The notes beneath the pieces were generated by a model. That model worked only from the letters and a program-made list of their open reading frames with translations. It had not been told where the DNA came from and ran no database searches. Below, piece by piece: positions 1-64,000 of a stretch of 64,000 nt of DNA (its first letter is position 1; each line of letters begins with the position of its first letter). Origin of the DNA: Candidatus Bathyarchaeota archaeon (GTDB lineage Archaea; Thermoproteota; Bathyarchaeia; Bathyarchaeales; Bathycorpusculaceae). A program made the translations under genes and the position numbers. The stretch covers positions 1,888,001-1,952,000 of the forward strand of contig CAVZJV010000014.1 of assembly GCA_963775685.1 (NCBI GenBank), read 5' to 3'.

Positions 1-675
1 AGCAACTAAAAACATCGTTGGCAACGATTCTTTAAGGATTTTTAAAAACTCTGTTTCCCGTCCAACCTTTGGAATTATTATTAAGACTAATGATACATCA
101 ATGAGTCCAAAGGCTATTATCATCCACTTGCCAAATGAACCTGAAAAATAAAGATTCAGTACAATAGTATATAGTAATGTTATTACGATGTCAGCAATGG
201 TTGAAGTAGCAGGGTAAAGAATTGTGTCAGGGTCTAGACTTTTCTTAAACGAGAAAAAAGTAATTTTTATTGAAATTAATGTAGTTAGCAACCCCAAGGA
301 AAGGGTTGCAACCATAACTGTCAAAATAGCTGGAAACTCTGTTATGGTTATTCCCCAAAACAAGCTACCGAAAATCAACGAAATCGCGCTTATGGTTGTG
401 CTTGTCGCCAATGACAATACGACAATTCCTCCAATTAGCCTATAAAAACTCTTTGAGTTCCCAAAGAACTTAGGAGAAACTGTTCCTAAATGCAACGCCG
501 TGCTCAACCGGCCTGTAAGCAAACCTGTCATAACGCCCTTCACGCTTACAACTGCTGGGTATAACGCTATCGCCCAGGGTGACAATTGAAAAATGCCCAG
601 CTCTAATGCAATCGCAAAACCAGCAATTAAACCGCCGACGTCAAAAAGACATGCAAGTGTGGTCTCTTTGAACAT
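1..675 (-). CDS. MgtE/SLC41-type divalent cation transporter, membrane domain (runs off the window start)
   Basis: Manual translation of the minus strand from ATG at 675 gives MFKETTLACLFDVGGLIAG...KGVMTGLLTGRLSTALHLG. It is hydrophobic and carries the RLSTALHLG motif typical of MgtE/SLC41. It is absent from the ORF track because there is no stop in the window. Confidence 0.75.
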   Translation of the reverse strand, partial: MFKETTLACLFDVGGLIAGFAIALELGIFQLSPWAIALYPAVVSVKGVMTGLLTGRLSTALHLGTVSPKFFGNSKSFYRLIGGIVVLSLATSTTISAISLIFGSLFWGITITEFPAILTVMVATLSLGLLTTLISIKITFFSFKKSLDPDTILYPATSTIADIVITLLYTIVLNLYFSGSFGKWMIIAFGLIDVSLVLIIIPKVGRETEFLKILKESLPTMFLVA

Positions 676-972
676 TCCAAAGAAACTTTTAGAGAGACCA
701 GCATGAGTGATCTTGGCAGCCTCCTAGCACCTGTAAATTTTTAGGTTGGAGAATTTGCATATCCAAGGCTTCATTTGAAGGCTCTGGGTGTTCATCATAT
801 CTAGTGAAGTTGATGCTGTAACCGCTTTGGTCGAATTCGGAGAGTTGTGGACTCCATTCATCTTTTGTGCCTCCAAGACTGTTTTGGCGGTCCACGTCAC
901 CAAACGCTGTGTTTGCGGGCTGCCAAAGCCGCTTTTTACTGCCTGTTAAAGTTTTTGAAAGACAACTATTGC

Positions 973-3051
973 TTAAAGGGTTTTTGGTTGATAGACGCAC
1001 CAAGGGTCCTCAGTTAAATAATCACTTTTTACCTCGACTGGTACATGCAAATCCCCACAATAATCGATGAAGTCACTTGAAAGTCCATAAGCCCGTGCAC
1101 GGCATCCGCCACATAAGGCGCGGTATTCGCACTCTCTGCATTTGCCCTTAAGGGAGTTGGGGTCACGGAGAGCTTTGAATATGGGTGAATCAAACCAGAT
1201 TTCTTTGAAGCTTTTTTCCCTCACGTTCCCAAGCTTTATTGGCAAATAGGGGCAAGGTGTGACGTCACCGTTGGGGTAGATGCGGCAGTAGTATAAGCCT
1301 GCCAAGCAACCGCGGATCCATTGTCTCATGTCTAAACCCATGCCTTTGGCGATGCGCATAAACTGGGGAGCACATGAGGGTCTTACGTTTAGCTTGTGTT
1401 TTGCAACTTTTGCGAAGGTTTTTGTTATCATGTCTTCGTATTTTTGGGGCGAAATATCTTCTAGTTTGGTGCCACGACCTGTTGGAACAAGGAAGAACAT
1501 GTGAAAATTTTCAACGCCAATTTCCTCCGCTAAACTCATGATGTCGTCGATTTGGTTATAGTTCTGCTGAGTTAGCGTAGTATTCACTTGGACGAGCACG
1601 TTATTTTTCCTTAGTGATTTGCAGGCGTTAACTGCTTTTTCCCATGCCCCCACAACACCTCGGAACTCGTCGTGTTGAGCGGGAATATGAGAGTCTAAGC
1701 TGATTGAAACTGTCGCTATACCCGCTGCCTTAAGTTTAGCCGCTACGATATCGTCGATGAAGCTTCCGTTGCTTCCCAACCCCATCTTCAAACTCTTAGA
1801 TGCGCCATATTGGATAAGTTCATAGATGTCTGGGCGTAGGAGAGGTTCGCCGCCGCTTAGTATAAGCAGAGGTTTGCTAACTTGGCAAATTTGGTCCATT
1901 AGGTTTTTGCCCTCTTGAGTGGACAGTTCATCGGTTAGTTTCTTATCTGTGGCGTTAATGTAGCAGTGGCTGCATTTCATGTTACACTCTCTGGTTACGT
2001 TCCATGACATGACCAGGGGAACAAACGGTTCCGATGTCTTTGCTTCTGGTGAATGTGCAAGTTTTAGGTAGAACTCACAGTTGCCGTGCGTTGCTATAAG
2101 TTTAGGTTGCCACAGCGTGAAGGGGAAGGGCAAAACTGTGTCCAGCATGGCTTTGGCGTGTGCAAAACAGAAGTGAGAACAGAACAGCGCCGAAACCTTG
2201 TCGCTTACGCCGTATTTTTCAGCGGCATACTTGTGGCTTCCATAAATTGGGCAATTTAAAAATTCCATATTTCCATCAAGGGTTTCGTTGCTCATAGTCA
2301 TGTTGATGAAGTGGTCGCTTAGCATGACTGACTGCAGTTTTTCTCGGCGCATACCAACTTTAAGCGTTACATCAAGGGCTATGCTGACCGTCTCTCGACC
2401 GAACTTGTCCTGCACTCGCGCCATCGCTTCCTCCAGTGCTTGAACCCCGCTGGTTTTGGCTAGTTCAGCCGTAACCAACATGCCTTTGATTGTTTCGTAC
2501 TCTTGGATAAGCCGCACCCTAATGATTTGCACTGCCCATGCCTCAAACAGCTTTTCAAACGCCTTACAAGCATTTTGGTCATTGTTGTTTAGCAGGGTTT
2601 CGACTTTGCTGTTTTCTTGTTTCAGCTTGTTAAAAAGAGCTATTTTCTCTTCTGACACTAATCTTTTGCTTGAAGCAATTCCCTCAAAATCCATGTGGGA
2701 AACTGCTTTTTTGGTGAGTTCTTTGGCGTCAGACTCAAAATCGGCGTAAATCTTACATAACTTCGCTGAAACATCAGGCAACTCATTCTTCAACTCTTTA
2801 AGGAGCACTTGGGTTTCCGACTCCATCTTGGTAACCATAGCCATATGGTACAAAAGCGAACCAGCCATACCTGGGTCAGCTTGTTTGCCCCCCATTGCCC
2901 CGGGGAAAATTTGGTTAAACAACCGCTTTGCCAAATCAAAATCTTGGTTCTCGATGGCGGATTGGGCTTCGCTGAGTTTTTGTCGGCGACCAAGTAAGAG
3001 TTGAGCCCATTTATGGCAATGCCTAACATCAAAGTTTGTGACTGTATCCAC
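973..3051 (-). CDS. Radical SAM/SPASM protein of the NirJ/Ahb (heme biosynthesis) type with a ~340-aa N-terminal extension
   Basis: WNVTRECNMKCSHCY (CxxxCxxC), SGGEPLLRPD, and C-terminal SPASM cysteines (GCLAG..YC, PCPY, CRECEYRALCGGCRARAY, EDPWCVY). Confidence 0.85.
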   Translation of the reverse strand: MDTVTNFDVRHCHKWAQLLLGRRQKLSEAQSAIENQDFDLAKRLFNQIFPGAMGGKQADPGMAGSLLYHMAMVTKMESETQVLLKELKNELPDVSAKLCKIYADFESDAKELTKKAVSHMDFEGIASSKRLVSEEKIALFNKLKQENSKVETLLNNNDQNACKAFEKLFEAWAVQIIRVRLIQEYETIKGMLVTAELAKTSGVQALEEAMARVQDKFGRETVSIALDVTLKVGMRREKLQSVMLSDHFINMTMSNETLDGNMEFLNCPIYGSHKYAAEKYGVSDKVSALFCSHFCFAHAKAMLDTVLPFPFTLWQPKLIATHGNCEFYLKLAHSPEAKTSEPFVPLVMSWNVTRECNMKCSHCYINATDKKLTDELSTQEGKNLMDQICQVSKPLLILSGGEPLLRPDIYELIQYGASKSLKMGLGSNGSFIDDIVAAKLKAAGIATVSISLDSHIPAQHDEFRGVVGAWEKAVNACKSLRKNNVLVQVNTTLTQQNYNQIDDIMSLAEEIGVENFHMFFLVPTGRGTKLEDISPQKYEDMITKTFAKVAKHKLNVRPSCAPQFMRIAKGMGLDMRQWIRGCLAGLYYCRIYPNGDVTPCPYLPIKLGNVREKSFKEIWFDSPIFKALRDPNSLKGKCRECEYRALCGGCRARAYGLSSDFIDYCGDLHVPVEVKSDYLTEDPWCVYQPKTL

Positions 3052-3167
3052 GCCCTTAAGGCTAAGATTCGCTGTTGAGAGTAATAAAAGCTAGCGGTAC
3101 TCAAGCAGCTTTAGTAATAATGTATCTTTAACTCTGTTGAAGTTTCGATAGCCTAATTAAGCTCTAA

Positions 3168-3494
3168 ATGGAACATAGCCAGCTTAGATGGGTGAACCGT
3201 GTGGATCTAAACTTCAATTTAATTTACGCTTTAGTTGGCTTCCTAATCATGTTAGGTATGCTTGGCGGCATCGGCATCAACAAGCCTCGTGGAATGAGCG
3301 TTAAAATGTGGTGCGTAGGCTACTTGGCAGTCGCGTTAGGTTTTGACGCATTAGCTGTTGTAGGACTAGTTGGGGGATATACTTGGTTGACTTATTTGCT
3401 TGTCGGACTCTCAGCGGGCGCAGCAACAGGCTTAGCATTGCACGTCATGCACCACATCAACGAAGAAGATGCACACCCAACCTTCATGAGCTAA
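3168..3494 (+). CDS. Small membrane protein (about 3 TM helices); true start may be the GTG near 3200
   Basis: ORF with three hydrophobic stretches and a His-rich C-terminus (HVMHH), divergent from the radical SAM gene. Confidence 0.6.
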   Translation: MEHSQLRWVNRVDLNFNLIYALVGFLIMLGMLGGIGINKPRGMSVKMWCVGYLAVALGFDALAVVGLVGGYTWLTYLLVGLSAGAATGLALHVMHHINEEDAHPTFMS

Positions 3495-3586
3495 ACACTC
3501 ACTTTTTCTAATACTATATTCTTAACGTCCAGCAAAGATTCTATATAGTTATTCAGCGCTAACTAACAAACAGTTGTGAAGGAAAG

Positions 3587-4349
3587 ATGCGAAAAATAAT
3601 TGTTGCTGCCTTAACAGCAATCCTAATAATCGTAGTCAGAGGATACTCGGCTGGATCTACTTTAGGTAACCAAAACCCAGCAGACACAAAACCCACTACT
3701 CCTTCAGTGGAACAAATCCGAGACCAAACCATGCTCTCTCTACATTTGGTCTACTATCCTGATACCTTGCCGCTTATGCCAGGACCTCAACTGGAGCGGT
3801 GGTAGACAAGAAACTGGGTCAGTCGGCTCAGAAAAATATGCATACTGTAACGGAAATTGGGCAATCAAAATTCAGTATCCTGTTGCGCCTATCCCAATTT
3901 ATGACGTAACAACTAATTTTACTTCGGAAAACACAGTGGTTGCATGGAGTGGAACCTACCAAAACGATATGCTAACAGAAACAAACAGCGTACTGGACGT
4001 AACCCATTTCGTTGCTTTTACTCAGGAGCAGGTTAGGGCTTTATCGGTGTCTTATATCAAAGACAAACCACCCTCAACCGCGCAGTACATGAATAGCCTC
4101 ATGTGGACAGGCGGAAGAATGGACATCGGCATGATGCTTGGTTCAGATATTTATTCCTACCAGAGTTCAGGGTGGAACCAAATGCTGCAGTACCCCGTTG
4201 TACCAAACCCCATCTACCGTATAACGGTCCAGTACGAGCCGTTGCAATCGTATTTTGCACAAACCTCTTCGGCAAGAGCCATTGTATTATGGCAGGGCCC
4301 TATGCACAACGGAACCATACACCAAACCGCCTACAACTTCAACCCCTAA
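3587..4349 (+). pseudogene. Secreted two-repeat protein split by a frameshift near 3785
   Basis: ORF 3587-3805 has a signal peptide. The frame of ORF 3936-4349 extends upstream as NWSGGRQETGSVGSEKYAY...QYPVAPIPIY, which repeats the downstream WTGGRMDIGMMLGSDIYSY...QYPVVPNPIY. Confidence 0.6.
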
Positions 4350-4388
4350 CACTCAAGCTGAATAGAAGAGTTAACCTGTAGGCGATTG

Positions 4389-5363
4389 TTAGAAAGTTGA
4401 TATGAACTCTCTTTGAAGCGGCCAAACAGTAAATAACCTATTTACTCCAACTTCCATTTTCATTAATCCCGGCAAACTTGCAATCTGTTCTTGGGTATCT
4501 ATAAACTGATTGATGTCTTTTATCATAAAACTGAATGTATAATCAAAGTTGCCGCTTGATTTAGTTATGAAATTTATGTCCTGTATTTTGGACAGAATTT
4601 CGGTGTTACGTTCCAATGTTTCATGAGAAAATGATACATAAAAAATTGCATACGCATAATATCCAATCTTAGTTGGATTTATCTGAATTACAACTTTGAG
4701 GTCTCTATTTTCCTTTAGTCTCTCATACCTTCTAACAACAGTGTCGGTTGAAACACCCAACGGCTTAGCAATCTTTTCAAAAGATATGTGGCCGTCTATT
4801 GCTAGTTTCTCTATAATCTTTGTGTCAATGTTGTCAATCTTTGTTTCGACCTTTTTTTCAGGTAAGATTTCCTTTCTGAAGACCGTTTTGGATTCTTGTT
4901 CTTGGGTGTTAAGAATTGACAGGTTCTCTGGCGTGGTTCTTGTACCTATCCACACCCTCACATCAGTTGCGAGGATAAAAGGCAACCGCTGGATTGAGTG
5001 TTTAGCCTCTTCTAGTTCTTCAATGCTCTTCAAAATTGCCACCGCAGCAACCGTTTGATTTACAACTCGGGAGTAGACGTGAAAAACGTGCGGTATTCTC
5101 TTAACAGACGTAATAGCGCAGTCTAATTTACCGCGCTGAAAATTAATGAGAATAGTTGCAACGAATTTGCCCAGATAACAAGTGTAACTGTTTTGAATTG
5201 TTGCTCCAACGATTATGCCTTTTTTCTCCATTTGTTTATAACGTTTGGAAATAACATCTTTTGTTGTGTTGCATTTTGGCGCGATTTCTGCAAAGGTCTT
5301 TCGTCCATCTATTAGAAGTTCCTTTAGGATTTTTTTGTCGATTTCGTCAATTACGGGCTTCAT
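4389..5363 (-). CDS. Tandem (double HTH + RAM) Lrp/AsnC-family transcription regulator
   Basis: Two Lrp HTH units (IDEIDKKILKELLIDGRKTFAEIA and IDNIDTKIIEKLAIDGHISFEKIA), each followed by an AsnC ligand domain. C-terminus is WPLQREFISTF. Confidence 0.9.
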   Translation of the reverse strand: MKPVIDEIDKKILKELLIDGRKTFAEIAPKCNTTKDVISKRYKQMEKKGIIVGATIQNSYTCYLGKFVATILINFQRGKLDCAITSVKRIPHVFHVYSRVVNQTVAAVAILKSIEELEEAKHSIQRLPFILATDVRVWIGTRTTPENLSILNTQEQESKTVFRKEILPEKKVETKIDNIDTKIIEKLAIDGHISFEKIAKPLGVSTDTVVRRYERLKENRDLKVVIQINPTKIGYYAYAIFYVSFSHETLERNTEILSKIQDINFITKSSGNFDYTFSFMIKDINQFIDTQEQIASLPGLMKMEVGVNRLFTVWPLQREFISTF

Positions 5364-5575
5364 GACTGCTCTTATCGTTTTTACCTGCTTAATTAATTTA
5401 TTCTATTGACATCCTAAATAAATGGGCAAAAGATGCAAAATCCACATTAGTGGAAATAAATCTGTTTTATTTTCTACTTTTAAGGGTTTTGTCGTTGAAA
5501 ATGCTGAAAATAGGAAAAGCCTAAATAACTTGGCCGTTATCCTTTTTTTTTACAAAACATATAGGAAGGAAAAAC

Positions 5576-8416
5576 TTGAAAAACTTTAGTAAAACAGCAG
5601 CAATAGCAATTGCGATATTATTGACAATTTCAATAGGAACTTCAATGATTCTAATACCTCAAGCGAACGCCCACAACCCGGGCTACCAGATTCCAACGTT
5701 TGCTTACATTGCCGTTCATCCTGACCCAATCGGTGTTGGCCAGACAGTTAACGTTTTCATGTGGCTCAACCAAATCTTCGGAGTAGGCTTGGGTGACTCA
5801 AGCAGCTATGCACTACTATCCAACAACTACAGATTCCACAACTACAATTTCACTGTCGTTGCTCCAGACGGCACTGTTAAAACGACAATTTTCGAAACTG
5901 TTTCAGACACTACATCAAACCAAATAACAAGTTTCACACCCGACCAAACTGGTACATACACGTTAATATTTAGTTTCCCAGGACAAACATACACAGCAAG
6001 CAACGGTAATCCCAACAGTGCAATTGTCAACGACACATATCTGCCAAGCAGCGCAACAACAACACTTACTGTTCAATCAGAAGCAGTACCTGCCGCTATA
6101 GGTAGCTCACCATTGCCAACCGCTTACTGGACACGTCCAATCTACGGCGAAAACACTGACTGGTGGACTATATCCTCAAACTGGCTAGGCGCAGGCTCAG
6201 CGGTTAACCCCGCAGTAGGTTCAGGCGTGGTCTCTGCTTTCTCTACAGGTCCCCCACAAAACTCGTGGGGAGCAATCATGAGTCGAAATCCAGGTGACGC
6301 TATAGGATCCCTGTCTAGCCACGTAATTTGGACTAAGCCGATTCAAAGTGGTGGAGTCGTCGGAGGCAACATGTACTATGATGGTGGTGGATATCCAGGA
6401 ACAGGTCAAGGTGTTGGCTACTACGAAGGCACTGCATACGAGCAACGATACATTAACCCGATAATCATGGACGGTATACTCTACTACATGGCACCATTAG
6501 GATTCGATGCTCCAAGCTATGGACCATTGACCGCCCTTAATCTGCAAACTGGAGAAGTTGTTTGGACCAGCAATACATTGCCAGCGCCATCATTCGGATA
6601 CATATACAACCTCTGGGACCCTGACGAACACGGAACCTTCCCACCAATACTTATTTGCCCACTCGGATCTACATGGGAAATGGTCGATGGATTCACTGGA
6701 ACCGTACTGTTTAACGTGACTGGTGTTCCATCAGGCTACGTGGCAGCAGGCCCATCAGGCGAACAACTAAGATACGTCTTACAGAACAAAGGTACAACCG
6801 CAAACCCGAACTGGTACTTGGCAGAATGGAATTCATCAAGAATTTGGCAATACGACATTAACCCATTCACAGGTGCAGGAAGTGTTTCACCAGCAATCAT
6901 CAATGCAAGCACCGCATCATCATTAGTTACAATATTTCCAGCTTCCAACCAAGCAGCCGCTCAAAATACGCTCATTGTCCAAGCAAACGTAGGATTTGAC
7001 ACCATTGTACCAGGTACACTTTTGGACTCAACAAGGTATCCCTCAGAATGCACTTATGACTGGAACGTTTCAATACCCGAACTGAACAACCCAGGCGGAT
7101 CATCACCTTCAGTAATTGCAGGAATGTACAACAACGTTTTGATGACCTTGAACGGAACTCTACCAGCATCGCCAAGCAGCTTTAACGGAGCAGGCAGCTA
7201 TACACCTTACACCTACATGGCATTCGACCTAACCAACGGCCATGAAGGGGCATTTAAATGGATAAACACACTGCAACCAGTACCAGGCAACGTCACCGTT
7301 TACTACGCCGGAGTCGACCCGACAACTAACGTCTTCATAGAAGAAAACTATGAAACCTTGAATTGGGTTGGATACAGCCTGTTAACAGGACAAAAGATAT
7401 GGGGTCCAACTCCAGCTATGGAGTCGCTTGACTACTATGGTCAAACAGCGCCAAACGAATTCTGCGGTCAACTCGCCTTTGGTAACCTATACACAAGCGC
7501 ATTCGGCGGCACAGTATACTGCTACGATGATTCAACTGGAGAGCTAAAATGGACATATGGTAACGGTGGCGCAGGCAACAGCACTTTGGCAGGATTTAAC
7601 ACACCCTACGGCGATTATCCGACATTCATCCAAGCAGTTGGCAGCAATGGGGTGATTTACCTGGTTACAACAGAGCACACTGTAATCGACCCAATCTACA
7701 AAGGCGCAAAAGCACGAGCAATCAATGCCACAACAGGTGCAGAAATCTGGACAATTTCAGATTACACCAGCGAATTCACTCAAATGAGTTACATTATCGC
7801 AGATGGATATACAACGTTTTTCAACGGGTATGATGGACAAATCTACACTTTAGGCAGAGGACCAAGTCAAACGTCCGTTACAGCACCAAACGCAGGCTTA
7901 GACTCAGGACAGAGCGTAGTAATTCGCGGCATGGTCACAGATATTTCCACTGGCACAAAGCAGACTCAACAAGCAGCTGACTTCCCCAACGGCATTCCAG
8001 TTGCAGCAGACGCGATCATGGGTGACTGGATGGGCTATATCTACCAGCAGCAACCATTGCCAAGCAACTTCACAGGCGTTCAAGTAACAATTAACGTCAT
8101 CGACTCAAACGGCAACCAACGCACCATCGGCACAGCAACAACTGACAGCCAAGGAGTCTACACTCTAAGCTGGGCACCAGACATTCCAGGCGACTACAAA
8201 GTCATCGCAAACTTCGCAGGCACCAACAGCTACTGGCCATCAAGCGCTGAAACCTCATTCAACGTGATGGAAGCACACCCAACAGTCGCACCAACCACCC
8301 CACCACCACAATCAGCAGCTGACCTATACTTCGTTCCCGCAGTCGCAGGCTTATTCGTCCTGGTCATCATAGTATTAGCATTGCTAGTAGTTATGATGAT
8401 GAGAAAACGAGCATAG
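5576..8416 (+). CDS. Secreted, C-terminally anchored PQQ-like beta-propeller surface protein (paralog A)
   Basis: Signal peptide, PDPIGVGQ N-domain, repeated TGE..W propeller motifs, Ig-like C-domain (W.PDIPG.Y.V.A.F.G), P/T linker, TM helix and basic tail RKRA. Confidence 0.85.
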   Translation: MKNFSKTAAIAIAILLTISIGTSMILIPQANAHNPGYQIPTFAYIAVHPDPIGVGQTVNVFMWLNQIFGVGLGDSSSYALLSNNYRFHNYNFTVVAPDGTVKTTIFETVSDTTSNQITSFTPDQTGTYTLIFSFPGQTYTASNGNPNSAIVNDTYLPSSATTTLTVQSEAVPAAIGSSPLPTAYWTRPIYGENTDWWTISSNWLGAGSAVNPAVGSGVVSAFSTGPPQNSWGAIMSRNPGDAIGSLSSHVIWTKPIQSGGVVGGNMYYDGGGYPGTGQGVGYYEGTAYEQRYINPIIMDGILYYMAPLGFDAPSYGPLTALNLQTGEVVWTSNTLPAPSFGYIYNLWDPDEHGTFPPILICPLGSTWEMVDGFTGTVLFNVTGVPSGYVAAGPSGEQLRYVLQNKGTTANPNWYLAEWNSSRIWQYDINPFTGAGSVSPAIINASTASSLVTIFPASNQAAAQNTLIVQANVGFDTIVPGTLLDSTRYPSECTYDWNVSIPELNNPGGSSPSVIAGMYNNVLMTLNGTLPASPSSFNGAGSYTPYTYMAFDLTNGHEGAFKWINTLQPVPGNVTVYYAGVDPTTNVFIEENYETLNWVGYSLLTGQKIWGPTPAMESLDYYGQTAPNEFCGQLAFGNLYTSAFGGTVYCYDDSTGELKWTYGNGGAGNSTLAGFNTPYGDYPTFIQAVGSNGVIYLVTTEHTVIDPIYKGAKARAINATTGAEIWTISDYTSEFTQMSYIIADGYTTFFNGYDGQIYTLGRGPSQTSVTAPNAGLDSGQSVVIRGMVTDISTGTKQTQQAADFPNGIPVAADAIMGDWMGYIYQQQPLPSNFTGVQVTINVIDSNGNQRTIGTATTDSQGVYTLSWAPDIPGDYKVIANFAGTNSYWPSSAETSFNVMEAHPTVAPTTPPPQSAADLYFVPAVAGLFVLVIIVLALLVVMMMRKRA

Positions 8417-8435
8417 GAAAAGTCCATGAAAACAA

Positions 8436-8454
8436 TTTCCCTTTCCCTTTTTTT
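8436..8454 (+). terminator. Archaeal pyrimidine/oligo-T terminator of paralog A
   Basis: TTTCCCTTTCCCTTTTTTT 20 nt after the stop. Equivalent tracts follow the other three paralogs (14021-14034, 48242-48263, 51234-51251). Confidence 0.6.
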
Positions 8455-8490
8455 AGTCTTAAAATCTTAAAATAATTTGGATAACTTGTG

Positions 8491-8606
8491 GGGGCTGAAT
8501 AGGCTCTGACTGTGTTTCACGATGCTTAGCCATAGTTTTCGTGATGGAGCGTTTTTGCATTTCGCTCTTTCTCCTTAAGCTTGGTCTAGAGCCTCAGCAA
8601 ACCCTT
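8491..8606. ncRNA. Candidate structured small RNA, copy 1 (loops complementary to the 5' ends of paralogs C and D)
   Basis: Near-duplicate of 14072-14185. Outer stem GCTGA/TCAGC plus GGCTCT/AGAGCC plus GAC/GTC. Inner hairpins TCACGA/TCGTGA and GAGCG/CGCTC. No reading frame is conserved between copies. Confidence 0.65.
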
Positions 8607-9064
8607 ATGTATATCACTTAGAGCCAACCATATTAACCAATGCATATAGAAATGTAATCAACACTGCTTGAATTAGTGATTATCCATGAAATCATAATCT
8701 TAAATCCGAAATCTGCTAATACGACACCCAAAATATGCAAAGAGGTTTAAGAAGAAAAATGATAAACGTTGGAGAAACATATCTTATTGGTTTTTTCAAT
8801 TTATCTGAAATCTTTAGTGACACTATTTGAAGCAGTTGACGGACCAAGCTTAATCAACTCAAGATATCTCTGAACTGACTTATTCATAAAAACACCTATA
8901 GTGTGCCAGAAAGACTTCTGGAATAGCAAGATAGATGCGTACCGGCGTCATAATGCCATTATTGAATATAGCTTTCAAAGACTAAAATGTTTAGTCGGCA
9001 CCTTATAAAGAATTCAAGACTCATTAAAAATTTCTTAATTGTGTTTTTTCAGTAAAACGGTTTG

Positions 9065-10051
9065 TTAGAATGTTGATATGTGCTGTTGTAGCGTTGGCCA
9101 CTTGTCGGGGATTTTTCTTGCGCTTGCTTCTATTTTTGTTATGCCGCAAACCTCGGAAATTTGATCTTGAATGTCAAACGACTGTGCCATGTCTCTTACT
9201 ATTGCTGTTAATTGAAGATCAAAATCGCCACTGGTCTTTGTGATGATAACTACATCAGGTATTTCCGCTAATGTCTCAACTAATGTATCTGTTAACCCCT
9301 CAGAAGTTGTAAAAGCTACGTTAATGTCCAATATCGAGGTATACCCAATTAAGTTTGGATTTATCTGTATGGAGACTTTTATCGCGCCATTCTCCTTGAG
9401 TTTATAATACCTTTTTAAAATTGTATCTGTTGAAGTGCCCAACTCTTTAGCGATTTTTGTAAATGAAATGCGTCCATTTATGGCTAATATGCTTGCAATG
9501 TGTCTGTCTAAAGCATCAATTTCAACAGGAAAAGAGCTTTTGTTGATTGATTGTTTTGAATTTTTCAAGCTTTCTTTTTCTCTGTCTTTTAGGCTTCTTG
9601 TAAAATCCAAGTTCTCAGGCCTATTTCTTACGCCTGCCCAGATGTATGTTTTTAAACCCGTTGTTGGCAGTTTGCGCTTAATCAACTGTTTTATGTAGTC
9701 TAATTCATTTAGATCTTTTAGGATTGCAACTGCTCTCACGTTATAAACGCTATTGTATTGCCGGTATGCACGTACCTCAGTCAGGTTTTCTGAAAATTTA
9801 CCTAGGTTGTTTTCTAACTGCTGTGCTTCTACGCTAATAAGGAAAGTTGCAAGCGCCGCGTTGCCAAATTGTCTGAAATCTATTTGTGTCGTAGCTCCTT
9901 TAATTATGCCTTTTTTTTCCATCGCTTTGCATCGTTTCCAAACTTTGTTTTTTGGTTCTCCGCATTCGTTTGCAATAGTGCCGTAGCCAGCTCGTCCATC
10001 TTGTAATAACCTTTTTAGAATTCTTGAATCTAGTTCACTTATTTTGGCCAC
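9065..10051 (-). CDS. Tandem Lrp/AsnC-family regulator
   Basis: Two HTH+RAM units (ISELDSRILKRLLQDGR and IDALDRHIASILAINGR). C-terminus is WPTLQQHISTF. Confidence 0.9.
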   Translation of the reverse strand: MAKISELDSRILKRLLQDGRAGYGTIANECGEPKNKVWKRCKAMEKKGIIKGATTQIDFRQFGNAALATFLISVEAQQLENNLGKFSENLTEVRAYRQYNSVYNVRAVAILKDLNELDYIKQLIKRKLPTTGLKTYIWAGVRNRPENLDFTRSLKDREKESLKNSKQSINKSSFPVEIDALDRHIASILAINGRISFTKIAKELGTSTDTILKRYYKLKENGAIKVSIQINPNLIGYTSILDINVAFTTSEGLTDTLVETLAEIPDVVIITKTSGDFDLQLTAIVRDMAQSFDIQDQISEVCGITKIEASARKIPDKWPTLQQHISTF

Positions 10052-10181
10052 GTGCTTTTCCCTTTTGTTATCTTATTTTTTGGTTATTTGCACTTGAATT
10101 TCTTGTTTTTTCTAGTTTTAGGCGATACTGCTGGTAAACATTTTATTTGATGATATCTTAATGATTGATCCTTAGTTAGTG

Positions 10182-11171
10182 CTAGAAAGTTGATATGTAC
10201 TGGCGAGGACTTGGCCACTTCATCCACATTTCGCCTATTCTTGAGATTTCTGATTCAATTTTATTTATCCCTGGGATCTTTCCAATCTCCTCTTGAACAT
10301 AAAGCAGTTGATCGATATTTTGGACAATTGCGTATACTTCAAGGTCATAATCTCCGGATGTTTTCATAATGCTTATGATATTAGGTAGCATGCAGAGTTT
10401 ATCAATAATTAAGTGGGATGTTTCTCCTAAAGTTGAAATGAAAAAGATGCAAATTGCTTGGTATCCGATTCTTTTGAGATTAATCTGAATCGTGACTTTT
10501 AATACGCCGTTTTTCTTCAGTCTTTCATACCTTCTTTTTGAGGTAGCAACAGAAATTCCAATTTCCTTGCTTAACCTTTCCATTGATATTCGACCGTTTT
10601 CAGCGAGTTTATTGGCTATTTTTTTGTCGATTTCGTCGGTAGTACCAGTTTGGGTTTTGACTTCTTTCTCCATCGTCGCTGCATGACTGTCTTCCGAAAC
10701 TTCTTTGAAGTTGAGCGGAATAATGGCAAGGTTTTCATTCATTTCTTTTACATCTGTCCAAATTGCAGTTTTCATTTCCAAAATAGAAAAAGACCGCTTA
10801 ATCAAGTCCTTGACCTCGTTGAGTTGCTCAAGTGCTTTGAGGATTACAACTACGTCTATGTTTCCTTTTACTTCCCTATTGTAAACCGAATAAACTTCTG
10901 GCGTTTGTTGTAGTTGTTTGACGAGTTTGTCTGCTTGTCGGGGGTCTACGTTTATTAAGATGTGTGCAACTGCTTTGTAACCAAAACTTTTGTAGTTGAC
11001 GTGAATTGTAGCGCCTGTTATGATGCCTCTTTCTTCCATTTGAAGATAGTTTTTTTTAACATTCTCTTTGGTTAGATTTAATTTTTTTCCAATTTCGTTT
11101 TCGGTTTTACGTCCATCTGCTATTAACTCTTTGAGGATTTTTGCTTGAATTTCAGTAACTATCTTGGTTAA
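10182..11171 (-). CDS. Tandem Lrp/AsnC-family regulator; the homologous start position is TTA (non-canonical or mutated)
   Basis: The track ORF starts at 11039, but the frame stays open upstream and encodes the first HTH (LTKIVTEIQAKILKELIADGRKTENEIG). C-terminus is WPSPRQYISTF. Confidence 0.8.
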   Translation of the reverse strand, partial: LTKIVTEIQAKILKELIADGRKTENEIGKKLNLTKENVKKNYLQMEERGIITGATIHVNYKSFGYKAVAHILINVDPRQADKLVKQLQQTPEVYSVYNREVKGNIDVVVILKALEQLNEVKDLIKRSFSILEMKTAIWTDVKEMNENLAIIPLNFKEVSEDSHAATMEKEVKTQTGTTDEIDKKIANKLAENGRISMERLSKEIGISVATSKRRYERLKKNGVLKVTIQINLKRIGYQAICIFFISTLGETSHLIIDKLCMLPNIISIMKTSGDYDLEVYAIVQNIDQLLYVQEEIGKIPGINKIESEISRIGEMWMKWPSPRQYISTF

Positions 11172-11393
11172 GATTAATACCCCTTGTTAAGAATTCATGG
11201 TCTTTTTCTATTATATTAATTAATCGAGTGTTTTATCTTTTATTTTGGGAATGATTCAAATCTGAGAAAATTGTCAGATGTTATTGCCTTTTCTTTGTAA
11301 ATAAAGAAATTTCATCGAACAAAAATGTAGTCTTTAAAAACTTTTAAATATGAAGAAGGCGCTTGGTCTCGCTCACAAATCGGAGAAAAGAAA

Positions 11394-13994
11394 ATGAACT
11401 CTAGAAAAACAATTTCGCTAATCTTAGTATTAGCTTTTGCAGCAACATTAGTTATATCAATACCTACACTAACAGTCAACGCACAGACGACACCTACGCA
11501 GAAAACTTTCCCAGTCATAGATGCTATTCCTAATCCAATTGGGGTCGGACAAGTAACACTGCTAAAAACCGGAATCTTACAGCAAATTGCTGGTTCTCTA
11601 AACGGTTGGACTGGCATAACAATAACTGTAACTAAACCGGACGGCACAACCCAAACACTTGGACCTTTCAAAACTGACTCAACAGGATCAACTTTTACAC
11701 AGTATACACCCGATGAAGTAGGGACGTACATTTTAACTACGAACTTCCCGGAGCAAATCAACCCTGAAACCTACTATAACAATGAAGGAGGCAACTATAT
11801 TCTCGCAGGCACTATCATGCAAGCAAGCACTGCAACAACCAACCTCACTGTACAGCAAGAACCATTACCCTTCTATCCAGGACATGCTCTTCCAACAGAA
11901 TACTGGAACCGACCAATCGACCCACAGCTTAGAGAATGGTACTCTATCTCAGGCAACTGGGTAGCTAGACCAGACAATTCAGTAGCACTCTATAACGACG
12001 ACGCACCAGAAACAGCTCACGCACTATGGGCGCTCCCAATAACCACTGGAGGCTTAATGGGTGGTCTATGGGGTGACGGGCAAGTTCCATCAAGCGCTGA
12101 AGCAGGCGACGCATATGAAGGCAAATTCCCTAACTCAGTCATACTCAACGGAATACTCTACTACCAAAGAACAGATACCCGAAGAGAAACGGCACCAGCG
12201 ATTATCGCAGTTGACCTTCACACAGGCGAACAATGGATGTTCAGAAACACCACTACATTATCATTCGCTCAAATCTTGTATTTTAACAGCTACAACTACG
12301 ACGGCACTTTCTCATACATCTGGGATACAACAGGTCGAGTAGCTGACGACCCAAGCACACCAAGCGTAAACGAAGGATACACCTATTGGTCTGCGTACGA
12401 TCCATTCACTGGCAATGAGCAAATGAGGATCTCCAACCTTCCATCAGGAACACGCTTCTTTGGACCTAGTGGCGAATTTCTCATACTACAAATCGATTAC
12501 AACAATGGTTGGATGGCTCTCTGGAATGAAACAGATTGCGGACTTCAGAATGCAGTCATCGGCACACCCGACTATGGCAGCTGGGGCAACACAGCTCACG
12601 GAACCGCATTGTCAAATCCAGCTCGTTATCCAGGCTTAAATGCAACAAACCCACGATGCTACACATGGAACGTCACAATCCCCAAAGGCTTAGGAACTAC
12701 TAGCGGAATCGGCGGACCAGCACTAAAAATCTACGTTGAAGACAGAATAGTTGGCATGATGTTCAACCAAACAAACGTTAACATATGGTCACTTGACATT
12801 TCACCTGGACATGAAGGTGCAGTCATATACAACAAGAGCTGGTCACCACCAGCAGAATGGGCAGAAGGCTCAATCACATTAGCCTATACACAAGCAACCA
12901 ATTATGTTAAAGACAGCACATACGGAAACGGTGTGATTGGATTATGGGCAAAAGAAATACGAACACACTACGGCTTTAGCGTCCAAACTGGAGACTTCCT
13001 CTGGAACACTGACTCTGAAATCTACCTAGACGCTTACGGTTGGGGCAATGCAGAACATACATGGTACTTCGCAGATGGCAAACTCTACTCAGTTGGAGTC
13101 GGAGGCATACTATACGCCTACGACCTTGCAACTGGCAAAATCGCTTGGACATACGTAATGTCGGATCCATACAAAGAACCAGTAACCGGTGAAAACTGGT
13201 GGGGCTGGATAGATCTAATAGCTGACGGAAAAATCTACATCGGCACACTCGAACACTCTGCTGAACAGCCAGTACCACGCGGTGGACCTTATGTTTGCGT
13301 TAACGCAACAGATGGCAGTGAAATCTGGCGAGTCAACGGCATGTACCGTCAAACCCGTTGGGGTGGAAACGGAGTCATTGGTGACAGCATCATAGCAACT
13401 ATGGACACATACGACCAGCAAGTATGGGCAATCGGCAAAGGACCAAGCAAAATCACAGTTGATGCACCAAACATAGGTGTTCCAGCATGCAACAGTATAG
13501 TTATACGCGGTACAGTCACTGACATATCCCCGGGCACAGAGCAATACGCAAAAGAAGCACGCTTCCCCAATGGTGTACCAGCAGTATCAGACGAAAGCAT
13601 GAGCGCTTGGATGCTGTACGTTTACAAGCAATTCGAGCGGCCAATGAACGCAACCGGTGTACCAGTAGCTTTAGATGTAATCGATGCAAACGGTAACATC
13701 CGCAATATCGGCACGACTACAACCGACGCAAACGGCTTCTACAGCCTTCAATGGACCCCTGATATACCCGGCAAATACACATTGTTCGCAACATTCTCTG
13801 GCTCTAACGCTTATTATGGTTCATCTGCAGAAACATCATTTGCAGTCGAACAAGCCGCAGAACCAACCGCCGCACCAACAACAACACCTGCATCAACAAC
13901 TGAGCAATACTTCCTTCCCTCAGTAGCAGCCATCATTGTTGTCATAATCATAGTTGGCGCAATGACAATATTGCTACAGAGAAAAAGACCATAA
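11394..13994 (+). CDS. Secreted, C-terminally anchored PQQ-like beta-propeller surface protein (paralog B)
   Basis: Same architecture as 5576-8416: PNPIGVGQ, YW.RPI, propeller repeats, FPNGVPAVSDES, TM helix, RKRP tail. Confidence 0.85.
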   Translation: MNSRKTISLILVLAFAATLVISIPTLTVNAQTTPTQKTFPVIDAIPNPIGVGQVTLLKTGILQQIAGSLNGWTGITITVTKPDGTTQTLGPFKTDSTGSTFTQYTPDEVGTYILTTNFPEQINPETYYNNEGGNYILAGTIMQASTATTNLTVQQEPLPFYPGHALPTEYWNRPIDPQLREWYSISGNWVARPDNSVALYNDDAPETAHALWALPITTGGLMGGLWGDGQVPSSAEAGDAYEGKFPNSVILNGILYYQRTDTRRETAPAIIAVDLHTGEQWMFRNTTTLSFAQILYFNSYNYDGTFSYIWDTTGRVADDPSTPSVNEGYTYWSAYDPFTGNEQMRISNLPSGTRFFGPSGEFLILQIDYNNGWMALWNETDCGLQNAVIGTPDYGSWGNTAHGTALSNPARYPGLNATNPRCYTWNVTIPKGLGTTSGIGGPALKIYVEDRIVGMMFNQTNVNIWSLDISPGHEGAVIYNKSWSPPAEWAEGSITLAYTQATNYVKDSTYGNGVIGLWAKEIRTHYGFSVQTGDFLWNTDSEIYLDAYGWGNAEHTWYFADGKLYSVGVGGILYAYDLATGKIAWTYVMSDPYKEPVTGENWWGWIDLIADGKIYIGTLEHSAEQPVPRGGPYVCVNATDGSEIWRVNGMYRQTRWGGNGVIGDSIIATMDTYDQQVWAIGKGPSKITVDAPNIGVPACNSIVIRGTVTDISPGTEQYAKEARFPNGVPAVSDESMSAWMLYVYKQFERPMNATGVPVALDVIDANGNIRNIGTTTTDANGFYSLQWTPDIPGKYTLFATFSGSNAYYGSSAETSFAVEQAAEPTAAPTTTPASTTEQYFLPSVAAIIVVIIIVGAMTILLQRKRP

Positions 13995-14071
13995 ACACAG
14001 CAGAAAACAACCATCAACAATCTTTCCTTTTTTTAGTCTTTAAATATTAAAAAAAATTTGGTGAACAGATA

Positions 14072-14185
14072 GGGGCTTAGTTGGCTCTGGGTGTGTTTCG
14101 CAATGTTAGCCATAGTTTTCGTATGGAGCGTTTTTGCATTTCGCTCTTTCTCCTTAAGTTTGGTCCAGTGCCTCAGCAAACCCTT
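14072..14185. ncRNA. Candidate structured small RNA, copy 2
   Basis: Homolog of 8491-8606 at the same position after the paralog B terminator. The three loop blocks are identical and the stems vary. Confidence 0.65.
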
Positions 14186-14285
14186 CCTTATGCAAACCAA
14201 AATAGATGTATTAACTTTTTGTAAAGTGAACCTTTCAATACAGTTGAGCTTTTTTCAGACTAAACTGACAGAATTTACAATAGTT

Positions 14286-14409
14286 TGGCGCCGGGGAAGG
14301 GATTCGAACCCCTGCGAGCACGAAGCCCACCAGCTATCTTGCCTTTTCAGGCTCAGCCCTCTTTTGTATAATCTCGAGGCTGGCGCGATAACCACTCCGC
14401 CACCCCGGC
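14286..14409 (-). tRNA. tRNA-Ser(CGA) with a 37-nt intron at 37/38 (14336-14372) and encoded CCA
   Basis: Reverse complement reads GCCGGGG...CCAGC CT CGA G[intron]A GCTGG, then a long variable arm, AGGGG TTCGAAT CCCTT, and CCCCGGC GCCA. Confidence 0.9.
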
Positions 14410-14908
14410 TCCAGCCTAAACATTTGCAGTTGTGGCTAAAAGAGTTTTCACTTGAGACAAAATAATTTAGTTCAGTTTTTTGACCCCTTCTAAAGAAAGA
14501 CTGAAGACATGATTAATCTCCACTATAACCTAGATCCGAACCACCCAAACCTACACATCTAAATGAAACATAGACTTAATGATGAGACAAAGCATTTTGC
14601 ACGACAGTGTTATCTTTCAGAAGTAAATACAACTTATACTTGCGAGTTTAACCCATATCCCTGAAATACCAAAACAGAAACTAAGTTGTTCAAAACCAAG
14701 TAACTTATTCAAACAAAAAACAAAGCAATATTTAGGCGCAGAAATCTCTATCGATTTCAAACTATAGGTAACCATTAAAATACTCTAACAACTCAAGAAA
14801 TAAGAGTTGTGAAATTTCTTTTTCAGAGTTTGCGCTCACTTTTGCGTTTTTAATGGCAACGTTTATAACCCCTTTTACTATTTGCTAAAGGCGCGAAGCT
14901 GAAGTACT

Positions 14909-15923
14909 ATGGGACATCGTAAAACTCATGCTCCAAAACATGGTTCACTAGCCTACTTGCCAAGGCACCGTGCAAAGAAACCAACAGCACGAATCAGATA
15001 TTGGCCAGAAACAAAGTCAGATTCACCTAGGCTTTTAGGATTCACATCCTACAAAGCAGGCATGACATACATCTTCACCATCGAAGATCGGAAACGTTCT
15101 CCACACTTTGGAAAAGAAGTCGCGCGAGCAGCAACCATACTAGAAACGCCGCCGATAATTATCTGTGGCATTAGAACTTACACAAAAACACCGTATGGCC
15201 TCAAAAACATAACGGAAGCTTGGATGAAAGAGCCACCAGCCGCACTAGATCGCCTGCTGGTTTTGCCCGACAACTTTAACACAGAAGCCATGCTTCAAAA
15301 AATCCAAGACAGCCTCGAGCAGACAAACATAGTTCGAGTAATCACCGCCACACAACCCACACAAACAAGCCTCTCCAAAAAGAAACCTGAAGCATGTGAA
15401 ATCCAAATCGGCGGGGGAACCATCGCTCCAACAATTTGAGTACGCTAAACAGCTACTCGGCAAAACCGTGACGCCTGAAGAAGTCTTCAAAGACGGACAA
15501 TACATTGACGTCGCAGGAATCACCGTGGGCAAAGGTTTCCAAGGTCCAGTTAAACGCTGGGGGGTAACCTGTCTGCAGCATAAAGGCAGAAAAACCAAAC
15601 GAGGCATCGCCACGCTCGGTCCATGGAATCCCCACCATTTAATGTACAGCATCCCCAGAGCAGGACAGATGGGCTATCACCAACGCATCGAATATAATAA
15701 ACGCATTATGAAAATCGGTAAAGACGGCAAAGAAGTCACAGTTAAAGGCGGATATATCCGATATGGCGAAGTAAACGGACCATACATCCTAATTGAAGGA
15801 AGCGTACCCGGAACAGAAAAACGCCAAATCCGACTGAGAGTTCCAGCACGTCCACCAACGGAAGTACCCGAAGCAGCACCGCAAGTCACATATATTTCGT
15901 TGGAGTCCCCACAGGGAAAATAG
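14909..15923 (+). CDS. rpl3: 50S ribosomal protein L3 (frameshifted near 15428, probably a sequencing error)
   Basis: N-half MGHRKTHAPKHGSLAYLPR... and C-half ...GKGFQGPVKRWG...PRAGQMGYHQRIEYNKRI lie in different frames. Removing one C from GCTCCAACAA restores IAQQFEYAK. Confidence 0.9.
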
Positions 15924-15935
15924 GAGAAATAAGCA

Positions 15936-16721
15936 ATGGCACAAAAAATAGCAGAAATCTTTGACTTACAAGGCAAAGCATCAGGCAAAATCACTCTTCC
16001 CCAAGTTTTCTCAACGCCCCTAAGACCAGACGTGATAAAACGTGCAGTCTTAGCTATCCAGTCCAACCGAAGACAGCCGCAAGGCAGAGATCTGATGGCT
16101 GGAAAGAAAACAACTGCCGAGTCACGAGGAACCGGCAGCGCAACAGCAAGAGTCCCACGCATAAAAAGCGGTAGCGGCAGAGCAGCTTTTGCTCCGAGCA
16201 CTGTTAAAGGTAGACAACCCCACCCACCAAAAGCCGAAAAACGCATAATAAAAAGTATCCCAAAGAAGGAAGCAAAATTAGCTTTAACTTCGGCCATCGC
16301 AGCAACCGCACAAAAGGAAACAATAACCTCCCGCGGGCACAAAATCGGTAACATTTCACAGTTTCCGTTAGTCGTTGAAGATGCAATTGAAGGCTTAACG
16401 AAAGCAAAAGAGGTAGAAGACGCATTCGTGAACCTAGGCATTGACGAAGACTTAATCCGAGTAAAAGACAGCCGAAACATCCGTGCTGGCAAAGGCAAAC
16501 GCAGAGGCAGAAAAATGAAACAAGCCGTTGGGCCACTCATCGTTGTTGTTGATGGAAAAAGTTTAGTTAACGCGGCCTCTAATCTTCCAGGCGTTGATGT
16601 AACAACCGTTGCCAACCTTAACACTGAAATGCTTGCACCAGGAACCCATCCGGGACGATTAACAGTATGGACTAATGGCGCTATCGAAAAATTAACCACT
16701 CTTTATGGAGAACAAGTGTAA
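15936..16721 (+). CDS. rpl4: 50S ribosomal protein L4
   Basis: RPDVIKRAV, AES.GTG..TARVPR, LAPGTHPGRLTVWT; follows rpl3. Confidence 0.97.
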   Translation: MAQKIAEIFDLQGKASGKITLPQVFSTPLRPDVIKRAVLAIQSNRRQPQGRDLMAGKKTTAESRGTGSATARVPRIKSGSGRAAFAPSTVKGRQPHPPKAEKRIIKSIPKKEAKLALTSAIAATAQKETITSRGHKIGNISQFPLVVEDAIEGLTKAKEVEDAFVNLGIDEDLIRVKDSRNIRAGKGKRRGRKMKQAVGPLIVVVDGKSLVNAASNLPGVDVTTVANLNTEMLAPGTHPGRLTVWTNGAIEKLTTLYGEQV

Positions 16722-16981
16722 TGAATATTAATGAAATAATTACTTTTCCTTTGATGACGGAATCCGCCAGTGTTATGGTCGAAAAAGACAACAAACTAAT
16801 CTTTGTGGTCAACTTTAAAGCGGGCAAAACCGACGTTAAACGCGCGGTGGAGACTCTCTATGAAGTTAAAGTCAGCAAGGTAAACTTGCTTATTACTCCT
16901 CAAGGCGAAAAGAAAGCGTTCGTGAAGCTAAGACCCGAATTTAGGGCTTCAGACGTTGCAATTAAACTTGGAATACTCTAA
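16721..16981 (+). CDS. rpl23: 50S ribosomal protein L23
   Basis: NKLIFVV...KKAFVKL...A.KLGIL; operon position. Confidence 0.97.
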   Translation: MNINEIITFPLMTESASVMVEKDNKLIFVVNFKAGKTDVKRAVETLYEVKVSKVNLLITPQGEKKAFVKLRPEFRASDVAIKLGIL

Positions 16982-17001
16982 ACTTGTAGAAGGTATGATT
17001 T

Positions 17002-17742
17002 ATGGGAAAACGAATTCGTGTTCAAAGACGTGGTCGCGGTGGACGAAACTTCCGCGCCAACACTCACAAACGTGTGGCTCCAGCAAAGTATCCACCGATA
17101 GCACCTAAACAATCTTATGAAACTTCAATAATGGGCATCATAACAGAGCTTGTACATGACCCAGGCCGCGGATCACCATTGTCAATAATCAAATTTGAGA
17201 ATGGCTTATCCATATATACGGTTGTTCCTGAAGGCGTTTTCACTGGGCAACAAATCTGCTATGGCGGAAAAGCTCCCGCTGAAATAGGCAATATTATACC
17301 CTTAGGCAAAGTTCCTGAAGGAACCATTGTTTGCGATCTTGAGCTTCGTCCAGGTGACGGGGGAAAAATGGCAAAGTCTTCAGGTGCATACGCAACTGTT
17401 GTCGGTCACACACCTCAAGGTACCATGATTAGATTGCCTTCAAAGAGAACACGCTACATTAACGATTACTGTTTGTCAACTGTTGGTGTAATTTCTGCTT
17501 CAGGAAGAATTGAAAAACCCTTCCTTAAAGCAGGCGCGAAATTCCACTTAATGAAAGCTAAAGGTCACACCTACCCACGTACCAGTGGTCGTAAAATGGT
17601 TCCGGCAGTTCACCCATTCGGTAGCAGCAAACGAAGTTCTCGCAGATGCACAACTACATCGCATGGTGCTCCACCAGGACAGAAAGTCGGATTAATCGCC
17701 GCAAGGGGTCCAGGACAGAAGAAAAAACGGGCAATACGCTAA
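17002..17742 (+). CDS. rpl2: 50S ribosomal protein L2
   Basis: MGKRIRVQRRGRG, HDPGRG, GRIEKPFLKAG, PPGQKVGLIAAR. Confidence 0.97.
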   Translation: MGKRIRVQRRGRGGRNFRANTHKRVAPAKYPPIAPKQSYETSIMGIITELVHDPGRGSPLSIIKFENGLSIYTVVPEGVFTGQQICYGGKAPAEIGNIIPLGKVPEGTIVCDLELRPGDGGKMAKSSGAYATVVGHTPQGTMIRLPSKRTRYINDYCLSTVGVISASGRIEKPFLKAGAKFHLMKAKGHTYPRTSGRKMVPAVHPFGSSKRSSRRCTTTSHGAPPGQKVGLIAARGPGQKKKRAIR

Positions 17743-17788
17743 AGGAAACTATAAAAAGGGAAAAAATCAAATTTAGGAAAGATGAAAA

Positions 17789-18193
17789 ATGCCGAAAGAA
17801 TTTAGCTACCGTGGACATAGTCTTGTTAGCCTAACAGGCATGTCTATGGATGAATTCATCAATTTGCTTCCTTCACGCCAACGAAGAAGCCTACAACGTG
17901 GATTAACAGCCGAACAACGCATACTGCTCGAGAAATTACGTGAAGCAAAAGAAGCCCAAAAACAAGGCAAAGATGTCAGCTTAAAAACACATGTCCGTGA
18001 TCTAATCATTCTGCCCGAGATGGTGGGTGCGAAGATCGGCGTTCACAACGGCAAGGAATTTGTTGGAATGGAAATCAGGCCAGAAATGATTGGTCACTAT
18101 CTTGGTGAATTCGCCATAACTAACAAACCTGTTAGGCATGGAACTCCAGGTATCGGTGCGTCACGTTCGTCAATGTACGTGCCACTGAAATAA
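17789..18193 (+). CDS. rps19: 30S ribosomal protein S19
   Basis: [39 protein letters not shown]. Confidence 0.97.
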
Positions 18194-18297
18194 ACCGTTT
18201 CTTTTTTTTCTTTTTCTTCTTTGTTTTGTTGATGCTTCATACCCACAAGAGTATTAGTGAAAAATTTATAGTCCAATTATATCAAGTTGCATAAATC

Positions 18298-18415
18298 GTA
18301 GGTTGGATAAGATTATTGACCTCGGGTGATCTGCCCCCGATTTATAGTAATAAGAAAAAAGGTTCTTCCCTCTTGGGCGGACCTCTTCTCTTCTTTGCTT
18401 ATAGAATCAACCTAC
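18298..18415 (+). ncRNA. Candidate structured ncRNA (three-way junction); may extend to the T-run at ~18490
   Basis: GTAGGTTG/CAACCTAC closing stem with two internal hairpins. BRE-TATA GAAAAATTTATA lies at 18259-18270, with the TATA about 33 nt upstream. Confidence 0.45.
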
Positions 18416-18546
18416 AAGTGGTCCATAGTAGGGCGGGAGCGTAGACTGTTAAAATTTTACTTGAACCGATAAGTTTGCGAATTTTTTTTTACTAAGTAAA
18501 GTGTTAATACTGCAACACGGTTATTTTCTATTGAGGCTTTTCTAGT

Positions 18547-20043
18547 TTGCTAAGTTTTCCAACAGGTGCATCTCATTTTTGCAACATCCATTCAGGCAGT
18601 TCGCAGAATATTCTGCTTGTTTTTCCAGGAAAATTCAAAGCACCTGACCCTCAGGTTCCGCTTTCATTGTTGCATATTGCAGCTTCGCTTAAGCAAGACG
18701 GTTTTAACGTGCGTATTCTTGATATGCGCCTCGAAGACTTTCACCATTTTGAGGTTGGCGACCCTGTTTTTGTTGGAATAAGTTGCATGAGCGGTTTACA
18801 AATTAAGTACGCTTTAGAGTTTGCCCGATACGTGAGGGTGCATAATCCTTCTTGTCCGCTTGTTTGGGGCGGCGTTCATCCGACGCTTTTGCCTGAGCAA
18901 ACGGCAAGCAACGATTTTGTTGACATAGTTGTTCGGGGCGAAGGAGAATTAATAGTTAAAGACCTTGCAATTGCACTTGTCCTAAACCGACCGCTTAACG
19001 CTGTTGCAGGCATAACCTTTAGCCTCAACGGTTCAATCACAAGCACCCCAGACGGGAAAGTAATTGACTTAGATACAATTCCCATAGATTTGCCCTATGA
19101 GCTTATCCAAATAGAAAAATACCCATCTTTTAGGTCTGGACGTTTCCATATACAAACGAGCCGAGGGTGCCCCCACAGATGCGGCTTTTGTTACAACTCA
19201 ATATTCAACAAGAACCGTTGGCGAGGAAAAAGTGCAAAGCGCGTACTCGACGAAATCGAATACATACAAAAAGCCTATCCACATATCAAAATAATCGATC
19301 CAATCGATGACAACGTATTCGTTGATGAATGTCGCGTGAAGGAAATGTGCCAAGGGCTTATAGATAGAAAACTTAGTATTCAATGGAGGGCTAATTGCCG
19401 CTTTGATTACCTCGCCAACTACGATAAGAATTTTCTTGAACTTTTAGAGAAGGCTGGATGCGTTGAACTGGATTTTGGCGGTGAATCAGGTTCTGGGCGT
19501 CTTCAACAACTTATATGCAAGGATGTGACGGCTGATGAGATGTTGCAGTCCGTTGGTAATCTGAGGCGTTGGGCACCATCCATTGAGCCTTATGTTTCTT
19601 GGATGAGTGGTTTACCCGGAGAAACCGATGAAGATTTAGCAGAAACTTTTGACTTGATGGATAGGCTACGTGAGGAGAACCCTAAAACGCAGCATTTTGG
19701 CATTTTCGTCTACACCCCCTTTCCGAGTCCAGTTATGAAATATTTACCACAAGACTATATTTTGCCACAAACGCTTGAACAATGGGCGCGAGTTGATGTT
19801 TTCCAGTTCAGCCCTCCTTGGCACAGCAAAAAGAGAATAGAAAAACTCCATACAATTTCCTCTGTTGCGCGTTGTACTTTCTATCCGCAGTCAAGAATTA
19901 AGGATCGAGGTTTACCTTTCAAATTTTCTTATAGATTACTAAATAAGGTTGCAAGTTACAGGTGGCAGCACCGATATTTTGGCTTTCCAGTTGAACTGAA
20001 GATTGCCGATGCCGTTGCAAAGAAGTTTAAGGGGTTTCTTTAG
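18547..20043 (+). CDS. B12-binding-domain radical SAM protein (class B methyltransferase-like)
   Basis: N-terminal cobalamin domain (WGGVHPT, VRGEGE), TSRGCPHRCGFC, GGESGS, GLPGET. Confidence 0.9.
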   Translation: MLSFPTGASHFCNIHSGSSQNILLVFPGKFKAPDPQVPLSLLHIAASLKQDGFNVRILDMRLEDFHHFEVGDPVFVGISCMSGLQIKYALEFARYVRVHNPSCPLVWGGVHPTLLPEQTASNDFVDIVVRGEGELIVKDLAIALVLNRPLNAVAGITFSLNGSITSTPDGKVIDLDTIPIDLPYELIQIEKYPSFRSGRFHIQTSRGCPHRCGFCYNSIFNKNRWRGKSAKRVLDEIEYIQKAYPHIKIIDPIDDNVFVDECRVKEMCQGLIDRKLSIQWRANCRFDYLANYDKNFLELLEKAGCVELDFGGESGSGRLQQLICKDVTADEMLQSVGNLRRWAPSIEPYVSWMSGLPGETDEDLAETFDLMDRLREENPKTQHFGIFVYTPFPSPVMKYLPQDYILPQTLEQWARVDVFQFSPPWHSKKRIEKLHTISSVARCTFYPQSRIKDRGLPFKFSYRLLNKVASYRWQHRYFGFPVELKIADAVAKKFKGFL

Positions 20044-20468
20044 GCACTGTAGTCTCGTCCTTCAGGTTTTGAGCTTACAGGTTTTCCAGCTTCAGGAATC
20101 TGCGGCAGCGGAATTGGTGGCGGAATATTTAACGTCCTTGAAATGAGCACTGACTCGATGAAAACAACATTGGATATAGATTGCATTATTATCTGCGCCG
20201 GAGGTTTCTTCTGATCGTAGTCCTTGAGAACTTTGTCAACTTCCCCTTTTTCACCATTTACATAGGCATTCCCTTTCAAGGTTAATTGCGCTATGGATGG
20301 GTTATATCCGATTGATAAAACAAATGGCACTTCCAACGATTCATCCTGTTTCCTTTCCATACCAACAATGTTAATGTTAGTGCTGATCTGGATAGGCGGG
20401 ATTGGCTTTCTAATATCCCAATGACGTTCAGCTGAAATGCTATTTATAACTACATTTACTCTAAGCAT
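20040..20468 (-). CDS. Conserved archaeal hypothetical protein
   Basis: Well-formed 142-aa ORF co-oriented after rps27ae, with a C-terminal LNIPPPIPLP motif. Confidence 0.75.
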   Translation of the reverse strand: MLRVNVVINSISAERHWDIRKPIPPIQISTNINIVGMERKQDESLEVPFVLSIGYNPSIAQLTLKGNAYVNGEKGEVDKVLKDYDQKKPPAQIIMQSISNVVFIESVLISRTLNIPPPIPLPQIPEAGKPVSSKPEGRDYSA

Positions 20469-20513
20469 TATGGGTCAAAAAAGAATAATTGCGATTGAAA
20501 GATTTAAAACTGC

Positions 20514-20774
20514 TTATTTCGGTTTATAACGAGTAAACCCACAGTGACCGCAAGTATATCTCTGTTGGTGGTCTGCCATGAAATATCCTGGTCCGCATCG
20601 CTCACATGTCGGGCGTGTCCTTGAAAGTTTTTCACCTTCAGCCTTGTACATGAAATGAACGCCTTTTTCATCTTTCTGTTTCTTTTCACTTTTACCTTTT
20701 TCTGTTTTCTTTGTTGATGCTGCTACTTCAGTTGGAGCTTCTTCTTTCTTTGGAGGCGTTGGTTTTGCTGGCAT
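20514..20774 (-). CDS. rps27ae: 30S ribosomal protein S27ae (eS31)
   Basis: CERCGPGYFMADHQQRYTCGHCGFT zinc ribbon; follows rps24e. Confidence 0.95.
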   Translation of the reverse strand: MPAKPTPPKKEEAPTEVAASTKKTEKGKSEKKQKDEKGVHFMYKAEGEKLSRTRPTCERCGPGYFMADHQQRYTCGHCGFTRYKPK

Positions 20775-21085
20775 TATGCGGTCGCCTCTTCTTTGGGCTT
20801 TTCAGGTGGACTATTACGTTTCCTAATGTATTCAGGCTCAACGATTTTTGCTTGATTAACGGACTTGTAAACGTTAGCAGCTCCCACAGTTGTGCTAGTT
20901 CCAGTTTTGGTGCGCATTCTCTTAATGAAAACGACATCGTCACCAATCTGAAGTTCAACGGCTAAAGCTTTCTTTACTTCTAGCCTTTGGGGCGTTTTCT
21001 CTTTAGGACCAGAAATAATTGTGAAACCTACTTCCTTCCGTTTTAAAAGCGGATTATCCTTGGTTGAATCTATTTTGACTTGCAT
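20774..21085 (-). CDS. rps24e: 30S ribosomal protein S24e
   Basis: NPLLKRKEV...TPQR...G.ANVY..EPEYIRKRN. Confidence 0.95.
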   Translation of the reverse strand: MQVKIDSTKDNPLLKRKEVGFTIISGPKEKTPQRLEVKKALAVELQIGDDVVFIKRMRTKTGTSTTVGAANVYKSVNQAKIVEPEYIRKRNSPPEKPKEEATA

Positions 21086-21128
21086 TAATGTTCACTTAAG
21101 GCGGTATTTCATACAAGAATCTTCTTAT

Positions 21129-21674
21129 TTAGCTTTTCGAAGATTTCATAGCGTTTAGGAACTTCTGGGCTCGAGCTTTTACCTCAAAAGTGACTTTAAC
21201 AACCACAATGCCACAATAAGGCTGCCCATAGACCACAAAAGCATTTTTTGGTGCATACAAAACCGCTATAAGAGTGAGTAAATCTTCCTCACCCTTAACT
21301 ACTATGTGTGTGTGTTCATCTCTGTCTAAAGCTTCCTTTACTGCAGAAATGGCTTGATGAGTTATTGTTCCCTGCGGGTTATCTACATAAACCGTTTTCT
21401 CTACTGCTTCCTCTTCTTCAGGAATTGCTTGATTTCTTAATGAAATGTTGTCGATAATCGTTAGTTGCGGCTCAATGCCATTTTTGTGGAGGTTACGGGA
21501 GACAACATCTCCAACAGAAATTATTTTCGGCGGCTTTTCTTTTTCAACCAATTCCTTCATTTTAGCCATCGTTTCTTCAGGTACACCTTCAATGAAGCTG
21601 CCGAAGGGTTCTTTTAGTTTAATGCGAAGCTCTGGCGTTATTGCATAAGCTGTTGTCATCATTTGAACCTGCAA
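21129..21674 (-). CDS. GTP-dependent dephospho-CoA kinase (DUF359)
   Basis: VGDVVS, NPQGTIT, GEEDLL, YGQP motifs; conserved position between spt4 and rps24e. Confidence 0.9.
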   Translation of the reverse strand: MQVQMMTTAYAITPELRIKLKEPFGSFIEGVPEETMAKMKELVEKEKPPKIISVGDVVSRNLHKNGIEPQLTIIDNISLRNQAIPEEEEAVEKTVYVDNPQGTITHQAISAVKEALDRDEHTHIVVKGEEDLLTLIAVLYAPKNAFVVYGQPYCGIVVVKVTFEVKARAQKFLNAMKSSKS

Positions 21675-21724
21675 AAAAGAAGATGCCTGGTAGGTTATGA
21701 AGCTACCGCGGACACCAAAAAGGG

Positions 21725-21910
21725 TTAACGTACTTTTAAGGCGTATCTGCCTTTCTCTTTAATATTCATCGCCTTAGCGATGGCGGAGTTTTCTGGATCG
21801 AACATAACCACTAAGCCGCTGAAATCTTCACTAAAATTGGTTGATTTGCATCTTGAGCAAACATTATCTTTTGTTATGTAATGGCAGTTTGAACATGCTT
21901 TTTCACTCAT
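21725..21910 (-). CDS. spt4: Transcription elongation factor Spt4 (RpoE'')
   Basis: ACSNC...CSRC...S.IAK.MNI...GRYALKVR. Confidence 0.95.
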   Translation of the reverse strand: MSEKACSNCHYITKDNVCSRCKSTNFSEDFSGLVVMFDPENSAIAKAMNIKEKGRYALKVR

Positions 21911-21927
21911 TCAACACAACTCCTTGC

Positions 21928-22515
21928 TTATGCAGCTTTCTCGGGGCTTTCGGTAGCTTTCTTTTCAGACCCTTTGCTTTGATCCATCTTTAGCCAGTCC
22001 AATTTACCTAGGAAAGGTTGCCTTGCTGTAACGCCAATTTTGCCTGAGCTGCCAATTCTGCCAAGAGACACAGCAGTTATTCTGACGCGCACTTGGTCGC
22101 CTGTTGTTAGTTTACGTTTGCTTTCTTTTCCCAGAAGAACTCCTTGTTTTTCATCGTATGAAATATAGTCGTCCATAAGCTGCGAGACGTGAAGCAAAGC
22201 GTCTACTGGTCCAATACGAACGAAAGCGCCAAAATCAGCGATTTCAACTACGTCGCCCTCAACTACCTCTTGAATTATTGGGTAGAATGCTAGTAGAGAA
22301 AAGGTTACCTTGTGGAATGTTGCGCCGTCGCCAGGTATTATTTTGCCAATTGGGCTAACTTGAATACCTGTGACTGCAATTACGTATCCTAATTCTTCGT
22401 CCACGATTCCTTCGTATTTTTGCTTTACCTGTTCCCGGCCGACTTTTTCAAGTGGCTTTCCGAAGGTTTCTGGTGGAATGCGGATAGTGTCTTGAAGAGT
22501 AATTAGTTTAAACAT
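21928..22515 (-). CDS. rpoE: DNA-directed RNA polymerase subunit E' (Rpo7)
   Basis: DTIRIPP, GDGATFH, S1 domain FGAFVRIGPVDALLHVSQ, RQPFLGK. Confidence 0.96.
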   Translation of the reverse strand: MFKLITLQDTIRIPPETFGKPLEKVGREQVKQKYEGIVDEELGYVIAVTGIQVSPIGKIIPGDGATFHKVTFSLLAFYPIIQEVVEGDVVEIADFGAFVRIGPVDALLHVSQLMDDYISYDEKQGVLLGKESKRKLTTGDQVRVRITAVSLGRIGSSGKIGVTARQPFLGKLDWLKMDQSKGSEKKATESPEKAA

Positions 22516-22944
22516 CTAAGATATCAACCCGTCAATGTCTAGACGCGATTTTTGTCTGACATAAATCACTGGCACACTTATATCTCTTAGCCTCAACTTT
22601 AGCTGTCTGTCGTTCGTAAATACTGGAGAATTCCAATTTTTAGCTACCCTCACGATCGCATCATCGATAGTTGTTTTATTGTCGTTTTCAACTGGCACAA
22701 GCTTGCATTTTTCTGCAAGTTTCAACGCAAATAAGGCTTCCCTGCGGATTCTAGGAGAATCCTTGGTTGCCAGCATCTCAAGTTCACGTTTAATGGGCGA
22801 GAGCAAAACAAAATCCACGTTTCGATTTAAAAGCTGCTTAACTTCTTTAAAAATGTCAATTTTTAGCTCCAGCGGGACAAAAAAGGCGTTGGAATCTAAA
22901 ATCACTTTCAGAGGTTCAATTTTTTTAGGTGTTGAAACCAACAA
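22516..22944 (-). CDS. PIN-domain protein (Fcf1/Utp24-like)
   Basis: VILDSN, DDAIV, TNDRQLK; conserved neighbour of rpoE and aIF2g. Confidence 0.88.
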   Translation of the reverse strand: MLVSTPKKIEPLKVILDSNAFFVPLELKIDIFKEVKQLLNRNVDFVLLSPIKRELEMLATKDSPRIRREALFALKLAEKCKLVPVENDNKTTIDDAIVRVAKNWNSPVFTNDRQLKLRLRDISVPVIYVRQKSRLDIDGLIS

Positions 22945-23062
22945 ATGGATGCTCCTGTTTCTTAGCTCTTTAATCTAGCGTTAAAACATTTTGTTTTGAA
23001 GGCGTTAGCTTATATTTGCTATTACTTTAAATAGATAGAATAATTGATTTTAGCTAAACTGG

Positions 23063-23503
23063 GTGAATGTAGTGATTCGCGAGAAATCATGCGGCGCCGT
23101 GGTGTTCGTAAAAAAGGAAGATCAAACACTGTATCTTCTTCTCAATTATGCCGCAAGGCATTGGGATTTCGTGAAAGGCAACGTGGAGCAAAATGAGACT
23201 GAAAAGGAGACCACAATTAGGGAACTTGAAGAAGAAACGGGCATAACTGATGCGGTCTTTGTTGAAGGCTTTAAAGAAACCATTGCTTACTTCTACCGAA
23301 GGCAAGGTTTAACGGTTCACAAGGAGGTCGTGTTCTTCATTATGAAGTCTTGTACAGAGAAGGTAACATTGTCTTTTGAGCACATAGGCTACGTCTGGCT
23401 GGATTATGAGCATGCGATGGAGAAACTAAACTTCAAAAACGCGAAAGATGTGCTCCAGAAAGCACATGAGTTCCTAAAGAAACAGGGAATAATAAAAGAA
23501 TAG
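23063..23503 (+). CDS. NUDIX hydrolase (Ap4A hydrolase-like)
   Basis: HWDFVKGNVEQNETEKETTIRELEEETG Nudix box; LSFEH. Confidence 0.9.
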   Translation: MNVVIREKSCGAVVFVKKEDQTLYLLLNYAARHWDFVKGNVEQNETEKETTIRELEEETGITDAVFVEGFKETIAYFYRRQGLTVHKEVVFFIMKSCTEKVTLSFEHIGYVWLDYEHAMEKLNFKNAKDVLQKAHEFLKKQGIIKE

Positions 23504-23505
23504 GC

Positions 23506-24753
23506 CTATTTTACGAGTCCGTAGCCAATGAGTCTCCACCTGGCAGTAATCTTTCTGCTGATGGCAACTCTTGAATCCGGCAAGGCACAAATTGGTCTAG
23601 TCAACTTTACCTTAATTATGTTCTGCTTAATTGAGACAACTTTACCAACATTCACCGCGGAACCAACATGGAGCAGAAGAGCTTCATCTGGGTTAATTTT
23701 TTCAACTTTCTGCAACTCCTTAGTTCCCACGACACGTTCCAAAACATGCGTTTCCAACGTTAACTCGGTAAGTGTTGGTGGAAGCTGCCCTGTTTTTCCT
23801 GCGATACTGCCTGTTAAGCCGTCGGCTTTCGAGTAAGATGGGTCAAGCAATGTTCCCACTCCGACTAGTCCGCCACATGTGGCTTCTTTTGCATCTTGGT
23901 TGCCCGCTTGGAGGCTGATTATTTCGCTAATTAAAGGGTCATATACTGTTTTGCCTTCCCGTTCAGCCATCACGCCTGGGCGTATTTCTATTTCTTCTCC
24001 AACGATGAATTTGCCTTGCGCTATGGTTCCTCCGATTATGCCACCTTCTAGTCCTTCGATGGTTGTTCCAGGCTTGTTCACGTCAAAGGAGCGGATGATG
24101 AACATCATCGGCGGCTTTGTTTCATCCCTCTTTGGCGTAGGAATGAGGGTTTGTATTGCGGTTAGAAGTACGTCGATGTTTATTCCGCGTTGAGCCGAGA
24201 TTGGAATTATCGGGGCGTTTTCCGCTACCGTGCCTTTGACGAAGGCCTTGATTTCCTTGTAGCTCTCCACGGCCCGTTTCTCATCAACAATGTCGATTTT
24301 GTTTTGTACGATAATCAGGTTCTTTATGCCACTGACTTCTGCGGCTGCGAGATGCTCTCGTGTCTGCGGTTGAGGACAAGGCTCATCAGCTGCAATCACC
24401 AAGATTGCGCCGTCCATAATTGCTGCGCCGCTGAGCATGGTAGCCATCAAGGCTTCATGTCCGGGTGCGTCAACAAAGCTTATGGCGCGGACAAATTCTG
24501 CTTCTGAGTTGCAGCCTTCGCAATAAGGCTTGATGGTGTAGTTTTTTGGGGGTTCGCATTTGGGGCATTTGTAGATGGGCATGTCGGCGTAGCCGAGTTT
24601 TATGGTGATGCCCCTTTTGAGTTCTTCACTGTGGCGTGACGCCCAAGTTCCTGTTAACGATTGAACTAAAGTAGTTTTTCCATGGTCAACATGTCCGATG
24701 GTGCCAATGTTGACTTCCGGTTGCTTAGGCAAGGCTTTACTAGTGTTACTCAT
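23506..24753 (-). CDS. eif2g: Translation initiation factor 2 gamma subunit
   Basis: GHVDHGKTT, RGITIKLGY, DAPGHE, QNKID, WRLIGYG. Confidence 0.98.
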   Translation of the reverse strand: MSNTSKALPKQPEVNIGTIGHVDHGKTTLVQSLTGTWASRHSEELKRGITIKLGYADMPIYKCPKCEPPKNYTIKPYCEGCNSEAEFVRAISFVDAPGHEALMATMLSGAAIMDGAILVIAADEPCPQPQTREHLAAAEVSGIKNLIIVQNKIDIVDEKRAVESYKEIKAFVKGTVAENAPIIPISAQRGINIDVLLTAIQTLIPTPKRDETKPPMMFIIRSFDVNKPGTTIEGLEGGIIGGTIAQGKFIVGEEIEIRPGVMAEREGKTVYDPLISEIISLQAGNQDAKEATCGGLVGVGTLLDPSYSKADGLTGSIAGKTGQLPPTLTELTLETHVLERVVGTKELQKVEKINPDEALLLHVGSAVNVGKVVSIKQNIIKVKLTRPICALPDSRVAISRKITARWRLIGYGLVK

Positions 24754-24843
24754 AGTATTCTTCTTCTTTCCAATAAATGCTGGCGAATAAATGATGAATT
24801 AATTATGCGAGTTTATAAGGTTTAAGCATGCACAAAAGCAAAA

Positions 24844-25245
24844 TTACTGTTTAGGTGCTTGCTCAGCTTTTGCTTCTGGCGCTTTTGCCGCTGAGGCTGG
24901 TCTTTCAGTGATTTTCATGTTGATTTGTGCAATTTCATCGGTAATTATATTTCCGCGGACTGTTTTGCGTTTTCTCTCGCCTTTTTTCTTTGGGCTAAAA
25001 CCTGCTCCGCCGCTTAGCACAACTCTTCTGCGTACACCGCCATGAACGTTTCCCCTCATGGGAACGCCGTCTTTGTCGGAGCCGCCTAGGAGCTGTACTG
25101 TGTGTGCTGGTAAATCAACAACTGAGCCATCCATGGTTTCGCCTAATCTTCTGCCTATGAAGGGGGCTGCGCGTGTTTCTTCAAGCTCAACTACTTTGGA
25201 TGTTCCAGCTTGGGGATCCGAAACTATTACCTTAAACTTTGCCAT
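24844..25245 (-). CDS. rps6e: 30S ribosomal protein S6e
   Basis: FKVIVSDP, GGSDKDGVPM, GERKRKTVRGN. Confidence 0.97.
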   Translation of the reverse strand: MAKFKVIVSDPQAGTSKVVELEETRAAPFIGRRLGETMDGSVVDLPAHTVQLLGGSDKDGVPMRGNVHGGVRRRVVLSGGAGFSPKKKGERKRKTVRGNIITDEIAQINMKITERPASAAKAPEAKAEQAPKQ

Positions 25246-25379
25246 GATATTCTCTCCAGCGGAGTATGAAGTTGGCTGGTCTCTCTATTAAGTATTTATG
25301 CAACTTTTTCTCTCCAAAGCACATCTATAAGCAAGTTCACATTATGGGGGTAAAAGTTTTAATCTAACTGTGAAGTGGG

Positions 25380-26624
25380 TTGAGTGCTATGTGGCGGCTA
25401 GGGTTCTTCTTTCACGAGATAGCGTTTGGGCTATTGAGCGTTTTCATTCCGCTCTACTTGGTGGCTTTCGAGGACACGAGCATTCTTGGTGGTCCACTTG
25501 TCGCGTTGGGCGCAATGACCTCAATTGCTATTTTTTGCTCAATTCCTGCCTCCTTTCTATGGGGCTACCTCTGTGACTCTACACGGCACTACAAAGCATT
25601 TATTCTTCTATCCTTTCTTTCTTCGGCGATAATTCTCTTTTTGATGGCTTTACCCTTTGCCCAAAATATCGTCATCTTTGTGATCATGTACGTGGTCATG
25701 CAGGTGCTCCATGTCTCACATGAAGCGCCAAAAAACATCCTCATCGCCGAACACTACAGTCGCGAAGACTGGGAAAAATCCTACGGTTTCTATGAAGGAA
25801 TCACAGAAATAGGCTTCATAGCTGGGCTAGCGATTGGATTGATACTGACTATTGGGTTGTTCGCGTTTACAGCAGCTCTTAGCTCAACAGTCTTGGCACA
25901 ATATACACTTTATTTGTGTAGTGTTTTGAGCTTGGTTGCCTTCATATTTTCCGTTGCTTTGATTGCTGACCCTTTGATGATTTTTGAGCGGCGGCTGGTA
26001 GGCATGGAGAGAAAGCTAAATTTTACCTCTCGAGGAATAGAATCCTATAGCATGCGATGGAAAGTTTCCCTTAAACAAGAAAGTTTCCCAGGGTTCGCTT
26101 TTGCAATAGTAATATTTTCGTTGGCGACGAGCCTCTTCTTTACTCCCCTGCCAATTTACCTAAAAGAGATCTTCAACGGACAGGCTAGCATGGTTTATGT
26201 TGCTTACATTCTAAACTCGGTTGGGGCAACACTTGGCTACTTCTTGATTCGGAACCGAGCAAGAACCATGGATACAAGAAAACAAATGCCTCGATTTGTC
26301 CTCGCCCGAGGGCTTCTAATATTTCTCCTAGTAGCCGTTATCGAGCTTGCTTTTTCACCCACGATTTTGACTAGCTTATTCCTTGTTTTCATAGGTTTCG
26401 CCTATGCCGTCTACTTCATTATGATGATTTCTCTGTCAATGGAACTCATTCCTGAAGGAAAATCAGGCTATTTTGACGGTTTTGTCGGTTTGGGTGCTGG
26501 CATAGGCTCTTTCCTTGGACCTTTTCTAGCTGAATATCTAACTTATCTTCCGACCTTCATAATTGCAGGTGTTGGTTTTTTCTGTGCGTACTTAATACTG
26601 AAGATTTTTGCGATTAAAAACTAA
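25380..26624 (+). CDS. MFS transporter
   Basis: About 12 hydrophobic segments; WGYLCDSTRHYK motif A variant. Confidence 0.85.
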   Translation: MSAMWRLGFFFHEIAFGLLSVFIPLYLVAFEDTSILGGPLVALGAMTSIAIFCSIPASFLWGYLCDSTRHYKAFILLSFLSSAIILFLMALPFAQNIVIFVIMYVVMQVLHVSHEAPKNILIAEHYSREDWEKSYGFYEGITEIGFIAGLAIGLILTIGLFAFTAALSSTVLAQYTLYLCSVLSLVAFIFSVALIADPLMIFERRLVGMERKLNFTSRGIESYSMRWKVSLKQESFPGFAFAIVIFSLATSLFFTPLPIYLKEIFNGQASMVYVAYILNSVGATLGYFLIRNRARTMDTRKQMPRFVLARGLLIFLLVAVIELAFSPTILTSLFLVFIGFAYAVYFIMMISLSMELIPEGKSGYFDGFVGLGAGIGSFLGPFLAEYLTYLPTFIIAGVGFFCAYLILKIFAIKN

Positions 26625-26669
26625 AAAATAGAAAAGAAAGGGTTGAGCGAGTTTTCGCTAAGTTTAGGT

Positions 26670-28109
26670 TTATTCTGTGTGGACTCTGTATAAGTCGACG
26701 TCTTCACGCATGCTGGGTGTTAATTCGAGGAAGTCTCGTACTGATCGTTCAATGTCTTTGGATTGTGTAACGTATCTTCCGACGATGAGTATGTCTGCGC
26801 CCTGCTCTAGTGCTTCTTTAGCTGTTTCTGGCACTATGCCGCCTGCTACTGCGATTAGGTATTTCCTGTTGGGGAAAGCTTGGCGTATGAGTTTTATGCG
26901 TTCTAACCCGCAGGTTCTGCCGCTTTCCTGATCGATGCCTCTGTGTAAGATGACTATGTCTGGGAGGTCTTTGAGGGACTTCAGTTTGCCCAACACGTCA
27001 TCAACGTTTAGCATGTCGATAACTGCGTAGATTCCAAGGCGTCTGGCTTCTTGAACTGTTGCGTCAAGGGTCTCGGGTGGTGCTAAGCCCGCTGCGACAA
27101 CTGCGTCTGCGGTGTCCTCATAGGCAATGTCTACTTCCACTTTGCCTACATCAAGCGTTTTGAGGTCTGCAATAATGAATTTGTCTTTGGCGATTTTTCG
27201 TAATTCGTTGATGCCTCTTGTACCGTAGCGTTTAATGAGTGGTGTTCCGACTTCAAGGATGATTCTGTCGCTTCCGGGCAGTTGTTCAATCACCTTCTTT
27301 GCCCCTTCAAGTGAGGGTGCATCAAGTGCAATTTGTAGGTACGGAGGTCTCCATAGGCGTGGAACTTTGAAGCCCATGATTGGGTGCTTTGCGCGGTCTT
27401 TGTCATAGTTTATCTTGTCTAATGTTGGGTACTTCTTGAGCGCACGTTGCAACGCCATTTTTGTTGCGCCATAGTTATACTGGTATATCTTCCTGTAGTC
27501 TACTGCTTTAGGGTGAATGAATACGCTGCAGATGATAACCCATTCATCTAGTTTGTTTGCTGGGATTATTCCTTCTTCGGATGCATCAGCAATTGCTTTT
27601 GCAACTGCGGCTTGTGCGGGACCGAAAATTTTGCCCGTGTCTTCCATATTTTTGATAGTGACTTTTGGAACGATTAGTGTATGTGGTTTTGGCGGCAGGT
27701 TAGGTCTAATAACTGCCAGAACTGGTGTGTGGCCAGCTGAGAGCTGTGTCATGCCATTTGCGAACGCTTGTCCAATAGGTCCATTTTTGTCTCCTATCAT
27801 GAGGTCGATGTGCGCAACTTCATTTCCTTCTCCTAACAGCGATTCGCCAATTAAATATGTAGGTCCTGAATTTTCCTCAGCTTCGTCCGCTATTGTCGGT
27901 ATGCGGTCAACGATTTCTTTGAAATCGACATTGAACTCCTTTAACCATGAGTAAATAGTGTCCCGGTGAATGTCTATTTCTTTTGCTGTTCCGACAACTG
28001 TCGGTTTTGTCGGCTTTCCTTTGGAGCCAACTTCTTTCTTTGCCGCCTCAGTCAACATTTTTATAAGTTCATTTCTTGATTCTGGCTTTTTAACGTCTGC
28101 TCTCGACAT
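26670..28109 (-). CDS. fae-hps: Bifunctional formaldehyde-activating enzyme / 3-hexulose-6-phosphate synthase with an N-terminal HTH-like extension
   Basis: Fae domain (IGESLLGEGNEVAHIDL, FGPAQAAVAKA, YQYNYGAT) and HPS domain (LQIALD, EVGTPLIK, DLKTLDVG). Start moved to ATG 28109 (MSRADV). Confidence 0.92.
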   Translation of the reverse strand: MSRADVKKPESRNELIKMLTEAAKKEVGSKGKPTKPTVVGTAKEIDIHRDTIYSWLKEFNVDFKEIVDRIPTIADEAEENSGPTYLIGESLLGEGNEVAHIDLMIGDKNGPIGQAFANGMTQLSAGHTPVLAVIRPNLPPKPHTLIVPKVTIKNMEDTGKIFGPAQAAVAKAIADASEEGIIPANKLDEWVIICSVFIHPKAVDYRKIYQYNYGATKMALQRALKKYPTLDKINYDKDRAKHPIMGFKVPRLWRPPYLQIALDAPSLEGAKKVIEQLPGSDRIILEVGTPLIKRYGTRGINELRKIAKDKFIIADLKTLDVGKVEVDIAYEDTADAVVAAGLAPPETLDATVQEARRLGIYAVIDMLNVDDVLGKLKSLKDLPDIVILHRGIDQESGRTCGLERIKLIRQAFPNRKYLIAVAGGIVPETAKEALEQGADILIVGRYVTQSKDIERSVRDFLELTPSMREDVDLYRVHTE

Positions 28110-28318
28110 TTTATTTGCCTCGAACGCAGTCTGTATGTAATCGCGTATATAAGACTGTCGGATATGCTTAGTCAGATTCAAGTTGGCCGCATTGTTTTTA
28201 GCGGTGAATTGTCGTTTTTGTTTCTTTATTTGATGGCGCAATCTCACATTGTTTGATTTTTGGTAAATCTTTATATCTGAAGGGTCTTATTGAATGGCTA
28301 ACTTTACGAGGAGTTTCA

Positions 28319-28501
28319 ATGTCTTACACTGACTGGGCATTGTTAGGTTTATTCATTCTTGGTTTCATACTGTTCTTATATGGCGCCAACACCTACAATG
28401 CAATCGTCGGATACAGCGGAGTCTACTTATTCATAGGGTCAATAGTAGCTTACCTTATCCTTTACATCTACAAAGAAATCAGTAAGAAGAAGCCCGTTTA
28501 A
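28319..28501 (+). CDS. Small two-TM membrane protein
   Basis: ATG 28319 preceded by GAGGAG; MSYTDWALLGLFILG...; basic tail. Confidence 0.65.
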   Translation: MSYTDWALLGLFILGFILFLYGANTYNAIVGYSGVYLFIGSIVAYLILYIYKEISKKKPV

Positions 28502-30030
28502 AACCCGTAGAGTACTCCGTATTTTTTGTTTAGATACTTTAAGTATGGTTCTGAATCAAGGGCTTGTCCAGTTGCCTGCTTGATAAGATCTTGCGGGTCA
28601 TAGAGATCACCTTGGTTGTGAATGTTAGTTTTTAGCCAGCCCTTTACGTCTTCGAGGGTTCCTTTAGCAAGCGAGTTGCGCCAGTCTGGCAAGTCTTTGG
28701 TGATGGCGGCGGATATTTGTCCACTATAAATGTTGCCTAACGCGTAGCTTGGGAAATAACCGAAAAGCCCACTTGCCCAATGTGTATCCTGCATTACACC
28801 CTCAGAGGCATTCTCGATTTTTACGCCTAGGTACTCTTTGTATTTCTGATTCCATGCCTCTGGCAACTCATCTACCGAGAGTTTATCCGTAAAAAGATCC
28901 TTTTCGAGTTCGAAGCGGATGATGATATGAAGGCTGTAGGTTACCTCGTCTGCTTCAATTCGGATTTTGGAGCGTTCAACTTTGTTTACCGCTTGGATGA
29001 CCTGGTTTAACTGGAGACTGCTCAGACTTGGTGCTACCTGTTTGATTTTTGGCAGAAAACCAGTCCAGAATTCTTTGGAGCGTCCGATGATGTTTTCGTG
29101 GAATCGCGATTGGGATTCATGTATGCCGTATGAGCACGTGGACCCGACTGGTTGGTATTGCCATTCGGGGTTGAGGTTTTGCTCGTAGAGTGCGTGCCCA
29201 GTCTCATGTAGCACGGAAAAGATTGAGCTGGCGAAGTTGCAGGGGTAATAATGCGTGGTTATGCGGACATCGTCGTAGTAACCCGTGGTAAAGGGATGTT
29301 CAGTCTCGTCCACTCTTCCTCCAGCTTTCGATGAAGCTGTATCATAACCAAGCGTTTGGGTTATTAATTGTGTGATTTTGCGTTGGTTTTCCACAGGAAC
29401 GGTTACCCTGAAGCTCTGCATTGAAGGCTTGATTTGGCAGTCTTCAATTTTCGAAATCAAAGGCTTCAAGCCTCCAAGCAGCCTGTTGAAGGTTTTGGTT
29501 ATGGTCTCTGTTGGCATTTTGGGCTCAAAATTGTCGAGCAATGCCTCATAGGGCGTCTTGGTTTGTTTGACTTCCATTAGAATCTCAGCAGCTTGTTTGG
29601 TTAAGTCCAATAGTTTTAGGAGGTCCGATTTAAAGAGGTTAAAGTTTTTTTGAGCCTTTGCTTTTTTCCATGTGTTAACTGTTATTGCTTCTTGCATTGC
29701 GAGGTCCGCAACTAGTTTTTCGGGTAACGATGTCTGTTCCCGGAAGTCTTTGTCGATAAGGTAAATGTTGCGTTTCTCGATTTCGCTGAGCGCTTGGTAC
29801 TGGTCATCTTTTTGGAGGTTATCAAGGAGTCTTCCTATTTGCGGGTCCGTTCGCAGCTTATGATGAATGCGGCTTAGAAGTGCCAGTTGTTGGCTACGTT
29901 GTTCCACAGCCTTAGGTGGCATGTAGATTTCCATATCCCAATGGATTATGCCTTCAGCAGTTGAAAGCACCATGGCATCTTTGATTTTTGATAAAAGTTC
30001 TCGGTAAGATGAATCTATTTTACAGATCAA
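28498..30030 (-). CDS. Carboxypeptidase, M32 family
   Basis: HPF, DVRITT, HETGH (HExxH), HESQ, IRIEAD, QDTHW, YFPSYALG. Confidence 0.95.
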   Translation of the reverse strand: MICKIDSSYRELLSKIKDAMVLSTAEGIIHWDMEIYMPPKAVEQRSQQLALLSRIHHKLRTDPQIGRLLDNLQKDDQYQALSEIEKRNIYLIDKDFREQTSLPEKLVADLAMQEAITVNTWKKAKAQKNFNLFKSDLLKLLDLTKQAAEILMEVKQTKTPYEALLDNFEPKMPTETITKTFNRLLGGLKPLISKIEDCQIKPSMQSFRVTVPVENQRKITQLITQTLGYDTASSKAGGRVDETEHPFTTGYYDDVRITTHYYPCNFASSIFSVLHETGHALYEQNLNPEWQYQPVGSTCSYGIHESQSRFHENIIGRSKEFWTGFLPKIKQVAPSLSSLQLNQVIQAVNKVERSKIRIEADEVTYSLHIIIRFELEKDLFTDKLSVDELPEAWNQKYKEYLGVKIENASEGVMQDTHWASGLFGYFPSYALGNIYSGQISAAITKDLPDWRNSLAKGTLEDVKGWLKTNIHNQGDLYDPQDLIKQATGQALDSEPYLKYLNKKYGVLYGF

Positions 30031-30233
30031 GGGTTAATTCTTCCTTTCTTTAGTGTTCAAAGGGCGCAGTCTTTTATTTACTGTTAGGTTAAAGCATATA
30101 GACGTTGAACCCTATCTACGTAGGTCTTCCCTCCTTTTTTAAAGCAGCCGACTAGTTAGGTACCGAGCGTTAATTTGATTGCAAAAGTCTTTTATCTTGG
30201 TCAATAAATGCGCTCTATTGAGGAATTAGTAAA

Positions 30234-30881
30234 ATGAGTAGTTTAGAATCTAACAAGAACTTAGCTGGCGTCGGCTCAATACTGCTAATGTTTCCATTTG
30301 TGAACATAGTTGGCATAATATTGATATTCATAGGCATGAAGGGCTTAGCAGAATACTACAAAAATGACAGCGTCTACCGTGATGCTCTTCGAGGGCTCAT
30401 CTTTCTAATAATTGCAGCCATCTCAATCGCGGTCGCTGTCCCAGTGTTCGCAATCAGCGGTATGTTCAGTATTTTTGCACTTGGTCCATTTGGTGTGGGT
30501 TTTGAGCTTATAGCTTTGCTTTTGATGTTAGTACTGGTTTTCATATTCTATCTGCTGGCTGCAATTAATCTGAGGAAAGCATTCAACAGTCTTGCCCAGG
30601 AGTCAGGTGAACATATGTTTGAAACCGCTGGAATGCTCCTGTTCTTCGGAGCAATATTCACCATAATATTAGTTGGCTTTGTGCTGATATTTCTCGCCTG
30701 GATAATTGCTACAATAGCGTTCTTCTCCATCAAAGTCCCTCCGCAACAATACGTTTATGGGCCTCCTCCAACAGCAGTCCCTTCAATGCAACCAACAAGT
30801 TTCTGCCCTAACTGCGGTGCCCCTGTCGAGGCAAATGCAACTTTCTGCCCTCATTGCGGAAAACAGCTTCCCCCCGTCTAA
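30234..30881 (+). CDS. DUF996-like membrane protein with a C-terminal zinc ribbon
   Basis: LAGVGSIL, several TMs, FCPNCG...FCPHCG. Confidence 0.8.
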   Translation: MSSLESNKNLAGVGSILLMFPFVNIVGIILIFIGMKGLAEYYKNDSVYRDALRGLIFLIIAAISIAVAVPVFAISGMFSIFALGPFGVGFELIALLLMLVLVFIFYLLAAINLRKAFNSLAQESGEHMFETAGMLLFFGAIFTIILVGFVLIFLAWIIATIAFFSIKVPPQQYVYGPPPTAVPSMQPTSFCPNCGAPVEANATFCPHCGKQLPPV

Positions 30882-31180
30882 ATCTTCTTTATTTTTTTTA
30901 TTTCTCACCTATAACCACCATACGTTTAAGAGATTAGCCGCCTCGATTCATCTAAAAGAAGCCATTTATTGAAAGAAACCAACTTACGAAAACGTCTCAA
31001 AAGCAGGCTAAAATTACCTAAGCGTCATCGCTACGTAAGAAATTCTCAGCGGAATCAAACTGGGCAAAATAGTCTGCGAAATATGTGGAAAAGGTTTCTT
31101 AAGCGAAACCTTGTTGACAAGCAAATGCATACCTTGCTTTGAATCACTAAAGGAAGAAAAATAAACTAGAAATGATAAGT

Positions 31181-31258
31181 TGGTGCTCCGGCCGGGATTT
31201 GGACCCGGGTCGCCGACTCGAAAGGCCAGTATACTTGACCGGACTATACTACCGGAGC
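31181..31258 (-). tRNA. tRNA-Glu(TTC), CCA encoded
   Basis: Reverse complement reads GCTCCGG...CTGGC CT TTC GA GTCGG...CCGGG TCCAAAT CCCGG CCGGAGC ACCA. Confidence 0.92.
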
Positions 31259-31329
31259 GCTTTCACAATAAAGCACCAACCAGAATGCTTTTTCCCTCGA
31301 ATAAACCTTACTCTTCCAGAACCATACTT

Positions 31330-31866
31330 TTAGCTAATATGCTTGGTTCGTTTAGGTTTTTTGGGAGTAAACAAAAAGCCTGTTATTTGATCTATAAGTT
31401 TAGCTTGGTTTGCGGTGGTTTTTTCGAGTTCTTGGATCCTTTTTTCTAGGTCGTTTGAGATGATTTTTCCTTCTATACGGTTAGCCGAGCGGAACATGAG
31501 TAGCATTTTGAACACTTCATCGATGGCGTGTTTTTGTTCTTCGGCGGACGCTGGTTTAGTTCCTGCGATTACTGATAATAGATCAACATAGTGCTCTTTG
31601 ATTTTTAGTTCAGCGCTGACAGAGGGATCTTTTGGGAATGCGATGCTTAACGGTGTTTGTTTGGCGAGTTCGGCAGCGGTTGGAAAACGAATGATGATAT
31701 CTCCCCTTATCCATGAAGAAACAAACTCCGAGACGAAGCGGAGGATCTCTTTTTCTGAGTAAAGCAAAGAAGACTCTGGGTTTGCATCTGTTTTTCTTTT
31801 GATTCTTACACTAATAATTTTCTTGTCTTCAGCATCATTTGACATATGGGTCCCTTCATGTGCCAT
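31330..31866 (-). CDS. Hypothetical protein with a C-terminal coiled coil
   Basis: 178-aa ORF co-oriented with neighbours; no recognised motif. Confidence 0.6.
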   Translation of the reverse strand: MAHEGTHMSNDAEDKKIISVRIKRKTDANPESSLLYSEKEILRFVSEFVSSWIRGDIIIRFPTAAELAKQTPLSIAFPKDPSVSAELKIKEHYVDLLSVIAGTKPASAEEQKHAIDEVFKMLLMFRSANRIEGKIISNDLEKRIQELEKTTANQAKLIDQITGFLFTPKKPKRTKHIS

Positions 31867-31925
31867 CTATCGTTTTGTGTTTGTTTTGTTAATCAATACC
31901 TAGTATTTAAGAAAACTTTCCAAAG

Positions 31926-33208
31926 TTAGAAAGAGATTTTTGCCGCTGAAGGAATCTTTCCTAATATCTTTGCTGTTGCCTTCTCAACTTTTGTCCTGTC
32001 CGTTTCCGTAGTGTAGACACGCAGAATATTCATGAAGCCCTTGAGGGTTTCAAAAATCTTTGAGCTTTCACTTAGCCGCTGGAGCTTTTTTTCTCCCCCC
32101 GGGCTTCTTGTGAAGACTGGAATCTCTGTTGATTCCATGAGAACCGCATGGTGGTATGGAACAGATGGCACTGTTGGCACATCGATTATAACGGAGTCTA
32201 ATTCTAATGCCGGCCTCCTTGGCGATTTCACTTTGTACCTGTCGTCTATACGCCTCGCGACCAAACAAGTTAGATATCATGGCATCTTTCTCATAGAAGG
32301 TCCGTTCGTAAGCGCATTTGAGCATGCGACGATTTTCCAAGTTACTGATGATTTCGTTTGATGCTTTACATTTTCTGAGTGCTGCCCAAACTGTGTAATC
32401 GTCCATCGCCATGTATTCTTCAGGGGTTTTGAAAGCTGTTAGACCAAGTTCTTTGTTGGCTTTGTCCATGGCGGTTGCCAGCATAATCTGTGCGGCTCGT
32501 CCTACACGGTGGAAATAGATGCTTTTGAAGGATTCAATTCGGGCAATAACAAATGCTTCCAAAGCTGACAATGCCCCTAATTCGACCGCTAGGTTCTCGC
32601 CTAAAACGTCAAGTGCATGAATCAAGCGGTAAACGTCTATGAAGCCGTATTCAGCGCCCGTATGGTAGGTGTCTCGCACTATGAAGTCTTGCTTGTCAAC
32701 GTCTACGGCGCTGCTTATTATTTGATTGAGAAACGCTCCGATTCTTTTTATGTAGTTTTCCCACAGCCAGCCCTGCAACCTCTTTAGGGTTGAAACCCAT
32801 CTTGGATAGTTTGTCGCTGACTTCGCTTTTTTCAATAATCCATGCGGTAATATCTTCGTGGGTTTTCTCGAGATCCTTGATAAGCAATTGCTCGAAGACG
32901 TGTGAGAAAGGTCCATGCCCGCAATCGTGGAGTAGCGCTGAAATGCGGCACATATCCACTTCCTCGTCGTTGACGATGCGTGAGATATTGGGGTTTTCCA
33001 AAACATGGCCAGCCAAATACATAACTCCTAGGCTATGTTCGAAGCGAGTGTGGTTGGCTCCAGGATAAACGTATTCGGAACCCGCCAGTTGCCTTAGCCT
33101 TCGTAGCCTCTGCATTGGATAGGTGTCAATTACATTCTTTTCTGCTTCAGTAATGTACACGTAGCCATGTACGGGATCCTTGATTTCTCCCCAGTAAGCT
33201 TTAGGCAC
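31926..33208 (-). CDS. HD-domain phosphohydrolase (dNTP triphosphohydrolase-like), broken by two frameshifts (~32745, ~32205)
   Basis: IKDPVHG, QRLRRLRQL, HTRFEHSLG and LLHDCGHGPFSH in ORF1; DVDKQDFIVRD and YFH in ORF2; C-terminus in ORF3. Confidence 0.85.
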
Positions 33209-33277
33209 AAGAGCATCCTCACAGTTGTAAGCTATATTTATGTACCTTCCATTAATGTGTAACGCTAAGCACCCGAA

Positions 33278-33901
33278 GTGACAAACATGGGCAAAAAAGG
33301 CATCTTTATCGTTATCGAAGGCTTAGATGGAAGCGGAAAAACTACTCAAGCAACCCTGCTTGCAAAAAAGCTCTCCCAAAGTTACAGTGTAATGCTCACT
33401 GCGGAGCCTAGCCAAGGCAAAATTGGCACTTTTATCCGCGGAGGTTGTCTCTACGAAGATAAACGTTTGCCAACTGAGGCTGAAGCGCTTCTTTTTGCCG
33501 CTGATCGGATCGAACACCTGCAAAGAGTGTTAAACCCTGCGTTAGATGAGGGCAAACTTGTCATATGCGACCGTTACATTTACTCATCATTAGCCTATCA
33601 GGGTAGCGCGGGGCTAAGTCTGGATTGGATTAAAACTATTAATGCTAGGGCACTGCAGCCGGATTTCAGTGTTTTCATCGATGTAGCTCCCGAGCATGTT
33701 CTGGAACGTTTGCATCGAAAGAAATCGGTGATGGAGACTTTGGAGACCCAGCAGAAAGTTAGAGATGTTTATCTAAAGTTTGTTGAGAAGGGCGACTTGG
33801 TCAGGGTTGACGGGGATAAGCCCAAAGACGTTTTGGCTAACGAGCTGTATACTGTAGTTTTAGGTTTTCTTAAGGCTTGCAAGGGTTTTATCTCTCAATA
33901 G
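33278..33901 (+). CDS. tmk: Thymidylate kinase
   Basis: IEGLDGSGKTTQ, LLFAADR, CDRYIYSSLAYQ. Confidence 0.96.
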   Translation: MTNMGKKGIFIVIEGLDGSGKTTQATLLAKKLSQSYSVMLTAEPSQGKIGTFIRGGCLYEDKRLPTEAEALLFAADRIEHLQRVLNPALDEGKLVICDRYIYSSLAYQGSAGLSLDWIKTINARALQPDFSVFIDVAPEHVLERLHRKKSVMETLETQQKVRDVYLKFVEKGDLVRVDGDKPKDVLANELYTVVLGFLKACKGFISQ

Positions 33902-34624
33902 TCCCTTGCGATTTACTTGAAAAATAGCAAGTACTGCATCTCCTTGCCTCTATCTTTTCTGCATTGAATCTGTGTTAAGGATCATGGGGGTGCAGGATTT
34001 TATTACTTTTTCTTATATGCTGAGCCTAAAGTTTGAGGGTTATCAGAAATTTTTTGTGCGTTAAGAGAACAACAACACTTGAATTTGCAGAAATGGCCGG
34101 GCTTGTTTTGGGTTGTTTTTTCATAATAGGCTCTGCAAAGGGTGCAGGTTGCGTCTGGAAAAGTCATATAACGTCACAGAACGTCATAAAAAGTCAATGG
34201 AGTGCATAGGGTAGAACAACAATTGACGTGAACTGAGAAGTGATTTAAGGCTCGGTTATAGAGAAGGGAAATTGACTGCAAGTGCCTGCGTATGTTCGGT
34301 AACGTTTCAAGCGGGAGACAGATCAAATTATAGAAATCACCAAAAACGACCTATGGAGATCTGAGGTCTGCCCGACTTTTTTTTATCAAGAATAGGCAAA
34401 ATTCAAAGAATAAGTAAATGGTGTTTCGTAACCTGGGGTTTGGTGTTTTTTGGACTCTTTTGGAAATAACTATGCTGTTGTTGAAGAGACTGACTGTTTC
34501 AAAGGCTTTAGAATCCAAAAGATGTTGGTTCTGTCCGACTTATGCAAGCCTTCTGAGGCTCCTGATAGACCTAAAAGGATCTATATGCCCAAAAAAATAT
34601 GGGCAGGTTGTTTGTTTTTTGTGG

Positions 34625-35737
34625 TTAGTCTTCTCTCCATTTGAACAGCTTTACTGCCAAGACGAAGATAACCAATGTTAAAATTCCGAGAACTGCAATG
34701 TCAATAATTGTACCGCTAATGTTTGCGTATACCATGGCGTTGTTTAAGCCTTCTGTAACATAGAATAGTGGCAGGACATGAGCGAATGTCTGCAGGTATT
34801 GTGGCATGCTGCTGATGGGGAAGAACGTCCCTGCGAGGAACATCATTGGGAACGTTACGATGTTGCCTATGACGCCTGCGGTTTCTGGGTTTTTTGTTAC
34901 TGTACCAACCAGCATACCAAGAGCTGCAAAAAGCATTGGTCCTAAGACGAGAAAAGGAATTAACCAAGGCGTTATTGCAACATGTGCACCGAAAGCAAAG
35001 ACTCCAACTCCAACCATCAGTAAAAAGCCAGCGATCGTCAAGACAATGTACCATATCATTTTAGATGCTAGCCACTCCATCTTTGTGAGCGGTGTAAGAG
35101 AGAGTTGCTTGAAGAGCTTTGTTTTCTTGTATTCTGATGAAATGTTAACTAACGAGAACATTGGGCTGGTGAGTATTGAGAAGCCGATTAAACCTGGAAT
35201 TAGGAAGTCAATGTACTGTGTTTGCTGAGTGTTCACTCTTGCAGATGTTAAGCCTATTACCGTTGTGCCGTTGAAGCGTTGAAGGTTGAAATAATTAGCG
35301 TATCCATTAACTGTTCCGCTTACGATGCCGCTTGTGCTTGAGGTTGGATTGCCATAAACTGTTACATTTACTGGCTGGCTCATGGCATAGTCTAAGGTGA
35401 AGTTTTGAGGAATTAGTATGCCATCAGAGACCGAATGATCTGCTAGGTACTTTGAAAAGTTCTCTGAAGGATTTACCGTTATTACTGTGATTGTACCGGA
35501 TTCGTTAAGTGCTTCAAGGAAGCCTGTGCCGAGATCTTGCCCTGTAGGAAATGGTCCGGTATCTTGGTTTTGAGCATAGACGTTTACCTTTCCCGTGCTC
35601 CCCCCTGCAAAAATTGCCCCAAAAATCAAAATCAAGATAACAGGAAAAACTAATCCGAAGAATAACCCAAACTTGTTTCTAAGGTATCCGCGGCTGAATA
35701 CTTTGAAATCTGAGTAAATACGTTTTCCACTGACCAT
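34625..35737 (-). CDS. ABC-2 type transporter permease
   Basis: N-terminal TM, extracellular loop, YIDFLIPG, FLAGTFFP..MP. Confidence 0.9.
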   Translation of the reverse strand: MVSGKRIYSDFKVFSRGYLRNKFGLFFGLVFPVILILIFGAIFAGGSTGKVNVYAQNQDTGPFPTGQDLGTGFLEALNESGTITVITVNPSENFSKYLADHSVSDGILIPQNFTLDYAMSQPVNVTVYGNPTSSTSGIVSGTVNGYANYFNLQRFNGTTVIGLTSARVNTQQTQYIDFLIPGLIGFSILTSPMFSLVNISSEYKKTKLFKQLSLTPLTKMEWLASKMIWYIVLTIAGFLLMVGVGVFAFGAHVAITPWLIPFLVLGPMLFAALGMLVGTVTKNPETAGVIGNIVTFPMMFLAGTFFPISSMPQYLQTFAHVLPLFYVTEGLNNAMVYANISGTIIDIAVLGILTLVIFVLAVKLFKWRED

Positions 35738-35740
35738 TTT

Positions 35741-36697
35741 TTAGCGCCTCTTCTTTTTGAAGGTTTTTTGTTCCGATGCTTCTCCTTGCTCGCTGGCGGG
35801 TTCATTGACGAGTTTAACAAACACGTCATCTAGACTGTCTTGACGAGTTTGTATATTGCCCCACTCTAGACCTGATTGCTCAGCGGCTGCTAATGCTGCC
35901 AGTGCATCAATCTTCTTTCTCAATGTTATGAAGATTTCTTTCTTGGCTTTGTTGTACTCAACCTGCAAGTCAGTGTTTGCCTTAATGTAGTCAGCGAGCT
36001 TTTCATCTCCATGAATCTCAAGTCTCTCACCTGAACCATGCTGCTCTATGATTTCTTCCGTAGTTCCCATTGCTACAATGTGTCCATGGTCCATGATGGC
36101 TACTCGGTCGGCTAGTTGCTGAGCCTCGTCTAGGTAATGAGTGGTTAAGATGATGGTTTTTCCTTTAGCTTTTAATCCTCGGATGACTTCCCAAATGGCT
36201 CTTCTAGCGTTTGGGTCTAAGCCTGTGGTGGGTTCATCTAGAAAGAGCAGTTCTGGCGAGTTAACTAGTGAAAGAGCAAGACCTGTCTTCTGTTTTTGCC
36301 CGCCTGAAAGGCTGTCAAAATTTACTTTGGCGGATTCACTTAGTAGAACTTCCTTTAGAATCTCGTCTGGGTCGACTTTTACGTCGAAGAGGTCTGCATA
36401 GTATATGATGGCTTCTCTTGGGGTTGTTTTTTCAAAGAAGGTAAATTCCTGTGGTATAACCCCTATTTTTTTGTGAAGTTCATAGCCGTTTTTCCAAGGG
36501 TCAAAACCAAGAACTTTCAGGTCTCCTCCATCTCTTTCACGCAAGCCTTCCATGATTTCGATTGTGGTGGTTTTTCCTGCGCCGTTGGGACCCAAAAGAC
36601 CAAAGACTTCTCCTTCTTTGACGGAAAAAGAGATGCCGTCAACTGCTTTTAGGGTTCCGTAGTTCTTTTTTAGGGATGAAACTTCAATTGGTAACAT
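35741..36697 (-). CDS. ABC transporter ATP-binding protein
   Basis: GPNGAGKTT, LSGGQ, LDEPTTGLD, TTHY. Confidence 0.96.
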   Translation of the reverse strand: MLPIEVSSLKKNYGTLKAVDGISFSVKEGEVFGLLGPNGAGKTTTIEIMEGLRERDGGDLKVLGFDPWKNGYELHKKIGVIPQEFTFFEKTTPREAIIYYADLFDVKVDPDEILKEVLLSESAKVNFDSLSGGQKQKTGLALSLVNSPELLFLDEPTTGLDPNARRAIWEVIRGLKAKGKTIILTTHYLDEAQQLADRVAIMDHGHIVAMGTTEEIIEQHGSGERLEIHGDEKLADYIKANTDLQVEYNKAKKEIFITLRKKIDALAALAAAEQSGLEWGNIQTRQDSLDDVFVKLVNEPASEQGEASEQKTFKKKRR

Positions 36698-36820
36698 TTT
36701 GTAAAATCCTCTGTGTTTCCTGCAGGCTGTAAATTGTTATCTTTTTAACGTGTAAGCACGTGAAAATATAACTTTCGGCTAAAGTTAATATATAAAATTC
36801 CTTTTTGAGTCGCTTAGAGA

Positions 36821-37336
36821 TTAACTGTTTGCTTTCTTGAGTATCTTCCTGCTCTTAACTGATGCCTCGTTCACTTTACTATAAATAAACATGGTTAATT
36901 CTTCAGGTGAAATATATCTTGGTCCACGTTCGTGGAACACTTGAACCTCAAGCTCGTCCTTGCGAAAGATGGTTCGAATCATGTAATAATCAAACTTTAA
37001 GGGTGCCTTCTTTTCGCCGTTGCCTTTGTAATAACGGATGGAGCAGAAAAAATCCATCAAATGCAAACGCTCCTTAGACAAAAAATTGAGTGCTTTTTCA
37101 AGTTCTTCGTTATCAATGAAATTGAAATCTCCTGATTCTGCCAATCCAAACTCAAAAATCACCTTGCCCTCCGGAACTGTTGGGTTGGTGACTTCTTCAA
37201 AAGTAAATTCTCTACAATTTACCTTATGAAAAACTTGGATTAGCTTTTGTTGTAACTGCTTGTTTGAAAGCGCGGAGATGAAGCTGTCGATTCTGTGGAT
37301 GCTTGCAGGGAAGTTTTCGTAAAAACCCAAAGTCAA
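36821..37336 (-). CDS. Hypothetical protein
   Basis: 171-aa ORF co-oriented with both neighbours. Confidence 0.65.
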   Translation of the reverse strand: MTLGFYENFPASIHRIDSFISALSNKQLQQKLIQVFHKVNCREFTFEEVTNPTVPEGKVIFEFGLAESGDFNFIDNEELEKALNFLSKERLHLMDFFCSIRYYKGNGEKKAPLKFDYYMIRTIFRKDELEVQVFHERGPRYISPEELTMFIYSKVNEASVKSRKILKKANS

Positions 37337-37344
37337 ACTGTGGG

Positions 37345-37722
37345 TCAGCCTTTCATATTTCTGATCTTTTCAACGCCGTCTAGTAGCTCATTAAGAGCAA
37401 TGGTAAGTTTTTGCAGCTCATCAACATCTTGGGTTTTCTCAATCTTCCCTTGGATTTCCTCTATCTTTTTCATCAGGGTTGCCTCAAGCTTATCATAGGC
37501 TGTTGTTGATGCGACAGCCTGTTTTGGTGCATCTTCGCCTTCCTTAACAACTATCACTTTTTTCTCATCCTTTTCACACCAAAGTGTGCCATCTTTTAGC
37601 CTAAATAGTGGAGATGAGCAGTTTGGGCATGAGAGATCAGTTAAGGCTGCACCCTGCAGCAGCAGGTTTGCGCCTCGTTTAACAAGTGTGTTATCTGGTC
37701 TTGGTTGCATATAGAACCCCAA
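37345..37722 (-). CDS. UPF0148 / autoantigen p27-like zinc-ribbon protein
   Basis: LLLQGA.LTDLSCPNCSSPLF...G..WC, followed by a coiled coil. Confidence 0.8.
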   Translation of the reverse strand: MGFYMQPRPDNTLVKRGANLLLQGAALTDLSCPNCSSPLFRLKDGTLWCEKDEKKVIVVKEGEDAPKQAVASTTAYDKLEATLMKKIEEIQGKIEKTQDVDELQKLTIALNELLDGVEKIRNMKG

Positions 37723-37788
37723 AGTAAATACGTCTCAATGCTTATATAACTTGGTCACTGCGATGTTGCATTAAAAGGGGAACTATTT

Positions 37789-38067
37789 ATGGTGCGCAAG
37801 AAAAAAACTGAAGAATACGAAGCAAAGATTCAGCAAGCGTTAGTAGTGCTCGGCGAAGTCTCAGAAGATAGCACAACACCAAGAAATATCCGTCGTTCCG
37901 CAAAGGATGCCATGAGCGCATTGCAAAGCGCCGAATATACCCCTGCGGTGAGAGCTTCAAACGCCGTGTCGTTGCTAGATGAGATTCTGCAAGACCCCAA
38001 CATGCCACCCTACACAAGAGTAAAACTTTGGAACGTTATGAGCTTCATCGAAGCCATAAAAGATTAG
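37789..38067 (+). CDS. UPF0147 family protein
   Basis: D.TTPRNIRR, RASNAVSLLDEI..DPNMP..TR. Confidence 0.88.
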   Translation: MVRKKKTEEYEAKIQQALVVLGEVSEDSTTPRNIRRSAKDAMSALQSAEYTPAVRASNAVSLLDEILQDPNMPPYTRVKLWNVMSFIEAIKD

Positions 38068-38106
38068 TTTAATCCAAGTTTTTGATTTACGGATTTTTCA
38101 AAAATT

Positions 38107-38568
38107 TTATTTTACTTGCCTCGTTACCTCCTTGTAAGAGTGTGCGCAGTGCATGCAGCAGAACGCTGTTTCTTTGCCGTCGATGACTTCTCGGTAGCCT
38201 CCCTCATAGACTTTGCAGCCGCAGTGCGCACAGACGTAAATGCTTGGTTCAATTGCTATAGCCACTAAGGTGGCGAATCGTTTGAAGAGTCCAGTACAAA
38301 GTTTTCTTCCTTCCTCTGTGAGTTCAAAGATCTTTCTTTCTTTTTCGCCAACTGGTTTTTGGGTGTGTGTGACTAATCCTTTTTCTTCGAGTTGTTGAAG
38401 GAAGGGGTAGACTAGGCTTGGGCTGACTTCTTTTTTGACGCGTTTTTTGAATTGGTTGATTATGCTGTAGCCGTGGGCTGGTCCTTCGTAGAGTATCGTG
38501 AGTATGTAGAAGCGTGAGAAGTCGCTGATTAAGTCGTCTATGTTTGCTGGTTGAGGCTGGTCTGCCAT
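38107..38568 (-). CDS. PadR-family regulator with a C-terminal TRASH/YHS-like metal-binding domain
   Basis: HGYSI, SLVYP.L..LE..G, then CAHCG...FCCMHC. Confidence 0.85.
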   Translation of the reverse strand: MADQPQPANIDDLISDFSRFYILTILYEGPAHGYSIINQFKKRVKKEVSPSLVYPFLQQLEEKGLVTHTQKPVGEKERKIFELTEEGRKLCTGLFKRFATLVAIAIEPSIYVCAHCGCKVYEGGYREVIDGKETAFCCMHCAHSYKEVTRQVK

Positions 38569-38743
38569 GGTGTTCTTGGTTTATTGGGTCACTTTGTTGT
38601 TATAAATGTTCTTTAGATATATCTAAAAAATACTTATACAATATTTAGAATTCGACTCAACGACACAGCTTCCAAGTTTAACTGCACTATAAATATATGC
38701 CACCTGTTACATGTAACTCTGGGTTCCAAGGGGGTAAAGTTCC

Positions 38744-40126
38744 TTGAAATATGACGTAATAGTCGTGGGCGCAGGTCCAGCAGGCATTTTCTCAGCGTTA
38801 GAGCTAACCGAAAAGACAAACCTCAACGTCATCGTCATTGACAGAGGTGCAGATATAGACAAACGCAAATGCCCCTCTAAACGAGGCTTTGAATGTGTCC
38901 ACTGTGAACCATGCTCCGTGCTTAGTGGTTGGGGCGGCGCAGGTGCCTATAGTGACGGCAAACTCACCCTATCAACCGAAGTTGGCGGCTGGCTCAACCA
39001 ATATGTTTCAACCAAAGAACTTGCTGAACTCGTAAAATACTGCGACAGCATCTACCTCAAATTCGGCGCCAGTGAACAAGTCTACGGCGGCGAAAACAAA
39101 GAAATTGACGAAATAGAACGTCAAGCTTCCCTTGCAGGTCTTAAACTTATCAAACAAGAAGTCCGCCACATGGGCACCGACAAATGCCTGGAAACGCTTC
39201 AGCGCATGCGCAAAACCCTCAACAACAAAATCACTTTTCTACCTAAAACAGAAGTTAAGGGGCTCATCGCCGAAAACCACACAATCAAAGGTGTCGAAAC
39301 CGTCGACGGCGAGAAAATCATGGGAAAATATGTCATCATCGCCCCCGGCAGAGGTGGCGCAGAGTGGCTTCAAACTGAAGCGCAAATCCGCGGTTTAAAG
39401 ACCGTAAATAACCCTGTTGACATCGGTGTGCGCGTGGAGCTTTTAGCTTCAATCATGGAGAAGCTAACCAAAGTTCTCTATGAACCTAAACTTCTCTATT
39501 TCTCACGCTCATTTGATGACCAAGTGCGCACTTTCTGTGTGTCCCCGTATGGAGAAGTCACTACCGAATCCTACGACGGTGTCCTAACCGTCAATGGCGG
39601 GAGCCAAGCAGAAACCAAAACAGCCAACACAAACTTCGCCATACTCGTCAGTACTTCATTTACTGAGCCGTTTAAAGAGCCAATTGCATACGGCAAATAC
39701 ATCGCTAGACTCTCAAACCTGCTCAGCGGAGGCGTCATGGTGCAGCGGTTAGGCGACCTTAACCATGGCAGACGCAGCACCCCTGAGCGGCTCGTGCACA
39801 GCGTCCTCACACCCACCCTCAAAAACGCCACCCCGGGAGATCTAAGCTTTGTCCTACCCTATCGTTACCTCACTGACATACGTGAAATGCTTGAAGCCCT
39901 CGACAAAATCGCTCCAGGCGTCGCTTCCCCCGAAACCTTACTTTATGGCGTTGAAGTCAAATTTTATTCCTCACACCTTCAACTCAACAATGCATTAGAA
40001 AGCAAAATCCAGAACATGTTCACCATAGGCGACGGCGCAGGCGTCACACGCGGGCTCATCCAAGCGTCAGCTTCAGGCGTAATCGTTGCCAGAGAAATCC
40101 TCAAACGAGAAAAACTGAAGGATTAG
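38744..40126 (+). CDS. NAD(P)/FAD-dependent oxidoreductase
   Basis: VVGAGPAG, GWGGAGAYSDGKL, GDGAGVTRG. Confidence 0.9.
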   Translation: MKYDVIVVGAGPAGIFSALELTEKTNLNVIVIDRGADIDKRKCPSKRGFECVHCEPCSVLSGWGGAGAYSDGKLTLSTEVGGWLNQYVSTKELAELVKYCDSIYLKFGASEQVYGGENKEIDEIERQASLAGLKLIKQEVRHMGTDKCLETLQRMRKTLNNKITFLPKTEVKGLIAENHTIKGVETVDGEKIMGKYVIIAPGRGGAEWLQTEAQIRGLKTVNNPVDIGVRVELLASIMEKLTKVLYEPKLLYFSRSFDDQVRTFCVSPYGEVTTESYDGVLTVNGGSQAETKTANTNFAILVSTSFTEPFKEPIAYGKYIARLSNLLSGGVMVQRLGDLNHGRRSTPERLVHSVLTPTLKNATPGDLSFVLPYRYLTDIREMLEALDKIAPGVASPETLLYGVEVKFYSSHLQLNNALESKIQNMFTIGDGAGVTRGLIQASASGVIVAREILKREKLKD

Positions 40127-40131
40127 ACAGC

Positions 40132-40875
40132 ATGGCGATAGCTCAAAACATTAAGTGCTCGCACTGCGGCGCCCCAGTAGATTTTAAGCCAGGTGAGTTA
40201 GTCACCACCTGCAAGTACTGCGGATTTACCACCGTAATCGAAACGGGTCAAGCGTTCACTTTTGATCATTCCCTGCTGCTAAATAGCTACTCGGAAGAGC
40301 AGGTGGAAAATCTGGTGCGGGATTGGATGCGTTCGGGTTTTATGAAGCCACGCGATTTAGCTAAGAAAGCAAAAATCACCGAGAAAAACCTGGTTTACCT
40401 GCCATTTTGGATTGTTTCTGCCGATGCTGCGACCAAGTACAAAGGAATATTTGAACGAATATCTCCAGCGATTGTTAAGGAAGGGCAAATCCAAAAAGAA
40501 TACAACTGGCTAGTGTTAGCCCAAGAAGCTTCTAGTTTTCCGACAAGAGAATACAATGTGCCTCTAAGTGGCAAAATACCCTATGATTTTAGAAAAATTG
40601 AGGGATTTGCTAAACTACTCAACAGTGAAATGACTCGTGAGGAAGCTCTGGAGATTGCCAAGCAGCAAATTGAAGCTCTTCACCGCTTTTTGCTACAGCA
40701 GGATATAGATAGAATTGTTGAAGCGACAACCACGGTTAACCTGAAACAGATGGTTTATTTGCATGCGCCAATCTGGTTCATCAAATACGAGTATAAAAAC
40801 AACAGCTTCCAAATGATAGTTGACGGAGCAACAGGTATGGTTTTAAAGGGTGATATACCCTCTTCCAAGTTCTAA
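40132..40875 (+). CDS. Zinc-ribbon protein (YdjG-like)
   Basis: CSHCGA...CKYCG, YLPFW, P.W...Y.Y, VDGATG. Confidence 0.7.
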   Translation: MAIAQNIKCSHCGAPVDFKPGELVTTCKYCGFTTVIETGQAFTFDHSLLLNSYSEEQVENLVRDWMRSGFMKPRDLAKKAKITEKNLVYLPFWIVSADAATKYKGIFERISPAIVKEGQIQKEYNWLVLAQEASSFPTREYNVPLSGKIPYDFRKIEGFAKLLNSEMTREEALEIAKQQIEALHRFLLQQDIDRIVEATTTVNLKQMVYLHAPIWFIKYEYKNNSFQMIVDGATGMVLKGDIPSSKF

Positions 40876-40944
40876 TTTGCTTTAATAAACTTTAAAAGCA
40901 AGCTTTTTTCTATAACGGAATGCAAATATTGGAGGATTTAGGAA

Positions 40945-41484
40945 ATGAGCGAAAATAAAGATGTGTATGCCCAAGCAAAAAGCCAAATGCGGCTTTCAGA
41001 ACGCATAGCTGTGTCGCTTCCAGGGTTCCGCGGATACAAAGAGAAGGAACTTCGCCGTGAATCAGACAAACTGATTAGAAATAATTTAACCCTCAAACTC
41101 TCCAAAGATAAGGATAACGTGCGAAGCATCGCACAGAGAATTGCTGATAAACGTTACCTTGATGTTCTTCCAGACATCGATAGACTAAACGCTAAAATGG
41201 ATCGCATAACCGAAAAAGTGAATCATGCCTCATACGGCTACGCTGGATTCTATGACATAGTGAAAATCAAGGAAGAAAACCTTGACCGGATGATAACTTT
41301 CGACAATCAACTCCTTGACGAAGTTGACGCTTTAACATCCAGTATCGACGACTTAAAGGCGCAACTATTGAGCGGAAACTACTCAAACCTGAAAGACAAA
41401 ATCCAAACCATAGCAGACAAGTTTGAATTGCTTGAGGACACCTTTGATAAACGTGAACAAGTAATCTTAGGAGTGACCCAATAA
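40945..41484 (+). CDS. Conserved alpha-helical hypothetical protein
   Basis: LPGFRGYKEKELRRESDKLIR; its stop overlaps the start of the SPFH gene. Confidence 0.75.
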   Translation: MSENKDVYAQAKSQMRLSERIAVSLPGFRGYKEKELRRESDKLIRNNLTLKLSKDKDNVRSIAQRIADKRYLDVLPDIDRLNAKMDRITEKVNHASYGYAGFYDIVKIKEENLDRMITFDNQLLDEVDALTSSIDDLKAQLLSGNYSNLKDKIQTIADKFELLEDTFDKREQVILGVTQ

Positions 41485-42461
41485 TGCCCCAGATAATAGA
41501 ATGGACAAATGCAGGACCAGACGCAATAGTTTGGCGTTATCCAAGTGAAGACATCACTTGGGGAGCGCAGTTAATCGTTCATGAATACGAGATGGCAGTG
41601 TTCTTCCGAGACGGCAAAGCATACGACGTGTTCGGCGCTGGCAGACACACTCTAACAACCCTGAATCTTCCCATACTAACAAACCTGTTGACTCGCCTTG
41701 CTGGCTTTGGCAGCAACAAACCCTTCAAAGCAGCGGTCCTGTTCATAAGTACCAAAGTGTTCGCTGGCAAATGGGGCACGAAAGCACAGACCACCGAGCT
41801 TGCACCCCTACAAACCTATGGGCAGTTCTGGTTTAAAGTCGGCGACGCATCACTCTTCGTTAACGAGGTTGTTGGTGGGCAAAACGCTTACGACACAGCT
41901 TCAGTCAACGATTTCTTGCGTGGCTTCCTAAACGAGAAGATAATCGATGAACTCAGCCACTACGACCTCATCACCGTCTTCACACGCCTAGACGAAACCT
42001 CTGTAATCGTCAAAAATAGCCTAATCGACTACTTCAAACGCGTGGGCATCGAACTAACCGACCTACGCTTCGAAGGCATAGATACGACACCCGAATACCG
42101 CGAACGACTCTTCTGGCTCAAAACAGGGCAAACCGCCCCTGGAGACGTACTACGCATGGAAACCGTCAAGAGCGCAGCCGCAAGCCTCGGTCAAGGAGGG
42201 GGCTCAGGAGCTCTCGGAGCAGGCATGGTACTTATTCCACAAATCATGACACCCACCGGAGCCCCACAAGCAGCACCTGCAGCAGCACTCGTTATTTGCC
42301 CCAAATGCGGAGAAAAAGTTCCAGCCACAAGCAAATTCTGCCCCAACTGCGGAACAAACCTAACACCGCCCTCAGCAGGCGCAATGACCTGTCCCAATTG
42401 CAGCAAATCCATCCCAGCAAACAGCAAGTTCTGTCCAGAATGCGGATTCAAAATCAGTTAG
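41484..42461 (+). CDS. SPFH/band-7 domain protein with a double zinc ribbon (YdjI-like)
   Basis: GAQLIVHEYEMAVFFRDG..GRHTL.T.NLP, KWGT; C-terminal CPKCG/CPNCG/CPNC/CPECG. Confidence 0.88.
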   Translation: MPQIIEWTNAGPDAIVWRYPSEDITWGAQLIVHEYEMAVFFRDGKAYDVFGAGRHTLTTLNLPILTNLLTRLAGFGSNKPFKAAVLFISTKVFAGKWGTKAQTTELAPLQTYGQFWFKVGDASLFVNEVVGGQNAYDTASVNDFLRGFLNEKIIDELSHYDLITVFTRLDETSVIVKNSLIDYFKRVGIELTDLRFEGIDTTPEYRERLFWLKTGQTAPGDVLRMETVKSAAASLGQGGGSGALGAGMVLIPQIMTPTGAPQAAPAAALVICPKCGEKVPATSKFCPNCGTNLTPPSAGAMTCPNCSKSIPANSKFCPECGFKIS

Positions 42462-42473
42462 GAGAACCAATAA

Positions 42474-42812
42474 ATGAGTAGTAGCGATCGTCAACTGTTA
42501 AGTTTTGGCGTCTTCCTCATAATCGTAGTTGTAGGAATACTGCTGGCGCTTGCAGGAGTCATCGGCTGGGACCTATTTGTTCCAGTGGTTCTGGTACTTT
42601 CAGGGTTCTGGGCAATCGCTTTGGCGGGCCTAAGGGCAGGTAAGCCACAGAGGTACGAACGCGGAACCTTCAGCACAATGGCTTTGGGATTTGGGCTTAT
42701 CGGAATAAGTGCTGCATGGTACCTATTCAGCATCAACTGGCTCTACTCGCTGATAGTTATACTGCTGATAGTTGCAGCTTTATCCATTGCAGCTGCACTA
42801 AGACGCAAATAG
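42474..42812 (+). CDS. Small four-TM membrane protein
   Basis: Hydrophobic ORF at the end of the SPFH operon. Confidence 0.7.
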   Translation: MSSSDRQLLSFGVFLIIVVVGILLALAGVIGWDLFVPVVLVLSGFWAIALAGLRAGKPQRYERGTFSTMALGFGLIGISAAWYLFSINWLYSLIVILLIVAALSIAAALRRK

Positions 42813-42886
42813 TCTCATTGAGCCCTTTTTGGCTCTAAACATTTTTCTATCACATCTGTACAGTGATGATGTAGAAGGCAGCAGGC

Positions 42887-44491
42887 ATGAGCGAAGAAGC
42901 GATAATTGGCCACGGCACATGGTACGACATGATGGCGAAGAAAGTCATCGAAAGGGAACAATCTCTAAACCGTGATTTGAGGAGAATCCGCACGGAGATG
43001 GGCCTTGGCGCCTCTGGTTTTCCACATATTGGCAGCTTAGGTGATGCATCTCGGAGTTACGCGGTTACTTTGGCGCTCAAAAACCTGAACTGCCATTCTG
43101 AACTCGTTGCCTTCTGCGACGACAAAGACGGTTTACGTAAGGTTCCCGTAGGGCTCTCCAAGGATATAGAGAAGTACCTTGGTTACTCTGTCTCAAGCAT
43201 ACCTGACCCATTTGGGTGCCACGAAAGCTACGGAAAACACATGAGTTCTCTGCTACTGGATGCTTTGGATAAATGCGGCATTGAATACACATATTATTCA
43301 GCCAAAGAAGTTTATGAAAAAGGATTACTACTAAGCGAGATAAGAACAATACTAATCAACGCCAAGAAAGTTGGGGAAATTGTAAAAGAAGAAGTAGGAC
43401 AAGAAACCTACACTGAGGTCTTACCATTTTTTGCTGTCTGCGAGAAATGCGGTCACCTATATACAACTAGAGCCTATAAGTTCGATCCCAAAACTGACAA
43501 GGTCTCCTACAAATGTGAAGGTCTTGAAATACGGGGCAAACTGATTGCCGGCTGTGGTCATGAAGGTGAAGTTGACATAAAAAGCGGCGAAGGCAAGCTT
43601 ACCTGGAAAAGTGAATTTGCAGCCCGCTGGAAAGCCTTGGACATAAGATTTGAAGCTTATGGCAAAGACATCGCTGACTCGGTGCGCATCAACGATCGCA
43701 TCTGCCGTGAAGTCCTCTGTTTTGAACCGCCTTCCCACGCCAAGTATGAGATGTTCCTCGACAAGGGTGGAAAAAAAATCTCTAAGTCAGCAGGCAACGT
43801 CTTCACGCCCCAAGTATGGTTCAATTATGGTTCACCTCAGTCGTTGCTTTTGCTTATGCTTAAGCGGTTTGTAGGCACACGAACCTTGGATGTCTCAGAC
43901 ATTCCAGCATATATGAATGAAATCGATAACCTCGAAGACGTTTACTTCGGAAAAAAACAAGTCAGTGAAAAAGAAGCTACCAAACTCAAAGGCTTATACC
44001 TCTACTGCTACATCATGAAACCTCCAGGCAAACCAAGCATTCATGTTCCCTACAACCTTATGGCATTCCTCGTTAAGATGTCTCCTAAAGGATGTATAAA
44101 CGACTACGTCTCAGAGAAACTGCAAAGCTACGGTTACCTGCAGAAAAATCAAACATTAGACCACGGCTTAAAGCAGCGCATTGAGTACGCGTTGAATTGG
44201 ACACGCGACTTCCACGAAATCAAAGAAACCGTTATTGACTTCACAACTGAAGAAAAGAAAGCCCTTACCGAGCTTGTCACCAAACTACAGACCGAGGATG
44301 ACCCAGACAAAATTCAAAATGCCATCTTCAACGCAGCAAAAGACAACGGTATAAAACCGGGTGCCTTCTTCAAGGTGCTCTATCAGGTTTTGCTGGGTGC
44401 ACCGCAGGGCCCCCGTCTCGGTCCGTACGTACTTGCTATGGGAAAACAAAACGTTCTTGCCGCGTTACAAAGAGTAATCAGCAAAAAATAG
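42887..44491 (+). CDS. lysS: Lysyl-tRNA synthetase, class I
   Basis: SGFPHIGS (HIGH-like), KISKSAGN (KMSKS-like), GPRLG. Confidence 0.96.
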   Translation: MSEEAIIGHGTWYDMMAKKVIEREQSLNRDLRRIRTEMGLGASGFPHIGSLGDASRSYAVTLALKNLNCHSELVAFCDDKDGLRKVPVGLSKDIEKYLGYSVSSIPDPFGCHESYGKHMSSLLLDALDKCGIEYTYYSAKEVYEKGLLLSEIRTILINAKKVGEIVKEEVGQETYTEVLPFFAVCEKCGHLYTTRAYKFDPKTDKVSYKCEGLEIRGKLIAGCGHEGEVDIKSGEGKLTWKSEFAARWKALDIRFEAYGKDIADSVRINDRICREVLCFEPPSHAKYEMFLDKGGKKISKSAGNVFTPQVWFNYGSPQSLLLLMLKRFVGTRTLDVSDIPAYMNEIDNLEDVYFGKKQVSEKEATKLKGLYLYCYIMKPPGKPSIHVPYNLMAFLVKMSPKGCINDYVSEKLQSYGYLQKNQTLDHGLKQRIEYALNWTRDFHEIKETVIDFTTEEKKALTELVTKLQTEDDPDKIQNAIFNAAKDNGIKPGAFFKVLYQVLLGAPQGPRLGPYVLAMGKQNVLAALQRVISKK

Positions 44492-44645
44492 GTTTTCCCA
44501 AAATTTTACTTTGTTAACAATGGTTCCTACAAAGTAACAAAACCCTTACTTATCTTTCTACTTAATGTTCACAGTAAATTTTTGGAGAAATTTATAGTTG
44601 AGTTATTGAACTCTGCCAAATGTAGGATCAAAAAATACGACGTCA

Positions 44646-45400
44646 GTGCCAAAATTAAGGATTATATTTCTTGGGGGCAAGCTACTTGCGTTGTGCTTTG
44701 AATTTGATGAGAGGTTTAGAGCTATTTTAGAAAATATTCCTTCATCTGTTATAGTTATTGAAGAGCCTGATGGCAAAGTAACCTACGCTAATAACCGAGC
44801 CTTGACTTCATGGTGCAAACCGTGCTGGATTGAAATAAATAAGCATACTGCAACTATGAAGATTTTAACTTTAGAAAGCAAAATCTGTCTACCGAAGAAC
44901 TTTACAGTTGCAGCTTTTTTCAAAGAGGAAATTTTGCGAAACTCAATCATAGTAATTGAACAACATTCTGGAAAGCGGTTCATTGTTGTGGTGAGCGGAA
45001 ATCCGCTTATTGTAAAGAAGGCAAAGTCAATGCTACAAGTTGTTCTTGATGACGTTACTGCCCACATTATGCTCAAAACGCACTAACGGAAAGTGGGGCG
45101 CGTTGAAAAAGTCAAGGGGATTGCTCAAGTAGGACGCTGGGAATACTTTGCAAAGAGGAAATGGCAATTTGGTCTGAAGAGGTATTCCGTATTTTAGGCA
45201 CCTCGACAGTATGGCCCAAATATCAGTGAGTATGTGGTTCGAATTTTCCCTGAGGAAGAGAAGACGTCTTCGGATTAGTTGTCGTTAAACGTTTAGAGGA
45301 ATCACAGGGTGGCACGATTAGTTTGGAAAGCACATTGGGAAAAGGAACACGATTCAAAACTGAATTTCCAAAAACCAACGATGCACCAAAGTAGATTGCT
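44646..45400 (+). pseudogene. Degraded PAS sensor histidine kinase
   Basis: PAS-like ERFRAILENIP...YAN. Downstream out-of-frame fragments include GLVVVKRLEESQGGTISLESTLGKGTRFKTEFP (HATPase C-terminal box). The middle of the gene is missing. Confidence 0.65.
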
Positions 45401-45502
45401 TTCTGATCGAAACTTCCCTGCTTTAGTTTTTGAAATGTTTGCATACCCTGGTAATTTTAAGACATTTTTTCAGATGATAACGAACAATGAACGATTAAGT
45501 TA

Positions 45503-45516
45503 GAAAGAATTATAAA
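45503..45516 (+). promoter_or_regulatory. BRE-TATA promoter of paralog C
   Basis: GAAAGAATTATAAA matches GAAAGTATTATAAA (48378-48391) upstream of paralog D, at nearly the same distance from the leader hairpin. Confidence 0.65.
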
Positions 45517-45541
45517 TTAAGATACCATTCATGTTAGAGAT

Positions 45542-45599
45542 ATTGGGCAAGGATAAGAAACACTCGACAATTCGATTAGTGTTTACTCTTTTGCTCAAT
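45542..45599 (+). promoter_or_regulatory. 5'-UTR hairpin of paralog C
   Basis: ATTGGGCAA/TTGCTCAAT and AAACACT/AGTGTTT pairings; begins at the predicted TSS. Confidence 0.6.
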
Positions 45600-45625
45600 T
45601 AGAATAAATTAAGAGGAAAAGAAAA

Positions 45626-48220
45626 ATGCAAAAACTAAAAAATAAAACTATGGCTATTTTGATCGCAGCAATTTTAACAATATCAATGGCAACTTCGATA
45701 ATGCTCGTGCCAAATGCTAGCGCTCATACACCTGCGTGGGAGATTCCGACGTATATGTTTGTTAGCGTCGCACCAAACCCAATTGGTGTCGGACAGACAG
45801 TCAACGTTAACCTCTGGTGTAACGCACCCCCACCAACGGCAAGTGCACAATATGGTGACAGATGGACAAACTTAACTCTAGTTATCACTAAACCTGATGG
45901 AAGTACACAAAAATTAGGGCCATTCTCATCTGATGCAACTGGAGGAACGGTCACAACCTTTACTCCTGACACAGTCGGCAATTACAGTTTACAAAGCTTC
46001 TTTGGAGGCGAAGTGCTACCAGGTCTAAACAATCCCGTACCAGGAACTATTTCAAACAATGCATTCGTTAACGACACCTTCCTACCTAGCTCCAGCAGCA
46101 AATTTGTTCTAACAGTGCAGCAAGACCCAATATCGTACGAGCCAGCAGCACCACTACCAACCAGCTATTGGACTCGCCCAATTTACGGCGAGAACAACGC
46201 TTGGTACACAATCGCAGGCAACTGGCTTGGCCTATCCGCGTCAACCTTTGCAGCAACTGGAATGTACAGCGTAATGTCAAACTATAACCCGTACACAACC
46301 GCTCCTAACTCTGCCCACATACTTTGGACAAAACCAGTAGCGTTCGGCGGTATAATTGGAGGCGAATTCGGTGGAAGTGAAACAGGCAACTACTACTCTA
46401 CATCTCAATATGAACCAAAGTTTGCTCCAATCATTATGCAAGGCATCCTATACTACTCACTCTATCCCGGATCCTCAACCTATCCGCAAGGATGGACCGC
46501 TGTAGATCTGCATACTGGGGAAACACTTTGGACCAAGAACATAAACACTGAAGTGCTAAAATGCGGACAAATTCTCCAAATGATTACACCTAACCAATAC
46601 GGTGCCCTCGCATACCTCTGGACCATCCCAGTAGCAGCAGCAGGCTACCAAGCAGCAGGACAATACATGTCAATGTATGACGCAATGACTGGCAACTATA
46701 TACTAACTATCAAAAACACACCTTCAATGTCACTTACTGAAGACGAACGCGGAAACTTGATAGGCTACTATGTCAACAGCAGCCAGGGACAACGGTCACT
46801 TTCTGTTTGGAACTCTACAAGATGCATTAACCTAGTTGGAGCCAACTATGGCGGCGGTGCATCAGTTGCAGATCAATGGATGTGGAGACCCCCATACAAC
46901 ACAACAATCGACTTCCAATTGGGAGTACAAGACTCATGGCCCATAGTAACCTCAATTGACAATACACCTATCTCTCTGGGGCTTTCTTCTATTACTGACG
47001 GAGTGGCACTCATGACGCAAGCAAGCGTTGCAGGGAGTTCATTCTTCCAGAACGGATGGATTATTCAAGCAGGTTACGACCTTAGCACAGGGGACAAACT
47101 CTGGGGACCAGTAAACCGCACAGAAGTCATAGATTCAAGAGTGCTATACGGATCAACGACAGCTGGTAACGGCGTTTGGGTAGAATTTGACGCAGCCGCA
47201 CTGACAGCAACTGGATATAGTCTCCACACAGGCGAAAAAGTCTGGGGTCCAAAAGCACTTCCAAATGTTAGCCCCTTCGCTTCACTAGGTGAACAATACG
47301 TTGTCGCTGACAAAACAATCTACCTCTGGACCTATGGCGGAGACATATACGCTATTGACTTGGCAACAGGAACCTTCAATTGGGAATATCACACACCTCC
47401 AGGCGGTTACGAATCACCTTACGGTATAGAGCCTCTTTGGACTTTCACTGTAGGGACAGTCGCTGACGGAAAACTATTCGTGCCTGAAGGCCACATGTAC
47501 AGCCCACCATTATTCCACAACGCACAACAGCTAGCAATAAACACTACCAACGGTCAAGTCGTATGGAGTATTGATGCTTTTGATGTTACCAGCGCACCCG
47601 CGATTTCTGACGGGATTATGACAACCCTAAACGCCTACGACAACCAGATCTACACTTGGGGTAAAGGTCCAACCGCTATGACTGTTACTGCACCTGACGT
47701 TGGCGTAACAACTGCCACTCCAATAACAATCAGGGGTGCAGTTATCGACAAGTCAGCTGGAACCCAGCAACAAGCTCAAGTAGCCAACTTCCCCAACGGC
47801 GTCCCAGCTGTATCAGATGAAAGCCAAACTGCATGGATGGAATATGTCTACATGCAACAGCCAATGCCAACAAACACAACAGGCGTCTCAATCATCATAA
47901 GCGTCATTGACTCAAATGGCAACAGCCGTCAAATTGGCAGCACCACAAGCGATGCAAGCGGCATGTTCTCTCTCACATGGACACCCGACATAACAGGACC
48001 CTACACCGTAATAGCCAGCTTCCCTGGCTCAGAATCATACTACTCCTCTTCTGCAGAAACATCCTTCTACGCAAGCGAGCCAGCACCAACAGCATCTCCA
48101 TACCCACAGGTATCTTTTCCACCTACTGAAATGTACATTGCTGCAGCGGCAGTCGGAATAATAATTGCAGTAGCCATAGTCGGCGCTGTACTATTATTGG
48201 CAATCAAGAAACGGCCATAA
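45626..48220 (+). CDS. Secreted, C-terminally anchored PQQ-like beta-propeller surface protein (paralog C)
   Basis: MQKLKNKTMA signal peptide, PNPIGVGQ, propeller repeats, FPNGVPAVSDES, TM helix and KKRP tail. Confidence 0.85.
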   Translation: MQKLKNKTMAILIAAILTISMATSIMLVPNASAHTPAWEIPTYMFVSVAPNPIGVGQTVNVNLWCNAPPPTASAQYGDRWTNLTLVITKPDGSTQKLGPFSSDATGGTVTTFTPDTVGNYSLQSFFGGEVLPGLNNPVPGTISNNAFVNDTFLPSSSSKFVLTVQQDPISYEPAAPLPTSYWTRPIYGENNAWYTIAGNWLGLSASTFAATGMYSVMSNYNPYTTAPNSAHILWTKPVAFGGIIGGEFGGSETGNYYSTSQYEPKFAPIIMQGILYYSLYPGSSTYPQGWTAVDLHTGETLWTKNINTEVLKCGQILQMITPNQYGALAYLWTIPVAAAGYQAAGQYMSMYDAMTGNYILTIKNTPSMSLTEDERGNLIGYYVNSSQGQRSLSVWNSTRCINLVGANYGGGASVADQWMWRPPYNTTIDFQLGVQDSWPIVTSIDNTPISLGLSSITDGVALMTQASVAGSSFFQNGWIIQAGYDLSTGDKLWGPVNRTEVIDSRVLYGSTTAGNGVWVEFDAAALTATGYSLHTGEKVWGPKALPNVSPFASLGEQYVVADKTIYLWTYGGDIYAIDLATGTFNWEYHTPPGGYESPYGIEPLWTFTVGTVADGKLFVPEGHMYSPPLFHNAQQLAINTTNGQVVWSIDAFDVTSAPAISDGIMTTLNAYDNQIYTWGKGPTAMTVTAPDVGVTTATPITIRGAVIDKSAGTQQQAQVANFPNGVPAVSDESQTAWMEYVYMQQPMPTNTTGVSIIISVIDSNGNSRQIGSTTSDASGMFSLTWTPDITGPYTVIASFPGSESYYSSSAETSFYASEPAPTASPYPQVSFPPTEMYIAAAAVGIIIAVAIVGAVLLLAIKKRP

Positions 48221-48377
48221 GAAACACAAAACCAAAAATAATTTCCCCTTTCTTCTTTTTTTTGGTTTAATTGATAAAGTCATGACAAATTCTTTGAGAG
48301 CCTTTATAGTTTGCTCGACGTTTAGTGAAGAACTGATTTACCCCTCGTTTGCAAAGGTTAACAAAATCGGGAATTTC

Positions 48378-48391
48378 GAAAGTATTATAAA
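48378..48391 (+). promoter_or_regulatory. BRE-TATA promoter of paralog D
   Basis: GAAAGTATTATAAA, conserved with the paralog C promoter. Confidence 0.65.
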
Positions 48392-48417
48392 CTAACTCAT
48401 TGAATAGAGCTATTTTA

Positions 48418-48481
48418 ATTGGGCAAAAGCGCATAGACATTGATTCTTTAGGACAAATGTTTAGCTTAGGCTTTGTCCAAT
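48418..48481 (+). promoter_or_regulatory. 5'-UTR hairpin of paralog D
   Basis: ATTGGGCAAA/TTTGTCCAAT and TAGACATT/AATGTTTA pairings. Confidence 0.6.
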
Positions 48482-48506
48482 GAGAAAAATTTAAGGAGAA
48501 AGAAAA

Positions 48507-51212
48507 ATGCAAAAATTAAAAAATAAAACTATGGCTATTTTGATTGCGGCAATTTTAACAGTTTTAATGGCAGATTCTCTGATACTATTGCCGGATGCTG
48601 GTGCACATACGCCATCCTGGAGCATAAACACTTACGCTTACTGTAACGTCGCGCCTAACCCCGCAGGATTGGGCCAAACTGTTACTATCGGCATGTGGAT
48701 CCAGATACCTCCACCGACGGCGGCTGGAGCAGTTGGAGACAGATGGCACAACTTTAACGTAACAATTACAAAACCTGACGGAACCAAAGAAACTCTAGGC
48801 CCATTTACATCTGACGATACAGGCGGAACATTCACTCTATACACTCCAGATCAACTAGGCAACTATAGCTTTGTGTTCAACTATCCAGGTGAGGTGATGC
48901 CTGGTGCAAACGGAGCTTCAAAGACAAACGCATACATAGGAGATTACTTTGAACCATCCACCAGCGAAACCGCATATTGTACAGTGCAGCAGGACCCAGT
49001 GCCAACACTACCGACAATTCCACTTCCGACAAGCTACTGGACTCGTCCAATACAATCTGGCAACGGTTTATGGTCAACAATATCTGGTAACTGGCTAGGC
49101 TTCGGTATACACTCGTTTGCTAACACTGGAAGGTACAACAATACCGGGAACTATAACCCGTACTCTGCAGCGCCACTGGCTCCCCACATAATCTGGACAA
49201 AGCCTGTTGCGTTCGGAGGCTTAACTGGAGGCGAATTCGGCGGCAGCGATACAAGCAACTTTTACTCAACCTCACAGTACGAGCCAAAATGGGCACCCAT
49301 CATAATGAATGGAATCATGTACTATACCAACTACCCAACAAGTATCAACAACCCAACCGGATGGACAGCACTAAACTTGAAAACAGGAGAAACAATCTGG
49401 ACAAATAACGCAGAAAACCTCGGCGGCGGCAATCCAACGCAAAGTGCTCTAACATCCACAGGAATAGTGACTATTCTCAGATGCGGTCAGCTACTCGACA
49501 TGGTAAACCCCAACCAATACGGCAACATCGCATATCTATGGAGCACCGGAACCCCTACAGGAATCAACACCCAACCAGGATCAACTACTTATAACCTGTT
49601 CGATGCAATGACCGGGACCTATATCCTTAGCATCGTTAACGGCTCCTCAATGACACTTACAGAAGACGAAGGAGGGAACCTAATTGGCTACTACATCAAC
49701 TCAAGCACCGCCAACGCATATAAAGCACCAACCCTAAACTGTTGGAACTCAACACAAGCAATCTTCTATCCAAACTCCCAGTTCATACCAGGAACAACAG
49801 TAGCAAGCTGGAGTTGGAGACCAGGACAAAGCTCCGTTATCAATTTCCAACGTGGAGTAATGTGGTCCAAACCAGTCGCCACCAACATCTCAGGCAACCC
49901 ATTGATCAGCACAACTGACCTCTCAGGTAACCCTGTGACAGCTTCTCTTTCAATTAACAGAGTCGACAGCGGAATCGTGCTCATGACCGCCGTAGGCGCT
50001 TCATACTTCAACATTGGCTACCAAATTGATGCAGGATACAGCGCAACTACAGGAGAACAGCTATGGATCGAAAATCGGACCTTGACACCCTTCACACGAG
50101 ACTCAATAACTAAAGGTGGCTACGGATTGTACTACTATATGCAATCAGCTCAAGGCATAATGAGAGCCTACGACTTGAACACAGGCAAATTGAAATGGGG
50201 ACCAATACAGCTTACAGGTGACAACGGCAACTACCCTGTGCCTGATCCATACGACAGCATCGGCGGCTATCAAACAGAAATTGCCAACGGCGTACTCTAC
50301 GTGATGGGCTTTGGAGGCGATGTATGGGCTATCAACGCCCTTACAGGTGAAGAAATCTGGTACACCAGCACCAACAAACTCATCGGTGAAGCCGGGTCTG
50401 ATACACCTTATGGTGTGTGGCCACTTTGGGTCTTCAGCGGTGGATCTGTGGCTGGAAACGGAGTTTATCTTCTTAACGTTGGCCATGAATATAGTCCACC
50501 ACTATTCCGAGGAGCAAAACAACTAGCACTAAACACCACCGACGGATCCTTGATTTGGAGCATACTGGGCTTTGACGTAACAAACGGTGCCACCATCGTT
50601 GATGGAGTTGTAACCGTGCTAAACGCATATGACAACCAACTATACTCATATTCCCAAGGTCCAACCGCTATGACTGTTACTGCACCTGACGTTGGCGCAA
50701 CAACTGCCACCCCAATAACCATCCGAGGCACTATAACAGACACCTCAGCCGGAACAAAACAAGAAGAACAAGTAGCCAACTTCCCCAATGGCGTCCCATG
50801 CGTCTCTGACGAAAGCCAAGCAGCATGGATGGAATACGTCTACATGCAACAGCCAAAACCCACAGATGTCACTGGTGTTAAAATTGCAATAAACGTAGTT
50901 GACGCAAACGGCAACAACAGACAAATCGGCACAACCACAAGCAAAGAAGACGGCACATTCTCTTTGACATGGACACCTGACATATCAGGCGATTACTATG
51001 TCATCGCTATCTTCGCAGGCTCAAACTCGTACTATCAGTCATCCGCAGGCACATCATTTTTCGCAAGTGAAACAACAACAGCAACCCCAGCACCGACACA
51101 AGCTGCAGAATCAATGGCTGACCAATACTTTGTTCCAGCAATTGCAGGCCTCTTTGTAGCCGTAATAGTCGTTGGTCTATTGATCATCTTAGTCCTTAGA
51201 AAACGACCATAA
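48507..51212 (+). CDS. Secreted, C-terminally anchored PQQ-like beta-propeller surface protein (paralog D)
   Basis: Same architecture as paralog C, with identical first 17 residues (MQKLKNKTMAILIAAIL). Confidence 0.85.
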   Translation: MQKLKNKTMAILIAAILTVLMADSLILLPDAGAHTPSWSINTYAYCNVAPNPAGLGQTVTIGMWIQIPPPTAAGAVGDRWHNFNVTITKPDGTKETLGPFTSDDTGGTFTLYTPDQLGNYSFVFNYPGEVMPGANGASKTNAYIGDYFEPSTSETAYCTVQQDPVPTLPTIPLPTSYWTRPIQSGNGLWSTISGNWLGFGIHSFANTGRYNNTGNYNPYSAAPLAPHIIWTKPVAFGGLTGGEFGGSDTSNFYSTSQYEPKWAPIIMNGIMYYTNYPTSINNPTGWTALNLKTGETIWTNNAENLGGGNPTQSALTSTGIVTILRCGQLLDMVNPNQYGNIAYLWSTGTPTGINTQPGSTTYNLFDAMTGTYILSIVNGSSMTLTEDEGGNLIGYYINSSTANAYKAPTLNCWNSTQAIFYPNSQFIPGTTVASWSWRPGQSSVINFQRGVMWSKPVATNISGNPLISTTDLSGNPVTASLSINRVDSGIVLMTAVGASYFNIGYQIDAGYSATTGEQLWIENRTLTPFTRDSITKGGYGLYYYMQSAQGIMRAYDLNTGKLKWGPIQLTGDNGNYPVPDPYDSIGGYQTEIANGVLYVMGFGGDVWAINALTGEEIWYTSTNKLIGEAGSDTPYGVWPLWVFSGGSVAGNGVYLLNVGHEYSPPLFRGAKQLALNTTDGSLIWSILGFDVTNGATIVDGVVTVLNAYDNQLYSYSQGPTAMTVTAPDVGATTATPITIRGTITDTSAGTKQEEQVANFPNGVPCVSDESQAAWMEYVYMQQPKPTDVTGVKIAINVVDANGNNRQIGTTTSKEDGTFSLTWTPDISGDYYVIAIFAGSNSYYQSSAGTSFFASETTTATPAPTQAAESMADQYFVPAIAGLFVAVIVVGLLIILVLRKRP

Positions 51213-51353
51213 AATTGCAAAAGCCAAAAAAAATTCCCTTTTTCTTTTTTTGATTTATAAAATACAGCTATTTTAGGCTTAATTAGCGTAACAATTATTT
51301 TTCGCTTAGCATTAGCGTTTATATTGTTCGAATGGAGAGTACTCTTCTCGGTA

Positions 51354-51432
51354 GGGCTCGTCGTCTAGTACGGATTAGGGCACCGGCCTGCGGAGCCGGA
51401 CGTCATGGGTTCAAATCCCATCGGGCCCGCCA
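51354..51432 (+). tRNA. tRNA-Arg(GCG), CCA encoded
   Basis: GGGCTCG...CCGGC CT GCG GA GCCGG...ATGGG TTCAAAT CCCAT CGGGCCC GCCA. Confidence 0.93.
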
Positions 51433-51612
51433 CTCAGACTTCATAAAAGACCATTTAGCACAGAACCAAATGCCTCGAGGCAAATTACTAATAAACAAAT
51501 TTTTTCTTGTAGTATTTTGATAACTAAACGCCTTCCAAAAATAATTAGCCACTATATTGTATATCCTAAGCTTCTGCAAAAGACTATGCCATAAAAAGAA
51601 AGGGCAGTAAGT

Positions 51613-54003
51613 TTAAGCACTATTCTGCAAGTTTAGCTTGTAAAGTTTTTTCTTTTTGAAATATGCTTGGATTTTGTCTGCTATTTGATAGAGGAAGCTA
51701 CCTATTGCTAGGGCGAAGGCTGGGAATGCTGGCAGAATATACCATGAAAGCTTTGTTTGGGCAATGGTGAACACTAAAAGCACGACGCCTATCCATGTAA
51801 GAAGTAGCGTATCAGCTTTTGAACGCTTAAACAACAAGTTGAACGCGCCAAGCCCAGTTGCGAATGGCAAAAGAATTGCCCACAACCTCTCATTGTTTGC
51901 TAAGTAGCTAAAATAGAACAGGACGCCTCCATTATGACCCTCAAGCGGACTGACGGTTCGCAAAAAGCCGCAGTAAACGACAAACCAACTCCAAAAGTTT
52001 GACCCAAAACTGAGGAACATGTAGATTAGCCAAGGGGCAAGAATTAGAATGCCGATTCCCCAAAAAGTCGTAAAATGCTTTGAAAAAAGAAACCTAACGC
52101 TTTTTCTTGTCACAACAAGATAAGTAAAAACTGTTAATGGAATAAGCAGAGCCTCCACCTGCTTAGTCAACAGCGCCAAACCGAAAAATAAGCCGCCCAA
52201 AACTAAGTTCCGCTTGACATTGACGGCCTTCTCGCTTAACACAAAAAAGTAGATGCTAGCCACAATAAAGAACACAAACGCAACATCCGTCATAGCATGC
52301 CTAGCAAACAAGAAAAACGTTGTGAACGTTCCCAAAGCCAATGCCGAAACAAACCCAACAACACGGTTGTAGAGTTTTTTACCCAAAAAGTAGACAAGAA
52401 GAAGCGTCAAAGTACCAAAAAAGGGGCTCCAAAGCCTTGTAACAACGTTGCTAACCCCAAAAGCTTGGTAGCCAAGAGACATGAGCCACATGTACAGCGG
52501 TGGCTTGCCAATCCAAACCGCCAACCCCCCAAAAGCATAAGGCGTCACATAATCTCCGCTTTTAACCATGTGGTATGCCCATTGCGAATAGGTTTGCTCA
52601 TCAGCAGCCCAAAGCGGTCCACTGCCCAGATTAAAGAAGAAAATCGATGATACAACCAAAATTGCCAAAATGCAAACAACCTCAAAATGCCTTGATAACC
52701 AGGATGTCTTCAAAATTGTGCTGTTGCTAGAATTTAGTTTGGTCTCCCTACTATTTGAATATGCAAAGCGAAGGATTGTGAAAAAAATAATGGCTGCCAC
52801 GACAAAAGCCAAAGAATCAAAAACTATAGTACTCCACCCAGAAATAATGCTTTTTGCCGATTGAAAATGTGGATTATCTGAGGTTAATGTAAAGGCGTAA
52901 ACACAGTAGTCGCTGGAACCAAAGAAGAGGATGCCATTGGCAATAGCTGGTGATGAATCCACATTGTTGCCAGTTGCAATACTCCATTTTTTTGCTCCAT
53001 TTGAAGCGTTAAAACTGTAAATGCTATAGTCTTGAGAACCCACAAACACATTGCCCTCCATAACTGCGGGAGAAGATCGAACCCAAAATCCAGTTGGAGC
53101 CTGCCAAATTTTTGCGCCGTCGGAAGCGTTTAGACAGTAGATGTTGTTATCTTCCGAGCCAACATAAACGCATCCGTAAGCTACAGCTGGAGAAGAGTCC
53201 ACGCAATCATCCGTTTTATACTGCCAAACTTTAAAGCCAGTGGAGGCGTTCAAACAACAGACATAGCCATCGTATGAACCAATGAAGACGCATCCATTAT
53301 ACGCGGTGGGCGAAGAAATAACACTTCCAGTGTGTTGTTTCCAGATTAAGTCACCAGTTGAAGCGTTTAGGGCATAAACATGGAAGTCGTCGGCGGCAAA
53401 GTACACTGCGCCATCTAAGACTGCAGGTGAAGAGTTAACGCGGTTAAGAATTGGAAACTTCCAAACTAAACCGCCGTTAGAAGCATTAAAAGCAAAAAAC
53501 CCGTTTTTCCCAGAACCAACAAAGACAATGCCACCTACCACTGTAGGTGAAGATATGACTTCTCCGCCAACTAGCGAAATCCAAACAGGCATCCCTGTTT
53601 CAATGTCTAAACAGTAAATCCAACCATCATCCGAACCAACATACACTCTTCCCCCAAAGACTGCGGGGGAGGACTCAACTTCAGCGGCAGTTGGAAAATT
53701 CCATATTCGTTGTCCATTAGTGGCGTTGAGGCAGTAAATATTGTAGTCCTTGCTGCCGATAAATAAGTAACCGTCGATGACTGCGGGGGAAGATGCTACT
53801 GGTGAACCTGTCGTATAATTCCAAAGAAGTACCGCAGAATTCGAGGGGTTACTGTCGGTTGTATAGCCGCTGTGGTTTGGGTCATGGCGGAACTCATTCC
53901 AGTTGTCGGTGTTGGAACTGGCGCTGGCAACTGAGGCAACTGCCAGAGATTGTGTCACGGTTAGGAAGATGAGCGCGATTAGTGTCAGGTTGTGTTTTCT
54001 CAT
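51613..54003 (-). CDS. BamB/PQQ-repeat beta-propeller fused to an ArnT/PMT-like GT-C glycosyltransferase
   Basis: Signal peptide and eight SSP(AV)...GS.D...Y.LNA..G..W-type repeats, then a multi-TM region with DEQTY, KPPLY.W, R..S, TD and LTK motifs. Confidence 0.85.
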   Translation of the reverse strand: MRKHNLTLIALIFLTVTQSLAVASVASASSNTDNWNEFRHDPNHSGYTTDSNPSNSAVLLWNYTTGSPVASSPAVIDGYLFIGSKDYNIYCLNATNGQRIWNFPTAAEVESSPAVFGGRVYVGSDDGWIYCLDIETGMPVWISLVGGEVISSPTVVGGIVFVGSGKNGFFAFNASNGGLVWKFPILNRVNSSPAVLDGAVYFAADDFHVYALNASTGDLIWKQHTGSVISSPTAYNGCVFIGSYDGYVCCLNASTGFKVWQYKTDDCVDSSPAVAYGCVYVGSEDNNIYCLNASDGAKIWQAPTGFWVRSSPAVMEGNVFVGSQDYSIYSFNASNGAKKWSIATGNNVDSSPAIANGILFFGSSDYCVYAFTLTSDNPHFQSAKSIISGWSTIVFDSLAFVVAAIIFFTILRFAYSNSRETKLNSSNSTILKTSWLSRHFEVVCILAILVVSSIFFFNLGSGPLWAADEQTYSQWAYHMVKSGDYVTPYAFGGLAVWIGKPPLYMWLMSLGYQAFGVSNVVTRLWSPFFGTLTLLLVYFLGKKLYNRVVGFVSALALGTFTTFFLFARHAMTDVAFVFFIVASIYFFVLSEKAVNVKRNLVLGGLFFGLALLTKQVEALLIPLTVFTYLVVTRKSVRFLFSKHFTTFWGIGILILAPWLIYMFLSFGSNFWSWFVVYCGFLRTVSPLEGHNGGVLFYFSYLANNERLWAILLPFATGLGAFNLLFKRSKADTLLLTWIGVVLLVFTIAQTKLSWYILPAFPAFALAIGSFLYQIADKIQAYFKKKKLYKLNLQNSA

Positions 54004-54221
54004 ATCTGCCCTATCCCCAAACCCCTAATCAACAATCAGTTTTTAGGATATATTAAATTATTGAACTCCAAGGAATCACAAGGGCAGGTCTCAAAACTTC
54101 CTTGCTCAAACTGAAGAAGAAACCTCGGAGACATAATGATTAGTTACTTTATACAACGGGTAGGAAGATATGTTTTTTTAACCAAAGGTATGCTATTAAC
54201 AAAATGGGAATGAAAGGTTGT

Positions 54222-54905
54222 TTATTCTCTGCTTGAAAGTACTATGATGTAGTCTGCTGTGTCAGCACACATGTCGGCTGCTTGCTCGATGAACTCGATT
54301 AAATCGTCAAAGATAACCATAGCACCACAATTGATTGTTTCTCCATACTTTACGAATAGGCTCTTGGATTTGAGGTATTCAACGTCGATGGCATGTTCGA
54401 TGTCGCCGACTGCTTTGGCTTCTCTTATGGCTTCGTTGGGGTTAGATGAGATTTTCTCTATTGCACCTCTGAGGGTTTGAGCGGTTTCAACTAGTTTTGA
54501 GGTCATGAAAACAGTTTTCTCTGTGAGTTCTTTAGGAATGTCTGCTTCGCCGAGCATTTCAAGGCATCTGGCTGCGTCTTTGGTGTGGTCTGCCAATGTG
54601 TCTAACCGCTTAACTAAGTGCAATAGATCCTCCCGGTAATCGGCAACCAACGCTGCACCCTTAGATAACTCCATAAATACATCTGTACGAAGTGTGTCAA
54701 CTTCCTCTTCAGCTTTGTAGAGATTTTCAATGTATTTTCTGGCTTCTTTAAAGTTCTTTTCTGAGAAGCTTTTGGTTGCTTTATGTAGCCATGTCACCGT
54801 GTCAAAGGCTTTTGTTATCTGGTCATGGGCAAGTTCTAAGCCCCTGGTTTTGCGGCGTTGCTCAAACCAATCGTAACTTTTCTTTTCCACCAACACCATC
54901 TCCAA
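54222..54905 (-). CDS. DUF47 / PhoU-like phosphate transport regulator
   Basis: EEEVD.LR, REDLL.LV..LD.LAD, IEH.ID, IEQAAD.C.D.AD. Confidence 0.85.
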   Translation of the reverse strand: MEMVLVEKKSYDWFEQRRKTRGLELAHDQITKAFDTVTWLHKATKSFSEKNFKEARKYIENLYKAEEEVDTLRTDVFMELSKGAALVADYREDLLHLVKRLDTLADHTKDAARCLEMLGEADIPKELTEKTVFMTSKLVETAQTLRGAIEKISSNPNEAIREAKAVGDIEHAIDVEYLKSKSLFVKYGETINCGAMVIFDDLIEFIEQAADMCADTADYIIVLSSRE

Positions 54906-55549
54906 ATTTAATTAACAATAAGATTTGCTTCCAAATATAACCCTTCTCTTAGTTTGGTAGTCAAGCCTAATATGTCTCTGGTGGTTTGCTCTCCGAAAAA
55001 CGCATTGGGGGTTCTTGTTTAATCGAATGTTCACATCAATCGCCAAGAGCCAATCTAAAAGATCAGCCTTCTTGGCTGATGCTTCTTTTTTATATCTCTT
55101 TTTTTGCTCCACCATTGTGCTCCCTTCAACAACATTTAATACTATATGTGGTCAAAGTGCCATGTAGCTTCAGATTTTACTTGGTGTTTTTTCTGTCTTT
55201 TTGATACTTTCAGGTTAACGGCTACAATATCAACAATAGCAGGATTGATAACAAAACCAGGACCAAAAACGGAAGACTCAGAAGTTGTTGTTGCTGTTGT
55301 TGTTGCAACTGCCCCTTGCATAATAGTTGCAACAATCACAGAATTCAAACCCGAATTAAACAGCTTCCCCTTCATTGAAAGACAACTCTTACCCATAACT
55401 GAGTGAAATTTCGTAAATGTCCCTCCTTCTTCAACGAGTAAGCACACATGGCTCTTTCATACTTTCTCTGTTTTGATAAGACTCTTTTTTCTGCCCTATT
55501 TACTATCTCCAAATAATCTATAGAGAGCAATTTATTCTATAGTGGCTTT

Positions 55550-56476
55550 CTAGTTTTCTAAAACCGTTTTCGCCAACGCGATCTTATCGTCTAAATTCTT
55601 CATTATTATATTGGTTGTTTTAACGTTAATTCCTAGCTGTTCAATCTTGCCCTTTGAAGCCCCATCTCTTTTGTCAATAACAAATGTATCAAGAAAATCA
55701 GAGTAAAACTCTGCAACTCCGTATGCTGAAACTTCTATGCCTAAACAACGCAACATCTTATCTGCAGGACCCTTAATGGGCAAACCTGCAACAATAGGAC
55801 TTATCCCAACTATCTTCGCTTTTGTTTGCTTCAACGCGTCCCTTACGCCATGAACTGACAGAATTGTCCCGATGCTAACCACAGGATTGCTCGGGCAAAC
55901 AACGATCATTTCGGCATCCAAAATTGAATCTAAAACTCCCGGGGAAGGCTTCGCAGTGGCGGCGCCTACAAATTCTACGTCTAAAACATCATCTTTGCAT
56001 TGCCTTTTGACAAAATATTCCTCAAAATGCATTGACCCAACGCTTGTTTTTATTCTGGTTTCAAAGTTGTCGTTGGACATGGGCAAAATCTTAACTTTAA
56101 GCCCTAAACTTTGGCAAACCTCACCTGTGATTTGAGTGAGCGTAGAGCCCTGCTTTAAGCGGTAGGTTCGGTAAATGTGGGTTGCTAAATCACTGTCGCC
56201 CAAGCCAAACCAGGTGTCTAAACCGTGTTTTTTGAGCATATCTAAGCAGTGGAACGTGTCGTCCCTAATTCCCCAGCCCTTCTCCTCATCTACAATGCCA
56301 GCCAATGTGTAAGTGACAATGTCAATGTCGGGTGAGATGTGTAGACCGAACAAATCGATATCATCGCCAGTGTTTACGATAACTGCCATGTCTTCCTCTC
56401 TAACAAGTCGGGTCAAACCTGCTAGGAATCTGGCCGCGCCAACTCCACCCGCCAAAGCCGCAATCACTGATGGCAA
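55550..56476 (-). CDS. cofD: 2-phospho-L-lactate transferase (F420 biosynthesis)
   Basis: LAGGVGAARF, VNTGDD, SPDID, GD.DLATH, PSNPVVSIG, GPA. Start placed at TTG 56476, just after the moaE stop. Confidence 0.93.
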   Translation of the reverse strand: MPSVIAALAGGVGAARFLAGLTRLVREEDMAVIVNTGDDIDLFGLHISPDIDIVTYTLAGIVDEEKGWGIRDDTFHCLDMLKKHGLDTWFGLGDSDLATHIYRTYRLKQGSTLTQITGEVCQSLGLKVKILPMSNDNFETRIKTSVGSMHFEEYFVKRQCKDDVLDVEFVGAATAKPSPGVLDSILDAEMIVVCPSNPVVSIGTILSVHGVRDALKQTKAKIVGISPIVAGLPIKGPADKMLRCLGIEVSAYGVAEFYSDFLDTFVIDKRDGASKGKIEQLGINVKTTNIIMKNLDDKIALAKTVLEN

Positions 56477-56484
56477 CGTCCAGT

Positions 56485-56952
56485 TCAGGGATGATGACTT
56501 TCTTTTTCTGAAACCCAATACTCTGATACATTGCCCTGCTTTGTGATTATATGCTCTTTTTTGAAAACAGGTACTTCGCTCTTGTACCTCTCAACGGCTT
56601 CCCTTAAGACCGAAAAAACTTCTGTTCGGTGTGCGCCTGCAACTGCAACGTAAACCAAGTCATCACCAACCTTGAATTCGCCAAGCAAATGGTGAATTTG
56701 AACGTTCACAATTCCCGGTTTGTCCGATAATTCTTCGCTTATATTTGCGAGGACTTGGTCAGCTTTTTCCTCGTAAGCTTCAATTGTGAGTCCTTTAACC
56801 GTCTCTTTTTCCGACTCGAGTGTTTCCCCTCGTACCACACCGATGAAAAGTCCAATTGCGCCTGCTTTTGAGTAGTTGGGATCTTTTTTGATATTGTCTA
56901 TTACATCTTGGGCATTGAAGGTTCCTTTTTCATGTACACCTGCATTGGTCAA
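56485..56952 (-). CDS. moaE: Molybdopterin synthase catalytic subunit
   Basis: GAIGLFIGVVR, EAY, H..G...VG, AHR, K..VPVFKKE. Confidence 0.92.
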   Translation of the reverse strand: MTNAGVHEKGTFNAQDVIDNIKKDPNYSKAGAIGLFIGVVRGETLESEKETVKGLTIEAYEEKADQVLANISEELSDKPGIVNVQIHHLLGEFKVGDDLVYVAVAGAHRTEVFSVLREAVERYKSEVPVFKKEHIITKQGNVSEYWVSEKESHHP

Positions 56953-57044
56953 AACTTGAGCTCTCCCGAATAGAAAATACTAAAGATCCTGTCTAAAACT
57001 GTTTACGGTTAAAAAATGGAAAATAAAAAAATTAATAATTTTGC

Positions 57045-57689
57045 TTATGGTGATGTTGCTATAACAGGCGCCGGTGTTGCTTCACTTGGCGTTTCTGGCA
57101 GTTTTGCTGGTGCAGAGATGAGCTTGGATTTTCTTATACCAACGTGTCTTAGCGGTGCAACGAGTTTGGCTTGGTTGTAAATGTCTGAGGCGATTTTTCC
57201 AAGGACCATTTCTTGAACGAACTGATCAAGTGTTAATGCAGCGGCTTTTTCCTTGATTGTTTTTTCCATCATGTTACGGATGATTTTTTCCTGTGAAGTC
57301 TTTATTCTTGAAAGTGTCAGGGCTGAAACGGAAATTCTGAGCTTGAAACCGTCTTTTGTTGTCAGGTTGAATAAGCCATCTACTTTGGTGGTTCTTCTTC
57401 TAACTAGGCTGCGAAGGTAGTCTCTTGAGTATTCGTGACCCTTGAAGAGTGTTCTAGCGGATTTTCCTTCAATCTCATTTATCTGAAAGAACATTTTTAG
57501 GTAATGATGAGAAAAGTCCCCTGTAATGTCATATAGAGTTGCTTCGACAACTCTGCCAATCATCTGTTCTTCTTCTTGTGCAGGTATCGAACCTAAATCT
57601 ATGTTACCAAAGAACGAAGGCGCAACTACCATATACCATGATTTTCCACGCCATTTATCGCGAATATGCTTTGTTGATTTTGAAGACAA
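57045..57689 (-). CDS. rps3ae: 30S ribosomal protein S3Ae (eS1)
   Basis: DKW..K.WY..AP, GRVVEATL, DYLRSLVRR, PLR.V.IRK. Confidence 0.96.
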   Translation of the reverse strand: MSSKSTKHIRDKWRGKSWYMVVAPSFFGNIDLGSIPAQEEEQMIGRVVEATLYDITGDFSHHYLKMFFQINEIEGKSARTLFKGHEYSRDYLRSLVRRRTTKVDGLFNLTTKDGFKLRISVSALTLSRIKTSQEKIIRNMMEKTIKEKAAALTLDQFVQEMVLGKIASDIYNQAKLVAPLRHVGIRKSKLISAPAKLPETPSEATPAPVIATSP

Positions 57690-57739
57690 ACTTATTTCTC
57701 CAAACGTGCCACAACATTCTCAAAGAAATATTAAAAGGT

Positions 57740-59038
57740 TTAGCGTTTTTTGTATATTTTCTCTCTGTTACCCATGTACTTTCTCAACACTTCAGGCACA
57801 TTTATTGTTCCATCTGCATTCTGGTTGTTTTCAAGTAGAGCAACAATGGTTCTTCCTGTGGCAATGGCTGTTGAATTCAGAGTGTGGACGAAGCCTTTGG
57901 GTGGTGCGCCTTCTTTTTCTCGATACTTTATTCCCAATCGTCTGCCTTGGTAATCCGTGCAGTTGCTACAAGAAACCACTTCACGATAACCATTCTGCGC
58001 CGACATCCACGCTTCAATATCATACTTTTTTGCCGCAACTGTACCGATGTCGCCTGTGCAAACGTTAACAACTTGGTAGGCTAAGCCAAGTTTTTGCATG
58101 ATTCCTTCAGCATTCTCTAAGAGTTCTTCATGGAGTTTTGATGAGTCTTCCGGTTTACAGAAAACAAATTGCTCAATTTTGTTGAATTGGTGCGTGCGGA
58201 AGATTCCTCGTGTATCTTTGCCGTGCGCCCCTGCCTCTTTTCGGAAACATGTGCTAATGCCCGCGAGTTTAACTGGCATATCTTGTTCTTTTAGGGTTTC
58301 GTTCATGAGCATCGCTGCCATTGGATGCTCGGATGTGGCAATCATGTAGAGGTCTTCGCCTTCTACTTTGTAGAGGACATCGCCAAAGTCGCCAAGTGAA
58401 GTTACTCCTTCGTATGCTTCCTTCTTCATCATGTAGGGTGGAACTATAGGTGTGTAATCTTTCTGTGAAAGTTCTTCGATGGCAAAGCACATTAATGCCA
58501 TATCGAGCATAGCGACTTCGTTTTTAAGGTAGAAGAACCTTGCACCGCTGACTTTCCCAGCGCGTTCCATGTCGATTTGGTCTAATTCGAGTGCTAAGTC
58601 AATGTGATTTTTTATGGGAAAAGAGAACTGTGGGATTGTTCCCCAAGTTTTTACCTGCACGTTGTCATTTGAGTCTTTTCCCTGCGGAACTGAATCATCC
58701 AGCAAGTTCGGTAACCACAAAAGGTAATCATGGATTTTCTGTTCTTGGTCAACGACTTGTTTTTCTGTTAGTTTTATTTTCTGGTCAATACCCTGTGCTC
58801 TTGTGAATTCGTCTGTAGCTTCTTTTCCTGACTTTTTTAGTTTAGCGATTTCTATAGTTACCAGTTTTCTGTCATGGCGCATCTCGTTTAGTTTTGTGTT
58901 GTTCAAACGCCACTCTTTGTCTAAGGCAATCAATTCGTCGAGTATCTGGAGGGCTTCTGGGTTGCCACGCTTCGCCAAATTAGCCTTCACAAATTCAGGG
59001 TTCTCGCGGATAAGCTTGATATCTAACATTAATCTCAC
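57740..59038 (-). CDS. serS: Seryl-tRNA synthetase
   Basis: MLDIKLIR, ATSEHP, FRKEAG, FRTHQFNK.EQ, SCSNCTDYQ, HTLNSTA. Confidence 0.97.
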   Translation of the reverse strand: MRLMLDIKLIRENPEFVKANLAKRGNPEALQILDELIALDKEWRLNNTKLNEMRHDRKLVTIEIAKLKKSGKEATDEFTRAQGIDQKIKLTEKQVVDQEQKIHDYLLWLPNLLDDSVPQGKDSNDNVQVKTWGTIPQFSFPIKNHIDLALELDQIDMERAGKVSGARFFYLKNEVAMLDMALMCFAIEELSQKDYTPIVPPYMMKKEAYEGVTSLGDFGDVLYKVEGEDLYMIATSEHPMAAMLMNETLKEQDMPVKLAGISTCFRKEAGAHGKDTRGIFRTHQFNKIEQFVFCKPEDSSKLHEELLENAEGIMQKLGLAYQVVNVCTGDIGTVAAKKYDIEAWMSAQNGYREVVSCSNCTDYQGRRLGIKYREKEGAPPKGFVHTLNSTAIATGRTIVALLENNQNADGTINVPEVLRKYMGNREKIYKKR

Positions 59039-59217
59039 ACGGAATAATCCTGTACTAACAAAATCAGTTATTTAACTTTACGATGTCAACAACAACTCAA
59101 TCGGAGGTCACAGCCCTCTGTTGCTCAATAAAATCTATAGAGCCTTCATTTAACGTAAATTAAATCTTCATGGAATAAAGGACAGTTTTCTTGTATCAAT
59201 TTCCTTGACTTTTGACT

Positions 59218-59364
59218 TCAATCAGTAAATTCTACGGGGTAAGTTGGTATGAAATCTGGTGCTTCTCTTTCAGGTTTCATATTCGTTTGTTCTTCTTCTT
59301 GCGGTTCTTTCTCGTAGGCCCTCCTCAAAAGTATGGGCGCCAAAACAGTCGTTACCATAATCAT
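59218..59364 (-). pseudogene. Possible C-terminal remnant of a cation/proton antiporter
   Basis: Manual translation gives MIMVTTVLAPILLRRAYEKEP...PDFIPTYPVEFTD*, resembling the last TM of CPA2 antiporters. The upstream frame is closed. Confidence 0.35.
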
Positions 59365-59561
59365 GAGAAAACCAAAATGCAGATGGTTACTATTGCCCTC
59401 ATCACCAATCTAAAGCCAAAGCTATTCCTTTTTATTTAAAGGACACAAGCGATTAATATTTAACTTCGTTTACAAAAAATGATTTTTCTAGCATGTAAAA
59501 AATTTAAAAAGAATCCAAAAAATGGAAGAATAGAGGTGTGGGTTCTAATTAATAATCCAGT

Positions 59562-59852
59562 TTATTTTTTGATTAGAGTTATCTCCATTGTGGAAACCAT
59601 TCTGGACTTGCTCTCTCCCTCACGAGGTGGCATCTCGACTGTTCCGATGGCAATCTTGCTAACTTTAAGGTCTTTAACAAAACGGTTTCTTGTGATTTCA
59701 GCTACGTCAACAGCGGTGGTTATGGCTTGACCTCTTGCTTTCAGGGTAATTTCTTTTAGATTTCCTGCTGAGAGGCTCGTGATGATTGCCAGAACATAAC
59801 TCATTGGAGGTTTGTTTCCTACGAAGATAACATCTGCATTCTTTTCTGTCAT
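59562..59852 (-). CDS. albA: Chromatin protein Alba
   Basis: VGNKPPMSYVLA, LKARG.AI..AVDVAEI.R.RF, VSTMEI. True start is ATG 59852 after AGGAG; the track ORF is over-extended. Confidence 0.95.
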   Translation of the reverse strand: MTEKNADVIFVGNKPPMSYVLAIITSLSAGNLKEITLKARGQAITTAVDVAEITRNRFVKDLKVSKIAIGTVEMPPREGESKSRMVSTMEITLIKK

Positions 59853-60051
59853 TTTATTTCTCCTATATGTTGCTTCGTGTAACGTTGCTGGTGTGCGCTT
59901 TGTTGCACAACAGAACGTCAAGGGCAAAATATGCAGATTCTTCCTTATAAGTCGATTGAAAAGGCACCCTTCGACAAACAAAATGTTCAACAAATAGGTA
60001 AGAAAGGCTTTTCTATAGCCATTCATTATTGAGCAATAACACCTGTTCCAG

Positions 60052-60681
60052 TTGATAGTACAATTGCTAACTAAACTGAAGAAGAAAGTCCAAGAAATGC
60101 TCACCACCGAAGCTAAAATTGCCCACAAGTTAGGTTTTTCTCCTAACGGCATAAGCATTGTTGGCTTCATCTTGGCATTTGTTGCCGCACTTTCTTATGC
60201 CTTAACTTCAGTCCAGCAACATTGGCTTCTCATTTTAGCTGTAATTTTCCTTTTAGCTTCTGGGTTTTGTGACACTTTAGACGGCATAGTTGCTCGAACC
60301 TTTGGGCAAACAACCGTTTTCGGAGGTTTTTTTGATTCAGTTTTAGACAGATACGCGGATGCTGCAGTCTACGCAGCCATAATCCTCGCTGGCTTATGCA
60401 ATCAAATTTGGGGCTTAGCCGCTTTAGTGGGCTCCATACTAGTTAGCTATACCCGCGCAAGAGCAGAAGCAGCAGGATTAAAAATGGAGTCAGTGGGTTT
60501 CGCTGAACGAGCAGAACGTATGCTTATCTTGGCAGGAGCATCCATAATCGCATTCTGGTGGCTTCCAGCCTTAAACTACGGCATAATCCTATTGGCCATA
60601 ATATCAAATATAACAGTTATACAAAGAGCTCTATATGTTTACAAAACATTAAAGAAAAAAAGCAGCAGTATAGCCGCTTAA
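60052..60681 (+). CDS. CDP-alcohol phosphatidyltransferase (archaetidylinositol phosphate synthase-like)
   Basis: DTLDGIVAR...G.FFDSVLDRYAD motif, SYTRARAE, ERAER. Confidence 0.92.
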   Translation: MIVQLLTKLKKKVQEMLTTEAKIAHKLGFSPNGISIVGFILAFVAALSYALTSVQQHWLLILAVIFLLASGFCDTLDGIVARTFGQTTVFGGFFDSVLDRYADAAVYAAIILAGLCNQIWGLAALVGSILVSYTRARAEAAGLKMESVGFAERAERMLILAGASIIAFWWLPALNYGIILLAIISNITVIQRALYVYKTLKKKSSSIAA

Positions 60682-60971
60682 TACCTTCTCTTATAACCTT
60701 TTGAGTGTCTTTCGTTTTCGGCGCGAACCTTAACGATGCCGCGGTGAACCGCACAAGAGATACAATAGAATTTTGTGTCTACCCACGAGGCTAGATATGT
60801 GCCGCTTTGCCTGAGCTCTTTAGCTAATTGCGGCTCAACAAAAGATACGCGGCGAGTGGAGCGTTTTGCTTTATCTCGTGGCACCGAAGCCCCGCAATTT
60901 GCGCATTGAACTAAAGTGCTGCTTCCTTTGCTTCCTTTTGATCTTCCTCGGCTTTTTCGTTTAACGGGCAT
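60678..60971 (-). CDS. rps26e: 30S ribosomal protein S26e
   Basis: MP.KRKSRGR.KG, CANCG..VPRDKA, YCISCAVH. Confidence 0.95.
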   Translation of the reverse strand: MPVKRKSRGRSKGSKGSSTLVQCANCGASVPRDKAKRSTRRVSFVEPQLAKELRQSGTYLASWVDTKFYCISCAVHRGIVKVRAENERHSKGYKRRY

Positions 60972-61021
60972 TATTTTGACCTCTTATCTTTTCTAACATT
61001 CCATTTATTAACTTAACTATC

Positions 61022-61909
61022 TTATATATCTGACCTTAATTTTAGCAGAGAAGCAATGTTTGCGTTCTGAGTTATCTGGGGAACAATTTTTCCATCGGGC
61101 GAAGTCATTAGAGTTGTAACTCCTGGACCGTGACCCGCAGTTACACAGTTTGTATGAACAACCACCCCCACAGATACCGCGCCTTGACGGTAAATTCTAC
61201 CAAACGAGTGGTCAGCGTCAATGATGGCAACTAAATCGCCAAGCCTCAAATTTCCAAGCCCATATTGATCAATGACTGCCTCATCGAACAGTTGAATATC
61301 GTAGTCACCAGAGTTAACTTGGTTTGCGCCTAACCCTGAACCCATAATCGCTGCGGGTACAATATGCGTAACAGGCACCTCAATCTTGGCACCGTTGGAC
61401 CTGGGATTCCAGGCCTCAAGCAAGCGTGGATCAACATTGAGTACTTTGATTTCTGGGAAATCCAAAAGCTTCAAACCAGTTCCATAAGCTTTGACAAGAA
61501 TTCTGTCGCCAAGTAAAAGGTTCTCTAAAACCTCAGAGGGAAAATCTACTAAAACATGCTCTATTCCTCCATGTTTACCTGTGATGACGCCTTTAGCTCC
61601 TTTCGCGTTTCCTGTCGCTACGGTTGCAGTGTTTCCAACACATGAGAGAACGTTGAAGGCAGTGTTGGCGGCTTGTCCGGAACGGGGATCATTTTCTTTG
61701 TTTTCCACACTAACGCAAGGCTCTACATGGTCTGCTTCCCATCCGCACGCTGGGTCTCCGACTCGTACGTTATAGGTTATGCCACCTACCCCTGGAAGCA
61801 CTATAGGTTTTCCCGTAGCAGAAATGTTGTATACTGAGCGTATGGTTGGGCTGGCAATTTCGCCCATAACTGAGATTTTTATTAATCTTTCAGCGTTTGT
61901 TTTAAGCAT
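61022..61909 (-). CDS. DUF4438 family protein
   Basis: PGVGGITYNV.VGD, DHVEP, GKHGG, MGSGLG, GDYDI, GHGPG. Start set at ATG 61909 (MLKTN). Confidence 0.8.
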   Translation of the reverse strand: MLKTNAERLIKISVMGEIASPTIRSVYNISATGKPIVLPGVGGITYNVRVGDPACGWEADHVEPCVSVENKENDPRSGQAANTAFNVLSCVGNTATVATGNAKGAKGVITGKHGGIEHVLVDFPSEVLENLLLGDRILVKAYGTGLKLLDFPEIKVLNVDPRLLEAWNPRSNGAKIEVPVTHIVPAAIMGSGLGANQVNSGDYDIQLFDEAVIDQYGLGNLRLGDLVAIIDADHSFGRIYRQGAVSVGVVVHTNCVTAGHGPGVTTLMTSPDGKIVPQITQNANIASLLKLRSDI

Positions 61910-61997
61910 AAATGTTCCTCTTTGGGCTTGTGGTCTATCCCTGGAGGGTAATAAAAACTTCATGGTGTCTTTTTTGGATTTAAGCAACTCTTAAATT

Positions 61998-62642
61998 ATG
62001 CCCTTCTTTTATGTTCACATAGAAGAAGCTAAGCTAACTAAAATTGTGGGGAGCGAATTAACCATGTCTGAACTTGGATTGGGAACGAAGATGTTGGTTA
62101 GGGACATTATGAGTAGCCCTGTCGTAACCATGGACGAGGATGAAACCACCAACAAAGCTGCCTCAAACATGGACATGCATGATTTAGGCGCCGTTATAGT
62201 CACCAATAAAGCAGGAAAATCAATAGGCATCATAACTGAACGAGACTTAGTTCTTAGGGTGATAGCTAAAAACCTCAAGCCAGATACTGTTAAAGCTAAA
62301 GAAATCATGACTACCCCTCTGGTTACCGTAGAACCTGAAGCAACAATAAGCGATGCTGCAAGACGAATGACAAGACTCGATATTAGAAGGCTCGTTGTGA
62401 TCTATAAAGGAAACCTTGTCGGCATAATCTCAAGCAAAGATATCTTAGGTGTAATGCCTGAGCTTATCGAGATAATGCAGGAACGTTCACGTATCGAAGG
62501 CGCAGCCCAAACCGAAGAAGTCGAGGAAGCTCCTCTTTCTGGATATTGCGACCGCTGCGATGAATATTCTGAAAGTCTAAAGGAACGTAACGGACAAAAC
62601 ATCTGTGATGAATGTCGCATCGAGTTTGAACAAGAAAAATAA
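61998..62642 (+). CDS. CBS-pair protein with a C-terminal Cys motif (probable start ATG ~62064)
   Basis: VRDIMS, GIITERD, EIMT.P, GIIS.KDI; CDRC...CDEC tail. Confidence 0.88.
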   Translation: MPFFYVHIEEAKLTKIVGSELTMSELGLGTKMLVRDIMSSPVVTMDEDETTNKAASNMDMHDLGAVIVTNKAGKSIGIITERDLVLRVIAKNLKPDTVKAKEIMTTPLVTVEPEATISDAARRMTRLDIRRLVVIYKGNLVGIISSKDILGVMPELIEIMQERSRIEGAAQTEEVEEAPLSGYCDRCDEYSESLKERNGQNICDECRIEFEQEK

Positions 62643-62724
62643 ACCATCTTCTCTTTCAATTAATTTATTCAAATAAACTTTAAATTGTCAAACTACCCGG
62701 TATTCATTGTATACGTGAGGCCCT

Positions 62725-64000
62725 TTGATTGTTGATTCTGTTTTCATAAACGCCAAAGCCTATCTCCACGAGCAAATTGTCGATTGCGGCATAGCTATCG
62801 AAGAAGGTAAGATCCAAAAAATTGGCAAAGAAACCCAAATGCCGAAAGCCGACCAAAGAACTGACTTGCATAATCTTTTGGTTTTGCCAGGGTTGATTGA
62901 TGAACATGTCCATTTGCGCGATGAAGGCAGGGCGTACAAGGAAGATTTTTCCTCAGGAACTGCCGCTGCCGCTGCGGGTGGCTTCTCCACGGTTTTGGAT
63001 ATGCCGAATAATGATCCCGTCACAATGAATGTTGAAACCCTGCGCAACCGCATGGGAATTGCCCAAAGAAAAATCCTCGTTAACGTGGGCTTCTACTCTG
63101 AGTTTCCCAAAAAACTGCCCGAAGTGCAGGATATCGTTGGTTTGGGCGCGATTGGGTTCAAGTTGTTTATGGGTTCCCAAGTTGGAGGCTTAAACGTTGA
63201 CAATGACCAAGCCTTGCAAGAAGGGTTCAAAGAGGTTGCCAAATCGAATGTACCCTTAGCGGTCCATGCTGAGGATAAAGTCTCACTGACGGCAAATGAG
63301 GAAAAACTAAAACAAGCCAAAAAAAATGGCGTCGCCGACTTTCTGAGGGCTCACACAGAAACGGTCGAGCAAAACGCAATCCAAAGGCTCCTAAACCTAA
63401 GCGAGCAAACTGAGGTGCGGCTGCATTTCTGCCATGTCACCAGCCAAGAAGGCTTAAACACAATCGCCCAAGCAAAAAAATTGGGCAGAAAAGTAACTTG
63501 CGAAGTTACCCCAAACCACCTATTGCTAACCATCGAAGATGTAAAGCGCCTTGGGCAAATGGCGATTATGGCACCCCCAGTGCGCAACAAAACTCACACC
63601 GATGCCTTATGGAAGGATTTAGAAGATAACACCGTAGACACGATAGGTTCCGACCATGCACCCCACACTGTAAGCGAGAAGTCAGAGGAGAACATCTGGG
63701 ACGTAAAAGTCGGCGTTCCCGGATTAGAAACTACATTGCCACTTATGATTACTCAGGTGAGGAAGAATCGGTTAACTTTAACAAAAGCAGTTCAATTGCT
63801 TGCCGAAAAACCAGCAGAAATTTATGGGCTTGCTGACCGTGGACGCTTGGAACAAGGGAAAAACGCAGACTTAACCGTGGTAGATTTTAATCGGCAATTC
63901 AAAATTGACGCTTCTAAATTCAAGTCCAAAGCCAAGTTTTCGCCCTACGATGGCTGGGTTGTTCATGGCAAAGTGGTAAAAACCATAGTGAACGGGCAAG
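62725..64000 (+). CDS. pyrC: Dihydroorotase family cyclic amidohydrolase (runs off the window end)
   Basis: Manual translation gives LPGLIDEHVHLRD, AAAAGGF..V.DMPN, HAED, CEVTPNHL, PPVR, GSDHAPH, GVPGLET. Confidence 0.88.
   Translation, partial: MIVDSVFINAKAYLHEQIVDCGIAIEEGKIQKIGKETQMPKADQRTDLHNLLVLPGLIDEHVHLRDEGRAYKEDFSSGTAAAAAGGFSTVLDMPNNDPVTMNVETLRNRMGIAQRKILVNVGFYSEFPKKLPEVQDIVGLGAIGFKLFMGSQVGGLNVDNDQALQEGFKEVAKSNVPLAVHAEDKVSLTANEEKLKQAKKNGVADFLRAHTETVEQNAIQRLLNLSEQTEVRLHFCHVTSQEGLNTIAQAKKLGRKVTCEVTPNHLLLTIEDVKRLGQMAIMAPPVRNKTHTDALWKDLEDNTVDTIGSDHAPHTVSEKSEENIWDVKVGVPGLETTLPLMITQVRKNRLTLTKAVQLLAEKPAEIYGLADRGRLEQGKNADLTVVDFNRQFKIDASKFKSKAKFSPYDGWVVHGKVVKTIVNGQ

Follow-up and report, generated by a model that had tools for sequence, protein, structure and literature searches.

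The element at positions 8491 to 8606 of the 64,000-nucleotide stretch of Candidatus Bathyarchaeota archaeon DNA that we analysed (the window) is, as comparison of its copies within and among genomes shows, a member of a conserved, structured and multi-copy family rather than a single locus. Copies that follow surface-protein genes keep a fixed position and orientation, share a closing stem that covaries, and enclose an interior that is specifically complementary to the start regions of paralogs of these genes and changes with those start regions across genera. At a probability that we put a little short of even, the element may be an RNA module, read from the sense strand, whose pairing partners in trans are the start regions of sibling genes.

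Copy 1, at the positions given above, lies in the 3' flank of paralog A (5576 to 8416, + strand), a 946-amino-acid surface protein recognised from its ORF and the Pfam domains PQQ_2 and Big_3_5, with a signal peptide, a PQQ-like beta-propeller, an Ig-like domain and a C-terminal membrane anchor. Copy 2 (14072 to 14183, + strand) has its own T-run at 14028 to 14034 and lies in the 3' flank of paralog B (11394 to 13994, + strand; 866 amino acids). The two copies are 86% identical over 165 nt, whereas proteins A and B share only 32% identity. About 100 nt beyond copy 2, a tRNA gene on the opposite strand occupies 14289 to 14409 (- strand); its 121 nt against a model of 71 positions probably reflect an intron or a long insertion. 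The neighborhood also contains tandem double-domain Lrp/AsnC regulators at 4389 to 5363, 9065 to 10051 and 10182 to 11039 (all - strand).

Using iterated nhmmer on the whole genome that holds the window (G000), we found 31 copies of the element, 27 of them near full length. The same genome encodes 35 full-length paralogs (600 amino acids or more; membrane-anchored surface proteins with a PQQ-propeller and an Ig-like domain) and roughly two dozen fragments. The element follows 13 of these 35 paralogs, 53 to 79 nt past the stop codon and always on the same strand; two copies stand behind shorter paralog ORFs, and six behind frameshifted paralog 3' ends, which were recognised by their basic-tail stop context and T-run. 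No copy behind a paralog 3' end lies on the opposite strand from that gene, and 10 of the 31 lie elsewhere, beside no recognisable paralog 3' end. A divergent Lrp/AsnC gene was seen at three of the 35 full-length paralogs, all three with the element (3/13 vs 0/22, small numbers). Two orphan copies, C5:124153-124235 (- strand) and C8:5532-5613 (+ strand), are near-identical with identical flanks on two short contigs and adjoin no paralog, and they may represent an assembly duplicate or a recent duplication; a 3'-truncated copy at C14:1247737-1247815 (- strand) directly follows an apparent tRNA 3' end (GGTTCAAATCCC...CCA) rather than a paralog.

Within copy 1, three collinear blocks are exact reverse complements of the start region of paralog D (gene 48507 to 51212), just as the sequence-only reading of this DNA had proposed. 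Block 1 (TAGCCATAGTTTT, 8527 to 8539) matches 48525 to 48537, the second AUG region; block 2 (TTTTTGCATTT, 8552 to 8562) matches 48505 to 48515, the start AUG; and block 3 (TCTTTCTCCTTAA, 8566 to 8578) matches 48491 to 48503, the Shine-Dalgarno (SD) region. The first two are also exact to paralog C (45644 to 45656 and 45624 to 45634), and this two-block pattern occurs four times in the window vs none in 100 dinucleotide-preserving shuffles. The blocks are identical between copies 1 and 2 at all 37 positions, vs 67 of 79 positions outside them (p = 0.009).

The minimum free energy (MFE) fold of 8488 to 8609 contains a long closing stem and two inner stems, TCACGA/TCGTGA and GGAGCG/CGCTCT, which bears out the stems named earlier from the letters alone (the second as GAGCG/CGCTC); the z-scores for the + and - strands are -2.8 and -3.0, respectively. 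Hairpin 1 (TCACGA/TCGTGA; 8517 to 8544, + strand) has block 1, antisense to AAAACTATGGCTA (codons 7 to 11 of D and C), mostly in its loop. In hairpin 2 (GGAGCG/CGCTCT; 8546 to 8568, + strand), block 2 sits inside the loop and is antisense to the start codon context AAATGCAAAAA. Block 3 (8566 to 8578, + strand), a pyrimidine tract antisense to the D SD region TTAAGGAGAAAGA, is mostly unpaired, its first 3 nt lying within the second stem, and CTCTTTTCTCC is among the best-conserved interior columns of the element alignment. The arms of the closing stem are GGGGGCTGAATAGGCTCTGAC (5' arm, 8490 to 8510, + strand), assigned from pairing and covariation across 65 copies, and GTCTAGAGCCTCAGCAAACCC (3' arm, 8584 to 8604, + strand). 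The latter also resembles the reverse complement of the D leader (48459 to 48480), and a weaker fourth match to this leader had indeed been reported; read from the sequence, it is present and imperfect, at about 17 of 23 positions.

In all copies the closing stem pairs GGGCTGAG-(2-3 nt)-GGCTCTGG with CCAGAGCC-TCAGC-AAA-CCC. When 65 copies from many genomes were aligned to the covariance model (R1), 93.8% of 706 cells were paired and 7 of 11 pairs had changed on both sides; none of 500 shuffles reached the observed values, and slid controls were 13 to 53% paired. The inner helix is GACCCTAGCACAA/TTGTGCTAGGATC in genome G040 and GGGACACCAA/TTGGTGTCCC in G008, compensatory variants of one helix. 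The arms, which are also inverted repeats of about 20 bp, are the most conserved part of the element in both families that carry it and keep conserved asymmetric bulges. In several copies the stem extends outward with differing sequences, for example GAAGAAATGGGG/CCCATTTCTTC in G040, which fits a longer transcript.

The closing stem encloses first a variable region, which in copy 1 forms hairpin 1, then a U-rich loop with the anti-AUG, and finally an unpaired pyrimidine tract with the anti-SD. The stem of hairpin 1 is lost in copy 2, and in other genera the corresponding stretch lies antisense to signal-peptide codons of their own. Hairpin 2 has at least six stem sequence types around one loop; its stem reaches at least 5 bp in 43 of the 65 copies vs 46% of flank shuffles (mean stem 5.5 vs 4.6 bp) and is weak in G040. 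With such a modest excess over flank shuffles, it was not retained as a strongly covarying stem. RNAalifold on a MAFFT alignment also returned the closing stem only, the internal hairpins not being alignable by sequence. The closing stem is thus the scaffold, and the three-loop picture is specific to copy 1. The earlier view that the blocks are displayed as loops thus seems to describe copy 1, where block 2 lies in a loop and block 1 mostly does, and does not extend to the family as a whole, with hairpin 1 lost in copy 2 and hairpin 2 weak in the other family.

In order to predict targets, we scored the reverse complements of the 27 near full-length elements by local alignment against the 5' regions of all G000 ORFs of at least 200 amino acids (n = 1632), and the best 11 of the 1632 regions were all paralogs, in line with the claim of an antisense interior. 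Local-alignment scores and net co-fold energies replaced RNAduplex, which was uninformative on long 5' windows, GC-richer random coding windows pairing equally well (background mean about -56 kcal/mol). The strongest predicted target, by co-fold and local-alignment score, is the leader, SD, AUG and first 11 codons of paralog D (48459 to 48537, + strand), with net co-fold energies of -22.5 kcal/mol for copy 1 and -34.1 kcal/mol for copy 2. A third paralog of the MQK type outside the window (C14:2045909) gave -18.3 and -27.2 kcal/mol, and the AUG and first 11 codons of paralog C (45624 to 45656, + strand; gene 45626 to 48220), a predicted weaker target, gave -11.8 and -17.9 kcal/mol. Background means over 150 5' regions were -2.4 kcal/mol (copy 1) and -5.1 kcal/mol (copy 2), and none of the 150 was as low as D, C14:2045909 or C; the expectation that MQK-type paralogs would be the top hits was therefore correct. 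By eye, the paralogs have TATA-like boxes 75 to 95 nt upstream of the ATG (e.g., window 48413 to 48485 and 45535 to 45605), and their long leaders seem to form a hairpin whose arms differ by paralog (TTGGGCAA...TTGCTCAA, GTCGTGAA...TTCACGAC). Paralog D adjoins a gene at 51613 to 54003 (- strand) for a 796-amino-acid protein with a PQQ-like beta-propeller and a dolichyl-phosphate-mannose protein mannosyltransferase domain.

The complementarity does not favor the gene that carries the element. Net co-fold energies with the own gene were -0.4 kcal/mol for copy 1 with A and -5.9 kcal/mol for copy 2 with B, inside the background, so that A and B escape in silico as had been predicted for them. Of the 13 full-length G000 genes that bear an element, 10 had an own-gene score in the background range (7 to 9.5; background mean 8.1); in G040 the own-gene average was 12.8, other genes averaged 13.7, and the own gene ranked anywhere from 2 to 15. 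Cis complementarity of an element to its own SD was accordingly not borne out by the G000 scores, and in G040, where such pairing is possible, the own gene was not preferred. With own-gene scores mostly at background in G000 and not favored in G040, the complementarity is directed to the start region common to the family rather than to the carrier gene. Whether the carriers themselves lack a target is a matter of trend only: the ATGCAAAA start occurs in 1 of 13 element-bearing paralogs vs 12 of 22 others, by a criterion picked post hoc and among relatives that are not independent, and scores above the 99th background percentile were found in 4 of 13 vs 12 of 22 (Fisher p = 0.29, Mann-Whitney p = 0.07).

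Searching related genomes with model R1, a check that the sequence-only reading had proposed, located the element in 21 of 24 further genomes from the same genus and in 35 of 151 genomes of the order (6 of 63 genera), with up to 22 model hits per genome. It was confined to two families, f1 and f7, with 17 of 35 genomes in each, and was found in none of 80 genomes from ten other families. In G040, from family f7, 14 of 15 paralogs carry the element, with stem arms nearly as in G000 and a different interior: it holds the complement of GAAGGTGAAAAAATGAAAAAAC and TGCTACTATC, the SD-AUG context and signal-peptide codons of that genome's own paralogs. The interiors of G078 likewise hold the complement of ATGAGA...AGAAACAACAGCTACTGC, matching the MRVARNNTAATA start of its paralogs. 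After the stem arms were stripped, interiors matched the paralog 5' ends of their own genome best in four of five genomes (own-genome scores of 12.9 in G000, 15.3 in G078, 17.8 in G165 and 17.4 in G040), and G159 did not score best against its own. The idea that loops track target leaders across genomes thus held in four of the five and failed in G159. This co-variation is silent on strand, and could also have arisen if sequence was copied repeatedly from 5' ends. At the G040 loci L071 to L106, the T-run past the stop codon sits in the loop of a small CTCCC...GGGAG hairpin, which the G000 copies do not have.

The element is also frequently lost or decayed. A comparison meant to bring in a third lineage, with G015, G010, G023 and G008, added little: G015 resembles G000, and the other three have few or decayed elements. 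G010 and G023 each gave about 50 paralog matches and one model hit, and G008 gave two hits, some downstream regions in this group holding diverged versions that the model missed. The closest homologue of A in G184 (82% DNA identity) keeps the T-run and spacer motif and lacks the element, and in that of G012 only the 3' half of the element is left. Individual genes can do without the element. The Rfam check that had been suggested returned no matching family: a search of the window against Rfam 15 gave three tRNAs only at the gathering threshold, and a permissive search of 8400 to 8700 gave two chance-level matches (19.6 bits vs a 70-bit threshold, and 8.9 vs 80).

The region between gene and element bears on transcription. 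A run of seven T (8448 to 8454) followed by AGTCTTAAAATCTTAAAATAA (8448 to 8475, + strand) is conserved upstream of most copies; it is likely the terminator of paralog A and possibly a TATA-like box for the element. The T-run, which lies between gene and element, follows paralogs without the element too, and so does the CTTTCCCCTTTTTTTAGT motif that precedes most copies. Both families also have, between T-run and closing stem (e.g., window 8476 to 8486), a recurrent short motif similar to CATTGGAGAA, which persists in G184 without the element.

Neither folding energy, which was better on the + strand in 11 of 27 copies with a mean difference of 0.2 kcal/mol, nor the numbers of G-U vs A-C in the closing stem (28 vs 19, p = 0.24) separated the strands. 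Upstream conservation was 2.3 to 4.3 bits per 10 nt on the + side and 0.9 to 1.8 bits on the - side. Over 55 copies, TATA-like words numbered 17 in the 10-nt bin at -28 to -19 from the element GGG vs 1 to 6 elsewhere, and the same scan gave no TATA-like peak on the - side. In G040, a T-rich tract comes right behind the stem. These hints, together with the fixed orientation behind the gene, favor the + strand. A search for RNA sequencing runs matching window positions 5000 to 14500 returned none. A scan for sigma-70 promoters and bacterial terminators was set aside as not relevant to archaea. We also considered a small protein gene on the minus strand and rejected it, because ORFs from the shared ATG run from 5 to 71 codons, are not conserved, and are frameshifted in copy 2 relative to copy 1.

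Other explanations have to be weighed against a trans-acting sense-strand module. The element could be a relic or selfish repeat, an inverted paralog 5' end that joined a duplicated gene unit and spreads with it, its likeness to start regions being kept by gene conversion and not by function. Its minus strand does read like a paralog 5' end, collinear with the leaders from about -55 to around codon 12, SD and ATG included and spacers altered, and such an origin would agree with the frequent loss and decay and with the 10 of 31 copies that adjoin no paralog 3' end. Nevertheless, a passive relic would hardly leave elements 86% identical where the proteins are 32% identical, compensatory changes in a closing stem whose arms are near-identical in two families, a fixed orientation and distance, and an interior that departs from the 5' ends exactly where stems form; moreover, no conversion route from a 5' end to an inverted 3' copy is known, and we regard this account as unlikely. 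A structure in the 3'UTR that serves some other purpose, for example in termination, stability, localisation or protein binding, and whose antisense content is a leftover of its origin would account for arms that are the most conserved part, bulges included, in both families and for the T-rich tract behind the stem in G040, but it leaves unexplained why the interior tracks the SD, AUG and signal-peptide codons of each genus and why the blocks are invariant between copies 1 and 2, and its probability is low. Lower still is that of a site acting at the DNA level, be it a transposon of the MITE kind or a place of recombination or inversion through which 5' ends are reshuffled among paralogs. MITEs are short multi-copy elements with inverted-repeat ends, and the element is multi-copy, its arms look like terminal inverted repeats of about 20 bp, and genes are bracketed by inverted homology (a 5' end and its inverted 3' copy). 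However, we found neither the varied contexts, nor both orientations, nor the near-identical copies of MITEs: copies beside paralogs share the gene orientation at a fixed distance, the G000 copies are diverged (63% mean column identity) with no near-identical bursts except in a few duplicated regions, the arms have conserved asymmetric bulges, and neither the ORF list nor a scan of seven window proteins placed a transposase or recombinase beside the window copies. Plant MIR genes are antisense regulators born from inverted duplications of their targets; the element differs from them, as from MITEs, in its fixed orientation and position, diverged copies and conserved bulges, and there is no Dicer-type pathway to invoke.

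Two further accounts concern where the pairing would occur. If the 3'UTR folded back on the SD and AUG of its own mRNA, limiting translation or shaping decay in the manner of icaR, a place directly behind the gene on the same strand would be expected, and most G040 genes do have both an element and a matching start, with an own-gene mean of 12.8 that exceeds 8.1, although the latter is the G000 background and not that of G040. The background-level own-gene scores of 10 of the 13 carriers in G000, the co-fold gains of -0.4 and -5.9 kcal/mol, and the own-gene score in G040 that falls below that of other genes all speak against it and make it improbable. A minus-strand RNA that presents SD and AUG in a loop, mimicking a paralog start, and so titrates ribosomes or a regulator that binds leaders would fold equally well and be equally expected to co-vary with start regions. 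This we also hold to be improbable, given that upstream of the element on the - side there is neither conserved sequence nor a TATA-like peak, that no T-run stands behind it on that strand, that the transcript would run antisense into the paralog gene, and that the short ORFs are not conserved. Points against the trans-acting sense-strand module itself are the seven-T run, a likely terminator, between gene and element; the similar folding energies and the G-U and A-C numbers of the two strands; the loss of hairpin 1 and the modest hairpin 2, weak in G040; the frequent loss or decay in G010, G023, G184 and G012; the lack of own-genome preference in G159; and the fact that an opposite-strand mimic or repeated 5'-end copying would give the same co-variation.

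Several known systems share part of this logic. As reported (PMC3919588), s-SodF of Streptomyces coelicolor is an RNA of about 90 nt that is processed from the sodF 3'UTR and lowers the other mRNA, first noticed as a perfect match between the downstream sequence of one gene and the upstream sequence of another. The element is likewise located downstream on the same strand and is complementary beyond chance to upstream regions of other genes. It differs in that s-SodF, as described there, concerns one isoenzyme gene pair in a bacterium, whereas the element has dozens of copies in an archaeal family of 35 paralogs, a conserved scaffold stem, and complementarity over the AUG and early codons, and is known here from sequence alone. 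FopS of Bacteroides thetaiotaomicron is a multicopy sRNA family that represses SusC homologues by pairing near the start codon through one short seed, and its conserved part binds the protein RbpB; the genes (9 intergenic, 4 antisense and 1 3'UTR-derived) are mostly intergenic with their own promoters (PMC11697453). Many paralogous copies per genome directed near the start codons of a paralogous cell-surface protein family are common to both, but FopS is bacterial and is not attached to the 3' ends of its targets' paralogs. In icaR of Staphylococcus aureus, a pyrimidine anti-SD motif in the 3'UTR pairs with the SD of its own mRNA and blocks initiation (PMC3868564); the element has a similar motif, but icaR acts in cis, and the own start region of the element is not complementary in G000. 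The archaeal sRNA162 of Methanosarcina mazei masks a ribosome-binding site in trans with a single-stranded linker (PMC3510493); it is a single-copy intergenic sRNA, tied neither to a paralog family nor to a 3'UTR. The earlier reading knew of no archaeal system like this one, but the logic of the element does have precedents in the bacterial analogues s-SodF, icaR and FopS. Our literature search, with supplementary files outside its range, found analogues only and no paper on Bathyarchaeia sRNAs or describing the element.

Taken together, the covariation of the scaffold, the tracking by the interior, the paralog specificity, the absence of carrier preference and the fixed orientation fit a trans-acting sense-strand antisense module, of which transcription, strand, action in trans, repression and any exclusivity are inferred. 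The element would be a member of a family of RNA modules of about 105 to 125 nt, read on the strand of the preceding surface-protein gene and arising through 3'UTR read-through or else by initiation at a weak promoter overlapping the T-run of that gene. The conserved closing stem would serve as a constant scaffold, and the interior as a variable guide antisense to the SD, AUG and first signal-peptide codons typical of the paralogs of that genome. The module, or the mRNA carrying it, would pair in trans with the start regions of sibling paralogs, and this pairing would block initiation or trigger decay, so that expression of one family member would damp the others. The mutually exclusive expression that was put forward earlier goes further than this and is a conjecture that lacks support in its original form: 14 of 15 paralogs in G040 have both the element and a matching start region, and the partition in G000 is a trend only (p = 0.29 and p = 0.07).

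A more ambitious form of the proposal, which we consider doubtful, is a scaffold-plus-guide system in which every gene sends out, from its 3' end, a guide complementary to the start region that its siblings share, the invariant closing stem is read by a dedicated protein, and the resulting cross-repression network sets a hierarchy or one-at-a-time expression among about 35 cell-surface proteins. If true, guides would co-evolve with their targets, and archaea would have a parallel to the control of antigenic variation. To our knowledge, regulatory RNAs of uncultured archaea are almost unknown, and metatranscriptomes from peat and soil could serve to test the module directly, given the covariance model and the co-variation seen across genomes. 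If transcribed, the element would belong to a large family of RNA regulators found from sequence alone, with a built-in, testable target rule, namely full complementarity between guide and family start region. The 3' end of one paralog would thereby be linked to the 5' ends of others, which would give a concrete way into the question of how an archaeon selects among dozens of near-redundant surface proteins.
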